Below are positions 1 through 54,991 of a stretch of DNA of 54,991 bases, in pieces. A program made the translations under genes and the position numbers. Each line of letters starts with the position of its first letter. Position 1 is the stretch's first letter. The stretch spans positions 1 to 54,991 of the forward strand of contig JBMFPH010000001.1 in NCBI GenBank assembly GCA_049969215.1, written 5' to 3'. Source of the stretch: Anaerolineae bacterium. Lineage in GTDB: Bacteria; Chloroflexota; Anaerolineae; 4572-78; NAK82. The notes under the pieces were generated by a model. That model searched no databases. It was not told the DNA's origin and was given only the letters and a program-made list of their open reading frames with translations.

Positions 1-3000
1 GTTACACATTGGAGGCGATCTACCGCGACGAGCATCTCTCCGCTTCCTTCCAGGTGGCGGAATACCGACGGCCGGAGTTCCAGGTCAGCGTGGCGACCGA
101 CCGGCCCGAATATGCCCAAGGTGAGCGCATCAACGTGACGGCTCAGGCGAGCTACTACTTCGGTGGCGCGGTGTCGGACGCCCAAGTCCGCTGGAGCGTG
201 CTGTCCGCCGACCGCAGCTTCGCCTATCAGGGCAAGGGCTGGTGGGATTTCACCGATTACGACTGGAGCCGGCGCGGGGAATACTACGGTGGGTATGGCG
301 AGCTGATCGCCGAGGGCGAGGGCAAGACCGACAAAGAGGGTCGCTTCACCTTCAGCCTGGAGGCGGATATCGCCCAGTACACCATGAGCCAGCTGTTCAC
401 GCTGGAGGTCACCGTCACCGACATCAACGACCAGCAGGTCAGCAACCGCACCGAGGCGGTCGTGCACAAGGGCACTTTCTACATCGGCCTGCGCCCGGCG
501 GAATATGTCGGGCAGGTCAACAAAGAGAGCACTGTCAACATCATCACGGTGGACTGGGAGAGCAACCCTTCGCCCGAGCGCACGTTGACGGTCGTCGTCT
601 CCGAACACAAATGGTACAGCGTGCGCAAGCTGGGCGAGGACGGCCGCTACTATTGGGAGAGCACGGTGGAGGATGTGCCCGTCTACACCACCACGGTGAC
701 CACCGATGCCCAGGGCCAGGCGACCCTGCGCTTCACGCCGGAGAAGGGGGGCATCTACCGCATCTATGCCAGCGGCCCGGATGAAAAGGGCAACCTGGTC
801 AGCAGTGCCACCTATCTGTGGGTCAGCGGCGCCGAGTTCATCAACTGGCGTCAGGAAAACCACGACCGCATCGAACTCGTCGCCGACCAGAAGCAATATC
901 GTGTCGGCGACACGGCTACCATCCTGATCCCGCACCCTTACCAGGGCGAGGTACAGGCGCTGATCACGCTGGAACGGGGGCACATCTACCGCCATTGGGT
1001 GCAGACGCTGAAGACCAACTCCGAGCAGATTCAAATCCCCATCACCGAAGACCTGATCCCGAACGTCTTCGTCTCGGTGGTGATCGTCAAGGGTGAGGAC
1101 GCGACCAATCCGCTGCCCAGCTTCAAGATCGGCTATGCGCAGCTTTCCATCGACACGGCGGAGAAGGAACTCGTCATCACCATGAAGCCGGACAAGCCGG
1201 CCGATCAACCCTATCGGCCCGGCGAGACGGCGACGTATGCGATCACCGCCACCGACAGCCGCGGACAGCCGGTGGAAGCGGAGCTGGCGCTCAGCCTGGT
1301 GGATTTGTCGGTGCTGTCGTTGGCCGACCAGCCGCCGGACATCATCCGCACCTTCTGGCGCGAGCGCGGCCTGGGGGTGCACACCGCCAGCGGATTGACC
1401 CTCTCGGTGGATCGCATCAACCTGGCGGTCGCGCCAGAAGCGAAAGGCGGTGGCGGTGGAGAAGGCTTCGGGGTGGTGCGCCGCCGCTTCCCGGACACGG
1501 CGTACTGGAACCCAGTGGTGCGCACCGATGCCAACGGCCAGGCGACGGTGCAAGTGGTGCTGCCGGACAACCTGACCACCTGGCGGCTGAGCAGCTGGGG
1601 CGTCACCGCCGAGACGCTGGTCGGCCAGTCCACGGTGGATGTGGTCAGCAGCAAGGATTTGTTGGTGCGACCGGTGACGCCGCGTTTCCTGGTGGTCGAC
1701 GATCGCGTCGAGCTCGGAGCGGTGATCAACAACAACACCGACCAGCCGCTCGACGCCGAAGTGGTCATCCAGGCCAACGGTCTCCAGGTGAGCGGCGACA
1801 CCTTGCAAAAGGTCACCGTTCCGGCGCGCGACCGCGTGCGCGTCGCCTGGACGGCGGTGGCCGGTAACGTGCCCGCGGTGCGGCTGCTCTTCGGCGCCCG
1901 GGCAGCGGGGTTGACCGATGCGCTGGAGCTCTCGCTGCCGGTGTATCGCTACAGCACGCCGGAAGTGGTCGCCACCGCCGGCCAGCTGGAGCAGGATGGC
2001 AGCCGCCTGGAAGGCGTGGCGTTGCCCGCCCGGTATGATCCCACCCAGGGCGAACTGACGGTGCAGATCGACCCATCCCTGGCAGCCGGCATGGTCAAAG
2101 GGCTTAAGTTCCTCGAACACTTCCCGTATGAGTGCACCGAACAGACGGTGAGCCGTTTCCTGCCCAACGTGATGACCTACCGCGCCTATAAAGAGCTGGG
2201 CTTGGAACGGCCCGACCTGGAGACCGCCCTGCCCGGCCTGGTGGGCGTCGGATTGCAGCGCCTCTATAATCAGCAGCGTTACGACGGCGGTTGGGGCTGG
2301 TGGGTCGCCGACGAGTCCAATCCGTTCCTGACCGCCTATGTGCTCCTGGGCATGGTCGAGGCGGCGCGCGCCGGCTTTGTGGTGGACCAAGGGGTGATGG
2401 ACCGCGCAGTCGACTTCCTGGAAGGCGCGCTGCAGCCGGTCCGCGGCGACACCACCTTCTGGCAGGCGAACCGTCAGGCGTTCGTCCTGTATGTGCTGGC
2501 CGAGGCAGGGCGCGACCACCTGGCCCGGGCGGTGGTCCTGTTCGAGCACCGCGACACGCTCGATGCCTTTGGCAAAGCGTTCCTGGCGCTGGCGCTGGCG
2601 TTGTTGCAGCCGGACGACGACACGCGCGTCCGCACGCTGCTCTCCGAGATCACCAGCGCAGCCATCCTCAGCGCGACCGGCGCCCACTGGGAGGAGGCAG
2701 AGGTCGACTACTACGCGATGAACACAGACACGCGCTCGACCGCCATCATCCTGGCGGCGCTGGCACGGTTGGATAGCACCAATCCCCTGGCAGCCCAGGC
2801 GGTGCGCTGGCTGATGAGTGCCCGCAAGGAGGGCTTCTGGGAGACCACCCAGGAAAATGCCTGGGCGATCATCGCGCTGACCGATTGGATGAAGGTCACC
2901 GGTGAGCTGCAGGGACGCTACGACTGGCGCGTGTGGATCAACGACCAACTGTTGGGCCAGGGCAGTGTGACCCCCGAGAAGCTGACCGAGACCCAACAGC

Positions 3001-3635
3001 TGCAGATCGAGGTCGCCCGACTGCTCGCCGAGGCGATCAACCGGGTGGTGGTGGAACGGAGCGCGCCCCAAGGCCAGGCAACCGGCACAGGGCGGCTATA
3101 CTACAGCATGTACCTGCGCCTCTTCAAGCCGGTCGAGGATGTGAAAGCGCTCAACCGCGGCATCCTGGTCAGCCGGCAATACACGTTGGCCAGCTGCGAC
3201 ATCACCCAGGAGCGCTGCGCCACGATCGACCAGGCCAAGGTGGGGGATGTGATCCGTGTCCAGCTCACCCTCATCGCCCCCAACGACCTCCACTATGTGG
3301 TGGTGGAAGACCCCTTCCCCGCCGGCGCCGAGGGAGTGGATCAGAGCCTCAAGACCACCAGCGTGGTGGGCCAGGCGCCTGAGCTGCGGCGCACCGACCG
3401 TCGCAATCCGTGGGGCGGCGAATACGGCTGGTGGTGGTTCAGCCACAGCGAGATGCGCGATGAAAAAGCGGTGCTCTTCGCCACCTATCTGCCGCGCGGC
3501 AGCTACGAATACACCTATCTCATCCGCGCCAGCTTGCCGGGCGAGTTCCACGTCATCCCCACCCACGCCTATGAGATGTACTTCCCCGAGGTGTTCGGGC
3601 GCACAGATGGCATGATGTTCAGCATCATGCCATAG
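1..3635 (+). CDS. alpha-2-macroglobulin family protein with thioester, C-terminal ~1200 aa (5' end lies outside the window)
   Basis: The reading frame is open to the window edge (codons 3-5 and 6-8 are not stops). The thioester motif FPYECTEQTV has CTEQ encoded at 2133-2144. The protein is very large and beta-rich with a helical thioester-domain-like stretch after the motif. The many long shadow ORFs on both strands are typical of a GC3-rich real gene. Confidence 0.85.
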   Translation, partial: YTLEAIYRDEHLSASFQVAEYRRPEFQVSVATDRPEYAQGERINVTAQASYYFGGAVSDAQVRWSVLSADRSFAYQGKGWWDFTDYDWSRRGEYYGGYGELIAEGEGKTDKEGRFTFSLEADIAQYTMSQLFTLEVTVTDINDQQVSNRTEAVVHKGTFYIGLRPAEYVGQVNKESTVNIITVDWESNPSPERTLTVVVSEHKWYSVRKLGEDGRYYWESTVEDVPVYTTTVTTDAQGQATLRFTPEKGGIYRIYASGPDEKGNLVSSATYLWVSGAEFINWRQENHDRIELVADQKQYRVGDTATILIPHPYQGEVQALITLERGHIYRHWVQTLKTNSEQIQIPITEDLIPNVFVSVVIVKGEDATNPLPSFKIGYAQLSIDTAEKELVITMKPDKPADQPYRPGETATYAITATDSRGQPVEAELALSLVDLSVLSLADQPPDIIRTFWRERGLGVHTASGLTLSVDRINLAVAPEAKGGGGGEGFGVVRRRFPDTAYWNPVVRTDANGQATVQVVLPDNLTTWRLSSWGVTAETLVGQSTVDVVSSKDLLVRPVTPRFLVVDDRVELGAVINNNTDQPLDAEVVIQANGLQVSGDTLQKVTVPARDRVRVAWTAVAGNVPAVRLLFGARAAGLTDALELSLPVYRYSTPEVVATAGQLEQDGSRLEGVALPARYDPTQGELTVQIDPSLAAGMVKGLKFLEHFPYECTEQTVSRFLPNVMTYRAYKELGLERPDLETALPGLVGVGLQRLYNQQRYDGGWGWWVADESNPFLTAYVLLGMVEAARAGFVVDQGVMDRAVDFLEGALQPVRGDTTFWQANRQAFVLYVLAEAGRDHLARAVVLFEHRDTLDAFGKAFLALALALLQPDDDTRVRTLLSEITSAAILSATGAHWEEAEVDYYAMNTDTRSTAIILAALARLDSTNPLAAQAVRWLMSARKEGFWETTQENAWAIIALTDWMKVTGELQGRYDWRVWINDQLLGQGSVTPEKLTETQQLQIEVARLLAEAINRVVVERSAPQGQATGTGRLYYSMYLRLFKPVEDVKALNRGILVSRQYTLASCDITQERCATIDQAKVGDVIRVQLTLIAPNDLHYVVVEDPFPAGAEGVDQSLKTTSVVGQAPELRRTDRRNPWGGEYGWWWFSHSEMRDEKAVLFATYLPRGSYEYTYLIRASLPGEFHVIPTHAYEMYFPEVFGRTDGMMFSIMP

Positions 3636-3655
3636 TAGACCAGTTTAGGCTGTGA

Positions 3656-3703
3656 GAGACTCCTCCCCCCACCCCTCTATTTGGGTTGTGAGGGAGGAGT
3701 CTC
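3656..3703 (+). terminator. stem-loop after the A2M gene (12-bp perfect stem, long loop, no U-tract)
   Basis: GAGACTCCTCCC (3656-3667) pairs perfectly with GGGAGGAGTCTC (3692-3703). It starts 20 nt after the stop codon. No T-run follows, so terminator function is uncertain. Confidence 0.4.
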
Positions 3704-3730
3704 AGATGATCCAACATCTTTCCTGTTTCT

Positions 3731-3759
3731 TTGACTGAAGCTCATGATCTGGATATAAT
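3731..3759 (+). promoter_or_regulatory. sigma-70-type promoter for the yvcK-like/gap/pgk unit
   Basis: TTGACT (3731-3736), a 17-nt spacer, then TATAAT (3754-3759). Confidence 0.6.
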
Positions 3760-3805
3760 CTGCTTATAGTGATTGGAAGCTCACCAGCTTGGAAGGCGAA
3801 GAGCT

Positions 3806-6209
<2,404 letters not shown>

Positions 6210-6246
6210 TCACCAGCCACCCTTGGATGTCTTTTGTCTTTGTATT

Positions 6247-6281
6247 GTTCTCCCTCTCCAGTCATTTTGGAGAGGGAGAAC
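6247..6281 (+). other. intercistronic 13-bp perfect stem-loop between gap and pgk
   Basis: GTTCTCCCTCTCC (6247-6259), a 9-nt loop, then GGAGAGGGAGAAC (6269-6281). No U-tract follows. Confidence 0.6.
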
Positions 6282-6316
6282 TCCGAGTACATAAAGTTCC
6301 GACATAGGGGATGCCG

Positions 6317-7495
6317 ATGAACAAGAAAACCATTCGTGATATTGACGTGAAGGACAAACGTGTCCTGGTGCGTGTGGACTTCAACGTCCCACTGAAGAAC
6401 GGGGTCGTTGCCGACGATCGTCGCATTGTGGCTGCCTTGCCCACTATTCAGTATCTGCTCGATCACGGGGCAAAGGTGGTCATCCTGATGAGTCACCTAG
6501 GGCGGCCCAAAGGTGGTCCCTCGCCTGAATTTAGCATGAAGCCGGTGTCGGCAAGGTTAAGCGAGTTGCTCGGGCGTCCAGTGATCCAGCTGGATGACTG
6601 CGTAGGGCCGGCCGTGGAGAAAGCCGTAGCTTCCGCCACGCCGGGATCGGTGCTTATGCTAGAAAACACCCGTTTCCACGCTGGCGAGGAGAAAAATGAT
6701 TTGGATCTGGCGCAGGGCATGGCTCGGTTAGCGGATATTTACGTGAACGATGCCTTCGGATCTGCACACCGTGCGCACTCAAGCACTGAAGGTGTGGCGC
6801 GCTTTCTACCGGCAGTGGCTGGCTTCTTGATGGAAAAAGAGCTCAATTACCTGGGCAAGGCACTGGCCTCTCCGGAACGGCCCTTCGTGGCTATCATGGG
6901 AGGTGCCAAGATCTCCGATAAGATCGCCGTAATCCGTAACTTGCTGAGCAAGGTAGACACGCTGCTCATCGGTGGTGGTATGGCTAACACCTTTTTCAAA
7001 GCTCAGGGCTATGACGTGGGCGACTCATTGGTCGAGAATGAAGCGTTGGACATCGCCCGTGAGCTGCTCCGTGAGGGGGGTGACAAGCTCGTGCTGCCAG
7101 TGGATTGCGTCGTGGCAGATCGATTTGAAGCGGATGCCCAGTCCAAGGTGGTAGCGGTGAATGAGGTGCCGGCTGGTTGGCGCATCCTGGATATCGGACC
7201 GGCGACGGTAGCGCATTTCGGCAATCGCTTGCAAGGTGCCAAGACCGTCGTGTGGAACGGGCCCATGGGAGTGTTCGAATTTCCGCGGTTTGCTGAAGGT
7301 ACCTTCGCTATCGCCAAGGTGCTGGCTGGTCTGCAAGGCGCCACAACCATTGTGGGCGGCGGCGACTCCGCCGCGGCGGTTGAGAAGAGTGGACTTGCCG
7401 ATAAGTTCAGTCACATCTCCACTGGCGGTGGTGCCTCGTTGGAGTTTCTCGAAGGACGTGTGCTCCCTGGCGTAGCAGCGCTGCAGGACAAGTAG
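6317..7495 (+). CDS. pgk: phosphoglycerate kinase
   Basis: [26 protein letters not shown]-terminus and [14 protein letters not shown]-terminal motif. The second ATG (6317) matches the usual Pgk N-terminus and follows GGGGA. Confidence 0.96.
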
Positions 7496-7524
7496 CGAGC
7501 AAACATAGTCCCGCCTGAGCACGC

Positions 7525-7569
7525 GAAATCACACACCCCGCATTTGTGCGTAGCGGGGTGTGTGATTTC
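7525..7569 (+). terminator. 17-bp perfect hairpin after pgk
   Basis: GAAATCACACACCCCGC (7525-7541), an 11-nt loop, then GCGGGGTGTGTGATTTC (7553-7569). It starts 30 nt after the pgk stop. The stem ends in TTTC, not a long U-run. Confidence 0.6.
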
Positions 7570-7601
7570 CAGGTAGTGCGGACTAAAAAGAAACGATCAC
7601 C

Positions 7602-7630
7602 TTGTGCTCCATTACCGTTTGAGGTATATA
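7602..7630 (+). promoter_or_regulatory. possible promoter for nth
   Basis: TTGTGC (7602-7607), a 17-nt spacer, then TATATA (7625-7630). The -35 element is weak. Confidence 0.3.
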
Positions 7631-7657
7631 GAGGCTATCTCCATTAGGTACACTGCA

Positions 7658-8347
7658 ATGAAAGGAGAGAACAAGGGAACAGGTCACCTGCGCGCCAAGG
7701 CACATGCCATCCATGAAAAGTTGGTCCAAACATATGGCATCCCTGTTTGGCGTCCCCGTTTGGACGCCATCTCTGAGGTGGTGAGCACGATCCTGAGCCA
7801 GAACACCAACGATGGAAATCGCGATCTGGCGTTCAGCCGATTGCGCGCTGCCTTACCTACTTGGGAGATGGTGCGCGACGCCCCCGTTGAAGAGATCGCA
7901 AACGCTATACACCCGGCCGGTCTGGCGCCGCAGAAGGCACCGCGTATCAAGCAGGCACTGCAATTCATCACTGCTCAGCGCGGCACACTCGATCTAAACT
8001 TTCTCAAAGATATGCCGGTGCGACAAGCTAAAGAGTGGTTGATGCAGATCAAAGGCATTGGTCCCAAGACAGCGGCGATTGTGCTTCTGTTTGCACTCGG
8101 TCGGCCCGCCTTTCCAGTCGATACTCATATCTATCGTGTTACCCGCCGGTTGGGGCTGGTGGATGCTCGTGCCTCAGTGCAAAAGGCGCACGAGATGCTG
8201 GAAGAACTGCTTGACCCAGAAATGTACTATCCGTTCCACTTGAATGTCATCCGTCACGGTCGCGAGGTGTGCCAAGCGCGCAAGCCACACTGTGCAATAT
8301 GCGTGCTAAAGGATTTATGTGACTATTACCACAACCAAGAGCGATAG
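7658..8347 (+). CDS. nth: endonuclease III-like HhH-GPD DNA glycosylase with 4Fe-4S cluster
   Basis: HhH motif IKGIGPKTAAIVLLFA. C-terminal C-x6-C-x2-C-x5-C motif (CQARKPHCAICVLKDLC). The internal ATG 7658 is preferred over GTG 7604. Confidence 0.88.
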   Translation: MKGENKGTGHLRAKAHAIHEKLVQTYGIPVWRPRLDAISEVVSTILSQNTNDGNRDLAFSRLRAALPTWEMVRDAPVEEIANAIHPAGLAPQKAPRIKQALQFITAQRGTLDLNFLKDMPVRQAKEWLMQIKGIGPKTAAIVLLFALGRPAFPVDTHIYRVTRRLGLVDARASVQKAHEMLEELLDPEMYYPFHLNVIRHGREVCQARKPHCAICVLKDLCDYYHNQER

Positions 8348-8460
8348 CATTGCCCTTAAGGTTGAATGCCATCTCGCACAGCACGTAAGTTCCAGGTCTT
8401 CAAATGGCCAAAACCCATCACTCTCGCCCAAGTGGAATGCTCACAATTCATCCTCATCGA

Positions 8461-10263
8461 TTACTCAGGCAGATCAAGCAGCCATAAGTTATGGTCCAGC
8501 GCACTCACGAAGACGATGGAGCGTTCATCGGGTGCCACCACCCAGTCGTTGTTAGTGATCTTAAAAGGGGTTGTCTCCACGTTGGTCAATGCCCGTGCTG
8601 TCCCGTTTTGCGCGTCAAATTCCCACATCTCGTGGAAAGGAGCTGTAGGACGCAGAGGGATGACGAGCAACCGATGATCATCGCGCCAGCGGTATGAGCC
8701 GAACAGCGTGTTGGGCAGTTGTCGACGTTGAGCGCCGTCAGTGCGTACCAACCAGACGCCATTCTGGTCACGTTCCTGGCTGAGAAGGATCGAATACACT
8801 AACCAGGTACCCTTGGGCGAAATACTCCCTCCGCGCAGACGATCTGAGCGCGCTAGCTCAAGGCGATTGCCATCAGGTAGTGACAATGCCCATAACACCT
8901 GCTCACGTGCTGCCAAGTTTTCCCGTCCACTGACGATCAACACCTCATCACTCGCCCATCCCAATACGCTCCCGCGCGCCAACTTGGCGACTATATGAGC
9001 TTCACTGCCATCCAAATTGGCAACCCATATTTCCGCTGTGCGACGTTCAGCAGGGAGGTTCTCATTGCTGATCTGCCAAGCTATGCGTGCTCGACCAGGC
9101 GAAATGATCACCAGTTGTCCCCCAGCTGGCACTGACCAACGTTTGCGTGCCGGACCTGCTGGACATGCGAGTTCTTCTATAAAGGTTGTGTTCCCTTGGA
9201 GCACAATGCGGTAGGACAGGTCGGAAGTGTAGAAACCGATATACTCGCTGAACAGATACGGACCAGCTTCAGGTGAATCTACGCTTACAGCCCAGATCGC
9301 TGCCGGACGTGCTGGCGAGGGACGGTCAATGAACAATATATCACGCGCATCCGGTGACCAGAACGGTTGGGTACAGCATCCCCCTGTGGTAAGCATCCGC
9401 AGCGATGGAGGTGTAACGTTCTCTTGGCGCGATGGGTCCAAGGGGGGCGGTGTGCTCGCTATGGGACGGGATGGAAGGGCGCAGCTGGCGGTAGGATCGG
9501 ACTGCAGTGGTGTGATCTGGCGCATGTCTGTCGGATAATCGGGCGGCCAAGGATTGGCGAAATCGTTGAGTAAGGGGCCACCGGCGCTGGCTTCTGGTTG
9601 GCCATCCAGGTATTGCCATTTGCGTGGTTCACTTAGATCATATTGAAACGCCTGGGTAAATGCACCCGCCAGGGCCAAGTTATCCCAATCTGCCTGGACA
9701 AGTGTCACTGGGTTGTATTTACGTACGTGAGCAAGATCGCGAATCTCAAAATGAAGATGGGGCCGGCCAAAACACGTCTCAGCTGGATCACCGCTCAACG
9801 CGACCACATTGCCCGCTTTGACAAATTGCCCGGGCTTCATAGAGGGCTTTTCCAACAAGTGACCGTAGAAAGTGGCGTAGCCCAGATTGGGATGGTCAAT
9901 CATAAGATTATGGGGAGCTGAGCCAAAGCGCAACGCGTCCACGGCGAACACTACGCCATCCGCCATTGCTATCACCGGTGTGCCACAGGGTGCTGCTAAA
10001 TCAACCCCGAAGTGAATGCCGCCACTACCTGCATAAGTTGTGTGGCGTTGTCGAAATGCTCCAACAGTATTGCCATAAGGTTGCGCAAGTAGCCACGTAG
10101 AGGGCCCTGCTTCTCCCGCAAAGGGGAGAATGAACGGTCGTTCCGAGGAAGGCGACTGCGCTTTGAGTGCTACTGTCTCGATGAGAGATGGGAGAAACAG
10201 CGAGCTCCCGATAGCCAGTAAGCTCGGAATAAGGAAGAGTTTGAGAAAACGAGGCAATTGCAT
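8461..10263 (-). CDS. secreted M23 metallopeptidase fused to a TolB-like beta-propeller
   Basis: N-terminal signal-like hydrophobic segment. M23 motifs HFGVD (HxxxD) and HLHFE (HxH). The C-terminal ~330 aa has repeated W/D-rich beta-propeller-like blades. The RBS is GGAGGAAGG. Confidence 0.8.
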   Translation of the reverse strand: MQLPRFLKLFLIPSLLAIGSSLFLPSLIETVALKAQSPSSERPFILPFAGEAGPSTWLLAQPYGNTVGAFRQRHTTYAGSGGIHFGVDLAAPCGTPVIAMADGVVFAVDALRFGSAPHNLMIDHPNLGYATFYGHLLEKPSMKPGQFVKAGNVVALSGDPAETCFGRPHLHFEIRDLAHVRKYNPVTLVQADWDNLALAGAFTQAFQYDLSEPRKWQYLDGQPEASAGGPLLNDFANPWPPDYPTDMRQITPLQSDPTASCALPSRPIASTPPPLDPSRQENVTPPSLRMLTTGGCCTQPFWSPDARDILFIDRPSPARPAAIWAVSVDSPEAGPYLFSEYIGFYTSDLSYRIVLQGNTTFIEELACPAGPARKRWSVPAGGQLVIISPGRARIAWQISNENLPAERRTAEIWVANLDGSEAHIVAKLARGSVLGWASDEVLIVSGRENLAAREQVLWALSLPDGNRLELARSDRLRGGSISPKGTWLVYSILLSQERDQNGVWLVRTDGAQRRQLPNTLFGSYRWRDDHRLLVIPLRPTAPFHEMWEFDAQNGTARALTNVETTPFKITNNDWVVAPDERSIVFVSALDHNLWLLDLPE

Positions 10264-10452
10264 AATGAATACCTTCCTCCAAGCTATATTATATGTCGTC
10301 TTTATCGTAATATCTCCATGCAGAGTTTATCCTTTACCGGGAAGAAGATCAATTCTGGTGCCTGAGAAGATCGTGGGGAAAAGATTGGACAGCCACTCTT
10401 ATCAAGAAGATAAATCAATGAGCGGAGCAATTGGACGGTTTTTCAAGCCGTT

Positions 10453-10481
10453 TTGACATTTGCTGGCTTATGTGCTATATG
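10453..10481 (+). promoter_or_regulatory. promoter for the aro leader/aroH/DAHP synthase unit
   Basis: TTGACA (10453-10458), a 17-nt spacer, then an extended -10 TGcTATATG (10473-10481). Confidence 0.55.
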
Positions 10482-10559
10482 AAGAGTGGAAGAGCTGATA
10501 GAGTTCTTGCTGCTTTTGATGAGCTGCCGGGTGTGATCTTCTGAAGGGTGGTACGCGCG

Positions 10560-10661
10560 ATGCATGCTTGCGCGGTGTGGACACGTCTGATCGCACAAGA
10601 GCATAGCAGCACCTATTATTTCTATCAATTTCAAGTGTGGGTGCTGCTTCCACCCAAGTAG
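10560..10661 (+). CDS. candidate 33-aa leader peptide rich in aromatic codons (MHACAVWTRLIAQEHSSTYYFYQFQVWVLLPPK)
   Basis: Hand-translated ATG 10560 to TAG 10659-10661. The SD-like GAAGGGTGG lies at 10543-10551. Codons 19-27 read YYFYQFQVW. The ORF sits upstream of a terminator and of aromatic-pathway genes. It is below the ORF-track size cutoff. Confidence 0.55.
   Translation: MHACAVWTRLIAQEHSSTYYFYQFQVWVLLPPK
10605..10655 (+). promoter_or_regulatory. mutually exclusive helices overlapping the leader ORF (attenuator segments 1 and 2)
   Basis: AGCAGCACC (10605-10613) pairs with GGTGCTGCT (10640-10648) and encloses the aromatic codons. GGGTG (10639-10643) pairs with CACCC (10651-10655). TTCCACCC (10648-10655) is complementary, with one bulge, to the terminator 5' arm GGGCGTGGA (10697-10705). 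Confidence 0.45.
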
Positions 10662-10697
10662 TGCCGGTCTCACTTTCACCGGGCGGGAGAATTTGAG

Positions 10698-10734
10698 GGC
10701 GTGGAGCAGCCAGATCCACGCCTTTTGTGTTTTC
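10698..10734 (+). terminator. canonical intrinsic terminator upstream of aroH
   Basis: GGCGTGGA (10698-10705), a 9-nt loop, then TCCACGCC (10715-10722), followed by TTTTGTGTTTTC (10723-10734). It lies 60 nt before the aroH start codon. Confidence 0.75.
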
Positions 10735-10794
10735 ATTGAACGGTAGATGGATTTCATAGGTCAATAAGCCAAGCAGACAGAGGAAAGGATTGCA

Positions 10795-11223
10795 ATGCTA
10801 GCTTGTCGAGGCGTGCGAGGTGCCACCACGTGCGAAGCAAACACCCGCGAAGCCATCTTAGTGGCCACACGCGAATTGTTGATCCAAATGATCGAACGTA
10901 ATGGGATTGCTAAGACCGATATTGCCAGTGTCTTCTTTACCACCAGTCCCGACCTTACGGCCGAATTTCCGGCAGTGGCAGCGCGCGAGTTAGGATGGAA
11001 CCATGTGGCAATGCTATGTGCCCATGAGATTGCCGTGCCTCACGGATTACGTCGTTGTATACGGGTGATGATACATTGGAACACGGAAAAACTCCCTGAA
11101 GAGATCCAGCATGTCTACTTGCATGAAGCTGTTAGTTTGCGCCCTGACTGGTCGGAAGTAAGCAGTGGAGGACACCGGTCGCAGAATGCGAATGAAGCTA
11201 CGCCTGAATTGGTGAAAAAGTGA
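10795..11223 (+). CDS. aroH: AroH-class monofunctional chorismate mutase
   Basis: The N-terminal CRGVRGATT matches the RGIRGATT signature of B. subtilis AroH. ...[11 protein letters not shown]... and CIRVMIHW are collinear with AroH. The RBS is GAGGAAAGG. Confidence 0.88.
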
Positions 11224-11238
11224 CGAAGGGGTGAACCG

Positions 11239-12252
11239 ATGATCATTGTGATGCGCATGGGCGCTACCCAGCAGGAGATTGAGAGTGTAATTGCTCGTGT
11301 ACATGAGTTGGGCTTCCGCACCCATCTATCGCAAGGTGAGGAACGCACCATCATTGGAGTCATTGGCGATGAGCGTCCCGTCGACAAAGATAGTCTGGCG
11401 CGCATGCAAGGTGTGGAGCGGATCGTGCCTATCCTGCGTCCATTTAAGCTGGCCAGCCGCGATTTCCAGCCGCACGATTCCATCATTGAGATTGCTGGCC
11501 ATCCCGTAGGAGGAAAACGCCTTACAATTATGGCTGGCCCTTGTGCTGTTGAAAGCCGCGAGCAAATCTTGGAAACGGCGCAGCTGGTCAAAGAAGCTGG
11601 GGCTCATATGCTACGTGGCGGCGCCTTCAAGCCAAGGACTTCTCCTTACAGCTTTCAAGGACTAGGTGAGGAAGCGCTCGTTTATCTGGCCGAAGCACGC
11701 GAGCTCACCGGCCTGCCCGTTGTGACCGAGGTGATGTCGCCCGAGCAAGTGCCACTGGTAGCCAAGTATGCCGACATTTTACAGATTGGCACGCGTAACA
11801 TGCAGAATTATGCCTTATTGCATGCGGTTGGTGAAGCTGGTTTCCCCGTGCTACTCAAAAGGGGCATGATGTCCACCATTGAAGAGTTGTTGATGAGTGC
11901 TGAGTACATATTGTCGCACGGTAATCGCAAAGTGATCCTGTGTGAGCGGGGTATCCGCACATTCGAAACCTACACGCGCAACACACTGGACATCAATGCT
12001 GTGCCAGTGCTCAAAGAGCTAACTCATCTGCCTGTAGTCGTGGACCCCAGCCATGCCACGGGCAAGTGGAATTTGGTCAGCGCCGTCTCGCGAGCCTCGA
12101 TTGCAGCTGGTGCGGATGGATTGATCATCGAAGTGCACCCACATCCCGAAAAAGCTCTCTCCGATGGGGGGCAATCCTTGCGTGCTGCACGTTTCGCCGA
12201 GCTGATGAAACAGTTGGAGCGTGTCGCCGAGGCGGTTGGGCGTACAATGTGA
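11239..12252 (+). CDS. type I-beta 3-deoxy-7-phosphoheptulonate (DAHP) synthase with N-terminal ferredoxin-like/ACT-like regulatory domain
   Basis: The N-terminal ~75 aa ([26 protein letters not shown]...GVIGD) resembles the Thermotoga-type regulatory domain. The catalytic motifs are [13 protein letters not shown] and VVDPSHATG. Confidence 0.9.
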
Positions 12253-12355
12253 GAGTCGGTCGTGTCTTTCGACCCTGACACTATCCCACCTTGATTATGA
12301 GACGGCTATGGATAGCATGACAACATAGAACAATGTTTCTTATCAGGAGATTGCG

Positions 12356-14158
12356 ATGAATCGTGCTGAGTATGTGGAAAGCCGTTTATATCGCCTGCGC
12401 CATTCAGCTGCGCACGTTATGGCCCAAGCGGTGCTAGAGATGTTTCCGGAGGGCAAGCTGGCCATCGGTCCAGCCATTGAGGATGGCTTCTACTATGATT
12501 TCGATCTTCCTCGCTCACTGAATCCGGATGACTTGGTCGCTATCGAGAAGCGCATGCGCGAAATCATCGCGGCGGATTACAAGTTCGTGCGCCGCGAGAT
12601 CACGGCTGATGAGGCCCGCCAAGTTTTCGCCGATCAGCCCTACAAGCTAGAGCTGATAGAGGGTTTGGTGTCCGGTGATTTGGATGAGGACGGTGAAGCA
12701 TCCGGCTCTGGCGAATCCAGCGTGGTACTGACCACTTACCGCCACGATGGTTTTGAAGACCTCTGTCGTGGCCCACACCTGGAAAGCACAGGGCAGATCA
12801 ATCCGGACGGCATTAAACTGCTAAGGGTGGCCGGCGCCTACTGGCGTGGCGACGAGCGCAATCCCATGTTACAGCGTATCTATGGTACTGCCTGGGAGAC
12901 AGCTGAGGAGTTAGAATCGTATCTCAGGCGCCTGTCCGAGGCGGAAAAGCGAGATCATCGTCGCTTAGGCACTCAGCTCGATCTATTCAGCATTCATCCC
13001 GATCAGCTAGGAGGTGGCCTGATCCTGTGGCATCCCAGGGGAGCTTTGATCCGCCATTTGGTCGAGGACTTTTGCAAACGCGAACACCTTGCACACGGCT
13101 ACGATCTGGTCTATTCACCCCATATCGGTCGCAGCGCCCTTTGGGAGACGAGCGGACATCTGAGCTACTACCGCGAGAACATGTATGCACCTATGGAGAT
13201 TGAAGGGCAGCAATACTATTTGAAACCGATGAACTGCCCATTTCATATCTTGATTTATAAGAGCGCACTACGCAGCTATCGTGATTTGCCTTTGCGTTTC
13301 GCCGAGTGGGGCACCGTGTATCGCTATGAGCGCAGCGGCGTGTTACATGGCCTATTGCGGGTCCGTGGATTCACTCAGGATGACGCACACCACTTTTGCC
13401 GTCCCGATCAAATGCCCTCGGAGATCGACTTTGTACTCAACTTTTCACTCTATTTGCTTCGCTCTTTCGGCTTCAACGAATTCAGTGCCTATCTGAGCAC
13501 CCGCCCCAGTGAAAGCAAAGCTGTAGGTGATGTTGAACAGTGGCGCGCCGCTGAAAAAGCATTGGAAGACGCTCTCAAGCGCACCGGCATCCCTTACGAA
13601 ATAGACGAAGGAGGCGGCGCTTTCTACGGTCCTAAGATCGACCTTAAGGTGAGGGACGCAATCAATCGCGAGTGGCAGCTGACCACCATCCAGTTCGATT
13701 TTAACCTGCCGGAGCGTTTTGACCTAACTTATATGGGTGAGGATGGACAACCTCATCGTCCCTACATGGTGCACCGAGCACTGTTGGGCAGCATGGAGCG
13801 CTTCTTCGGTATTCTGATTGAACATTATGGAGGGGCATTCCCTGTCTGGCTTGCGCCCATCCAGGCAGTGCTCATCCCGATCGCCGACCGACATCTTGCA
13901 TATGCTCGCCAGGTAGCAGCTCAAATGAAAGCGGCTGGCCTGCGTGCCGAGGTCGATGAGGGTAGCGACCGCATGGCCAATAAAATTCGCAAAGCCCAAG
14001 AACAGAAGATCCCCTATATGTTGGTGGTGGGCGACCGCGAAGTGGAAGCCGGCACGGTCGCCGTGCGGTTGCGCAGCGGACAGGATCTGGGTCCTAAGCC
14101 AGTTGGCGAGCTGCTTGCGATGATCCAGGAAGCAGTTGCCGCCAAATCGAGCGTATAG
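12356..14158 (+). CDS. thrS: threonine--tRNA ligase lacking the N-terminal TGS domain
   Basis: It begins directly at the editing/SAD region (RLRHSAAHVMAQAV). The class II core motifs are FRYE..., GFTQDDAHHF and FYGPKIDL. A C-terminal anticodon-binding domain is present. Confidence 0.93.
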   Translation: MNRAEYVESRLYRLRHSAAHVMAQAVLEMFPEGKLAIGPAIEDGFYYDFDLPRSLNPDDLVAIEKRMREIIAADYKFVRREITADEARQVFADQPYKLELIEGLVSGDLDEDGEASGSGESSVVLTTYRHDGFEDLCRGPHLESTGQINPDGIKLLRVAGAYWRGDERNPMLQRIYGTAWETAEELESYLRRLSEAEKRDHRRLGTQLDLFSIHPDQLGGGLILWHPRGALIRHLVEDFCKREHLAHGYDLVYSPHIGRSALWETSGHLSYYRENMYAPMEIEGQQYYLKPMNCPFHILIYKSALRSYRDLPLRFAEWGTVYRYERSGVLHGLLRVRGFTQDDAHHFCRPDQMPSEIDFVLNFSLYLLRSFGFNEFSAYLSTRPSESKAVGDVEQWRAAEKALEDALKRTGIPYEIDEGGGAFYGPKIDLKVRDAINREWQLTTIQFDFNLPERFDLTYMGEDGQPHRPYMVHRALLGSMERFFGILIEHYGGAFPVWLAPIQAVLIPIADRHLAYARQVAAQMKAAGLRAEVDEGSDRMANKIRKAQEQKIPYMLVVGDREVEAGTVAVRLRSGQDLGPKPVGELLAMIQEAVAAKSSV

Positions 14159-14191
14159 CTGGGCTCCTGGCTCTATCGTCAGGTATCCGGT

Positions 14192-15340
14192 TCATAACAA
14201 AGGCAGCGGAATCCAACGCCTTTCGCGCGAAGAACGATAGGCAGCTTCCATAATTTCTTGCACGCGTACACCGTCTTCAAAATCGGGCGGACCTGGCTGG
14301 CCCTTCACCAAGCTGGTGATAAAGTCGAACTGACTGGCAATATGGTAGCGCAACCAGCCGATCGCAAACTTGGGGCCAGGCAATACAGCTGGTGCCGGAT
14401 AGCGTTGCACACTTTCGATCGCCTTGAATCCACGATTGCCTCCCAGGGGTGCTTCCGGATCACGTGCGTCGAATACATATAGCCAGTTGGGATCCATTAG
14501 GTTGAAACGCAACGCCCCCAGCTGGCCATAAATCTCAACCTGCATCTCATCATTCGTGCCTGTTGCCAGCCGGCTGGCTTCGACTGTACCAATGGCGCCG
14601 TTCGCGGCACGCAACGTCAATACAGCCAAATCGTCCACCGTCACAGGGACGCGTCGATCAGGCTGTCCAGGGAGCGGACGCTCTTTAATAAATGTTTCCA
14701 TGGCGGCAAAAACTTCTACGAAATCGCCTAACAGAAAGCATAGTAAGTCAAGCACATGGGAACCCAGATCGACCAGCGCACCGCCGCCTGCCGCAGCGTC
14801 CAGGCGCCAAGACATCGGACGGTTGGGATCGACATATCCTGAGTGGCGATAGCACGCACGGAAGCCAAAAACCTGCCCCAGGAATCCATCTTCGACCAGC
14901 TGCTTGGCGCGCATCAGGGCAGGCACAAATCGCAGGTGAAAGGTCATACGGTGCTGCTTGCCAGAGCGCTGCGCTTCGGCCAACATTTCGCGTGCCTGGA
15001 TCAGGTTCGCCGCGAGCGGTTTATCGCAGTACACGTGCTTGCCCGCCCGCAGTGCTGTCATCACCACTTCATAATGCAGGTGATTGGGTACACAACAATC
15101 GATGACGTCAATATCCTCACGCGTGATCACCTCACGCCAGTCGGTGCTGCCAAACGCATACCCGGCCTGATCGATGGCCTTCTGCACCGACTCACGGCTG
15201 GCTGCGCTCACACCCACCAACCTGACCCGCGCCGGCATCGGGTCGTATATTAGCGGCAACGACTGATAGGCCAGTGTATGCACTTTGCCGATGAAACCAT
15301 ATCCGATCAGCCCAATTCGGATCTCCGGAAGCGCACCCAT
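14192..15340 (-). CDS. Gfo/Idh/MocA family oxidoreductase
   Basis: N-terminal Rossmann motif IGLIGYGFIGKVH, the EKP-like motif (CDKPLA), and an alpha/beta C-terminal domain typical of the family. Confidence 0.85.
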   Translation of the reverse strand: MGALPEIRIGLIGYGFIGKVHTLAYQSLPLIYDPMPARVRLVGVSAASRESVQKAIDQAGYAFGSTDWREVITREDIDVIDCCVPNHLHYEVVMTALRAGKHVYCDKPLAANLIQAREMLAEAQRSGKQHRMTFHLRFVPALMRAKQLVEDGFLGQVFGFRACYRHSGYVDPNRPMSWRLDAAAGGGALVDLGSHVLDLLCFLLGDFVEVFAAMETFIKERPLPGQPDRRVPVTVDDLAVLTLRAANGAIGTVEASRLATGTNDEMQVEIYGQLGALRFNLMDPNWLYVFDARDPEAPLGGNRGFKAIESVQRYPAPAVLPGPKFAIGWLRYHIASQFDFITSLVKGQPGPPDFEDGVRVQEIMEAAYRSSRERRWIPLPLL

Positions 15341-15406
15341 TCGCCATCACCTCACCAACTGAAAGTTCTATCCGATCGTTTACCCTGGTTGCAACCCATT
15401 TTCGGC

Positions 15407-16876
15407 TTACAAAGTCTTCAAGAGACCCGTGCGTTCGTTGAACTGCTTGATCAGCTCGTCAATCTGTTCCACCTGATTTTGGATATCCGTCCAATAATTC
15501 GGGTCGTACCACTGCGCTTCGAGCTCCTCGGCGCTCTTGCCCTGCTGCTCCACCCATGTGTAATACTTCAGGTTGTGAATGCGTTTGCGGTCGTAGTAAC
15601 TCAATTCTTCCACATACTCGATCCCTTGACCCCGCAAATAGCGATGATACGCGATGATGGCACCCTCACGGGTGAATGCACCGCGCTCTGCAGTCAACTC
15701 GCGCAGCCGGCTGGCATACATCTCCATCGAGTCGGTCAACACCGTCAGCACGACATCGTGGTTGCCCAGCTCATAATAACGCGCAAACTTGATGGACGAC
15801 AACAGGTTGGCAACCCCAGAAATGCCCAGCAAGGGCAAGCTCGCGATCATCTGTTCCGGGACGCCCTGAGAAGCGAGATAAGCTTGCCCGGCCGGCTCGT
15901 TGAATAGGCGAATGAGTTGCATCGTGGCTTCGTCGTCGATTGCCATCACCATATCCGTATTCCTGATATTATGGATCCAAGGGACATGCTTATCACCGAT
16001 ACCCTCAATACGATGAGCGCCGAACCCGTTGTACATTAATGTGGGACACTGCAATGCCTCGCTGGCAGCGATTTTGCTGGTCGGGAAAACTTGCTTTAGG
16101 TAGTCGCCACACCCGATTGTGCCCGCTGAACCGGTGGTCAGAACCACGCCCCGGTAGGCGTCGCCGGGGCGCAGCGTTTGCTGCAACACTTCCTCCATTG
16201 CATGACCGGTGACGTAATAATGCCACAAGTAATTGCCCATTTCATCGAACTGGTTAAAGATCACAATATCCTCACCAGACCGGCGCAGCTCCCAACACTT
16301 GTCGAAAATCTCCTTGACGTTACTCTCTGTCCCTGGGGTCTTGATCACCTCTCCAGCTACAGAGGCGAGCCACGCGAAGCGCTCCTGACTCATCCCTTCC
16401 GGCAGGATGGCGATGGAATCGCAGCCCAGCAATGCGGAGTCGTATGCACCCCCTCGACAGTAATTCCCGGTTGATGGCCACGCAGCTTTTTGGGTGGTCG
16501 GATCAAATTGGCCGGTGACCAGACGCGGCACCAAACACCCAAAAGCTGCGCCTACCTTATGGGCACCCGTCGGGAACCATTTACCCACCAAGGCAATGAT
16601 GCGCGCCTCAACTCCGGTCAAAGAGGGGGGAAATTCGAGATAGTTTACACTACCAAATCCCCCTCCGCTGGCCACAGGTTCGTTCTTCCACGTAATACGG
16701 AATAGATTGAACGGGTTGATATCCCAGAGGCCGATGCTCGCGAGCCTGCGTTTGATCGCTTCAGGGACAGTTGTCGGATCGCGCTGTTGGGCAAACGTGG
16801 GAATAATAATGCCACGCTCCCGTGCGCGTTGCACCGCCCGAGCAAGGCGATCTTCGTGAATGCTCATATCAATCAT
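15407..16876 (-). CDS. fold-type II (Trp-synthase-beta superfamily) PLP-dependent enzyme with N- and C-terminal extensions, function unknown
   Basis: Candidate PLP-lysine context FPTGAHKVGAAFG and a glycine-rich phosphate loop TTGSAGTIG. At 489 aa it is longer than cysteine synthase-type enzymes. Confidence 0.65.
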   Translation of the reverse strand: MIDMSIHEDRLARAVQRARERGIIIPTFAQQRDPTTVPEAIKRRLASIGLWDINPFNLFRITWKNEPVASGGGFGSVNYLEFPPSLTGVEARIIALVGKWFPTGAHKVGAAFGCLVPRLVTGQFDPTTQKAAWPSTGNYCRGGAYDSALLGCDSIAILPEGMSQERFAWLASVAGEVIKTPGTESNVKEIFDKCWELRRSGEDIVIFNQFDEMGNYLWHYYVTGHAMEEVLQQTLRPGDAYRGVVLTTGSAGTIGCGDYLKQVFPTSKIAASEALQCPTLMYNGFGAHRIEGIGDKHVPWIHNIRNTDMVMAIDDEATMQLIRLFNEPAGQAYLASQGVPEQMIASLPLLGISGVANLLSSIKFARYYELGNHDVVLTVLTDSMEMYASRLRELTAERGAFTREGAIIAYHRYLRGQGIEYVEELSYYDRKRIHNLKYYTWVEQQGKSAEELEAQWYDPNYWTDIQNQVEQIDELIKQFNERTGLLKTL

Positions 16877-16907
16877 AAAAGGGTTCTCCGCGAAATGGAT
16901 CTAGGCG

Positions 16908-17891
16908 TTACTGAGATGTTTGTTTCGTTGATGATGTTAGTGTTCCATCAAAACCGATTGTCTCGCGCAATATATACAATGGGCGTCCTTTCACCTCGTC
17001 ATAGATGCGCCCCAAGTATTCTCCTATGATGCCCAATGTGATGAGCTGCACACCCCCGATAAATAACACGCACACAAGGGTGGTCGCTTGCCCATAGAAA
17101 GGGGCAGCTCCCATAAAGAGACGTGCGAAGATGACCAGCACGGCGGCGACCGCGCTCAGTCCCGCGATGATGAAGCCAAGATAAGTGGCCAGTTGCAGGG
17201 GGAGGTAACTGAATCCGGTAATAGCGTCCAAGGCGAACTTGAACATCTTGCGGAAAGGGTAATGTGTCTGTCCAGCGAAACGTTCCTCGCGCACGTAGTG
17301 GACACCAGTCTGGCGAAATCCCACCCAGCTGGTCATACCCCGGATGAAGCGATGGCGTTCGCGCATCTGCTTGAGAGCTTCCACCACTTTGCGATCCATC
17401 AGGCGGAAGTCACCCGTGTCCAGCGGGATCTTGACATCAGTGATGCGATAGATCAGGCGATAGAACAGAGACGCAGTGAACTTCTTGAACCAACTTTCTC
17501 CTTTGCGATGGATGCGCACGGCATAAACAACTTCGTAACCTTCTTTCCATTTCTGAACCATGTCCAGGATAACTTGTGGAGGATCTTGCAGGTCCGCATC
17601 GATGATCACCACAGCATCACCCCTGGCGAAGTCCAGGCCAGCCGTGACAGCGATTTGGTGGCCGAAGTTGCGTGCAAAGTCCACAATCTTGACCCGCGGA
17701 TCGCGTTGATGGAGCTCACGCATGATTTCAGGGGTACGGTCGTGGCTGCCGTCGTTTACCAGCACCAACTCCCAAGGTTCGCCAATACTGTCCATTACAG
17801 CGCTGATGCGCTTGTGCAGCTCATATAGTACCCCTTCCTCATTGTAGCACGGGGCGATAATCGAATAGCGCGGCCGTTCTGTCACAGGCAT
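16908..17891 (-). CDS. family 2 glycosyltransferase (polyprenyl-phosphate sugar transferase-like) with two C-terminal TM helices
   Basis: [11 protein letters not shown] start, DGSHDRT, and [10 protein letters not shown] (DxD region). Two hydrophobic helices lie near the C-terminus. The internal ATG 17891 follows GGAGAG and avoids overlap with the upstream gene. Confidence 0.85.
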
Positions 17892-17935
17892 CTCTCCTAA
17901 TAAAGCTTGCGATTTACGATTCGCACCCCATGGCC

Positions 17936-19243
17936 TCATCGCGCGAGGTAAGAAGATGCTCCCTCAAGGCTTTGTCGCACTGCCCTTCTAACGTCCTCGA
18001 ATGTCTTCTCGATTACGTGCGCATGTATGCCGACCTGTTCAACAGATTTCATGGCATTTTGCACATCCTTGAGCCCGTTTCCAGTAACCAACACAACAAT
18101 GCGTTCGTCAGCACGTACTTGTCCACTGTTCAACGCCTTCAGCAATCCGGCATAGGCAGCAGCACCCGCTGGCTCAGCAAAGACTCCGCTACCACGTGCC
18201 AAAGCCGGTATCGCTTCCAAGATTTCTTCGTCACTCACACGGATGAAAACGCCATTCGTGTCACACACCGCCGCCATAGCTTTCAGGCGGTCGCGTGGCA
18301 GACCGGCGCTGATACTATCGGCGACAGTATGCGCTTCAATGGGTGGTTTGGTCAGCACATTCTCACGGTTGACCCAGGCATCATAGAGGTAAGCAGAACC
18401 TGCAGCTTGCACGCCCATCAAGCGTGGTATATGCTCGATCCAACCCAAGGCGTACAAATCCCTCAAACCCTTGTGCAGCCCGCCAATGATACAGCCGTCA
18501 CCGACACTGACGAAGATAGCATCTGGCGGTTGCCACCCCATTTGCTCACATATTTCCAGGGCGACAGTTTTCTTGCCTTCGGTCATATGGGGATTATAGG
18601 CTGTATTGCGATTGTACCATCCGTACTCTTGTGCAGCAAGGAGACACAGCTCAAAAGCGTCGTCGTAATTGCCCCGCACTAACATAACCTGGGAGCCAAA
18701 TACAAGCAGCTGCGCGATTTTGGCTGGTGGAGCGCTCTGGGGTACGAAGATTACATTGCGCTGACGTACGCTGGCGCATAAGCCAGCAAGGGCAGCACCA
18801 GCATTACCCGTACTGGCCGTTGTTATCACCTCTGATCCTTTCTCTCGAGCTTTCACAATTGCGATAGCACTGGCACGATCCTTGAGCGAACCGGTAGGCT
18901 GTCGGCCATCATCCTTGATCCACAAATGTTTGAGCCCCAGCTCAGCCGCGAGACGATTGGCGCGCATCAATGGTGTCCACCCTACAATCAAAGGCGGTAC
19001 CAGCGCATCGGCGCGAACTGGCAGCAACGGCTTATAACGCCACATAGAATAATCCGTGTTATGAAGCAGATCTCCTTGGCTGAGTCGGCGGGCGATCAAC
19101 TCATAGTCGTATTGGATATCTAAAATGCCTTCATTCCCATGGTATGGACAGACATACTCCACTTCGCCGGGTTGGTACTCTTTTCCGCAAATGAGACATC
19201 TCAAATTCGTAATGTGCTCAATGCCCGAGTTTTGTGACGGCAT
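17936..19243 (-). CDS. thrC: threonine synthase-like PLP enzyme with N-terminal zinc ribbon
   Basis: CLICGKEY...CPYHG zinc ribbon, [13 protein letters not shown]-lysine motif, and [10 protein letters not shown]. The length and architecture resemble archaeal-type ThrC. Confidence 0.75.
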
Positions 19244-19320
19244 TATCTTTCCCCCTGAGTGTCTGGAACAAGCTACACCAACAATACCTGAAGAGTCTTA
19301 TGAGTTTGCCTTAAACAGGA

Positions 19321-20052
19321 TTAGGCAGAAGCGTCTGCTGTTGACTGACACTGCTTATGATACTCCTCAATCATAGCGCGCAACTGGGCGATGTGCTCAC
19401 GTTCATGTTCCAGCATACGCCGGATCACCTTGCGCATTGTCCACTCCTCGCCCTGATGATGAACGACTCTTCCCCGCTCCGTTTCCGGCACAGCGCGCAA
19501 TCGTTCTAACGCGATCCCGCGTGTCGCTGCCAAACGATGCAGTGGTGCCTCTGGCCACTGCTTCAGGCGATCGGTATACCATAAATCAGATTCGGCCAGG
19601 TGACAAACAATCTGAGCGACCGACCAGGCGTCCTCAGACGGTCGCCAATCCCACATTTCCTGAGGCATGCAACGCAACAGATCCATTAGCTCCTGACGTG
19701 AGATTGCCATCCAACGGAAAAGTGTCTCCAATTCATTGGGCTGCATTGGATCGTAGTCGGTCACGAAAGTAGTGTCTTCGGTTTCTTGGAAATCTAATAG
19801 GATCGGTTCATCGGCCTTAGGAACGGGCTCTCCGACATCGCGCAACAGAGAGAGGTACTGCTGAACTGCAACACGGATGTTCTCTTTGGCTTCCTCAACA
19901 GTCTTGCCACGCGCAGAGGCACCGGGCAGGGCCGGCACATGCGCCGCTGGACCTTTCACCGTGACCGGGTCGCCACGTGTTTCGATATACACCAGATACC
20001 TGGCCATGTGCTCCTCCAAATCATCGAAGAAGATTTCGTGGAGTGTGCCCAT
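19321..20052 (-). CDS. HicB-like (UPF0150) N-terminal domain fused to a DinB_2-type four-helix-bundle domain
   Basis: The N-terminal ...YLVYIE...VPALPGASARGKTVEEAKENIRVAVQQYL resembles the HicB antitoxin fold. The C-terminal WSVAQIVCHLAESDLWY ... EHEREHIAQL gives a DinB-type His triad context. The internal ATG 20052 avoids overlap with arcC. Confidence 0.65.
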   Translation of the reverse strand: MGTLHEIFFDDLEEHMARYLVYIETRGDPVTVKGPAAHVPALPGASARGKTVEEAKENIRVAVQQYLSLLRDVGEPVPKADEPILLDFQETEDTTFVTDYDPMQPNELETLFRWMAISRQELMDLLRCMPQEMWDWRPSEDAWSVAQIVCHLAESDLWYTDRLKQWPEAPLHRLAATRGIALERLRAVPETERGRVVHHQGEEWTMRKVIRRMLEHEREHIAQLRAMIEEYHKQCQSTADASA

Positions 20053-20089
20053 CGTTGTCTCGAGGCGGATCGATGTAGGGAAGACAAAG

Positions 20090-21049
20090 CTAATCTGGCG
20101 TGATATGCGTGCCGGTCTCACCATTCAGGGCACGTTCGATGTTCTCCGGGTTGGTGATGATGGCGTACCGGCCGCCTCGCTCCAGGTAGTCGATGATCGC
20201 CTCTATTTTGGGCGCCATGCTTCCCTTCTTGAAGTGAACACCCTCGGCGAGATATCGCTTTGCCTCGCTCAGGGTCATGTGATTCAGCCAGTGTTGTTGC
20301 GGTGTGCCAAAGTGGAGAGCCACTTTTTCAACCGCGGTGCTGATAAGCAACAAATCGGCATTGAGCGACGAGGCGAGCAATCCGGAGGCGTAATCTTTAT
20401 CGATGACGGCTGCCACTCCCTTGAGATGGCCATGTTCGTCTGCCACCACGGGAATGCCACCACCTCCCACGGTGATGACCACTGCCCCGGCGTCCAGTAA
20501 CAGCTTGACCGCGTCCAGCTCCACTACACGTTTGGGCAAGGGGGAAGCGACAACACGTCGCCAGCCACGGCCAGCGTCTTCAATCACATTCCAGCCATCC
20601 TTCTCTTGACGTTCTCTCGCCAGTTCTTCGCTCATAAATGAGCCGATGGGTTTAGAGGGATTCTGCCAAGCCGGATCGTCACGATCCACCTCTACCTGAG
20701 TCACCACCGTCACCACCGGCTTAGCGATGCGCATATCCAGGAGGTGATTGCGTAGAGTCTGCTGGAGTGCATATCCAATGGCACCTTGCGTGTCAGCGCC
20801 ACATACATCGAGGGGAACTTCGTGCAATTCGTGACGTGCCAGTTCGGAACGTCGTAGAATGAAGCCTACTTGGGGACCATTTCCGTGGGTAAGCGCAATA
20901 TCCCACCCCATTCTGATCATCTGTGCAATATGGTAGGTGGTTTCATTAGCGGCTGCATATTGGTCTTCCACCGTCTGATGTGCCGAATCCTTGATGAGCG
21001 AATTGCCGCCAATCGCTACAACCGCAACTCTGCGCCTTGCGCTGTTCAT
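20090..21049 (-). CDS. arcC: carbamate kinase
   Basis: RVAVVAIGGNSL N-terminus, THGNGPQVG, and VITVGGGGIPV motifs. ATG 21049 follows GGAGAG. Confidence 0.92.
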   Translation of the reverse strand: MNSARRRVAVVAIGGNSLIKDSAHQTVEDQYAAANETTYHIAQMIRMGWDIALTHGNGPQVGFILRRSELARHELHEVPLDVCGADTQGAIGYALQQTLRNHLLDMRIAKPVVTVVTQVEVDRDDPAWQNPSKPIGSFMSEELARERQEKDGWNVIEDAGRGWRRVVASPLPKRVVELDAVKLLLDAGAVVITVGGGGIPVVADEHGHLKGVAAVIDKDYASGLLASSLNADLLLISTAVEKVALHFGTPQQHWLNHMTLSEAKRYLAEGVHFKKGSMAPKIEAIIDYLERGGRYAIITNPENIERALNGETGTHITPD

Positions 21050-21139
21050 AGTTTTTCTCTCCTGCACGCTATGAGCGTGCGCCTGGCCGGCGTCTCACAT
21101 CGCCCAGGCACCTCTTTCCAGGAATATTCTCCGAACGGA

Positions 21140-22177
21140 TCACAGGTTGCCCATTGTCAAAGCCATCACCGCTTTTTGGACGTGCAGGCGATTCTCAGCC
21201 ACTATGTAAATCACAGAGTTGGGACCACTCGCTACCTCGTCGGTCACCTCGTTACCTCGGTCCACCGGCATAGGATGCGTGAAAATGGCATTGTCGGTAC
21301 GTGCCATCTTCGCGGCGTCTAAAGTCCATCCCTGGTGGGAGAGTGCCTTGGCAATCTCTTCTTGCTTTTTGAATTGGCCATCCTGGTACGCGTTGGGGCT
21401 CATCCAGTTGCGCGCGTAGACAATATGCGCGCCGTCCATGCAACGTACCGGGTCGTTTGTGATCTCAAGCGAGGTGCCCCATTCTTGGCAATTTTGTCTA
21501 GTCCAGCTGATCACTTCAGGGTCGAGGTCATAACCCTCCGGACGCGCGATGGTGACATGCATCCCAAAGCGGCTGGCAATCAGAATCGCTTCCTGGACGC
21601 TGCACCAGCTGCGCGCAAGAGCACCTTGTGCCCAAGTGAGCACAAATTTCTTGCCTTGCAGACGACCATAATCTGGTCGCCCCGGTCCTCCGCCGAACCA
21701 TTCTGCCCATCCCATGACATCCGCCAAGCCTTGGAAGGGATGAAAGCGGTCATCGGCCATATTGACGACAGGCACATCTGCCCAATGGGCATACTCCCGC
21801 AGCAGCGCGGTGCCGGCACCGTAATAGGGTACCTTGTCCTCCAGAATGCGAATGCCGATACCACAGGCATAGCGCGACATCACCTTGGCAGCGTCTTCAA
21901 CTGTCTCACCAGCCGTAGTGGCCGTCTTGAGCCGCATGCTCTCCGGCACCAAGAATTGGGCATGACCACCCAGCTCGGTAGCAGCACACTCGAACGATTG
22001 TCGTGTACGTACGGAAGGGTTGTAGAAAAACATGAAAAATGTCTTATGCGCCAGAACCTTTGTCCAGCGCTCAGAGAAACGATCCCGCTTCATACGAGCG
22101 GCCAGTTCGAGTACCTCGTCGAGTTCCTGCTTGCTCCACTCCTGGGTTGTGATGAGATCGCGTCCGTAGAGGTCCAT
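21140..22177 (-). CDS. OTCase-superfamily carbamoyltransferase, divergent paralog (AOTCase/YgeW-like branch)
   Basis: SVRTRQSFE (STRTR-type carbamoyl-phosphate motif), HPFQGLAD, and C-terminal AENRLHVQKAVMALTMG. The usual HCLP motif reads THPMPVDRG. Confidence 0.8.
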   Translation of the reverse strand: MDLYGRDLITTQEWSKQELDEVLELAARMKRDRFSERWTKVLAHKTFFMFFYNPSVRTRQSFECAATELGGHAQFLVPESMRLKTATTAGETVEDAAKVMSRYACGIGIRILEDKVPYYGAGTALLREYAHWADVPVVNMADDRFHPFQGLADVMGWAEWFGGGPGRPDYGRLQGKKFVLTWAQGALARSWCSVQEAILIASRFGMHVTIARPEGYDLDPEVISWTRQNCQEWGTSLEITNDPVRCMDGAHIVYARNWMSPNAYQDGQFKKQEEIAKALSHQGWTLDAAKMARTDNAIFTHPMPVDRGNEVTDEVASGPNSVIYIVAENRLHVQKAVMALTMGNL

Positions 22178-22180
22178 AGA

Positions 22181-23254
22181 TCAGAGTCGCCCTCCCATTG
22201 TCAAGGTCATCACCGCCTTTTGCACGTGTAGGCGATTTTCAGCCTCCTCATACACGGCGGAACGCCACCCCCGTTGTACATCGGTGTTGTCGATCACGTC
22301 ATTGTCGACTTCCCAACCGCGGTCGGCCGGCAGACAATGGAGATAAATCGCCTCATGATCGGCGGTTTCCATCAGACGGCGTGTCATCTTCCAGGTCTTA
22401 TAGCTTTCGTTGATCGCTTTAGCTTTCTGCTCGTCTCCCTCGCCCACTGGGGGTTTGAAGAAACACTTCGGTGCCCATGCCTTTGGATACACTACGTGGG
22501 CATCCTTGAAGGCGCTTTCAAAATCATGTGTGATTGTGAAGGAGGCATTGTTCATCTTAGCATTGGCCTGGCATGCCGCGATCACCTCAGGGTCGAGCTC
22601 GAACTCGGGCGGATGGCACAGCACCGTGTCACAACCCATCATCGAAGCGGCAATGATAGCGCTTTGTGGCACGGCGCGAGGCTTATGAATGCTGGGCGAG
22701 TAAGCCCAACTCATCACAAATTTGATACCCTTGAAGGTGCCAAAACGCTCCCAGGTGGTCAGAATATCGGCCAATGCTTGGAAGGGGTGATACTTATCAT
22801 CTTCCATGTTTAATACCGGGATATCGGCCCAGCGGGCGAACTCACGGATCAGCATATTTGCACCGCCATAAACCCAGTCCACGGGGTCCCCATAACAGCG
22901 AATGGCGATGCCATCGCCCATACGACTCAGCACACGCGCGACATCGGAGACACGTTCGGTAGAGTAAGCCACCTCCTTACCCTCCAACGCTGGTGTGTAA
23001 ATCTTCTCTGGGTCGAGATAGTGTGCGTGACCGCCCAGCTGGGTCATACCAGCCTCGAAGCTGTTGCGTGTCCGCAAGCTTTGGTTATAGAAAATCATGA
23101 ACAGGGTTTTGGCACGCAGCAGGTGATCATGCAGCTCCCCCATAGCATAGCGTCTCTTGAGATCGCGCGCGCAATCGAGAATTGTTTCGATTTCTTCCTT
23201 GCTCCATTCGAGCAGTGTGATGAAATCTTTGCCTTTGAAGCTATCAGTCCTCAT
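22181..23254 (-). CDS. OTCase-superfamily carbamoyltransferase, YgeW/AOTCase-like (knotted type)
   Basis: SLRTRNSFE, HPFQALAD, SWAYSPSIHKP..., HCLPADRG, and C-terminal AENRLHVQKAVMTLTMG. The RBS is AAAGGAGAA. Confidence 0.82.
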   Translation of the reverse strand: MRTDSFKGKDFITLLEWSKEEIETILDCARDLKRRYAMGELHDHLLRAKTLFMIFYNQSLRTRNSFEAGMTQLGGHAHYLDPEKIYTPALEGKEVAYSTERVSDVARVLSRMGDGIAIRCYGDPVDWVYGGANMLIREFARWADIPVLNMEDDKYHPFQALADILTTWERFGTFKGIKFVMSWAYSPSIHKPRAVPQSAIIAASMMGCDTVLCHPPEFELDPEVIAACQANAKMNNASFTITHDFESAFKDAHVVYPKAWAPKCFFKPPVGEGDEQKAKAINESYKTWKMTRRLMETADHEAIYLHCLPADRGWEVDNDVIDNTDVQRGWRSAVYEEAENRLHVQKAVMTLTMGGRL

Positions 23255-23280
23255 AGGTTAGTTCTCCTTTGTCCTATAGA

Positions 23281-23307
23281 GAAAAAGCTACGCTTCAGGC
23301 GTAGCTT
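23281..23307 (-). terminator. intrinsic terminator downstream of tRNA-Leu, immediately upstream of the carbamoyltransferase RBS
   Basis: On the minus strand: AAGCTACGC, loop CTGAA, GCGTAGCTT, then TTTCTCT (stem 23285-23307). Confidence 0.7.
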
Positions 23308-23327
23308 GGCGCTTTGAGGAAGGATTA

Positions 23328-23410
23328 TGCCCCGGAGTGGACTCGAACCACCACGCCCGTTCGGGCACAGGCCCTCAACCTGCCGCGTATGCCAATTCCG
23401 CCACCGGGGC
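23328..23410 (-). tRNA. tRNA-Leu, anticodon GAG, type II (long variable arm), CCA not encoded
   Basis: Hand-folded 83-nt cloverleaf. Acceptor stem GCCCCGG/CCGGGGC with discriminator A and a 3-bp D stem. Anticodon stem GCAGG/CCTGT with loop TTGAGGG. A 14-nt variable arm. T arm GGTGG-TTCGAGT-CCACT. Confidence 0.93.
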
Positions 23411-23425
23411 ATCCTCTCACTTTAA

Positions 23426-23455
23426 ATTATAGCGCCAAATGCTCCTGCTTGTCAA
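23426..23455 (-). promoter_or_regulatory. consensus promoter for tRNA-Leu
   Basis: On the minus strand: TTGACA (complement of 23450-23455), an 18-nt spacer, then TATAAT (complement of 23426-23431). The predicted start is ~9 nt before the mature tRNA 5' end. Confidence 0.65.
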
Positions 23456-23593
23456 AGTTGCGAAGTGCATTTCAATTTTGGGGCGAGTTGGAAATGGCGT
23501 GCCGGGCAGCATCGAAGCGATGCACTATAGCAGAGGACTGGCGACTAAGGCTGCGCCGGGCAAGCTTCCAGCCGGGCGTCCATGCAGATGGAC

Positions 23594-23623
23594 GCTGTCC
23601 GTCCGGTGACGCGGACGGACAGC
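23594..23623. other. 12-bp perfect GC-rich hairpin inside a ~300-nt GC-rich non-coding stretch
   Basis: GCTGTCCGTCCG (23594-23605), loop GTGACG, then CGGACGGACAGC (23612-23623). The adjacent 6-bp hairpin is GTCCAT-GCAG-ATGGAC. Confidence 0.5.
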
Positions 23624-23761
23624 CGCAGGCCTTGCAGGGGCGATTTCAATCGGTTTCCACTGTGCTATTGCCGGTGGCTAGCTTCCCCCTCGCATCCCCG
23701 CCTTCAGTCGCTCGCGCATCTTTCAGCCCTATTTCCTCTCTGGAAATGCCTTCATTTGCTA

Positions 23762-23789
23762 TTGACAGCGGCCCAATTAGTGGTATAAT
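23762..23789 (+). promoter_or_regulatory. near-consensus extended -10 promoter for the catabolic island
   Basis: TTGACA (23762-23767), a 16-nt spacer, then TGgTATAAT (23781-23789). Confidence 0.65.
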
Positions 23790-23810
23790 GTCATATGTAT
23801 GATGTATGAC
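23790..23810 (+). promoter_or_regulatory. operator-like inverted repeat/tandem heptamer abutting the -10
   Basis: GTCATA (23790-23795), a 9-nt spacer, then TATGAC (23805-23810). The same stretch contains ATGTATG twice in tandem (23795-23808). Confidence 0.4.
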
Positions 23811-23895
23811 CGGCAATCCGAGATGATTTGCACTTCCGCCTGATTTTGATGAGAACTGTTACCCCTTTGTTTGACTTGCCTGGAGCAACCCTTCT

Positions 23896-24909
23896 ATGAA
23901 GGCGTTAGTACTAAAGGCATACAACTGTCTGGAATATGGAGAAGTTCCAGATCCGCAAGTTGCGCCAGATGAAGTCCTATTGCGCGTCAAAGCATGCGGT
24001 ATCTGTGGGAGTGATGTACATGGAATCGACGGAAGCACAGGTCGCCGCGTCCCCCCAATTATTATGGGCCACGAGGCAGCCGGCATTATTGCTCAAGTCG
24101 GAGCCGCAGTACCCGAATGGAAGGTTGGTGACCGGGTCACCTTCGATATAACCCTCCACTGTGGGACATGCTACTTCTGTCGGCGCGGTATGTTCAATTT
24201 GTGTAAACAGAGGCGCATTGTAGGGGTGTCCACACCGGGGTTCCGTGTGCATGTTCCCCATCGTGTGTTGTATCGGTTGCCAGATAATCTTTCCTTTGAG
24301 CACGCTGCCATGATGGAGCCCCTCTCCGTGGCAGCGCACGCCATTCAGCTCACCTCGATTACGCTGTACGACACAGCTGTCGTTATCGGCACAGGTGTGA
24401 TTGGTTTGCTGCTTGTGCAGCTGCTGCGGCTGGCAGGATGTGGACAGATTGTCGCTGTGGATGTTGAGCGCGACCGATTGCAACGCGCTCTGGCATTAGG
24501 AGCGGACGTGGCCCTGTTGTCTGACCCGGACAATCTACCAGCTGAGGTGCGTCAGCGTACCGAGGGACGTGGTGCTGATGTTGTTTTTGAGGTGGTAGGT
24601 CTTACGCAAACCGTTCAGATGGCAGTCGAAAGCGTGCGTGAGGGGGGTACGGTAACGTTGATTGGCAACTTGTCACCGGCGGTAGAGCTGCCATTGCAGA
24701 AGGTGGTGACTCGTCAGCTGAAGCTGATTGGCAGCACTAATGCTGCCGGCGAGTCCGAAGCTTGCCTGAGAATGCTGGCCTCCAAAGCAGTGCAGGTAGA
24801 CCCGCTTATCAGCGCTATAGCTCCCCTCTCGGAAGGAGTAGCTTGGTTCCGGCGACTGTATGCACGTGAACTTGGCTTGATAAAGGTTATTCTGGTGCCG
24901 GAGGATTGA
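23896..24909 (+). CDS. zinc-dependent medium-chain alcohol/polyol dehydrogenase
   Basis: CGICGSDVH, GHEAAG, structural-zinc loop CGTCYFCRRGMFNLC, and GTGVIG Rossmann motif. Confidence 0.85.
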   Translation: MKALVLKAYNCLEYGEVPDPQVAPDEVLLRVKACGICGSDVHGIDGSTGRRVPPIIMGHEAAGIIAQVGAAVPEWKVGDRVTFDITLHCGTCYFCRRGMFNLCKQRRIVGVSTPGFRVHVPHRVLYRLPDNLSFEHAAMMEPLSVAAHAIQLTSITLYDTAVVIGTGVIGLLLVQLLRLAGCGQIVAVDVERDRLQRALALGADVALLSDPDNLPAEVRQRTEGRGADVVFEVVGLTQTVQMAVESVREGGTVTLIGNLSPAVELPLQKVVTRQLKLIGSTNAAGESEACLRMLASKAVQVDPLISAIAPLSEGVAWFRRLYARELGLIKVILVPED

Positions 24910-25012
24910 GACATTGGGATCAAGGTGCCTCACCCTTGTTTTCGAGGACACGACTCAAAGCCTGCCCTTCTTAAAGCGGGAAGAATAAACCTGGAGTGGG
25001 AGGAATGCACTG

Positions 25013-25972
25013 ATGGAGATAAGCAGGGAAACGATGTTGGAGATGTATCGCCGTATGGTGCGCATTCGGGAGTTCGAGCTCGCGGCGATTGACCTGTTTA
25101 AGCGCGGTATGGTGAAAGGTGCCATCCACGCCTATATAGGACAGGAGGCATCAGCAGTGGGTGTGTGCATGGCATTGCGCAAGGACGACCTGATTGCCGG
25201 TACACACCGTAGCCATGGTCATAACATTGCTAAGGGCGCTGACACCAAGAAAATGATGGCCGAAATCTTGGGCAAGGAGACCGGCTACTGCAAAGGGCGT
25301 GGTGGTTCGATGCATATTGCTGCTTTTGAGACAGGGAGCTTGGGAGCACTGGCAGTAGTGGGTGCCGGAATCCCCATTGCGGTAGGAGCTGCACTGGCAT
25401 TTAAGCTGCGTGGTGAGGATCGTGTTGCAGTGCCATTTACTGGCGATGCAGGATGCAACACAGGCAATTGGCATGAAGGGTTAAACATGGCCTCGATCTG
25501 GGATCTGCCGGTGGTCTTCGTTCTCGAAAACAATCAGTATGGCGTGTCCACCAGAATCTCCTACAGCTGCAAGATCTCAGATCTTTCCTTGCGTGCCCAG
25601 TCGTATGGCATACCCGGTGTGCGCGTTGACGGCTTCGACGTACTCGCCGTGTATCAAGCTGCTAAGGAGGCGGTGGAGCGCGCGCGCCGTGGTGAAGGGC
25701 CTACTTTGCTGGTGACCGAGTCATATCGCTTCGAGGGACACTACGCCGGCGAGCCAGAGGTCTATCGTGACCGGGCAGAGGTACAGGAGTGGCGCAAGAA
25801 AGATCCCATCCCGCGTTTCCGCAATTACCTGCTTGAGCAAGGAATGGCGAGTGACGGTGAGCTGGCCGCGATCGAGGCCGAGGTGAAACAAGAGATCGCT
25901 GATGCGGTGAGGTTCGCTCAAGAGAGCCCACAACCCGATCCGGCTACGGCGATGGACTATATTTACGCTTGA
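25013..25972 (+). CDS. TPP-dependent 2-oxoacid/acetoin dehydrogenase E1 alpha subunit (copy 1)
   Basis: ...HAYIGQEA..., GGSMH, and the TPP motif reading GDAGCNTG...ENNQY. It is collinear with AcoA/PdhA-type proteins. Confidence 0.88.
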   Translation: MEISRETMLEMYRRMVRIREFELAAIDLFKRGMVKGAIHAYIGQEASAVGVCMALRKDDLIAGTHRSHGHNIAKGADTKKMMAEILGKETGYCKGRGGSMHIAAFETGSLGALAVVGAGIPIAVGAALAFKLRGEDRVAVPFTGDAGCNTGNWHEGLNMASIWDLPVVFVLENNQYGVSTRISYSCKISDLSLRAQSYGIPGVRVDGFDVLAVYQAAKEAVERARRGEGPTLLVTESYRFEGHYAGEPEVYRDRAEVQEWRKKDPIPRFRNYLLEQGMASDGELAAIEAEVKQEIADAVRFAQESPQPDPATAMDYIYA

Positions 25973-25991
25973 TGGAGCAGGAGACGAACCA

Positions 25992-27068
25992 ATGGCCACA
26001 GTCGAAAAGGACGCTGTATCATTGGGTGTGACCAAGCCCACCATGTCCCCCGATCTCATTGTACAGGTTCCACCGGGTGTGCCTGCCAAGGAGATGTCCT
26101 ATCAGGAAGCAATCCGCGAGGCGTTGCGTGAGGAGATGATGCGCGATCCCAGCGTTTTCTTGCTGGGTGAGGATATAGGCAAGCATGGAGGCGCCTTTGG
26201 GGTGACGCGCACGTTGTATGACCAGTTCGGCCCAGAGCGCGTGCGCAACACCCCTATTTCGGAAAACACTATCGCTGGTGCCGCCATCGGTGCCGCATTG
26301 GTGGGCATGCGGCCTGTGGCGGAGATCATGTTCGTCGATTTCTCCGGACTGGCAATTGACCAAATCGCGAATCAAGCGGCCAAGCTACGTTTTATGACAG
26401 GTGGGCAGTGCAAGGTGCCTATGGTGGTGCGCATGCCCCAAGGCGGCGGCGCCGGCAAGAGCACAGCCGCACAACACTCTCAGAGCTTGGAGGTATGGTA
26501 TGCTCACATCCCTGGCTTAAAGGTGGTTTTTCCCTCCACACCCTATGACGCCAAGGGGCTGCTCAAAGCAGCGATTCGGGATGACAACCCTGTCGTTTTC
26601 TTGGAACAAAAGTTCCTCTACTCATTTCGCGGTCTGGTGCCCGAAGAGGACTATGTACTTCCTCTGGGTAAGTGCGATGTCAAACGCCAGGGTTCCGATG
26701 TCACCGTGGTTGCTTCCGGCTACATGGTGTGGCACGCCATGGCCGCTGCAAAGCAGCTGGAACAAGAAGGTATCAGCGTCGAGGTGGTGGATGTATGCAC
26801 CATCAGCCCGTTGGACGAAGAGACAATCGGGCGCTCTGCCCGGAAGACGGGGCGGGCAGTGGTGGTAGCGGAAGCGGTGCGTTCTTACGGGCCGGCCAGT
26901 GAATGGGCTATGGTGATCATCGAGCAAGCATTCGACTACCTCAAAGCTCCCATCGTGCGTCTGACAGGGCGTTTCTCCCCTGTGCCCTTTGCCGATAGCA
27001 TTGAAAAGGGCTTCTGGCCAGATACTGAAGACGTGATGCAGGCAATTCGTAAGGTGATGAGCTACTGA
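25992..27068 (+). CDS. E1 beta subunit (copy 1)
   Basis: GEDIGKHGGAFGVTRTLYDQFG, NTPISEN, and a C-terminal transketolase-C-like domain. It has a ~34-aa N-terminal extension relative to copy 2. ATG 25992 has a well-spaced GGAGCAGGAG. Confidence 0.88.
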   Translation: MATVEKDAVSLGVTKPTMSPDLIVQVPPGVPAKEMSYQEAIREALREEMMRDPSVFLLGEDIGKHGGAFGVTRTLYDQFGPERVRNTPISENTIAGAAIGAALVGMRPVAEIMFVDFSGLAIDQIANQAAKLRFMTGGQCKVPMVVRMPQGGGAGKSTAAQHSQSLEVWYAHIPGLKVVFPSTPYDAKGLLKAAIRDDNPVVFLEQKFLYSFRGLVPEEDYVLPLGKCDVKRQGSDVTVVASGYMVWHAMAAAKQLEQEGISVEVVDVCTISPLDEETIGRSARKTGRAVVVAEAVRSYGPASEWAMVIIEQAFDYLKAPIVRLTGRFSPVPFADSIEKGFWPDTEDVMQAIRKVMSY

Positions 27069-27076
27069 TCTCACTT

Positions 27077-27943
27077 TTGGGCAGGGTGAGGGAGCAATTG
27101 ATCAAGATCGCTGCCACGATCGGCACACCCGATTTGCGCATGGAAACCCTGGCACTCTACAGCGGAGATGTTGCCACAGCGCTGCGCAAGGTGGCCGCGC
27201 TTGGGTACGATGGTGTTGAGTTCATGATGCGCGATCCCACCCAGCTGGATGGCACTAAGCTACGCCATTGGCTGGATGAATACAACTTGGAGCTGGCAGC
27301 CATCTGTACCGGCCATGTGTATGGCGAAGACGGCCTGGGTCTGGTGAATCCTGATGTGCAGGCGTGTCGACAGGCGATGCAGCGCATGAAGTCCATTGTC
27401 GACTTCGCAGCAACCCACTTTGAAAGAGGGACGATTGTCACGATTGGCCGCTCGCGAGGCCCTGGGTATGCAGACGATCCAGAGAGATCGTTAGCAGAGA
27501 TGGAAGCTGCCTTTGGTGAGTTGGCTGATTACGCTGCACCACGGGGGGTTCGGTTGGTGCTCGAGCCGATCAATGTGCACCAAGCACGCTATATTCACAC
27601 CACTCAAGAAGGCATCGCGATGGTGAAACGGGTCAATCGCCCTAATTTTGGCCTGATGCTGGATGTTTATCATATGAACATCGAGGACGTGAACATCTAC
27701 GACAGCTTTCGTGAGGCAGACGGCCTGTGCTGGTTCGTGCACTTTGCCGATAACAATCGTCGTTGGCCGGGCAGTGCCCATCTCAACTTCGAGGAGATCG
27801 TGCGTGTTCTCAACGAAATAAGGTACTCAGGTTATGTATCGACGGAGATTCTGCCGTGGCCCGATCCCGATACAGCAGCACGTGCCACGATTGAGTCGCT
27901 ACGACGCTACATCCCCAGTAGAACCAGGCAAAATGGGCAATGA
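27077..27943 (+). CDS. xylose-isomerase-like TIM-barrel sugar (phosphate) isomerase/epimerase (paralog of 40567-41382)
   Basis: ...LMLDVYHMNIED... and HFADNNRRWPGSAHLNF motifs are shared with the paralog. The exact start is uncertain (TTG 27077, GTG 27086 or TTG 27098). Confidence 0.8.
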   Translation: MGRVREQLIKIAATIGTPDLRMETLALYSGDVATALRKVAALGYDGVEFMMRDPTQLDGTKLRHWLDEYNLELAAICTGHVYGEDGLGLVNPDVQACRQAMQRMKSIVDFAATHFERGTIVTIGRSRGPGYADDPERSLAEMEAAFGELADYAAPRGVRLVLEPINVHQARYIHTTQEGIAMVKRVNRPNFGLMLDVYHMNIEDVNIYDSFREADGLCWFVHFADNNRRWPGSAHLNFEEIVRVLNEIRYSGYVSTEILPWPDPDTAARATIESLRRYIPSRTRQNGQ

Positions 27944-27954
27944 GGTAAACGCCT

Positions 27955-29109
27955 ATGACTGAGATGAGATCGCGTGCACGTGTCTGGGCTGCTGTCAATC
28001 ATCAGGAGCCCGACCGTGTTCCACTGGATATCGGTGGCGGGAACAGCACCACGATAGTGGTGGAGGGCTACGAGCAGCTGAAACAACGCCTGGGCGTCAG
28101 AGCACCAACGAAGGAGATGAACAAAGCATTCCGCCTGGCCCGCCTGGACGAGCAGGTGATGCAACAGCTTGGGAGTGACTGTCGGCCATTGCTGATGAAA
28201 GGGCCGCTGTACTGGACACCCCCACCGTCGCCTCCGGACACTTTTGTGGACATCTGGGGGATCACCTGGAGAAAGGCAAAATACGGGGACGGTTGCTACT
28301 ACTGGGAGCTGGCAGGCCACCCGCTCGCAGAAGCTGACGTCGGCGATCTGGATCGTTATCCGTGGCCCGACACGGATGACCCGGGTTACACGCACGGGCT
28401 TGCCGATGAGGCGCGCGACCTGTACGAGAACACGAGCTATGCCATAATGGCCGATCCTGTCTTCAAGAGCTTCTGGGAGCTTGGGTATATGTTGCGTGGC
28501 CTGGAACAGTTTCTTGTGGATCTGGTCACAGCGCCTGAGTTTGTCACGGCACTCCTGGAAAGACTGCTCATCATCAACGCGAGGATGACCAGCCGTTTTC
28601 TAAATGCCGTGGGGCCTTACATCCAGGTATTTCGGATCGCCGACGATCTGGCAACCCAACGGGGGCCTCTCATGTCGCCTCACACATTTCGTCAGCTGCT
28701 CAAACCTTTCTACAAGCGCTACATAGACTTTGTGAAATCGAAGACACCGGCCAAGATTTTCTTCCATAGTTGTGGCAATGTAACCGAATTGCTTGACGAC
28801 CTGATCGACGTCGGGGTGGAAATCATCAATCCGGTGCAGGTATCCGCGATGGGTGATACCGCTGCTCTCAAAGCACGCTTTGGTGACCGCCTCACATTTT
28901 GGGGTGGCATTGATACCCAGCATGTATTGCCTCATGGCACTCCGGCCGATGTAGAGGCAGAAGTGCGCCGGCGCATCTATGATCTCGCACCGGGAGGAGG
29001 CTATGTTGCCGCCGCAGTGCACAATATCCAACCCGATGTTCCGCCCCAGAATGTCATTGCGATGGCGGAGGCAGTGCGCAAGTATGGCGTCTATCCACTT
29101 AAGACGTGA
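27955..29109 (+). CDS. uroporphyrinogen-decarboxylase (URO-D) family protein of unknown function
   Basis: IADDLATQRGPLMSP...FHSCGNV...INPVQ pattern typical of URO-D/MtaA-like TIM barrels. No other haem-pathway genes are present. Confidence 0.75.
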   Translation: MTEMRSRARVWAAVNHQEPDRVPLDIGGGNSTTIVVEGYEQLKQRLGVRAPTKEMNKAFRLARLDEQVMQQLGSDCRPLLMKGPLYWTPPPSPPDTFVDIWGITWRKAKYGDGCYYWELAGHPLAEADVGDLDRYPWPDTDDPGYTHGLADEARDLYENTSYAIMADPVFKSFWELGYMLRGLEQFLVDLVTAPEFVTALLERLLIINARMTSRFLNAVGPYIQVFRIADDLATQRGPLMSPHTFRQLLKPFYKRYIDFVKSKTPAKIFFHSCGNVTELLDDLIDVGVEIINPVQVSAMGDTAALKARFGDRLTFWGGIDTQHVLPHGTPADVEAEVRRRIYDLAPGGGYVAAAVHNIQPDVPPQNVIAMAEAVRKYGVYPLKT

Positions 29110-29205
29110 GCATGAGGGGTGCGTTCGCGTCAAAGAGTTATAGAACAAAGACTTGAGGTCGTCAGTGTGTTCTTCTATGATACTTCATCTTGAACGGAGG
29201 AGGGG

Positions 29206-30588
29206 ATGGCAACTGAGGTTTTTATGCCCAAAATGACCGATCACATGGAAGCTGGCGAAATCATCCGTTGGCTGGTAAAGGAAGGCGATAGAGTAGAACA
29301 GGGCCAGGTTATCATGGAGGTGATGACGGATAAAGTCGTGGCCGACCTTGAGGCGCCAGCTTCAGGTATTCTGAAGGGTATCCGCCCAGGTGCCGTGGAT
29401 GGTGCCATTATCCCAGTGGGCGAGACGTTTGCCTTCATTGCCGAACCGGATGAAGAAGTGCCAGCGTTGCCACCGTTGACAGGCCAGGCAGTTCCAGCTC
29501 CTGAAAATGTCTTAACGGCTGCAGAGGCAATGGAGTCCGCGTCTGCTCCCATAGAACCAGGGCAAGTGCTCGCCGCTCCGGCCGTCCGGAGACTGGCGAA
29601 AGAGTTGGGAGTTGATCTGACGTTCGTGCGAGGCAGTGGCCCCGGCGGACGTATCCGTGAGGAAGATGTGCACGCTTTTGTAGAGGCACGCAAGTCCCAA
29701 GAAACTGCAGAAGAGTCTGGTGCTGTGCGTGCCTCACCTCTTGCTCGTCGTCTTGCTCGCGAGCTGGGTGTGGATCTGACCCAAGTGCGAGGCAGTGGCC
29801 CCGGCGGACGTATCCGCGAGGAAGATGTGCGCGCGTTTGCCGAGGCACAAAAAGCTGCGAGGGTTGCTGTTACCGCAGCTCCGGTAACAACGGCTGTGCA
29901 GGTCGAGTGGGTTGATCTGACCCCTGTGCAGCGTCTTACGGGCCAACGCATGCTGGAAAGCGTGCATCATGCACCTCAATTTACCCTTTATGTCACCGCC
30001 GACACCACCAACCTGCTTTGGCTGCGTGAAGCGTTGATGGAGCGCATCCTGGCCGAGACGGGTGAACGCCCTTCAATTACTGCGCTGTTGGTCAGGATCG
30101 TTGCAGCAGCGCTGAAGGAACACCCGCGCGTGAACGCCTCATTTGAAGGCGGGCGCATCAGACTCTACCGCGAGATCAACATTGGTGTAGCGATTGGGAC
30201 GGATGACGGTTTGGTTGTGCCGGTCATCAAGGCAGCTGACCAGAAGAATCTTCTCCAGATCGTTCAAGAGCTCAAAACATTTCAGGAGAAAGCGCGCGTT
30301 ATGCGCTTCACTAGCGAGGATTTATCAGGAGGTACCTTTACCGTCTCCAACTTGGGCATGTACGGGATCGAGCGCTTCGATGCCATCATCAATCCTCCTC
30401 AGGCAGCTATCCTGGCAGTGGGGCGCATTATCAAGACGCCTGTGGGAATGCCGGATGACACGGTTGCCCTACGCCCTATGATGAGCCTCACGCTCACGAT
30501 AGATCATCGGGTGTTAGATGGCGTGCAGGGAGCCCGGTTTTTGTCTGCAATCAAAGAAAAAATTGAGAAGCCCTATTTCTTGATCTGA
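29206..30588 (+). CDS. dihydrolipoamide acyltransferase (E2) with one lipoyl domain, two peripheral-subunit-binding domains and a catalytic domain
   Basis: Lipoyl motif VMTDKVV, two PSBD copies (...RRLAKELGVDL...GSGPGGRIREEDV...), and catalytic motif DHRVLDG. Confidence 0.92.
   Translation: MATEVFMPKMTDHMEAGEIIRWLVKEGDRVEQGQVIMEVMTDKVVADLEAPASGILKGIRPGAVDGAIIPVGETFAFIAEPDEEVPALPPLTGQAVPAPENVLTAAEAMESASAPIEPGQVLAAPAVRRLAKELGVDLTFVRGSGPGGRIREEDVHAFVEARKSQETAEESGAVRASPLARRLARELGVDLTQVRGSGPGGRIREEDVRAFAEAQKAARVAVTAAPVTTAVQVEWVDLTPVQRLTGQRMLESVHHAPQFTLYVTADTTNLLWLREALMERILAETGERPSITALLVRIVAAALKEHPRVNASFEGGRIRLYREINIGVAIGTDDGLVVPVIKAADQKNLLQIVQELKTFQEKARVMRFTSEDLSGGTFTVSNLGMYGIERFDAIINPPQAAILAVGRIIKTPVGMPDDTVALRPMMSLTLTIDHRVLDGVQGARFLSAIKEKIEKPYFLI
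29572..29859 (+). repeat. in-frame tandem duplication (159-nt unit) encoding the E2 peripheral-subunit-binding domain
   Basis: Copy 1 starts at 29572 and copy 2 at 29731. Bases 29626-29671 and 29785-29830 are identical at 45 of 46 positions. Confidence 0.85.
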
Positions 30589-30604
30589 GATTGGGGGAGA
30601 TCCA

Positions 30605-31357
30605 ATGCGCCTCAAGGACAAAGTCGCGATTATCACTGGCGGTGGTTCGGGTATTGGACGCGCCAGCGCCGAGCTGTTCGCACTGGAGGGTGCCAAAGTC
30701 GTGGTGGCTGACTTCAATGAGAAAGCGGGTCAGGAAACGGCTGCAGCCATTCGGCAGTCAGGAGGTGAGGCCATCTTCGTGCAGGTGGACGTTTCGGACT
30801 CGGCGCAAGTGCAACGCCTGGTGGACATCACTCTCCAAACCTACAGCGGGGTTGACATTCTGGTCAACAACGCCGGTATTCTTCTCTTCGGGACAGCTCT
30901 CGACACCAGTGAGCAGGATTGGGAACGAGTGATTGCCATTAACCTGACAGGCACCTTCTTGGTCAGCAAAGCGGTGCTCCCCCATATGATCGCGCGCGGG
31001 GGCGGTTCCATCGTCAATTTGACCTCCTCCACCGGGGCACACGATGCAGCAGCTAACACGGTGGCCTATGTCGCTTCCAAGGGGGGAGTGGCACTGTTGA
31101 CCAGAGCCATGGCGATTGACCACGCAAAGCATAATGTGCGGGTCAATGCTGTCGCACCAGGCCCTACAGATACCCCAATGCTCCGAGATGCTATGTCGCC
31201 TGAACAACTGTCAGCCTTTGCCGCCACTTTCCCGATGGGACGTTTGGGTCGTCCGGAGGAGCTGGCACGTGCAATACTGTTTCTAGCATCGGACGAGGCT
31301 TCGTTCGTTACGGGAGCTATCCTAGCCGTGGATGGAGGGCAGACAGCTCAAGTGTAA
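30605..31357 (+). CDS. short-chain dehydrogenase/reductase (SDR)
   Basis: TGGGSGIG cofactor motif, NNAG, and the YVASKGG catalytic YxxxK. Confidence 0.9.
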   Translation: MRLKDKVAIITGGGSGIGRASAELFALEGAKVVVADFNEKAGQETAAAIRQSGGEAIFVQVDVSDSAQVQRLVDITLQTYSGVDILVNNAGILLFGTALDTSEQDWERVIAINLTGTFLVSKAVLPHMIARGGGSIVNLTSSTGAHDAAANTVAYVASKGGVALLTRAMAIDHAKHNVRVNAVAPGPTDTPMLRDAMSPEQLSAFAATFPMGRLGRPEELARAILFLASDEASFVTGAILAVDGGQTAQV

Positions 31358-31404
31358 GCACGGTCAGGGGCGAGTCAGGGGATTGAGAAGGCTATATCAG
31401 GGTT

Positions 31405-32157
31405 ATGGACGCAGCGAATCTGTTTCATTCGGTGGCACCAGAGGGACGTCTGGTTGACCGTGTCGTCGACCAAATCCAGCGTCTGATCTTGGATGGACAT
31501 CTGCGCGTTGGCACACGACTGCCCTCGGAGATGGAACTAGCGGCACAGTTGGGAGTGAGTCGCACGGTCATCCGCGAAGCGGTGCGTATCCTGACAGCCA
31601 AAGGACTGCTGGAGACACGCCCCGGCGTGGGTAGCATTGTGCGTCAGATGACCCGTGATCAGGTGGTTGAACCACTGGGTCATCTGCTGCGTGCCCATAA
31701 TGTCACTCTGGACGACTTACACGAAGTGCGCGGCATATTGGAGGTGGAGATCGCCGGATTGGCTGCTCGACAAGCTGATGCTGAGGACATTGCCAAACTC
31801 AGGCAAGCTATGGAGGCGATGACCAGAGCGACGAACGATGCCGAAGCATTGGCCGCTCATGATGCCGAGTTCCATCGCGCCTTAGCCCAGGCTACCCATA
31901 ACCCTTTGCTGGTTATCCTGCTGGACTCTATACGCGACCTTATGCAAGAGGTGCGCCTGCGTGTCAGCAGCTACCCAGACATTGTAGAGGTTATCATACC
32001 TGATCACTATCGCGTTCTGGACTGCGTTGTGGCGGGTGATGAGGAGGGCGCACGTCGCGCAATGCGTGAACATATAGACCATGCACGTGAATTTCAACGT
32101 GCCGTGTTTATGCGCGAGGCCGATGATCCCGAAATGAGTGGTGATCTGGAGAGCTAG
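31405..32157 (+). CDS. GntR-family transcriptional regulator, FadR subfamily (FCD domain), copy 1
   Basis: Winged HTH ...SEMELAAQLGVSRTVIREAVRILTAKGLL... followed by an all-helical FCD-like C-terminal domain. Confidence 0.88.
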   Translation: MDAANLFHSVAPEGRLVDRVVDQIQRLILDGHLRVGTRLPSEMELAAQLGVSRTVIREAVRILTAKGLLETRPGVGSIVRQMTRDQVVEPLGHLLRAHNVTLDDLHEVRGILEVEIAGLAARQADAEDIAKLRQAMEAMTRATNDAEALAAHDAEFHRALAQATHNPLLVILLDSIRDLMQEVRLRVSSYPDIVEVIIPDHYRVLDCVVAGDEEGARRAMREHIDHAREFQRAVFMREADDPEMSGDLES

Positions 32158-32164
32158 GAACAGA

Positions 32165-33157
32165 ATGAGGAACTTCCTGAACGGTCACATCTCGGTAGGT
32201 ATAGCCCTACAGCTGTATGAAACGATGCAGCGCATCAGGCAATTCGAGCTCACGGTAGTGGATCTTTTTGCGCGAGGAAAGATACCAGGGTTTCTGCACA
32301 CCTATGTGGGCGAAGAAGCGGTGGCTGCTGGTGTCTGTACCGCCCTGCGCCCGGACGACTATATCATCAGTACCCATCGCGGTCACGGCCACCTCATAGC
32401 GAAGGGGGGACGGTTCGATTTGATGATGGCGGAGCTGTTTGGCCGCCGCACTGGGTATTGTAAGGGGAAAGGGGGCTCGATGCACATTGCCGAGCCAGAG
32501 CTGGGCATGCTCGGCGCCAACGCCATTGTGGGTGCCGGCATTGCTATCATCAACGGCGCGGCGTTAACGGCGCAGTATCTGGGCCTTGACCGCGTTGCGG
32601 TGGCCTTTTTCGGCGATGGCGCTTCCAACACCGGGGCATTCCATGAAGCCCTCAATCTCGCCTCGGTATGGAATCTGCCCTCTATTTTCGTATGCGAGAA
32701 CAATGGCTATGCTGAGTCGACCCCGCAACGCCAGCACCAGAAAATCAAGGACATAGCAGTACGTGCTATAGCTTATGACATTCCCTCGGTGATTGTAGAT
32801 GGCAATGATGTAGGAGCAGTCTACCTGGCTACACAAGAGGCGGTGGCGCGAGCGCGCTCGGGTGGTGGTCCCACCCTGATTGAAGCCAAAACTTATCGCT
32901 GGCGCGGCCACTATGAGGGGGATCCACAAATGTATCGCGATAAAGCTGAGATCGAGGCGTGGGAACAAAAATGCCCCATTGCCCGTTGGCGCGATACGCT
33001 CATGTCCTCGGGCGTGCCAGCTGCGCAGCTGGATGCGATTGATTGGCGCATCCGTGAAGAGCTGGAACGTGCGGTTGCCTTTGCTGAGCAAAGTCCGTTC
33101 CCCGACCCTGCCGAAGCGCGCGCTGATATCTTCACCCCCGCTCCGGAGGTGGTATAA
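32165..33157 (+). CDS. E1 alpha subunit (copy 2)
   Basis: Canonical GDGASNTG...ENNGY TPP motif. By eye it is roughly half identical to copy 1. ATG 32165 avoids overlap with the regulator gene. Confidence 0.88.
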   Translation: MRNFLNGHISVGIALQLYETMQRIRQFELTVVDLFARGKIPGFLHTYVGEEAVAAGVCTALRPDDYIISTHRGHGHLIAKGGRFDLMMAELFGRRTGYCKGKGGSMHIAEPELGMLGANAIVGAGIAIINGAALTAQYLGLDRVAVAFFGDGASNTGAFHEALNLASVWNLPSIFVCENNGYAESTPQRQHQKIKDIAVRAIAYDIPSVIVDGNDVGAVYLATQEAVARARSGGGPTLIEAKTYRWRGHYEGDPQMYRDKAEIEAWEQKCPIARWRDTLMSSGVPAAQLDAIDWRIREELERAVAFAEQSPFPDPAEARADIFTPAPEVV

Positions 33158-33158
33158 G

Positions 33159-34142
33159 ATGGCATTGATGACCTACCGGGAAGCGGTACGCCAGGCATTG
33201 CGTGAGGAGTTGTTGAACGACGAGCGTGTCATTTTGCTAGGCGAGGACATTGCGGAGTTCGGGGGTACCTTCAAGGTAACCTTGGGTCTGCTGGAGGAGT
33301 TCGGTCCGCGACGTGTTCGCAATACTCCCATTTCCGAGACGGCCATCCTAGGAGCAGCGGTTGGCGCGGCTGCTACCGGCTTGCGCCCCATTGCGGAGAT
33401 CATGTACAGCGACTTCTTCGCCGTAGCGATGGATCAAGTGGTGAATCAGGCAGCCAAGATGCGTTATATGTTCGGCGGCAAAATATCGCTACCCCTGACT
33501 ATTCGCTCAACGATGGGGGGGCGTCGTTCGGCCGCTGCGCAGCACAGCCAGTGCCTTGAAGCTTGGTTTATGCACATCCCCGGTATCAAGATTGCTATGC
33601 CCTCGAATGCGTATGACGCTAAGGGATTGTTGAAAACCGCTGTGCGTGATCCCAACCTTACGGTCATTTTTGAAAACAAGATGCTGTACAACATGAAGGG
33701 CGAAGTACCCGACGAACCTTATTTCGTGCCGTGGGGGCAGGCAAAGGTGGTGCGCATGGGCAAGGATGTTACCATTGTGGCGCTGTCGGATATGGTGGAC
33801 TTTTCGCTGAAAGCTGCTGAGCAGCTGGCAGCAGAGGGCATTTCGGTCGAGGTGATTGACCCCCGTACGTTGGTACCATTAGATATTGAGACCATTGTCC
33901 GCTCGGTGCAGAAGACAGGACGACTGGTTATAGCCCACGAAGCTTGCATAACAGGGGGTGTGGGCGCAGAAATCGCAGCTCAGGTCACCTATCGCGCGTT
34001 TGATTACCTGGTAGCACCTGTTGAGCGCGTGGGTGCCAAAGATTCGCCCATTCCGTTCAGCCCTGTTCTTGAGCGTACAATCCTGCCGGATGACCAGGAT
34101 GTAATTGCGGCAGTGCACCGTACGTTGGACTACGCCGCGTAG
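33159..34142 (+). CDS. E1 beta subunit (copy 2)
   Basis: MALMTYREAVRQAL..., GEDIAEFGGTFKVT, and NTPISET. ATG 33159 lies 1 nt after the alpha stop and is preceded by GGAGGTGG. The longer track ORF (32880) is an out-of-frame read-through of the alpha gene. Confidence 0.9.
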   Translation: MALMTYREAVRQALREELLNDERVILLGEDIAEFGGTFKVTLGLLEEFGPRRVRNTPISETAILGAAVGAAATGLRPIAEIMYSDFFAVAMDQVVNQAAKMRYMFGGKISLPLTIRSTMGGRRSAAAQHSQCLEAWFMHIPGIKIAMPSNAYDAKGLLKTAVRDPNLTVIFENKMLYNMKGEVPDEPYFVPWGQAKVVRMGKDVTIVALSDMVDFSLKAAEQLAAEGISVEVIDPRTLVPLDIETIVRSVQKTGRLVIAHEACITGGVGAEIAAQVTYRAFDYLVAPVERVGAKDSPIPFSPVLERTILPDDQDVIAAVHRTLDYAA

Positions 34143-34169
34143 CTTGCACAGACTTTAGGAGAACAATCT

Positions 34170-35228
34170 ATGAGAGCAGCAGTGTGGCATGCACGAGGTG
34201 ACGTGCGGGTGGAGGAGATTCCGGAGCCGCCCCATCCTCCAGCCGGTCAGGTCAAGGTAAAGGTGGCCTGGTGTGGGTTATGCGGGACAGATTTGCATGA
34301 ATATTTGGGCGGTCCACTCTACATTCCAGCCGATGCACCCCATCCTCTGACCGGTGTCAAGGCGCCAGTTATTCTGGGCCATGAAATGTCGGGCGACGTA
34401 GTGGAGGTGGGCAACGGCGTAACCCGCATCAAAGTGGGCGACCGTGTGGCACTTTGTCCCATCATCGGTTGTCTGGAATGCACATGGTGTCGTTCTGGGC
34501 TGATGGGACTATGTCCGAACATCGCCTTCCTGGGCGTTTCGTGGACCGGTGGTGGCTTTGCTCAGTATGTCAACGTATATGAATACATGTGCTACATATT
34601 GCCACCGGAGGTCTCGTACGAAGTGGGCGCCTTGGTAGAGCCCTTTGCAGCTGTCTATCGTGCCTTGAAGCAGGCCAGCATACAGCCCGGGGAAACTGTG
34701 GCAGTTGTCGGTGCGGGACCCATTGGGCTGATGGGCATCCAGGTGGCACGAATCCAAGGCGCGGGGCAGGTCATTGCGGTTGAACCGGCGGCCAAGCGGC
34801 AAGAGTTGGCGCGTCGCTGTGGCGCTACAGCTGTCGTCGATCCTGTACGCCAGGATGCTCTGGCAGCTGTGCGCGATCTCACAGGTGGCGCTGGAGCTGA
34901 TACAGTTTTCGAAGCGGCCGGCGTCGAGGCAACCGGGATATTGGCTGGCCGCATCGCACGTCGCAAGGGTCGTGTGGTGGTGATGGGAGTCTTCGAGCGT
35001 CCCGCACCGCTTGATTATACAGACCTGGTCTATGGCGAAAAGGTTGTAATGGGCAGTATGGGGGGCTATGGCTTGTTCGACGAAGCCATCCGGGTCATGG
35101 CGAGTGGAGCATTTGACGGTGAGGTGCTTATCACTGGCAAGATCAAGCTGGACAACATTCTCGAAGGATTTGAGGCGCTGATCAAGCACAAAGAAGAACA
35201 TGTGAAGATCCTGGTGTCTCCGGCTTAG
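34170..35228 (+). CDS. zinc-dependent dehydrogenase resembling (R,R)-2,3-butanediol dehydrogenase
   Basis: WCGLCGTDLHEYLGGPLYIP...HPLTG...ILGHEMSG is collinear with B. subtilis BdhA as I recall it. Structural-zinc loop CLECTWCRSGLMGLC. Confidence 0.82.
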   Translation: MRAAVWHARGDVRVEEIPEPPHPPAGQVKVKVAWCGLCGTDLHEYLGGPLYIPADAPHPLTGVKAPVILGHEMSGDVVEVGNGVTRIKVGDRVALCPIIGCLECTWCRSGLMGLCPNIAFLGVSWTGGGFAQYVNVYEYMCYILPPEVSYEVGALVEPFAAVYRALKQASIQPGETVAVVGAGPIGLMGIQVARIQGAGQVIAVEPAAKRQELARRCGATAVVDPVRQDALAAVRDLTGGAGADTVFEAAGVEATGILAGRIARRKGRVVVMGVFERPAPLDYTDLVYGEKVVMGSMGGYGLFDEAIRVMASGAFDGEVLITGKIKLDNILEGFEALIKHKEEHVKILVSPA

Positions 35229-35298
35229 CAGATCTGATCATTCGGTGAAACCGTCGTAGCACCACTCTACACTTACACAACGCAGGGAGGACAATTTG

Positions 35299-36213
35299 AT
35301 GGACACACATTGGGACAATTATTGTACGATGAGCATTGTTCATTTCATGGCATTTCCTCAAACCATCGGCGGTGAGGGACCTATCGTGGAGACGGTCAGC
35401 AAGATCGCTGAAGATCCCTTTTTCGGTGCCATCGAGATCGGCTGGATCAAGGATGCGCAGGTGCGTCGGGCGACACGTGCAATCATTGAGGCTGCTCACA
35501 TGAAGGTTGGCTACGCAGCACAGTCAGCGATACTACTCCAGAAGCTCAATCTGAATAGCCTTGATGAAGCTGAACGTGAGCATGCTGTGAGTGAATTAAA
35601 GAAATGTATTGATGAGGCAGCCGAGCTAGGTGCCCAACGGGTTGCCTATCTATCCGGCAAGGACCCTGGTGATGCTGAGCGGCCAGCTGCCCTGGAAGCG
35701 TTGGTGAAGTCCACGCGGGAGCTGTGTGCCTATGGACGTGAAAAGGGAATCGCGTTAACTTGCGAGATTTTCGATCGTTCCATTGACAAGAAAGCTCTGA
35801 TCGGCCCAAGCAGCTACGCCGCTGAGTATGCACGCATTGTGCGCGAGGATTACCCAGATTTTGGTCTGATGTATGACTTAAGCCATCTGCCGCTTCTCTT
35901 TGAGAATGCAGAGACGGCTCTGTCAGTAATCAAAGATTTCCTGGTGCATATTCATATTGGCAATGCAGTGGTAGATGCTGGCACGCCTGGCTATGGCGAC
36001 CTGCATCCACGCTTTGGCTGGCCCGGTGGTGCCAACGATGTTTTCGAACTGGTAGATTTCCTGCGCGCTCTGTTTAAAGTTGGCTACCTGAAAGAAGGCA
36101 ACGGACGCCCATGGATCGGCTTCGAGGTAAAACCCCAGGCACCGGGAGAAACCCCTGAATTGATCATCGCTGGCACCAAGCGTGTCTGGAAGGAAGCGTG
36201 GTCACGCGTTTGA
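35299..36213 (+). CDS. xylose-isomerase-like TIM-barrel protein (distinct subfamily from 27077/40567)
   Basis: The length and motif spacing (...YDLSHLP..., HIHIGN...) are typical of the AP-endonuclease-2/sugar-phosphate-isomerase fold. AGGGAGG lies 8 nt upstream of ATG 35299. Confidence 0.7.
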   Translation: MDTHWDNYCTMSIVHFMAFPQTIGGEGPIVETVSKIAEDPFFGAIEIGWIKDAQVRRATRAIIEAAHMKVGYAAQSAILLQKLNLNSLDEAEREHAVSELKKCIDEAAELGAQRVAYLSGKDPGDAERPAALEALVKSTRELCAYGREKGIALTCEIFDRSIDKKALIGPSSYAAEYARIVREDYPDFGLMYDLSHLPLLFENAETALSVIKDFLVHIHIGNAVVDAGTPGYGDLHPRFGWPGGANDVFELVDFLRALFKVGYLKEGNGRPWIGFEVKPQAPGETPELIIAGTKRVWKEAWSRV

Positions 36214-36245
36214 TATCGCACATTCCAATCGGAGGAGTGGATCTC

Positions 36246-38606
36246 GTGTCACCAGCCACTGAAAAACACATAGTGCAGCACTATCAGGAGCTTTCGCAAC
36301 ATTTTCAGCATTGGGAAAAGGTCAAGGATCTGGTTGATAACCTGATTGACCTGATTCTCAATTATCGTCAAAGTGGCCATCCGGGTGGCTCGCGTTCCAA
36401 GGTGTACATGCTGATCAGTTTATTGCTCAGTGGGGCAATGAGATGGGACATTCGCCATCCGGAAAAGCGCTTCGGCGACCGATTCATCTTGGGTGCCGGA
36501 CACACGGTACCGCTGGTCTATTGTACGCTTGCGGTGCTGAACGAGGCGCTACGCGTGAAGTACAGACAGACCGGTGACACTCGTTACGACCTATCCCATT
36601 TGGGCGAGCATGTATTGTATTGGGAAGACCTGCTGAATTTCCGTCATCGCGGTGGGCTCTCTGGTCACGCTGAGATGGAAGGCAAGACTTTGTTCCTCAA
36701 ATTCAACACCGGTCCCTCAGGACATGGCAGCCCTGCTTCGGCGGGGGAGGCATTGGCACTCAAGCGTGCCGGTGCTGAAGGTGTAAAGGTGTTTGTCATC
36801 GAGGGAGAGGGGGGTCTGACACCCGGTGCCAATTACGAGACCATGAACTCGGCTTGGGGATTGGCATTGGACAACCTGTACCATCTGATCGACTGGAATG
36901 ACTTCGGCATTGATGACCATCCCATCAGTAGTGTCGTATATGGCAGACCGGGTGACTGGTACGCGGCGCATGGCTGGCGCGTGTTCGGTACCGAAAACGG
37001 CGAGGACTGGGATGCAGTGACACAGGCAATCCTCTCCATGGTGCTGACAGACAATCCGGAATGTAGACCCACAATGGCCTGGTTCAAGACACGCAAGGGA
37101 CGAGGCTATCTGAAATATGACAATGTGGTGCACGGCGTCCCACACAAGCTCAACTGTGAGCTGTTCTGGGAGACAAAGCGCCCATTTGCCGAAAAGTATG
37201 GGGCGAAGTTTGTCAATTTCGGCGGGTGTGCGCCTGATGATCCCATCGCCCTGCGTGCTGAGTTCGAGGCCAATCTCCGCGCTGTTATCGATGTGCTGCA
37301 CCGTGACCAGGCACTGATCGATTATCTGGCCGATCGTCTGGTAGAATTGGGCGATGCAGTACCTCGTGAGATACCTTCTTTCCGACTGGGGAGGAAGGGC
37401 AATCCTTATCAAGACGCACGACTGTATGATTACCGCAACTATCCGGCCGATTTGTACGTTAAGCCTGGTACCATAATCGCCAACCGAATGGCGCTAGCGA
37501 AGTGGGGAGCCTGGGCCAACGCATTCGGGGCCCGGGAATACGATCGGCCTCTATTTATTGCCTGTTCCGCTGATTTGGCCAGCTCGACCAACATTATCGG
37601 TTTTGCTCAGCCCTATGGCGACTTTCCAGGCTATGGGTGGTATGAGCGCTACGGGTCGTCCGAGGGGGTCTTGTTGCCTCAGGAGATCACCGAATTCGCC
37701 AACGCGGGTATTTTGGTTGGCATGGCAACGGTGAACTTCGCCCCCAATCCAGAGGAGGAATTCGATGGATTCTGGGGCGTCTGCTCCACATATGGGTCCT
37801 TCTCCTACCTCAAGTATGGCATGTTTCGCCTGTTCAGCCAGTTGGCACAGGATTGCCAATGGAAGGTGGGCAAGGTGCTATGGGTCGCCGGCCATTCCGG
37901 ACCTGAGACGGCAGAGGATAGCCGCACGCATTTTGGTATCTTCGCACCTGGGGTGACCCAGCTGTTTCCGGAGGGGTCTGTCATCAATCTCCATCCCTGG
38001 GAACACAACGAGGTACCGGTGTTGTTGGGTGCAGCGCTCAAACAACCGGTACCCATTGTAGCGCTCCACCTGACCCGTCCCCCGATTGAGGTGCCAGATC
38101 GTGAGAAGCTGGGTATTCCTTCACATTTCGAGGCAGCGCGCGGTGCCTATGTGATCCGCGATTATCGCACCGATCAGCCACACGGCGGCACGTTGATTGT
38201 GCAGGGCACCAGCGCAGTGGCCAACACGCTTCAGCTGTTGCCCGAGCTGGAACGGCGAAAACTGAACGTGAAAATCGTGTGTGCCACCAGTCCGGAGCTG
38301 TTTGCGCTTCAGCCGGAGGAGTATCGCCTGCGTGTGTTGTCCCCTGCGGACCGCCTTGATTCGACCGTTATCACAACACAAGCACGCCGCTTGATGAGCG
38401 ATTGGCTGTTCAATGAACTGGCTGAGGAATATGCTCTCTCCAGCGATTGGGACAATCGTTGGCGCACAGGCGGAAGTGTGTCGGAAGTTTTGGACGAGGC
38501 ACATTTGACACCTGAGTGGATTTTGAAAGGCATTGAGCGTTTCGTGGAGGAGCGTACGTCGCGTTTAACACGCTTACGTGCCTGGTTAGACGAGGTATCT
38601 CGCTAA
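36246..38606 (+). CDS. atypically long (~786 aa) fused transketolase-like TPP enzyme
   Basis: SGHPGGSRSK, GAGHTVPLVY, and a TPP-binding region reading GEGGLTPGANYE...NLYHLIDWNDFGID in place of GDG...N. The pyrimidine-binding and C-terminal domains follow. GTG 36246 follows GGAGGAG and avoids overlap with the previous gene. Confidence 0.75.
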   Translation: MSPATEKHIVQHYQELSQHFQHWEKVKDLVDNLIDLILNYRQSGHPGGSRSKVYMLISLLLSGAMRWDIRHPEKRFGDRFILGAGHTVPLVYCTLAVLNEALRVKYRQTGDTRYDLSHLGEHVLYWEDLLNFRHRGGLSGHAEMEGKTLFLKFNTGPSGHGSPASAGEALALKRAGAEGVKVFVIEGEGGLTPGANYETMNSAWGLALDNLYHLIDWNDFGIDDHPISSVVYGRPGDWYAAHGWRVFGTENGEDWDAVTQAILSMVLTDNPECRPTMAWFKTRKGRGYLKYDNVVHGVPHKLNCELFWETKRPFAEKYGAKFVNFGGCAPDDPIALRAEFEANLRAVIDVLHRDQALIDYLADRLVELGDAVPREIPSFRLGRKGNPYQDARLYDYRNYPADLYVKPGTIIANRMALAKWGAWANAFGAREYDRPLFIACSADLASSTNIIGFAQPYGDFPGYGWYERYGSSEGVLLPQEITEFANAGILVGMATVNFAPNPEEEFDGFWGVCSTYGSFSYLKYGMFRLFSQLAQDCQWKVGKVLWVAGHSGPETAEDSRTHFGIFAPGVTQLFPEGSVINLHPWEHNEVPVLLGAALKQPVPIVALHLTRPPIEVPDREKLGIPSHFEAARGAYVIRDYRTDQPHGGTLIVQGTSAVANTLQLLPELERRKLNVKIVCATSPELFALQPEEYRLRVLSPADRLDSTVITTQARRLMSDWLFNELAEEYALSSDWDNRWRTGGSVSEVLDEAHLTPEWILKGIERFVEERTSRLTRLRAWLDEVSR

Positions 38607-38627
38607 AGGGTAGGGGAGGCTGTGAGT

Positions 38628-39518
38628 ATGCACTATCATTCTGAATCGCTTATCCGTGACCTTTCTGCGAAAGCACAGTCTTTCCGCATCCAGGTGCTCA
38701 AAATGGTCTATAACGCTCAGTCGGGGCATCTGGGTGGCGCCTTTTCGGTCGCTGAGATTCTGACCGCGCTGTTTTTCCACCATCTGCGACTGGATCCTTT
38801 ACGCCCTGACTGGCCGGAGCGTGATCGTTTGCTCTTCTCCAAGGGCCATGCATGTGCCATGCTTTACACGGCAATGGCCTATCGTGGTTTCTTTCCGGTT
38901 GAAGAGCTGATGACCTTCCGTCAGCTGGATAGCCGGCTGCAAGGTCATCCTGATCGTGTCAAACTTCCCGGAGTGGAGATATGCGCCGGGCCGCTGGGCC
39001 AAGGTGTTGCCATTGGCGTTGGAATGGCGCTGGCACTGAGGATGGATCAACCTAAACCTTCTGCCATCACGGCGCCTTCAGCGCGCGCTTCACGTGCGCG
39101 CGTCTATGTGGTGCTAGGAGATGGTGAGATCAATGCCGGAGTGGTGTGGGAAGGCGCTATGGCAGCTGCCAAGTACCGCCTGGGTAATCTAACCGCTATT
39201 TTGGACTACAACGGTGTCCAACAAACAGGTGCTGTTGCGGATGTGATGCCTATGGAGCCAGTCGTCGCAAAGTGGGAAGCGTTCGGTTGGCACGTTCAGG
39301 AAATAGATGGACACAATATGGGTGAGATTCTCAGTGCACTCGATCGCGCCGACGAGGTGCATGCACGCCCCAGCATCATCATTGCCCGCACTACGAAGGG
39401 CAAGGGGGTCAGTTTTATGGAGTACGACAATCGCTGGCACGGCATGCCCCCCACCCAGGAGCAATATGAACGAGCACTGGCCGAGCTGGAGGAGGGATTG
39501 AGGGCATGGCAGAACTAG
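38628..39518 (+). CDS. split transketolase, N-terminal (TPP-binding) subunit
   Basis: SGHLGGAFS, SKGHA, and the GDGEINAGVVWE motif. About 297 aa. Confidence 0.9.
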   Translation: MHYHSESLIRDLSAKAQSFRIQVLKMVYNAQSGHLGGAFSVAEILTALFFHHLRLDPLRPDWPERDRLLFSKGHACAMLYTAMAYRGFFPVEELMTFRQLDSRLQGHPDRVKLPGVEICAGPLGQGVAIGVGMALALRMDQPKPSAITAPSARASRARVYVVLGDGEINAGVVWEGAMAAAKYRLGNLTAILDYNGVQQTGAVADVMPMEPVVAKWEAFGWHVQEIDGHNMGEILSALDRADEVHARPSIIIARTTKGKGVSFMEYDNRWHGMPPTQEQYERALAELEEGLRAWQN

Positions 39519-40444
39519 TTCTGATGCGCAAAGCATACGGCGAGGCATTGGTACAGCTGGGGCGCGACAACCCGAATGTGGTTGTGCTCAGCGCAGATGT
39601 CTCCAACTCAGATTTCAGCTATATGTTTCAGGAGGCCTTTCCAGATCGCTTCTTCAACGTGGGCATTGCCGAACAGTGCCTGGTGGATGTCGCCGTAGGC
39701 CTCGCGTACAGTGGCAAGATCCCGTTCGCAAATACTTTTGCCTTCTTGCTTGCTACGCGTGCGTTGGAGATGGTGCGCACGCACTGCTGTTACGGCGAAG
39801 CAAACGTCAAATTGATGGCAGCTTATGGGGGTGTCTCCGATTCGTTCGATGGACCCACCCATCATGCTATCACCGACATCGCTATCATGCGCAGCCTGCC
39901 CAACATGACCGTGGTGGTGCCGAGCGACACGGTGGCGGTTGCCAAGCTACTACCTCAGGTGGCCGACTGGCAGGGACCAGTGTACTTCCGGATGAATCGC
40001 AACGAGGTGCCAGTGCTGTTCGATCATACCTACGAGCCAAGAATCGGTAAAGCAGTGGACGTGCGCCGGGGAAAGGATGTGACCCTGATCGGTACAGGGT
40101 TGATGTTCAGTCGTTGTCTGGAAGCAGCTGAGATGTTGGCCAGCGAGGGGATTGATGCCTGGGTCATGGAAATACACACCATTAAGCCTCTGGACGCGGA
40201 CGCGGTGGTGCGAGCTGCGCGTGAGACGGGTGCTCTGGTTACCGCAGAAGAGCACAACATCATAGGCGGGCTAGGCGCTGCGGTAACCGAGGTTGTGAGC
40301 GATGCTTACCCGGTGCCGGTAAAGCGGGTGGGCATCCCAGACCGCTTCACAGAAACTGGCCCTTATGCTGCCTTGCTAGACCGATACGGCATGGCCGTGA
40401 TGGATGTGGTTAGGGCAGCTCGAGCTGCGGTTGCGGCGAAGTAG
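39506..40444 (+). CDS. split transketolase, C-terminal (pyrimidine-binding) subunit
   Basis: FNVGIAEQ and GPTHH motifs. It overlaps the N-subunit gene by 13 nt. Confidence 0.9.
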   Translation: MAELVLMRKAYGEALVQLGRDNPNVVVLSADVSNSDFSYMFQEAFPDRFFNVGIAEQCLVDVAVGLAYSGKIPFANTFAFLLATRALEMVRTHCCYGEANVKLMAAYGGVSDSFDGPTHHAITDIAIMRSLPNMTVVVPSDTVAVAKLLPQVADWQGPVYFRMNRNEVPVLFDHTYEPRIGKAVDVRRGKDVTLIGTGLMFSRCLEAAEMLASEGIDAWVMEIHTIKPLDADAVVRAARETGALVTAEEHNIIGGLGAAVTEVVSDAYPVPVKRVGIPDRFTETGPYAALLDRYGMAVMDVVRAARAAVAAK

Positions 40445-40477
40445 GACGAGAGTCTTTTGGGAATGGGCCATTTAGGG

Positions 40478-40506
40478 TTGACACAGACGAGAAGGTGATG
40501 TATAGT
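40478..40506 (+). promoter_or_regulatory. promoter upstream of the TIM-barrel/ABC-transporter operon
   Basis: TTGACA (40478-40483), a 17-nt spacer, then TATAGT (40501-40506). Confidence 0.6.
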
Positions 40507-40511
40507 GCGAC

Positions 40512-40537
40512 TGGTCATATGGTATGCCAGCATACCT
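40512..40537 (+). promoter_or_regulatory. operator: TGGTCA box plus palindrome GGTATGC-CA-GCATACC (site 1 of 2)
   Basis: TGGTCA lies at 40512-40517. TGGTATGCCAGCATACCT (40520-40537) is identical to 49434-49451. The palindrome starts 14 nt after the -10 in both sites. Confidence 0.6.
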
Positions 40538-40566
40538 CAATTTTCCACGCATAGGAGAAGCTCGCA

Positions 40567-41382
40567 ATGAAGCCGGGCGTGGTCGTGAACGGACCCGACG
40601 TTGTCTATGGACCGTTGGCCCTCCTCAGTGGCACGTTTGAGGAGAAGGTAGCTAAAGCAGCTCGAATGGGCTACCGTGGCATCGAATTCATGGTGCGTGA
40701 TCCCTCAGGGCTGGATTGGGCATGGATAAAGACCACCATCCAGAATGCCGGGTTGGAAGTTCCTCAGGTCGTCACTGGCGAGCTCTTCGGCGCAGATGGT
40801 CTGTGCTTGGTAACCGCGGACGACGAGCTATATCGTCGAGCGGAAGAACGCACGCGCTCGGTGATCGATCTGGCCGCCTATCTGGGCGCTATGGTTAACA
40901 TCGGACGACTGCGCGGCCAGCTCAATCTGCTGGGTGACGTAGCAGATCCCTACAGCATTGCAGTAGAACGCCTCCGTAAAGTGGCACTCTATGCCGCGGA
41001 ACGCGGCGTTAAGATCACTTTGGAGCCACTCAATCGTTACGAGAGTGACTTCATCCCCAATGCACTCGAAGGCCGTCGCTTTATTGAGGCAATAGGCTGT
41101 GACAATGTTGGCCTGATGCTTGATCTGTTTCATATGAACATCGAAGATGCCTCGATTGAGGAAGGGCTGCGCCAAGCGGGGGAATTGTTGTGGCATCTTC
41201 ACATTGCCGACACAAACCGACGCTATCCAGGCAGCGGACATATGAACTACGACAGCATCTTCGCTACCCTGCGAGAGATGGACTACCAAGGGTATGTCTC
41301 AGCTGAAATGCTACCGCTGCCAGATCCGGACACGGCTGCACAAAAGACGATAGAGTTTTTGCGCCGTTACATCTCGATGTGA
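40567..41382 (+). CDS. xylose-isomerase-like TIM-barrel sugar (phosphate) isomerase/epimerase (paralog of 27077-27943)
   Basis: ...LMLDLFHMNIED..., HIADTNRRYPGSGHMNY, and ...LPLPDPDTAAQKTIEFLRRYI are shared with the paralog. The RBS is AGGAG. Confidence 0.85.
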   Translation: MKPGVVVNGPDVVYGPLALLSGTFEEKVAKAARMGYRGIEFMVRDPSGLDWAWIKTTIQNAGLEVPQVVTGELFGADGLCLVTADDELYRRAEERTRSVIDLAAYLGAMVNIGRLRGQLNLLGDVADPYSIAVERLRKVALYAAERGVKITLEPLNRYESDFIPNALEGRRFIEAIGCDNVGLMLDLFHMNIEDASIEEGLRQAGELLWHLHIADTNRRYPGSGHMNYDSIFATLREMDYQGYVSAEMLPLPDPDTAAQKTIEFLRRYISM

Positions 41383-41639
41383 AAGGGGGTGAGGCGAGCG
41401 GCATCACGGTATACTTTTGAGCAGGCATGCGGAACAACGAAGACCCAGACCGGTGACGAAACGATTGGTAAGGTCTCTGAGTTTGGCCAACTCGGAGACG
41501 CGGATTGCTCAGAGGTTGGGTTGAAATCGCTCAAAGTGATCTTTCAGGAGGTAAGACTGGCCAGACTGAAAAGTCAAACAATTGGCAAACAGTGCAGTTG
41601 CTTAACCTTTAGATACTCAATGATAAGAGGAGGATCCCA

Positions 41640-43124
41640 ATGAGTACTAGGATGTTCAGGGTTTTCAGCGCCTTATTAGCAGTCGCCATGTTGCTTGGTC
41701 TGGTGGTTCCGGTTGCGCACGCGCAAGGGCCTTGCCAGGGGAGCTCGTCCCAATGTGCTGTGGAAGCGGCTAAGCAGTTTGCCGGAACCACCATTAATTA
41801 TGTGCGTGAGGCCGGCTTGCAGGCACAGGATCCACTGACAATGGCTCCGATTTGGGAAGAGCTGACCGGCATCAAGGTTAACGTGATCGAGCTCGCCTAC
41901 TTGGACATGTACACCAAGCCTTTGCAGGATCACCTGACCGGTGGTGGAGCTTATGACGCGATTGACCTGTCCCCAATGTGGATGCAAGATTACGTCAATG
42001 CGGGCGCCTTAGAGCCATTGGATCCCTACATCGAGAAATACATGAACCCAGCCGATATGGAGGACTTCCTGCCGGTCTACCGCTCCGAAGGGGTCATGAA
42101 GATCAACGGCGTCACCTATGGCCTGTTTGACGATGGCGATGTGTTCATCCTCTACTATCGCAAGGATTTGTTTGAGGATGAGACCAACAAGGCCGAGTTT
42201 AAAGCAAAGTATGGCTATGAGTTGACGCCGCCTGAGACGGAGCAGCAGATGTACGACGCCGCTGAGTTTTTCACCAACAAGTATGCCCCCGAGCTGTACG
42301 GGCTGGCAATGCAGCGGATAGAGGGCCAGGCCTATTCCTGGTTTGTCGGCCCCTTTAGCGGCCGTGGTGGCCAATTCTTCGATGAGAACATGAAGGCAAC
42401 CATCAACAGTGAGATCGGCATCCAGCTGCTCACGGATATGGTGAAGCAAAACAAGGTTATGCCGCCTGGCGTCGAGAAGTGGGGCTTTATGGAGGTTCTG
42501 AGCGCCTGGATGGATGGCAAAGTGGCCATGATCGTTACATGGCCGCCGATCGGTCGCTGGTCCGCCGGCTACGGTGACACGGCTAAGCAGCTGGCTTGGG
42601 TGCCGGCCAGTAAGGTGATCGGTAAGGTGGGCTATATGCCGCAGCCGGGTGGTCGTCCTACATTGGCCGGTGGTTTCAATATGTGCGTTTCCGCAAGCAG
42701 CAACAATAAGGAAGCTGCCTATCTATTCATCCAGTGGATGACCAGTCCAGATATCAGTCTGCAGCGCGTGATGTTGCCCTTCGCTTTACGCGACCCCTAT
42801 CGTATGTCTCACTTCAACTCGCCGTTGTATCGTTCCGCTTGGCCTGAGGCAGGCGAATATCTGGACACACTCAAGAAGGCTGCTATGGCCGGGCAATATG
42901 AGCTGGGTATTCCGGGTGCGCGCGAGTATATGGAGGCTATCGACAACGCGCTCACGGCTGCTTACGCGGGCAAGGATCCGAAAGAAGCTTTGGATGAGGC
43001 AGCTGCTAAGTGGGATGCCATCACCGAACGGCTCGGCGTTGAGAATCAGAAGAAAGCCTATGAGCAGTGGCTGAAGAATCCTTGGAACCGTCTCGGTCCC
43101 AAAGTGGAAGTTCCCGCTGAATAG
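41640..43124 (+). CDS. ABC transporter extracellular solute-binding protein (family 1, carbohydrate type)
   Basis: Signal peptide ending VAHA/Q. The length and W/Y-rich profile are typical of CUT1 sugar-binding proteins. The RBS is AGAGGAGG. Confidence 0.85.
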   Translation: MSTRMFRVFSALLAVAMLLGLVVPVAHAQGPCQGSSSQCAVEAAKQFAGTTINYVREAGLQAQDPLTMAPIWEELTGIKVNVIELAYLDMYTKPLQDHLTGGGAYDAIDLSPMWMQDYVNAGALEPLDPYIEKYMNPADMEDFLPVYRSEGVMKINGVTYGLFDDGDVFILYYRKDLFEDETNKAEFKAKYGYELTPPETEQQMYDAAEFFTNKYAPELYGLAMQRIEGQAYSWFVGPFSGRGGQFFDENMKATINSEIGIQLLTDMVKQNKVMPPGVEKWGFMEVLSAWMDGKVAMIVTWPPIGRWSAGYGDTAKQLAWVPASKVIGKVGYMPQPGGRPTLAGGFNMCVSASSNNKEAAYLFIQWMTSPDISLQRVMLPFALRDPYRMSHFNSPLYRSAWPEAGEYLDTLKKAAMAGQYELGIPGAREYMEAIDNALTAAYAGKDPKEALDEAAAKWDAITERLGVENQKKAYEQWLKNPWNRLGPKVEVPAE

Positions 43125-43136
43125 GGGTGATCGTAT

Positions 43137-43168
43137 TGGGGCGCCCCATGAACGGACTGGGGCGCCCC
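43137..43168. repeat. two copies of TGGGGCGCCCC (each containing the 10-nt palindrome GGGGCGCCCC) between the binding-protein and permease genes
   Basis: Copies lie at 43137-43147 and 43158-43168, separated by 10 nt. Confidence 0.7.
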
Positions 43169-43208
43169 CTCTCATAGGTCAGATTTACTCAAAGGAGATT
43201 GGAGCACG

Positions 43209-44129
43209 ATGGTGACCACGACAGAGGCTTTATCGCTGAAATCAGAAATGCCTCGTCGTAAACGACGTGATCTCATCCCATGGATGTTCGTAGCACCGTG
43301 CATAATGGTCATCCTGCTGGTGACAGTATTCCCTACCGTCTATTCCCTTGGTCTTAGCTTGACCAAGTGGGAAATTGGCTTGCAGGAGCGGCCTTTTATC
43401 GGGCTAGGCAATTACATTGAGCTGTTCAGCACGGCCCGATTCTGGCGTTCCTTGCTCACCACGTTGCTAGTCGTGGTCGTTGGGGTAAGCATCGAGTTTC
43501 TTTTGGGCTTCGGCTTGGCCCAAACGTTATCGGGCCAGATGAAAGGCAAACGAATCATTGTCGCAGCGCTGCTCCTGCCAGTAATGGTGATGCCGGTGGT
43601 GGTCGGCTACACGTGGCGTCTGTTGTGGGATGCCCAATATGGGCCGATCAATCAAATCATCGGTTGGATCATTGGGCAGCCATTTACTTATACTTGGCTG
43701 GCCAAGACTGAAACAGCACTGTTGGCCATCCTGGTGACAGAGATCTGGCAGTGGACGCCTTTTATGTTTCTGGTCTTTCTGTCTGGCTTGGCCGTGTTGG
43801 ATCCAGAGATATTCGAAGCAGCAGACATTGATGGTGCTTCCGGATGGGCCAAGCTATGGTATATGACACTGCCGTTGATGCGTCCCATTATTGTGGTGGC
43901 ATTGCTCATCCGTGGTCTGGATGCCCTGAAGTTCTTCGACATTATCTTCACCCTAACAGGGGGTGGGCCGGGCAATTCCACCGAAACCCTTTCATTTTAC
44001 ATCTATCAGATGGGCTACCAATTCTTCCGATTGGGCTATGGGGCAGCGGCTGCATTTGTACTGCTTGTATTCTTGGCGGTATTCCTGACTTATTTGCTTA
44101 AAGCTTTCAAATCCGCCGTGGGAAGTTGA
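43209..44129 (+). CDS. ABC transporter permease (MalF-like, CUT1)
   Basis: Six hydrophobic segments and an EAA-type loop EAADIDGASGWAKLWYMTLPLMRP. Confidence 0.9.
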   Translation: MVTTTEALSLKSEMPRRKRRDLIPWMFVAPCIMVILLVTVFPTVYSLGLSLTKWEIGLQERPFIGLGNYIELFSTARFWRSLLTTLLVVVVGVSIEFLLGFGLAQTLSGQMKGKRIIVAALLLPVMVMPVVVGYTWRLLWDAQYGPINQIIGWIIGQPFTYTWLAKTETALLAILVTEIWQWTPFMFLVFLSGLAVLDPEIFEAADIDGASGWAKLWYMTLPLMRPIIVVALLIRGLDALKFFDIIFTLTGGGPGNSTETLSFYIYQMGYQFFRLGYGAAAAFVLLVFLAVFLTYLLKAFKSAVGS

Positions 44130-44208
44130 TGCATTGTGCAGTCGCTCTTGATCGGTGTCCAAGGTTTGAGAAGATGAAACCCTTAGTGCCTGTTTTAAGA
44201 GGAGAGCT

Positions 44209-45036
44209 ATGAGCTTACGCACGCGTAAGTTGTTTGTCAGTTCCTCGCGATATTTGGTTGCGGCAGTCGCTTTGATATTCTTCCTGTTCCCGATCGTTTG
44301 GATCATATTAACCGCTTTTAAGACGCCAAATGAGTTCTTGAAGAGTCCACCGGTTTGGATCCCTCAAACACCCAGTCTGGTATATTTTGAGCATGTGATT
44401 GGAACTGGCGGGCTCAAGGCACTGATCAACACCCTGATCATCTCCACCGCGACCACACTTTTGGCGCTGCTGATAGGTTCGTTAGCAGCCTATGCCCTGG
44501 CACGTTATCGAGTCGGGGGAGACAACCTTCCATTTTTCATCCTCTCACAGCGCTTCATGCCTCCAGTGGCCGTAATCTTTCCGTTTCTGCTGTTCTTCAA
44601 AACGCTCAGGTGGATGGATACCCACCAGGCATTGATTCTCATCTATCTGACCTTTAATCTGCCTTATGCGGTGTGGATGATGCGCGGTTTCTTTTTGGAA
44701 ATACCGCGTGAAATTGAGGAGTCAGCCTTGGTGGATGGTTGTTCACCATTGGGCGCCTTCTGGCGCATCGCGTTGCCATTGGTCTCCCCAGGGTTGGTTG
44801 CCACGGGGGTCTTTTGCTTCATCTTTTCTTGGGCCGAGTTCTTCTTCGCGGTTGCCATTACCAAGTCTCAAGCGGTTACGTTGTCGGTTTACATTGTGAA
44901 TTTCTTTGGCAAGATGATGGTGCAATGGGGTGAAATTGGCGCCACCTCTATTGTGTCTATGGTGCCTCTGTTTATCCTGAGCTTCATGGTGCAGCGTTAT
45001 TTGGTGCGCGGCCTGACGCTAGGCGCGGTCAAGTAG
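44209..45036 (+). CDS. ABC transporter permease (MalG-like, CUT1)
   Basis: EAA-type loop ESALVDGCSPLGAFWRIALPLVSP and six hydrophobic segments. Confidence 0.9.
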   Translation: MSLRTRKLFVSSSRYLVAAVALIFFLFPIVWIILTAFKTPNEFLKSPPVWIPQTPSLVYFEHVIGTGGLKALINTLIISTATTLLALLIGSLAAYALARYRVGGDNLPFFILSQRFMPPVAVIFPFLLFFKTLRWMDTHQALILIYLTFNLPYAVWMMRGFFLEIPREIEESALVDGCSPLGAFWRIALPLVSPGLVATGVFCFIFSWAEFFFAVAITKSQAVTLSVYIVNFFGKMMVQWGEIGATSIVSMVPLFILSFMVQRYLVRGLTLGAVK

Positions 45037-45055
45037 AGAAGGAGATGTCTAAACC

Positions 45056-45694
45056 ATGCCTCGCATTGTTGACCTGAGTCTGACCTTGCGCCCTGGTATG
45101 CAAGGGGTGGAGTATGAAGACCAATCCACTTTTGCCTCCAAGGGATGGTATACACGGTTACTTCATCTCCACTCTCACGCTGGTACGCATCTGGACGCAC
45201 CAGGCCACTTTCTCGAAGACGGCTTGACCCTGGAAAAGATAGCTTTGGAGAAGTGCATTGGCCCAGCGTGGGTGATCGACCTGAGCTTCCTTCAACCGCG
45301 CGAGATCATCACTGTGGAACACCTTGCCCCGTATTCTGAACGGGTGACCTGTGGGGCGCGTTTGTTGTTGAAAACTGGTTGGAGTACCCACACTGATATG
45401 TCAGACTACCGCACACACTTCCCGCGCGTGAGCTTGTCCCTGGCACAGTGGTTTGCGCAGCGTGGCATCGCCTTACTGGGTGTTGAGACACCCGCTGTCG
45501 CTTCGATGGATGATCGAGAAGAGCTTATCTCCGTGCACCAAGCTCTGCTGCGTGCTGAGATCGTTATCGTAGAAGGGCTGGCCAATCTGGATGCCCTCTC
45601 AACAGACCAAGTGACATTTATCGCTCTGCCGCTTAAACTGAAGGACGGTGACGGCTCGCCAGTGCGTGCAGTGGCAATTGAAGGGAGCTTATGA
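45056..45694 (+). CDS. putative-cyclase family metal hydrolase (kynurenine formamidase/isatin hydrolase-like)
   Basis: HAGTHLDAPGHF signature (HxGTHxDxPxH). 212 aa. Confidence 0.8.
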   Translation: MPRIVDLSLTLRPGMQGVEYEDQSTFASKGWYTRLLHLHSHAGTHLDAPGHFLEDGLTLEKIALEKCIGPAWVIDLSFLQPREIITVEHLAPYSERVTCGARLLLKTGWSTHTDMSDYRTHFPRVSLSLAQWFAQRGIALLGVETPAVASMDDREELISVHQALLRAEIVIVEGLANLDALSTDQVTFIALPLKLKDGDGSPVRAVAIEGSL

Positions 45695-45806
45695 GGCAGC
45701 GAAGGGGTATCTACATCATCAGTTTGGGCTATCTTTTTAGTCAAGGTGCTGGATTGTTTATGATACTTCGAAGACAAAGAAAACTTTGCTGTGGAGGTCT
45801 TAAGCG

Positions 45807-46682
45807 ATGATCTTCTGCACAGGACTTAGTGTACCCGAAGGACCGGTGCTCTTGCCGGATGGCAGCTTCTTGGTGGTCGAGATGGGGGCAGACCGTGGAT
45901 GTGTGACCCACATCAGTCCCGACGGTAAAGAAAAACGGACCATTGCCAGGACCGGACGCCCTAACGGACTGGCCTTAGATCGGCACGGCAATATCTGGGT
46001 GGCTGAGTCGGGAGACCTGCCCGCGTTATTGCGTGTCACGATGGATGGCCAGGTTGAGATATTCGTGACCGAGTGCGATGGTGAACCGTTCCTCTTTCCC
46101 AACGATCTCGCCATTGGCCCAGACGGTGAGATTTACATGACCGATTCGGGCATCTTGGCCAAAGACTTTGCGCCAGGTGGAAAAGTACGACCTGACTGGG
46201 CCACTTGCCCGATGGATGGACGGGTCTATAGGATTAACCCTAAGACTCGCCAGGTGGTTAAGATTGACTCGGGGATGAAATTCCCCAATGGGATCGCCTT
46301 TGGGCCAGATGGGAATCTCTATGTCAATGAGATGATCCCAGCAATCGTATGGCGCTACGAGTGGAAAGATGGCCGCATTATCAGCGGACGCCAGTATTTT
46401 GGCAATGTGGCTGACCCCGATAGTCCAGCTCCAATGAAATTCCCGGATGGACAGAAATTCGGCGCGAATGGACACCTGTATGTGACTGTCTTCGGCCAGG
46501 GAGATGTCACGGTTCTTGGACCGGACGGTCAGGTCACGCAACGGATCAAGACGGAGGGCAAAATGCCCACCAACTGTGTGTTTGGGCCTCCAGGCAGCCA
46601 CAAGCTCTATGTAACCGAAGACGAATTCGGCACCATTGAGGTATTTGACGTCGGGACAGACGGTCTGCCGCTCTACACGTAG
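45807..46682 (+). CDS. SMP-30/gluconolactonase/LRE-family beta-propeller (probable lactonase)
   Basis: Repeated blades: PNGLALDRHGNIWVAE, PNDLAIGPDGEIYMTD, PNGIAFGPDGNLYVNE and PDGQKFGANGHLYV. Confidence 0.85.
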   Translation: MIFCTGLSVPEGPVLLPDGSFLVVEMGADRGCVTHISPDGKEKRTIARTGRPNGLALDRHGNIWVAESGDLPALLRVTMDGQVEIFVTECDGEPFLFPNDLAIGPDGEIYMTDSGILAKDFAPGGKVRPDWATCPMDGRVYRINPKTRQVVKIDSGMKFPNGIAFGPDGNLYVNEMIPAIVWRYEWKDGRIISGRQYFGNVADPDSPAPMKFPDGQKFGANGHLYVTVFGQGDVTVLGPDGQVTQRIKTEGKMPTNCVFGPPGSHKLYVTEDEFGTIEVFDVGTDGLPLYT

Positions 46683-46745
46683 GGTGCTCACATAGAGGTG
46701 GCTCAGGTATCAACCAAGCCCGAAGCTCCCTAGGTAGGTCGAATT

Positions 46746-48119
46746 TTGCTGAAGGAGATGATCACATTGCATTCCCACAGTCCTGTCTTTACTCGCCTGC
46801 TTGACCGCATTATGCGGATGCCGGTCGTTGATTGCCATGAGCACCTGCGAGGTCCGGAGCGCGATCTAAAGGATAGGCCGCGCGAACCGATCGCCGCTTT
46901 GACAACTATGTACTTGATCAGCGATCTGTGGTCGGCTGGAGCGACCGACCGTGAGATTGGAATCTTAGAGAACCCTGCTGTTAGCACAGACGAAAAATGG
47001 CCTTTGTTCGCGCGTCTCTGGGAGGCCTGTCGCCACACAGCTTACGCACGTGTAACGTGCCTGATGCTGAAACACTGCTATGGTGTCGAAGAGATAACGA
47101 GGGCTGCTTTGGAGCACGTGGCGGAGCGCCTGGCCGAGCAGGATGAGGCATATTATCTAAGGCTTTTTGAGGAAGCCGGCATCAAAGCGGTCGTCGCCGA
47201 TGCGCTCTTTCCACCTCCGTGGGAACGTCCAGTTCGTTACTTCGGCAGCCCAGTGCTGCAACAGTTTCTGCAAGATAAGTTCCAATTGCCCCGCAGCTGG
47301 CGCCCTGTATTCTCGTTACCCTACTATCATGAGATTCGCTTGCGCGAATTCGTCGACTTTGTTGGCTCGTTGGCAGAGCAGAACGTCACCTCACTAGAGG
47401 AATACGAAGAGGCCCTATACACGCTCATCAGACGCGCTGTCCAGAAGGGTGTCATTGCTTTCAAGGACCAATCCGCTTACCGGCGTATCATTTCCTATGA
47501 TCTACCAACCCGAGACGAGGCAGAGCGCTTGTTTAACCGCTTGCTGACAGATCCGCGCCAGCAGCTGGCTTGGCCGGAGGCAAAGCCACTGGATGACTAT
47601 CTGTTTCACCAAATGATGCGCTGGGCGCGCGAATTGCACTTGCCGGTCCAGATTCATACTGGCCATCTGGCAAACTCGCGCAATCGGGTGGACAAGGCAA
47701 ACGCAAAGCACTTTACTTCGGTGTTGGAGCTCCACAGGGAAGTGCGCTTTGACCTCTTCCATGGTAACTGGCCTTATATGGCGGATGTGTTGTTTCTGGC
47801 CAAGAACTATCCCAATGCGCATTTGGACATGTGTTGGGTGCATATGGTAGACCCTCTATACAGTCGAGAGTTGCTTAAACGGGCCGTCATGACTGTGCCA
47901 CACACGAAGATTTTCGGTTTCGGTGGCGATTATTTTTTGTCGCCCGAGCATTCCATTGCGCATCTGATGCTCGCGCGGGAAGTCATAGCAGCCGCGCTGG
48001 CGGACTTGATAGAGATCGGATGGCTGGAGGAAGAGAAGGCAATCCAGATCGCAGCGGGATGGCTCTACAACAACCCCAATCGCTTCTATCAGTTGGGACT
48101 GCCCGACTTTGTGCCATGA
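46746..48119 (+). CDS. amidohydrolase-fold protein (amidohydrolase_2/uronate-isomerase-like), substrate unknown
   Basis: N-terminal metal motif VVDCHEHL, later IHTGH and a conserved Asp region. The start codon is uncertain (46746, 46758 or later). Confidence 0.65.
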   Translation: MLKEMITLHSHSPVFTRLLDRIMRMPVVDCHEHLRGPERDLKDRPREPIAALTTMYLISDLWSAGATDREIGILENPAVSTDEKWPLFARLWEACRHTAYARVTCLMLKHCYGVEEITRAALEHVAERLAEQDEAYYLRLFEEAGIKAVVADALFPPPWERPVRYFGSPVLQQFLQDKFQLPRSWRPVFSLPYYHEIRLREFVDFVGSLAEQNVTSLEEYEEALYTLIRRAVQKGVIAFKDQSAYRRIISYDLPTRDEAERLFNRLLTDPRQQLAWPEAKPLDDYLFHQMMRWARELHLPVQIHTGHLANSRNRVDKANAKHFTSVLELHREVRFDLFHGNWPYMADVLFLAKNYPNAHLDMCWVHMVDPLYSRELLKRAVMTVPHTKIFGFGGDYFLSPEHSIAHLMLAREVIAAALADLIEIGWLEEEKAIQIAAGWLYNNPNRFYQLGLPDFVP

Positions 48120-48143
48120 GTTGGGAGATGCACTGAAACCTTG

Positions 48144-49298
48144 ATGAATACACCCCACCACGCGGAGAACGTGATCAGCGTTCAGGAGTATCAAGCTCGC
48201 CTTGAGATGATACGTCAGGCAATGGCGCATAGGGGCCTGGACGCCCTCCTGGTATACTCTTGGAAGCGCGGCCAGGTACGTTACCTCTCGGGTTACAAAC
48301 CCAACTATGTGGCCAATGTCGCAATGGTTGTGGTCCTCCCCGACCGTGATCCCACCTTGCTCATACGTTTTCCCTTTGATCTAGGGCGGGCGCGCAAAGT
48401 GTCCTGGCTGCAGGATGTCCGTGCCAGTGGCGATCTGGAAGGTCTGGTGAGCGACTGCCAAGCCATCCTTGACAGCGCAATTGTACGTGGCAGCTTCATC
48501 GGGTTGGTGGGTGGCGATTCGGTGGTGGATGAGCTGCCGCACAGTATGTATGAAATGCTGAGTCGGGCACTGCCTGACTATAGATTGGTGCCTGCATCCT
48601 ACATCCTCGAGAAAGCCCGCATGTGCAAAAGCGTCGCCGAAGCTGAATTAGTGCGTGAATCGGCGCGCGTAGCTGATGCCACACTAGCGACTGCCCGCAG
48701 TGTAGCACAGGCAGGCCGTTCGGAGTATGAGCTTATTGCGGCAGCGGAGGCAACTGCGCGTGCCCTGGGCGCGGAGGAAATCCTCTCTGTTATCGCTTCA
48801 GCGGCGTGGGAACTGATCAGACCACCCGAAGGACGCCTGCTGGGAGAGAATGAAATGCTCGTGGCAGAATTCGCTGTCCAGGTGGGAGGATACTTTACTC
48901 AGGTGCCGGGTGTTTTTCACACTGGTACGCCGAGCGCGGAACAGCGAGAGATGTATTCGGTAGCCTATGCTGGTTATCTGGCCGGCGTGCAGGCCGCTTG
49001 CCCAGGTCATACTGTCGGCGATGTTGCCAGAGCGGAGCTGGCCATTCTTGAGGACAGTGGCTGGCTCGAATGGCATGCCTATGACCTGGGGCACGGCGAC
49101 GGATTAGATCACCCTGAGATCCCTGCCATTACACCCGAATCGAATGTGCCGATTGAGCCTGGAATGGTGCTTTGCATTCATCCTGGGCTGCGTAAACCGG
49201 GTGTCGGAGGTGTCTTTGTGGGTGGTACAGTTCTGATCGGAGAAGACGGGGCCATCCCGTTGCATCAGGTTGCTCCTGAGATGTGGGACTGGAAGTAA
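48144..49298 (+). CDS. M24-family pita-bread-fold protein with creatinase/prolidase-type N-terminal domain
   Basis: GHGDGLDHPE, IEPGM and IGEDG motifs in M24 order. The usual D...D metal pair appears by eye to read E...Q (AEFAVQVGGYFTQV). Confidence 0.75.
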   Translation: MNTPHHAENVISVQEYQARLEMIRQAMAHRGLDALLVYSWKRGQVRYLSGYKPNYVANVAMVVVLPDRDPTLLIRFPFDLGRARKVSWLQDVRASGDLEGLVSDCQAILDSAIVRGSFIGLVGGDSVVDELPHSMYEMLSRALPDYRLVPASYILEKARMCKSVAEAELVRESARVADATLATARSVAQAGRSEYELIAAAEATARALGAEEILSVIASAAWELIRPPEGRLLGENEMLVAEFAVQVGGYFTQVPGVFHTGTPSAEQREMYSVAYAGYLAGVQAACPGHTVGDVARAELAILEDSGWLEWHAYDLGHGDGLDHPEIPAITPESNVPIEPGMVLCIHPGLRKPGVGGVFVGGTVLIGEDGAIPLHQVAPEMWDWK

Positions 49299-49390
49299 CA
49301 AGAGTCAAGGCGGAGCATAGAAGAGCGCGCCTGTCCATCGTGTTAGTGCGCTTTGAGATTGCGCCTTGAGTCTTAGCTTGTACCTACGGG

Positions 49391-49420
49391 TTGACCCAGC
49401 TCCGGACAAAGCGTTAGAGT
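49391..49420 (+). promoter_or_regulatory. promoter upstream of the 2-hydroxyacid dehydrogenase/DUF1537 operon
   Basis: TTGACC (49391-49396), an 18-nt spacer, then TAGAGT (49415-49420). Confidence 0.5.
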
Positions 49421-49425
49421 TTGCA

Positions 49426-49451
49426 TGGTCAGGTGGTATGCCAGCATACCT
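49426..49451 (+). promoter_or_regulatory. operator: TGGTCA box plus palindrome GGTATGC-CA-GCATACC (site 2 of 2)
   Basis: TGGTCA lies at 49426-49431. TGGTATGCCAGCATACCT (49434-49451) is identical to 40520-40537, with the same spacing from the -10. Confidence 0.6.
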
Positions 49452-49493
49452 ATTCGTCGGGCAACAAGGCCAGATTGCAGTTGGCAGGCGCCT

Positions 49494-50570
49494 ATGAAAG
49501 ACATTCTATTTCGTATTGGGGTTTCCGCTGATTTCAACAACGAAGCTCCTGGTCTGCTTGAACCTTTCCTGGAGCAAGTATTCGGGCCGTTTCCCTTTGT
49601 GGAACGTTGTTTCTTCCCGGTCAAGAGCAAAGTGGTAGCAGCAGCTGACATCATGGATTTCGATGCGGTGATAACATTGAAAGCACGATACACCGCTGCA
49701 TCGCTGAGCGGGAATAACCGCCTTGCGATCATCGCGCGTTGGGGGGCCGGTTATGACGTGGTCGATGTGCCAGCGTGCACTGCGGCTGATGTCTTGCTTG
49801 CCATCACACCTGAGGCGGTGCGCCAGCCAGTCGCCGAGGGCATCTTGGCTTTCTTCCTGGCACTCGCCAAGAATCTGTCGGCCAGAGATCGGATCACGCG
49901 CAGTGGGCTGCGCGACCTGACAATAGAAAACACTGGTGTCTGTTTGTCGGAAAAAGTTTTCGGCTCGGTAGGGTTGGGCAACATCGCGTCTCGGATGTTC
50001 CGCCTGATCCAGGCGTTTGGCCCGGCGCGCATGCTTGCCTGCGATCCCTACGTAAAACCTGCGCACGCGGAGCAGCTGGGCGTGGAGCTGGTCGATCTGC
50101 GTACCCTGTTCCGCGAGTCTGATTTCCTGGCTGTCACCTGTCCCCTCAATGATGAAACAAGAGGTATGATCGATCGCAAATTGCTGTCCTTGATGAAGCC
50201 GACCGCCTTCTTTGTGAATGTAGCGCGTGGTGGCATTGTCAAAGAAGAGGATCTGGTGGCCGTCCTGCGAGAGGGGCGCATTGCTGGTGCCGGGTTGGAC
50301 GTCTTTGAGCAAGAACCTTTGCCCCCTAATCACCCTCTTGCCTCTTTGCAAAACGTCATGCTGACCCCACATCGTATCGCATGGTCGGATGCACTCTATC
50401 GCGGAAACGGCCTGGGGGCCTGTCATAATGTCCTGACGGTGTTGCAGGGCAGAGTGCCCGAGCACACGGTCAATCGTGAGGTTATCCATCAACCTGGCTT
50501 TCAGGCTAAACTACAGTTGCTTGGCCAGCGTTGGGCATCTGCCGTGGAAAGAACGGTTAACATGCGGTAA
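49494..50570 (+). CDS. D-isomer-specific 2-hydroxyacid dehydrogenase family protein
   Basis: VGLGNIASRM Rossmann motif, NVARGGIV, GAGLDVFEQEP, and TPHRIAWSD (catalytic His). ATG 49494 is preferred because the longer ORF (49425) would run through the operator. Confidence 0.82.
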   Translation: MKDILFRIGVSADFNNEAPGLLEPFLEQVFGPFPFVERCFFPVKSKVVAAADIMDFDAVITLKARYTAASLSGNNRLAIIARWGAGYDVVDVPACTAADVLLAITPEAVRQPVAEGILAFFLALAKNLSARDRITRSGLRDLTIENTGVCLSEKVFGSVGLGNIASRMFRLIQAFGPARMLACDPYVKPAHAEQLGVELVDLRTLFRESDFLAVTCPLNDETRGMIDRKLLSLMKPTAFFVNVARGGIVKEEDLVAVLREGRIAGAGLDVFEQEPLPPNHPLASLQNVMLTPHRIAWSDALYRGNGLGACHNVLTVLQGRVPEHTVNREVIHQPGFQAKLQLLGQRWASAVERTVNMR

Positions 50571-50579
50571 GGAGGGATT

Positions 50580-51419
50580 ATGGGTGAGGTGGTGGCTCTG
50601 CTGGGTGCTGCCGGCAAAATGGGCACCCGCATCAGCAGCAATCTTGCAAAGACGACAGCGTATGAAGTGCTATGTGTCGAGGCGACCGGAGCAGGTGAAG
50701 AGCGCTTGCGCGCGCGTGGTTTTGCTCCAATCCCACTCTGGGATGCCGTGCCACACGCTGACATTGTGGTGATGGCGATACCAGATGTTCTGATAAGCAG
50801 CATGACCCGCACGATTGTCCCTCAGATGAGAAGTGGAGCCATGCTCCTATGCCTTGACCCTGCTGCACCTTACAGCGGCGAGATCCTTTTGCGCGACGAT
50901 ATTGCATATTTCGTCACCCATCCTTGTCATCCTTCTATCATTAAAGAAGAGACCGATCCAGTGGCACGCCAGGACTTTTTTGGCGGTGTCGCGGCCCAAC
51001 AGGCAATTGTCTGCGCATTGATGCAGGGATCAGAAGCTGACTATGTGCGCGGGGAGAAGCTGGCGCGTGCCATGTTTGCGCCGGTGCGACGGGCTCATCG
51101 TGTCACTGTGGAACAGATGGCACTGCTCGAACCCGCGATGGCCGAGACAATGGCTCTCACCCTGATGATGGCGTTGCGAGAAGGTCTTGACGAAGTGGTC
51201 AAACGTGGTGTACCGGAAGATGCCGCGCGAGACTTTTTGCTTGGCCATTTGGGTATCTTCGCCGGCATCCTGTTCGGTTTCTACGACGCACAGGTGTCCG
51301 ACGGCGCCAAAAGAGCTGCTGCGCGTGCCAGACAGGTTATCTTGCAGCCCGACTGGAAAAAGATTTTTGACCCAGACAATGTGATGCGTGAGGTCAAAGC
51401 AATCACACAAGGTCAGTGA
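50580..51419 (+). CDS. NAD(P)-binding Rossmann protein with helical C-terminal domain (ProC/6-phosphogluconate-dehydrogenase-C-like), function unknown
   Basis: N-terminal LLGAAGKMG dinucleotide motif and MAIPDV. It has a paralog at 54741. The RBS is AAGGAGG. Confidence 0.6.
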   Translation: MGEVVALLGAAGKMGTRISSNLAKTTAYEVLCVEATGAGEERLRARGFAPIPLWDAVPHADIVVMAIPDVLISSMTRTIVPQMRSGAMLLCLDPAAPYSGEILLRDDIAYFVTHPCHPSIIKEETDPVARQDFFGGVAAQQAIVCALMQGSEADYVRGEKLARAMFAPVRRAHRVTVEQMALLEPAMAETMALTLMMALREGLDEVVKRGVPEDAARDFLLGHLGIFAGILFGFYDAQVSDGAKRAAARARQVILQPDWKKIFDPDNVMREVKAITQGQ

Positions 51420-51435
51420 GGGGGTGCGTTCATTC

Positions 51436-52221
51436 GTGAAACCTAATCGCTTTAGGCAAATCATAGCTCAGGGCAAGGTTCCAGTAGGACATATGTTGAT
51501 CGAGTTTGCATCCCCTGGGATGGCTCGAATCCTTGATTGTGTCGGTGTCGACTTTGTGGTCGTGGATATGGAACATTCAGGTTTCGGTTTCCGAGAGGTG
51601 GCTACCCTGCTGGCGTTGTTCAAGGGCACTTCTATTACCACCTTTGTGCGCGCGCCTCAGATCGAGTATCACTTCATCGCGCGTTGCCTGGATGCTGGAG
51701 CCCAAGGCATCATGGCGCCCAATGTCAGAAATGGTGTCGAGGCACGGGCTATCATCAACGCGGCCAAGTATGCCCCCTTGGGTGAGCGCGGTGTGGCACT
51801 TGGCACGGCTAACACGGACTACCGGTCTGTCAACGCCGTTGAGTTCCTCACGGAAGCCAACCAAGAGACGGTTGTCATATGCCAAATCGAGAGCCAGGAA
51901 GGCCTTGACCATCTCGAAGAGATTGCCGCCACCCCTGGAGTGGACATTCTTTGGGTAGGGCACTTTGATCTGAGTCACTCCTTGGGAATTGCTGGGCAGC
52001 TGGATCATCCAAGATTGCTCGAGGCACTACGGCAGGTAGTGGCCGTGGCTAGGCGCCATAAACTGGCTGCCGCTATTCAGCCACGTACATTAGTACAGGC
52101 ACGAAGGTGGTTGGAACTGGGTTTCAATGTGATTTCATTCGGTGCCGATGTGGCCATTTACACCGACGCTTTGGCCGATGGGGTCGCCCGGGTGCGTGAG
52201 CTGGTGGAGCAGAGAGATTAA
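51436..52221 (+). CDS. HpcH/HpaI-family class II (metal-dependent) 2-keto-3-deoxy-acid aldolase
   Basis: N-terminal ...NRFRQIIAQGKVPVGHM..., VVVDMEHSGFG, and the QIES...GV motif. GTG 51436 is chosen to match the family N-terminus, but the start is uncertain. Confidence 0.8.
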   Translation: MKPNRFRQIIAQGKVPVGHMLIEFASPGMARILDCVGVDFVVVDMEHSGFGFREVATLLALFKGTSITTFVRAPQIEYHFIARCLDAGAQGIMAPNVRNGVEARAIINAAKYAPLGERGVALGTANTDYRSVNAVEFLTEANQETVVICQIESQEGLDHLEEIAATPGVDILWVGHFDLSHSLGIAGQLDHPRLLEALRQVVAVARRHKLAAAIQPRTLVQARRWLELGFNVISFGADVAIYTDALADGVARVRELVEQRD

Positions 52222-52245
52222 GAGGCAGCTGCGAGTGGAGCATCT

Positions 52246-53652
52246 ATGAACCTAAAGGAGATGTTTGAAAGCTTGCCTCCAGAGTGGCCAGCCGACCTGT
52301 TGGCTGACATTCGCGAATTAGTCCACGAGAGTCGGCGCAAGATAGTGGTGCTGGATGACGATCCCACTGGCACCCAGACAGTGCATGATGTCCCGGTGCT
52401 CACAGGGTGGTCAGTAGAGGCACTATGTGCTGAGCTCGAGAGTGATTTGCCGGCTTTCTATATTCTTACCAACTCACGCAGTCTGTCCCTCGCGGAGGCG
52501 GTGGCTTTGAATACCACAGTCGGACGTAACTTATTGGAAGCAAGGTATCGCTCAGGACGTGAGTTCGTGGTGGTAAGTCGGAGCGACTCTACTTTGCGCG
52601 GACATTTTCCGGGAGAGGTCAAGGCATTGGCGCAAGCGTTGCAGCAGCAATTCGACGCTTGGTTGATCATCCCCTTCTTTCTGGAGGGAGGGCGTTATAC
52701 CGTTCACGATGTCCATTACGTTGCCGAGGGGGAGCAACTCGTGCCAGCAGGTGAAACCGAGTTTGCCCGTGACGTGGTTTTTGGGTACCACGCCTCCAAC
52801 CTGCGCGAATGGGTAGAGGAAAAGACGAGAGGTGACGTCCGCGCGAGCGATGTAGCTTCTATCAGTATAGATGATTTGCGCCTCGGGGGGCCTGATAGGG
52901 TCACTGAGCAGCTGACAGCCCTCCGGAATGGCAACATCTGCATTGTGAACGCTGCCAGTATGCGCGACTTGCAAGTGTTCGTCCTCGGTCTGTTGCGCGC
53001 TGAAGCTCTGGGAAAGCGATTTTTGTATCGCACAGCAGCTTCTTTTGTTCAAGTGCGCGCCGGATTGGCACCGCATCCCCTGCTTCAACGTTCAGATTTC
53101 GATCTGTCCTTTGGAAGTGGCGGGTTGATCGTGGTCGGTTCCTATGTACCACGCACCACCGCTCAGATTCGAACCCTTATTAGCAGGTCTGATATCTGCA
53201 GCCTGGAGGTTGCGGTTGAGGCGTTGCTCGATGATGAGCATTGGCAGCAAGAGACAAAGCGTCTGGCACGACAGGCAGATCAGCTGTTGCGTTCCGGCTG
53301 CAATGTCATGTTGTACACCAGCCGCCAGCTGGTCACCGGTGCGAACGCTGAACACAGCCTGAACATCGGAAGGCGAGTGTCAGAGGGATTGGTATCCATT
53401 GTACGTGCCATTTCCGCGCGACCGCGCTACCTAGTGGCGAAAGGCGGTATAACTTCAAGTGATGTGGCCACATACGGTCTAGATGTTAAGCGTGCAATGG
53501 TGATGGGCCAGATTTTGCCGGGCGTACCGGTGTGGCGGCTTGGCCCAGAAAGTCGTTTCCCTGGCTTGGCGTACGTCGTCTTTCCGGGCAACGTGGGTGA
53601 CGCTCAATCTCTGCTCCGGGTAGTTCAAATGCTTAGCTATGACGAAGAGTAA
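52246..53652 (+). CDS. DUF1537 four-carbon (acid-sugar) kinase family protein
   Basis: Hallmark N-terminal IVVLDDDPTGTQTVHDVPVLT. Two-domain length (468 aa). C-terminal ...KGGITSSD... nucleotide-binding region. Confidence 0.85.
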   Translation: MNLKEMFESLPPEWPADLLADIRELVHESRRKIVVLDDDPTGTQTVHDVPVLTGWSVEALCAELESDLPAFYILTNSRSLSLAEAVALNTTVGRNLLEARYRSGREFVVVSRSDSTLRGHFPGEVKALAQALQQQFDAWLIIPFFLEGGRYTVHDVHYVAEGEQLVPAGETEFARDVVFGYHASNLREWVEEKTRGDVRASDVASISIDDLRLGGPDRVTEQLTALRNGNICIVNAASMRDLQVFVLGLLRAEALGKRFLYRTAASFVQVRAGLAPHPLLQRSDFDLSFGSGGLIVVGSYVPRTTAQIRTLISRSDICSLEVAVEALLDDEHWQQETKRLARQADQLLRSGCNVMLYTSRQLVTGANAEHSLNIGRRVSEGLVSIVRAISARPRYLVAKGGITSSDVATYGLDVKRAMVMGQILPGVPVWRLGPESRFPGLAYVVFPGNVGDAQSLLRVVQMLSYDEE

Positions 53653-53660
53653 AGGGTCGG

Positions 53661-53695
53661 AAGTGAAGCTCATCACCATCTATGAGATTTCACTT
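53661..53695 (+). terminator. imperfect hairpin after the DUF1537 gene
   Basis: AAGTGAA (53661-53667) pairs with TTCACTT (53689-53695). The inner stem is CTCAT (53669-53673) with ATGAG (53682-53686). The T-rich context is weak. Confidence 0.35.
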
Positions 53696-53774
53696 TCAGG
53701 CTGTTGAGTGCGGACAATGGCAAAACCCAGAACCTATCCCCAAACTGAAATGCACACGGCTCATAAGCGCCATT

Positions 53775-53803
53775 TGACATTGTTGCTCAGAAAGTCTAAG
53801 ATT
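53775..53803 (+). promoter_or_regulatory. promoter for the second GntR regulator
   Basis: TTGACA (53775-53780), a 17-nt spacer, then TAAGAT (53798-53803). A TGGTCG box (53808-53813) follows at nearly the same offset as the TGGTCA boxes of the two operator sites. Confidence 0.5.
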
Positions 53804-53857
53804 TTGTGGTCGCATCATCATACCACGTACCAAGGTCATGCTAAGGGAGATTGACTA

Positions 53858-54697
53858 ATGATAGAGCGGGAAGTATCGAACCCGATCCAATTATTCAAGG
53901 CGATTCAACGCTCAGCCACTCTGGTTCACCGCGTCACCGGGCAGATCGAGCAACTGATCATCAAAGGGGAGCTGCACCCCGGTGACCGCTTGCCCCCGGA
54001 GCGCGAGTTGGCACGCCAGTTCGGCGTAAGTCGGACTGTGGTGCGCGAAGCAGTGCGTTCTCTGGTTGCCAAGGGGCTGCTGGAAGTACGACCTGGCAGT
54101 GGCACTTTGGTGCGCAGCCCCAGTGCAGATGCGGTCGCACAGTCACTGATAATGTTCTTGCGAGCTGGACGTCCCGAATTCGACTGTGAGAAAGTGATGG
54201 AGATTCGCCGTGTCCTCGAGGTAGCGAACGCCGGCTTTGCAGCACAGCGTCGCACCTCTGAAGATTTGGCAGAGATGGCACATATTCTACGCGATGCAAG
54301 CACGCTCTCCTATGATCGCTATCGTTTTGCCGAGCTGGATGTCGCTTTCCATGCTGCTGTAGCACGCGCCACCCACAACGAGCTTTTGTCTTTGTTGTTG
54401 GACTCTGTGGCGGACATCCTTCTGACCTGGCGCCAGTTTAGTTTTGACGTGCCAGGTACACCCGAACGTGCCGTTATGTACCATCGTGCTATTTATGAGC
54501 AGATCAGACGCGGGGATATTGAGAGCGCTCGCCATGCAATGGGGGAACATCTAATTGAAGCCGAGGACACAATGCGCAAGGCGATTGCATTGCATACAGC
54601 CCATGCTAGGCAGCAAAGTGGTTATGAATCGTTGTGCAATGAGAGTGCAATAGGGGACAACGGGGGGACAGTCGCCGACGAGGCGACAATCTCTTAG
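53858..54697 (+). CDS. GntR-family transcriptional regulator, FadR subfamily (FCD domain), copy 2
   Basis: ...PERELARQFGVSRTVVREAVRSLVAKGLL... HTH and an FCD-like helical domain. It is a paralog of 31405-32157. Confidence 0.88.
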   Translation: MIEREVSNPIQLFKAIQRSATLVHRVTGQIEQLIIKGELHPGDRLPPERELARQFGVSRTVVREAVRSLVAKGLLEVRPGSGTLVRSPSADAVAQSLIMFLRAGRPEFDCEKVMEIRRVLEVANAGFAAQRRTSEDLAEMAHILRDASTLSYDRYRFAELDVAFHAAVARATHNELLSLLLDSVADILLTWRQFSFDVPGTPERAVMYHRAIYEQIRRGDIESARHAMGEHLIEAEDTMRKAIALHTAHARQQSGYESLCNESAIGDNGGTVADEATIS

Positions 54698-54740
54698 AGA
54701 ACATAGCTGATACAGAAAGGGGTAATTCAGAGCATTTCCC

Positions 54741-54991
54741 ATGGAAACAATCGCACTTTTTGGAGCGGCAGGAAAGATCGGCACACGCATTGCAAGTGCA
54801 CTGAGGGATGTGCCAGAGTATCGCATGTTGTACGTCGAAGCGGGAGAGGCAGGTTTGGCCCGATTGCGTGAGCGTGGCTTGACACCTTCCACAGCAGAAG
54901 AGGCTATGCGTGAAGCGGGGGTGGTCATCTTGGCAATCCCTGATGTTCTGATCGGCAAGGTGGCTTCCGAGTTGGTGCCGATGCTGCAGAG
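54741..54991 (+). CDS. NAD(P)-binding Rossmann protein, paralog of 50580-51419 (3' end outside the window)
   Basis: Hand translation gives METIALFGAAGKIGTRIASALRDVPEYRMLYVEAGEAGLARLRERGL...LAIPDVLIG..., collinear with the 50580 product. It is missing from the ORF track because it has no stop within the window. Confidence 0.75.
   Translation, partial: METIALFGAAGKIGTRIASALRDVPEYRMLYVEAGEAGLARLRERGLTPSTAEEAMREAGVVILAIPDVLIGKVASELVPMLQ

Follow-up and report, generated by a model that had tools for sequence, protein, structure and literature searches.

Gene content and organization of the locus

The window, by which we mean the whole stretch of 54,991 nucleotides analysed here (contig JBMFPH010000001.1, positions 1 to 54,991), comes from an uncultured Chloroflexota bacterium, whose genome is a metagenome-assembled genome (MAG) of 368 contigs, 97% complete. 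Towards its end lies a run of four genes, all on the forward strand, for which Pfam searches confirmed the content proposed in a first-pass annotation: a D-2-hydroxyacid dehydrogenase (2HADH), a Rossmann protein, an HpcH/HpaI aldolase, and a DUF1537 kinase (Table 1). The successive genes are spaced by 9 nt, an overlap, and 24 nt, which places the HpcH gene directly upstream of the kinase gene. The overlap is probably only apparent, since a GTG codon at 51436, behind a GAGGGGG box, would be the likelier start of the HpcH gene, and position 49494 seems a likelier start for the dehydrogenase than the opening of its reading frame. A single promoter-like site precedes the four genes, the next one being found before the gene of a GntR/FadR-type regulator. 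It is followed by a palindromic operator that is common to a second site, located ahead of the transporter/lactonase operon upstream.

Table 1. Features of the locus, in window coordinates
Feature	Position	Strand	Basis
Second AP_endonuc_2 gene of the window	35296-36213		
First copy of the shared operator	40478-40537		
IolO/Hyi-like AP_endonuc_2 TIM barrel, first gene behind the first operator copy	40567-41382	+	
Sugar-type ABC importer (binding protein and two permeases)	41640-45036	+	Pfam
Four hydrolase-fold genes: cyclase/formamidase-like, SMP-30 lactonase-like, amidohydrolase_2/UxaC-like, M24/creatinase-like	45056-49298	+	Pfam, NCBIfam
Promoter-like site TTGACC-18-TAGAGT (49391-49420), then palindromic operator	49391-49451	+	
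D-2-hydroxyacid dehydrogenase (2-Hacid_dh_C/2-Hacid_dh)	49494-50570 (reading frame opens at 49425)	+	Pfam, E 2e-52
Candidate ApnO-like NAD-dependent oxidoisomerase (PGDH_C and KARI_N-like Rossmann domain)	50580-51419	+	Pfam, E 1e-58
HpcH/HpaI class II 2-oxoacid aldolase	51388-52221	+	Pfam HpcH_HpaI, 118 bits, E 5e-34
DUF1537 acid-sugar kinase, LTD/2-OtnK clade	52246-53652	+	Pfam SBD_N E 4e-57, NBD_C E 1e-39
GntR/FadR-type (FCD) regulator, own promoter-like site at 53774	53858-54697	+	
Second ApnO-like paralog, N-terminal 83 residues, cut by the contig end	54741-54989	+	

The TIM-barrel protein behind the first operator copy scores 256 bits as IolO-like, 101 bits as Hyi, and 80 bits as OtnI. 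Together with the second AP_endonuc_2 gene, it qualifies the statement of the first-pass annotation that the window holds no canonical partner of DUF1537 kinases: this is correct for PdxA, Aldolase_II, and RuBisCO-like proteins, but not for Hyi-like TIM barrels. The context of the kinase is non-canonical nonetheless, as had been proposed, with PdxA2, OtnC, and RuBisCO-like genes absent from its neighbourhood. The suggestion that the upstream lactonase-like genes supply an acid sugar also remains plausible, and the family of the upstream cyclase recurs near this type of kinase in 16 of the 81 loci of the kinase clade.

The DUF1537 kinase belongs to the LTD/2-OtnK clade

The hallmark motif of the family can be read directly in the kinase (VVLDDDPTGTQT, at about 52345-52380), and the protein has the two-domain DUF1537 architecture, with both SBD_N (194 bits) and NBD_C (137 bits) above the Pfam cut-off. 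As a single sequence it gave no PDB match, and the profile of its clade matched the solved DUF1537 structures 4xfm/4xgj (residues 27-466, E 1e-16). It lies outside the assigned NCBIfam equivalogs, as expected from the first reading, scoring 68 bits against a cut-off of 450 for DtnK, 49 against 350 for 3-OtnK, and 29 against 700 for OiaK.

The closest named relatives are instead found in plants. The kinase domains of plant LTD proteins are 51-55% identical to this kinase over 97-99% of its length, that of Arabidopsis LTD (AT1G18270) being 53% identical. In these proteins, two beta-hydroxyacid dehydrogenase (beta-HADH) domains are followed by the DUF1537 and the F_bP_aldolase domains, an order that we confirmed in the Arabidopsis protein. 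According to PMC12540250, LTD corresponds to the three-step pathway LtnD/2-OtnK/2-OtnC, and the characterised 2-OtnK from Arthrobacter sp. ZBG10 acts on 2-oxo-tetronate (Guo et al. 2024, cited therein).

In the phylogenetic tree, the group of the window, the plant LTD domains, and the kinases of loci L012 and L015 fall into one clade of 47 rows with a support of 99, and the aldolases adjoining the L012 and L015 kinases share 54% and 52% identity with the LTD aldolase domain, respectively. The Arthrobacter enzyme would fall in this tree where actinobacterial loci sharing its gene set (L075) lie. Kinases found in three-step contexts cannot be told apart by any alignment column from those found in contexts like that of the window, and of the 468 positions, 72 show at least 95% conservation. 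Judged by its sequence, then, the kinase is of the plant and bacterial three-step L-threonate-pathway type (LTD/2-OtnK) and no orphan, its clade having a functional assignment. The list of characterised DUF1537 routes in the first-pass annotation omits this three-step pathway. In the naturally occurring fusion P0121, a kinase of this type (57% identical) is joined to an ApnL-like lactonase (48% identical).

A candidate ApnO-like oxidoisomerase

The product of the second gene (279 aa), previously labelled as an uncharacterised Rossmann protein, looks like an oxidoisomerase of the ApnO type from the apiose pathway, judging from its fold neighbours and functional residues. It has the expected size of about 275 residues and the expected combination of a Rossmann domain and a KARI-like C-terminal domain. 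Its Foldseek neighbours after 5t57 and 3c24 are all KARI and BurG, and KARI and BurG are also given as structural neighbours of ApnO (PMC13753588). The Rossmann motif A-x-G-K-M-G is retained. The functional residues of AaApnO, including those for metal, coenzyme, and substrate (E32, P67-D68, D92, H113, H116, F133, E183, E188, F218, H222, and S239; PMC13753588), matched here through the published numbering and not through an alignment to the ApnO sequence, have counterparts in D93, H114, H117, F134, E184, E189, F219, H223, and S240, mostly shifted by one position, with the E corresponding to E32 at position 34 and the P-D pair retained with its D at position 69. They are invariant in seven homologs, save for F134, which is W or Y in three of them, and C242 of AaApnO is replaced by Ala. 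The NCBIfam search of this protein gave no ApnO match.

ApnO turns D-apionate, D-erythronate, and D-ribonate into 3-oxo acids, and 3-oxo-D-erythronate partly decarboxylates unaided (PMC13753588). Within Chloroflexota, ApnO-like proteins are rare, since they were found in only two of the 401 sampled genomes, and the other carrier has no kinase; they therefore do not accompany the kinase as a rule.

Extension of the cluster beyond the contig end

The cluster resumes on another contig of the same genome (C22), which carries the C-terminus of an ApnL-like protein (74% identical to that of L009), an SDR (92%), and an MBL protein (97%). In the related loci L009, L006, and L007, the downstream order is GntR, ApnO-like paralog, AP_endonuc_2, ApnL-like, extended SDR, and MBL, the TIM-barrel gene beyond the contig end being known from these relatives only. 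Two further loci, L060 (Bacteroidota) and L068, also have the pair of ApnO-like and AP_endonuc_2 genes in the vicinity of the kinase. The L009 ortholog of the ApnL-like protein scores 357 bits against the NF049900 cut-off of 750, and it is hence a homolog, not an equivalog. Just past the window there are partner-like genes, namely the second ApnO-like gene, the TIM barrel, and the ApnL-like lactonase, which speaks against a lack of partners nearby.

Conservation of this arrangement bears on the possibility that the cluster is a lineage-specific mosaic, in which the neighbours were brought together by recent rearrangement and the kinase cooperates solely with genes lying downstream of it, the three upstream genes being unrelated or decaying. 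Such a mosaic would agree with the variable gene content of five close relatives, with the gene fragments in L007 and L008, with the rarity of the ApnO-like family in the phylum, and with the high diversity of kinase neighbourhoods across the 81 loci. We regard it as unlikely, because the order 2HADH, ApnO-like, HpcH, and kinase is retained in L009 at 79-86% identity and the operator is common to the upstream transporter/lactonase operon. Moreover, L068 unites ApnO-like, TIM-barrel, cyclase, 2HADH, MBL, and kinase genes on one strand.

The HpcH aldolase and its dehydrogenase

The best named relatives of the HpcH protein are GarL, HpaI, and YfaU, with all scores far below the equivalog cut-offs, and its PDB matches include 3qz6 (E 2e-43) and GarL (1dxe, E 3e-33). 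The best relatives of the 2HADH in NCBIfam and the PDB are PGDH and glyoxylate/2-ketoaldonate reductases, also below cut-off.

The first-pass annotation proposed that HpcH splits the kinase product. If so, a C5 or C6 phospho-2- or 3-oxo acid would be cleaved instead of decarboxylated, giving pyruvate or hydroxypyruvate and a phospho-aldehyde, and the 2HADH would then reduce the hydroxypyruvate. The adjacency of both genes suits this route, as do the hydroxypyruvate-using HpcH-family enzymes among the PDB matches (e.g., 6r62) and the class I (DHDPS-type) aldolase that follows the kinase in L041. HpcH homologs also lie within 10 kb of the kinase in 7 of the 81 loci, from several lineages (the window, L009, L012, L019, L050, L085, and, as remnants, L007), so there may be some functional link between HpcH and the kinase. 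However, among the best 10 Chloroflexota HpcH loci, a 2HADH is paired with HpcH in seven and a kinase is nearby in one, and the kinase was not found in three of the five genomes with the best HpcH orthologs (G094, a complete genome, G122, and G051). Conversely, L006 lacks both the 2HADH and HpcH, and L007 and L008 hold only fragments of them, the kinase being intact in all three. With a C4 substrate, the retro-aldol reaction would additionally be chemically blocked, because the 4-hydroxyl would be the phosphorylated one. Altogether, we give this cleavage a low probability.

Search for the terminal steps elsewhere in the genome

PdxA, 2-OtnC, and a clear LtnD ortholog were not found in a search of the whole MAG. 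The only RuBisCO-like protein is MtnW-like, and the best OtnC-like class II aldolase reaches 126 of the 250 bits required; neither is linked to the cluster. These results would speak for cleavage by HpcH. They have also to be weighed against an ordinary three-step L-threonate/D-erythronate pathway, with LtnD and 2-OtnC encoded elsewhere, either in sequence missing from the assembly or as divergent paralogs. Apart from the clade of the kinase and the fragmented state of the MAG, this pathway is favoured by the presence in the genome of a single beta-HADH of the right family and of six F_bP_aldolase-family matches, which represent about five genes, and the 2HADH might take over the role of LtnD in oxidising the 2R-hydroxyl. 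Nevertheless, the F_bP_aldolase paralogs are 31-38% identical to the LTD aldolase domain (114-130 bits), whereas the aldolases linked to the kinase in L012, L015, and L036 are 43-54% identical to it (209-288 bits), those of L075 and L058 reaching about 145 bits. The beta-HADH shows 29-32% identity to LtnD types, against 35-41% within the LtnD group itself. Of the 13 kinase-bearing genomes in a sample of 400 Chloroflexota genomes, 11 had no 2-OtnC-type aldolase, and in the other two the aldolase adjoins the kinase. An ordinary three-step pathway with distant genes is accordingly as improbable as the cleavage by HpcH.

A proposed apionate-type route

With moderate confidence, we favour a variant of the apionate type, in which a lactonase, the ApnO-like enzyme, the LTD/2-OtnK-type kinase, and a loss of CO2 would act in this order, the 2HADH and HpcH forming a separate module. 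The analysis establishes which genes are present, to which families and clades they belong, the fusions, and the synteny, and it did not recover the canonical partners from the assembly; the substrates, the order of the steps, and the decarboxylation are inferred. The four genes would constitute one transcription unit controlled by the GntR/FadR regulator, within a larger regulon for lactone and acid-sugar catabolism. A sugar lactone would first be opened to a 2R aldonate similar to apionate, erythronate, or ribonate; candidate lactonases for this step are the SMP-30, amidohydrolase, and MBL proteins as well as the ApnL-like enzyme past the contig end. The ApnO-like oxidoisomerase or its paralog would convert the aldonate into a 3-oxo acid in one step, and the kinase would phosphorylate the terminal hydroxyl of the resulting oxo acid. 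The phosphorylated beta-keto acid would lose CO2, spontaneously or by the action of a further enzyme, to yield a ketose phosphate (DHAP if the acid is C4) as a possible substrate for isomerisation by the AP_endonuc_2 TIM barrels. The 2HADH and HpcH would form a conserved side or parallel branch of two enzymes acting on non-phosphorylated 2-oxo acids, not a step after the kinase. This branch could first oxidise a 2R-hydroxy acid and then cleave the product in an aldol reaction, or begin with the cleavage and then reduce the resulting aldehyde or oxo acid.

The cluster would represent a candidate variant of known sugar-acid routes and not a new aldolase-based one. The first-pass interpretation is retained as to the position of the kinase outside the equivalogs, its unusual context, and the lactonase supply, and revised as to the role of HpcH, the clade of the kinase, and the lack of partners nearby.

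Comparison with known systems

The four-step tetronate pathway of E. coli ygbJKLM, reportedly described by Zhang et al. in 2016, is said to consist of LtnD, OtnI, 3-OtnK, and OtnC. The proposed route shares its logic of dehydrogenase, isomerase, DUF1537 kinase, and CO2 loss, including an AP_endonuc_2 TIM barrel; BLASTP, however, detects no similarity between the kinase and YgbK (E 0.54), and no linked OtnC was found. The HpcH protein resembles the 2-keto-3-deoxy acid aldolases of GarL/GarR-type and other HpcH-family modules, but its conserved partner here is a D-2-hydroxyacid dehydrogenase and not a beta-hydroxyacid dehydrogenase.

The oxidative D-apionate routes proceed through ApnL, ApnO, and OiaK, and then through the RuBisCO-like OiaT or OiaX, among others (Carter et al. 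2018, summarised in PMC13753588). Like them, this cluster combines a homolog of ApnL, a DUF1537 kinase, and two ApnO-like genes that retain the catalytic residues of ApnO, and the kinase-lactonase fusion joins two of these functions. In contrast, the kinase falls outside OiaK, the ApnL-like protein does not reach its cut-off, and the cluster has no RuBisCO-like protein. The three-step L-threonate/D-erythronate pathway and LTD, as described in PMC12540250, share the DUF1537 clade of this kinase, but the LtnD-type beta-hydroxyacid dehydrogenase and the 2-OtnC-type F_bP_aldolase are missing from the cluster. There is a tension between both comparisons, in that the 2-OtnK-type kinase is reported to act on a 2-oxo acid and ApnO yields 3-oxo acids; this would require a promiscuous kinase, unless the 2HADH provides its 2-oxo substrate.

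Organization of the operon

The window takes up the entire contig C1, which belongs to an Anaerolineae-type genome of 3.4 Mb in 368 contigs, about 97% complete. The four-gene arrangement described in the first-pass annotation was borne out: Pfam matches all four genes on the same strand, the genes are tightly packed, and the kinase motif VVLDDDPTGTQT can be read in the window sequence. Promoter-like sites are limited to two positions, the first of which is followed by a palindrome with an identical copy elsewhere in the window. As called mechanically, the HpcH/HpaI aldolase gene overlaps the PGDH_C gene by 32 nt. A GTG codon at 51436, 12 nt downstream of a GAGGGGG box, suits the HpcH family alignments better, as those begin at residue 17, and a start at this codon would probably remove the overlap.

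Features of the window in and around the kinase operon
Feature	Position (nt)	Strand	Remark
Region with fused transketolase-like, split transketolase, IolM-like and IolO-like genes	34170-41382		upstream of the cluster
Split transketolase	38622-40444		
Palindrome, identical copy	40478-40537		
Putative cyclase/formamidase-like hydrolase	45056-45694		
Promoter-like site	49391		palindrome on its 3' side
D-2-hydroxyacid dehydrogenase (2HADH)	49425 or 49494 to 50570	+	Pfam
PGDH_C protein with KARI_N-like Rossmann domain	50580-51419	+	Pfam
HpcH/HpaI aldolase	51388-52221	+	Pfam; mechanical start
DUF1537 kinase (SBD_N + NBD_C)	52246-53652	+	Pfam
Promoter-like site	53774		
GntR/FCD regulator	53858-54697	+	3' of the kinase
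Second PGDH_C paralog	from 54741	+	start only, cut by the contig end

A kinase of the LTD clade

The kinase is the only DUF1537 gene of the genome, and its NCBIfam scores are far under the cut-offs (68/450 bits for DtnK, 49/350 for OtnK, and 29/700 for OiaK). Its single sequence matched no PDB chain and showed no BLASTP similarity to YgbK from E. coli; the profile of its clade matches 4xfm and 4xgj (E 1e-16). When longer proteins were searched, hundreds of plant LTD proteins came up, including AT1G18270 from Arabidopsis. In these proteins, two beta-hydroxyacid dehydrogenase domains are joined to a DUF1537 domain and to a class II fructose/tagatose-bisphosphate aldolase (F_bP_aldolase) domain, and they share 51-55% identity with the window kinase across 97-99% of the kinase length. 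According to PMC12540250, LTD corresponds, in fused form, to the three-step L-threonate pathway of bacteria, which consists of LtnD, the 2-oxo-tetronate kinase 2-OtnK, and the F_bP_aldolase-type 2-OtnC.

In an 81-sequence tree, the plant domains, the kinases of the related loci L012 and L015, and the five-member group of the window and its close relatives fall into one 47-row clade with a support of 99; the L012 and L015 kinases directly adjoin aldolases that share 54% and 52% identity with the LTD aldolase domain. Given this identity and clade membership, the kinase is not an orphan; the three-step L-threonate route is missing from the DUF1537 routes listed in the first-pass annotation. Kinases of this type form a widespread group of acid-sugar kinases, and land plants employ the type when they break down ascorbate and threonate.

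The actinobacterial members of the clade show the gene order GntR, kinase, LtnD-like dehydrogenase. In L069 and L071, this dehydrogenase (244/350 bits against LtnD) and the kinase form a single fusion protein, and L075 adds the aldolase to the same gene set. No alignment column was found that distinguishes kinases of the window-type context from those of the three-step context, so there is no sign of a change in kinase specificity, and the idea of specificity-switch residues was dropped. The same applies to a role as substitute glycerate kinase, as a MOFRL-type glycerate kinase is encoded in the genome and the window kinase sits in the LTD clade.

Among the commonest neighbours of these kinases, in several phyla, is the putative cyclase/formamidase-like hydrolase also present in the window (16 of 81 loci), which in Thermomicrobia occurs in the fixed order cyclase, extended SDR, SDR, kinase.

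The ApnO-like Rossmann protein

The only sequence relatives of the PGDH_C protein in the PDB are 5t57 and 3c24, both uncharacterised structural-genomics entries. With its predicted model (pLDDT 76), a structure search ranks these two first, followed only by ketol-acid reductoisomerases and BurG. The D-apionate oxidoisomerase ApnO, a two-domain enzyme of about 275 residues, likewise has ketol-acid reductoisomerases and BurG as structural neighbours (PMC13753588). Compared by published residue numbers rather than by sequence alignment, the ApnO residues named in that paper recur in the window protein, each shifted by +1 (Glu32 by +2): the A-G-G-K-M-G Rossmann motif, Glu32, Pro67-Asp68, Asp92, His113, His116, Phe133, Glu183, Glu188, Phe218, His222, and Ser239. 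The differences are limited to Cys242, which is Ala here, and to Ser187, which is not conserved, and across seven homologs the named residues are invariant with the exception of Phe134, which is Trp or Tyr in three of them. By its residues and predicted fold, the protein looks like an ApnO, which gives the Pfam PGDH_C family a likely function; a literature search on PF16896 and PGDH_C returned nothing relevant.

ApnO forms 3-oxo acids from D-apionate, D-erythronate, and D-ribonate, and its action on erythronate bypasses the dehydrogenase-plus-OtnI steps, with a product that decarboxylates in part spontaneously (PMC13753588). A general partnership between the ApnO-like protein and the kinase was also considered and dropped, since the protein was found in no more than 2 of the 401 Chloroflexota genomes sampled.

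Continuation of the cluster and its putative lactonases

The kinases of three close relatives, L006, L007, and L009, are 79-88% identical to that of the window, and are followed in the 3' direction by GntR, a second ApnO-like protein, an AP_endonuc_2 TIM barrel, a protein of 657 residues similar to the D-apionate lactonase ApnL (it scores 357 bits with the ApnL model, whose cut-off is 750), an extended SDR, and an MBL-fold hydrolase. The genome of the window resumes on contig C22 with the C-terminus of an ApnL-like protein (74% identical to that of L009), then the SDR (92%) and the MBL protein (97%). ApnO-like and AP_endonuc_2 genes are also paired near the kinase in L068 (Chloroflexota) and L060 (Bacteroidota), and ApnL-like and MBL genes lie near it in L041 (Abditibacteriota).

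The cluster joins two recently described enzyme sets, the LTD-type kinase and the ApnL/ApnO set known from apiose catabolism. This link is supported by a natural fusion, the metagenomic protein P0121 (1150 aa), in which a kinase of this type (57% identical) is joined to an ApnL-like lactonase (48% identical). The precomputed Pfam labels of P0121, PF25837 and PF25838, were unmatched in the Pfam-A scan.

Upstream of the cluster, the window transketolase genes, to which NCBIfam gives generic names only, lie beside IolM-like Zn-dehydrogenases (251/450 bits) and an IolO-like epimerase (256/300 bits). The split transketolase recalls, by analogy, the transketolase route of D-apiose catabolism mentioned in PMC13753588.

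Canonical partners in the genome and the phylum

A genome search found no PdxA. Three class II aldolase (Aldolase_II) genes lie on contigs other than C1: an L-ribulose-5-phosphate 4-epimerase, a weakly OtnC-like protein (126/250 bits) with unrelated neighbours, and an aldolase/SDR-type protein. The sole RuBisCO-like protein of the genome, on contig C46, is MtnW-like (288/409 bits; OiaX 137/700) and unlinked to the cluster; its gene (loci L005 and L102) is flanked on one side by a xylose-isomerase-like TIM barrel and on the other by a PDH E1-alpha-like gene. Six F_bP_aldolase matches, about five genes, are spread over contigs C105, C78, C53, C3, and C93, the two on C53 being adjacent. None of these paralogs is a 2-OtnC ortholog: against the LTD aldolase domain they score 114-130 bits, compared with 209-288 bits for the aldolases linked to the kinase in L012, L015, and L036. 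No clear LtnD ortholog was found in the genome either.

The kinase type is present in 13 of 400 sampled Chloroflexota genomes. Only two of the 13 have a 2-OtnC-type aldolase, next to the kinase both times, and none is recognisable in the other 11, so the kinase without 2-OtnC is the usual state in this phylum.

Proposed route and the place of the HpcH aldolase

The best-supported reading is that the cluster encodes a variant of the known oxidative acid-sugar routes. Lactonases would supply an aldonate, to be converted by the ApnO-like enzyme into a 3-oxo acid or by 2HADH into a 2-oxo acid. The LTD-type kinase would phosphorylate the resulting oxo acid, CO2 would be lost from the beta-keto acid phosphate, spontaneously or by a further enzyme, and TIM-barrel isomerases would handle the ketose phosphate. 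We infer the substrate, the regio-preference of the kinase (2-oxo or 3-oxo), and the terminal step alike. Together, the enzymes of the cluster make a concrete assay set for another way of catabolizing four-carbon or branched sugar acids.

A candidate for the missing terminal step is an enzyme of the FAA-hydrolase family, since this family has beta-keto acid decarboxylases among its members. Such a gene lies 5' of the kinase, together with a Zn-dehydrogenase and a glyoxalase-fold protein, in L060 (7629-9989) and L041 (7725-9586); L041 also has a DHDPS-type aldolase 3' of the kinase.

The first-pass annotation had instead proposed that the HpcH-type aldolase splits a phosphorylated or keto acid sugar, in place of a decarboxylation. 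The forward neighbourhoods of the 81 kinase loci, with gene calls made mechanically in the related loci, are very diverse: SDR and beta-hydroxyacid dehydrogenases occur in 20 each, GntR in 16, Gfo/Idh/MocA in 14, glyoxalase-fold proteins in 11, HpcH, 2HADH, ApnO-like, and AP_endonuc_2 proteins in seven each, and F_bP_aldolase in five. Among the relatives of the window, only L009 keeps the order 2HADH, ApnO-like, HpcH, kinase. L006 is devoid of 2HADH and HpcH, and L007 (8300-10000) and L008 (1-1163) retain an intact kinase with upstream amidohydrolase, M24, 2HADH, ApnO-like, and HpcH genes present only as short in-frame fragments (66-97% identity), which suggests a recent erosion of the operon, or possibly collapsed assemblies.

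Seen from the aldolase, seven of the ten best HpcH loci in the 400 Chloroflexota genomes have an adjacent 2HADH-HpcH pair, and only one has a kinase within 10 kb, there adjoining an Aldolase_II gene. Three of the five genomes that carry the best HpcH orthologs, among them a complete one, yielded no kinase. The conserved partner of HpcH is therefore 2HADH, and the pair works without this kinase. With relatives also keeping the kinase without an intact HpcH, cleavage of the kinase product by HpcH was not sustained. Considering the seven loci with HpcH and the class I aldolase of L041, we leave a minor chance to a functional link between such aldolases and the kinase. Another reading, which we consider quite improbable, would be an apionate-type oxidative route with ApnL-like, ApnO-like, and LTD-type kinase steps, without RuBisCO-like protein, OtnC, 2-OtnC, or PdxA2, where HpcH and 2HADH perform the C-C cleavage, either with the phosphorylated oxo acid as substrate or by shortening a branched 2-oxo acid so that the kinase receives 2-oxo-tetronate.

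One of the seven pair loci, L109 (G395:C20:51000-70900), from another Chloroflexota family, has the order GntR, 2HADH, HpcH, ApnL-like, binding protein. This binding protein is very similar to that of the window, and the kinase of the genome lies on another contig. In L110 (G176:C177), a kinase of the clade has an Aldolase_II-family gene (E 1e-45) as its immediate neighbour, which is a type of partner unseen in the other 81 loci.
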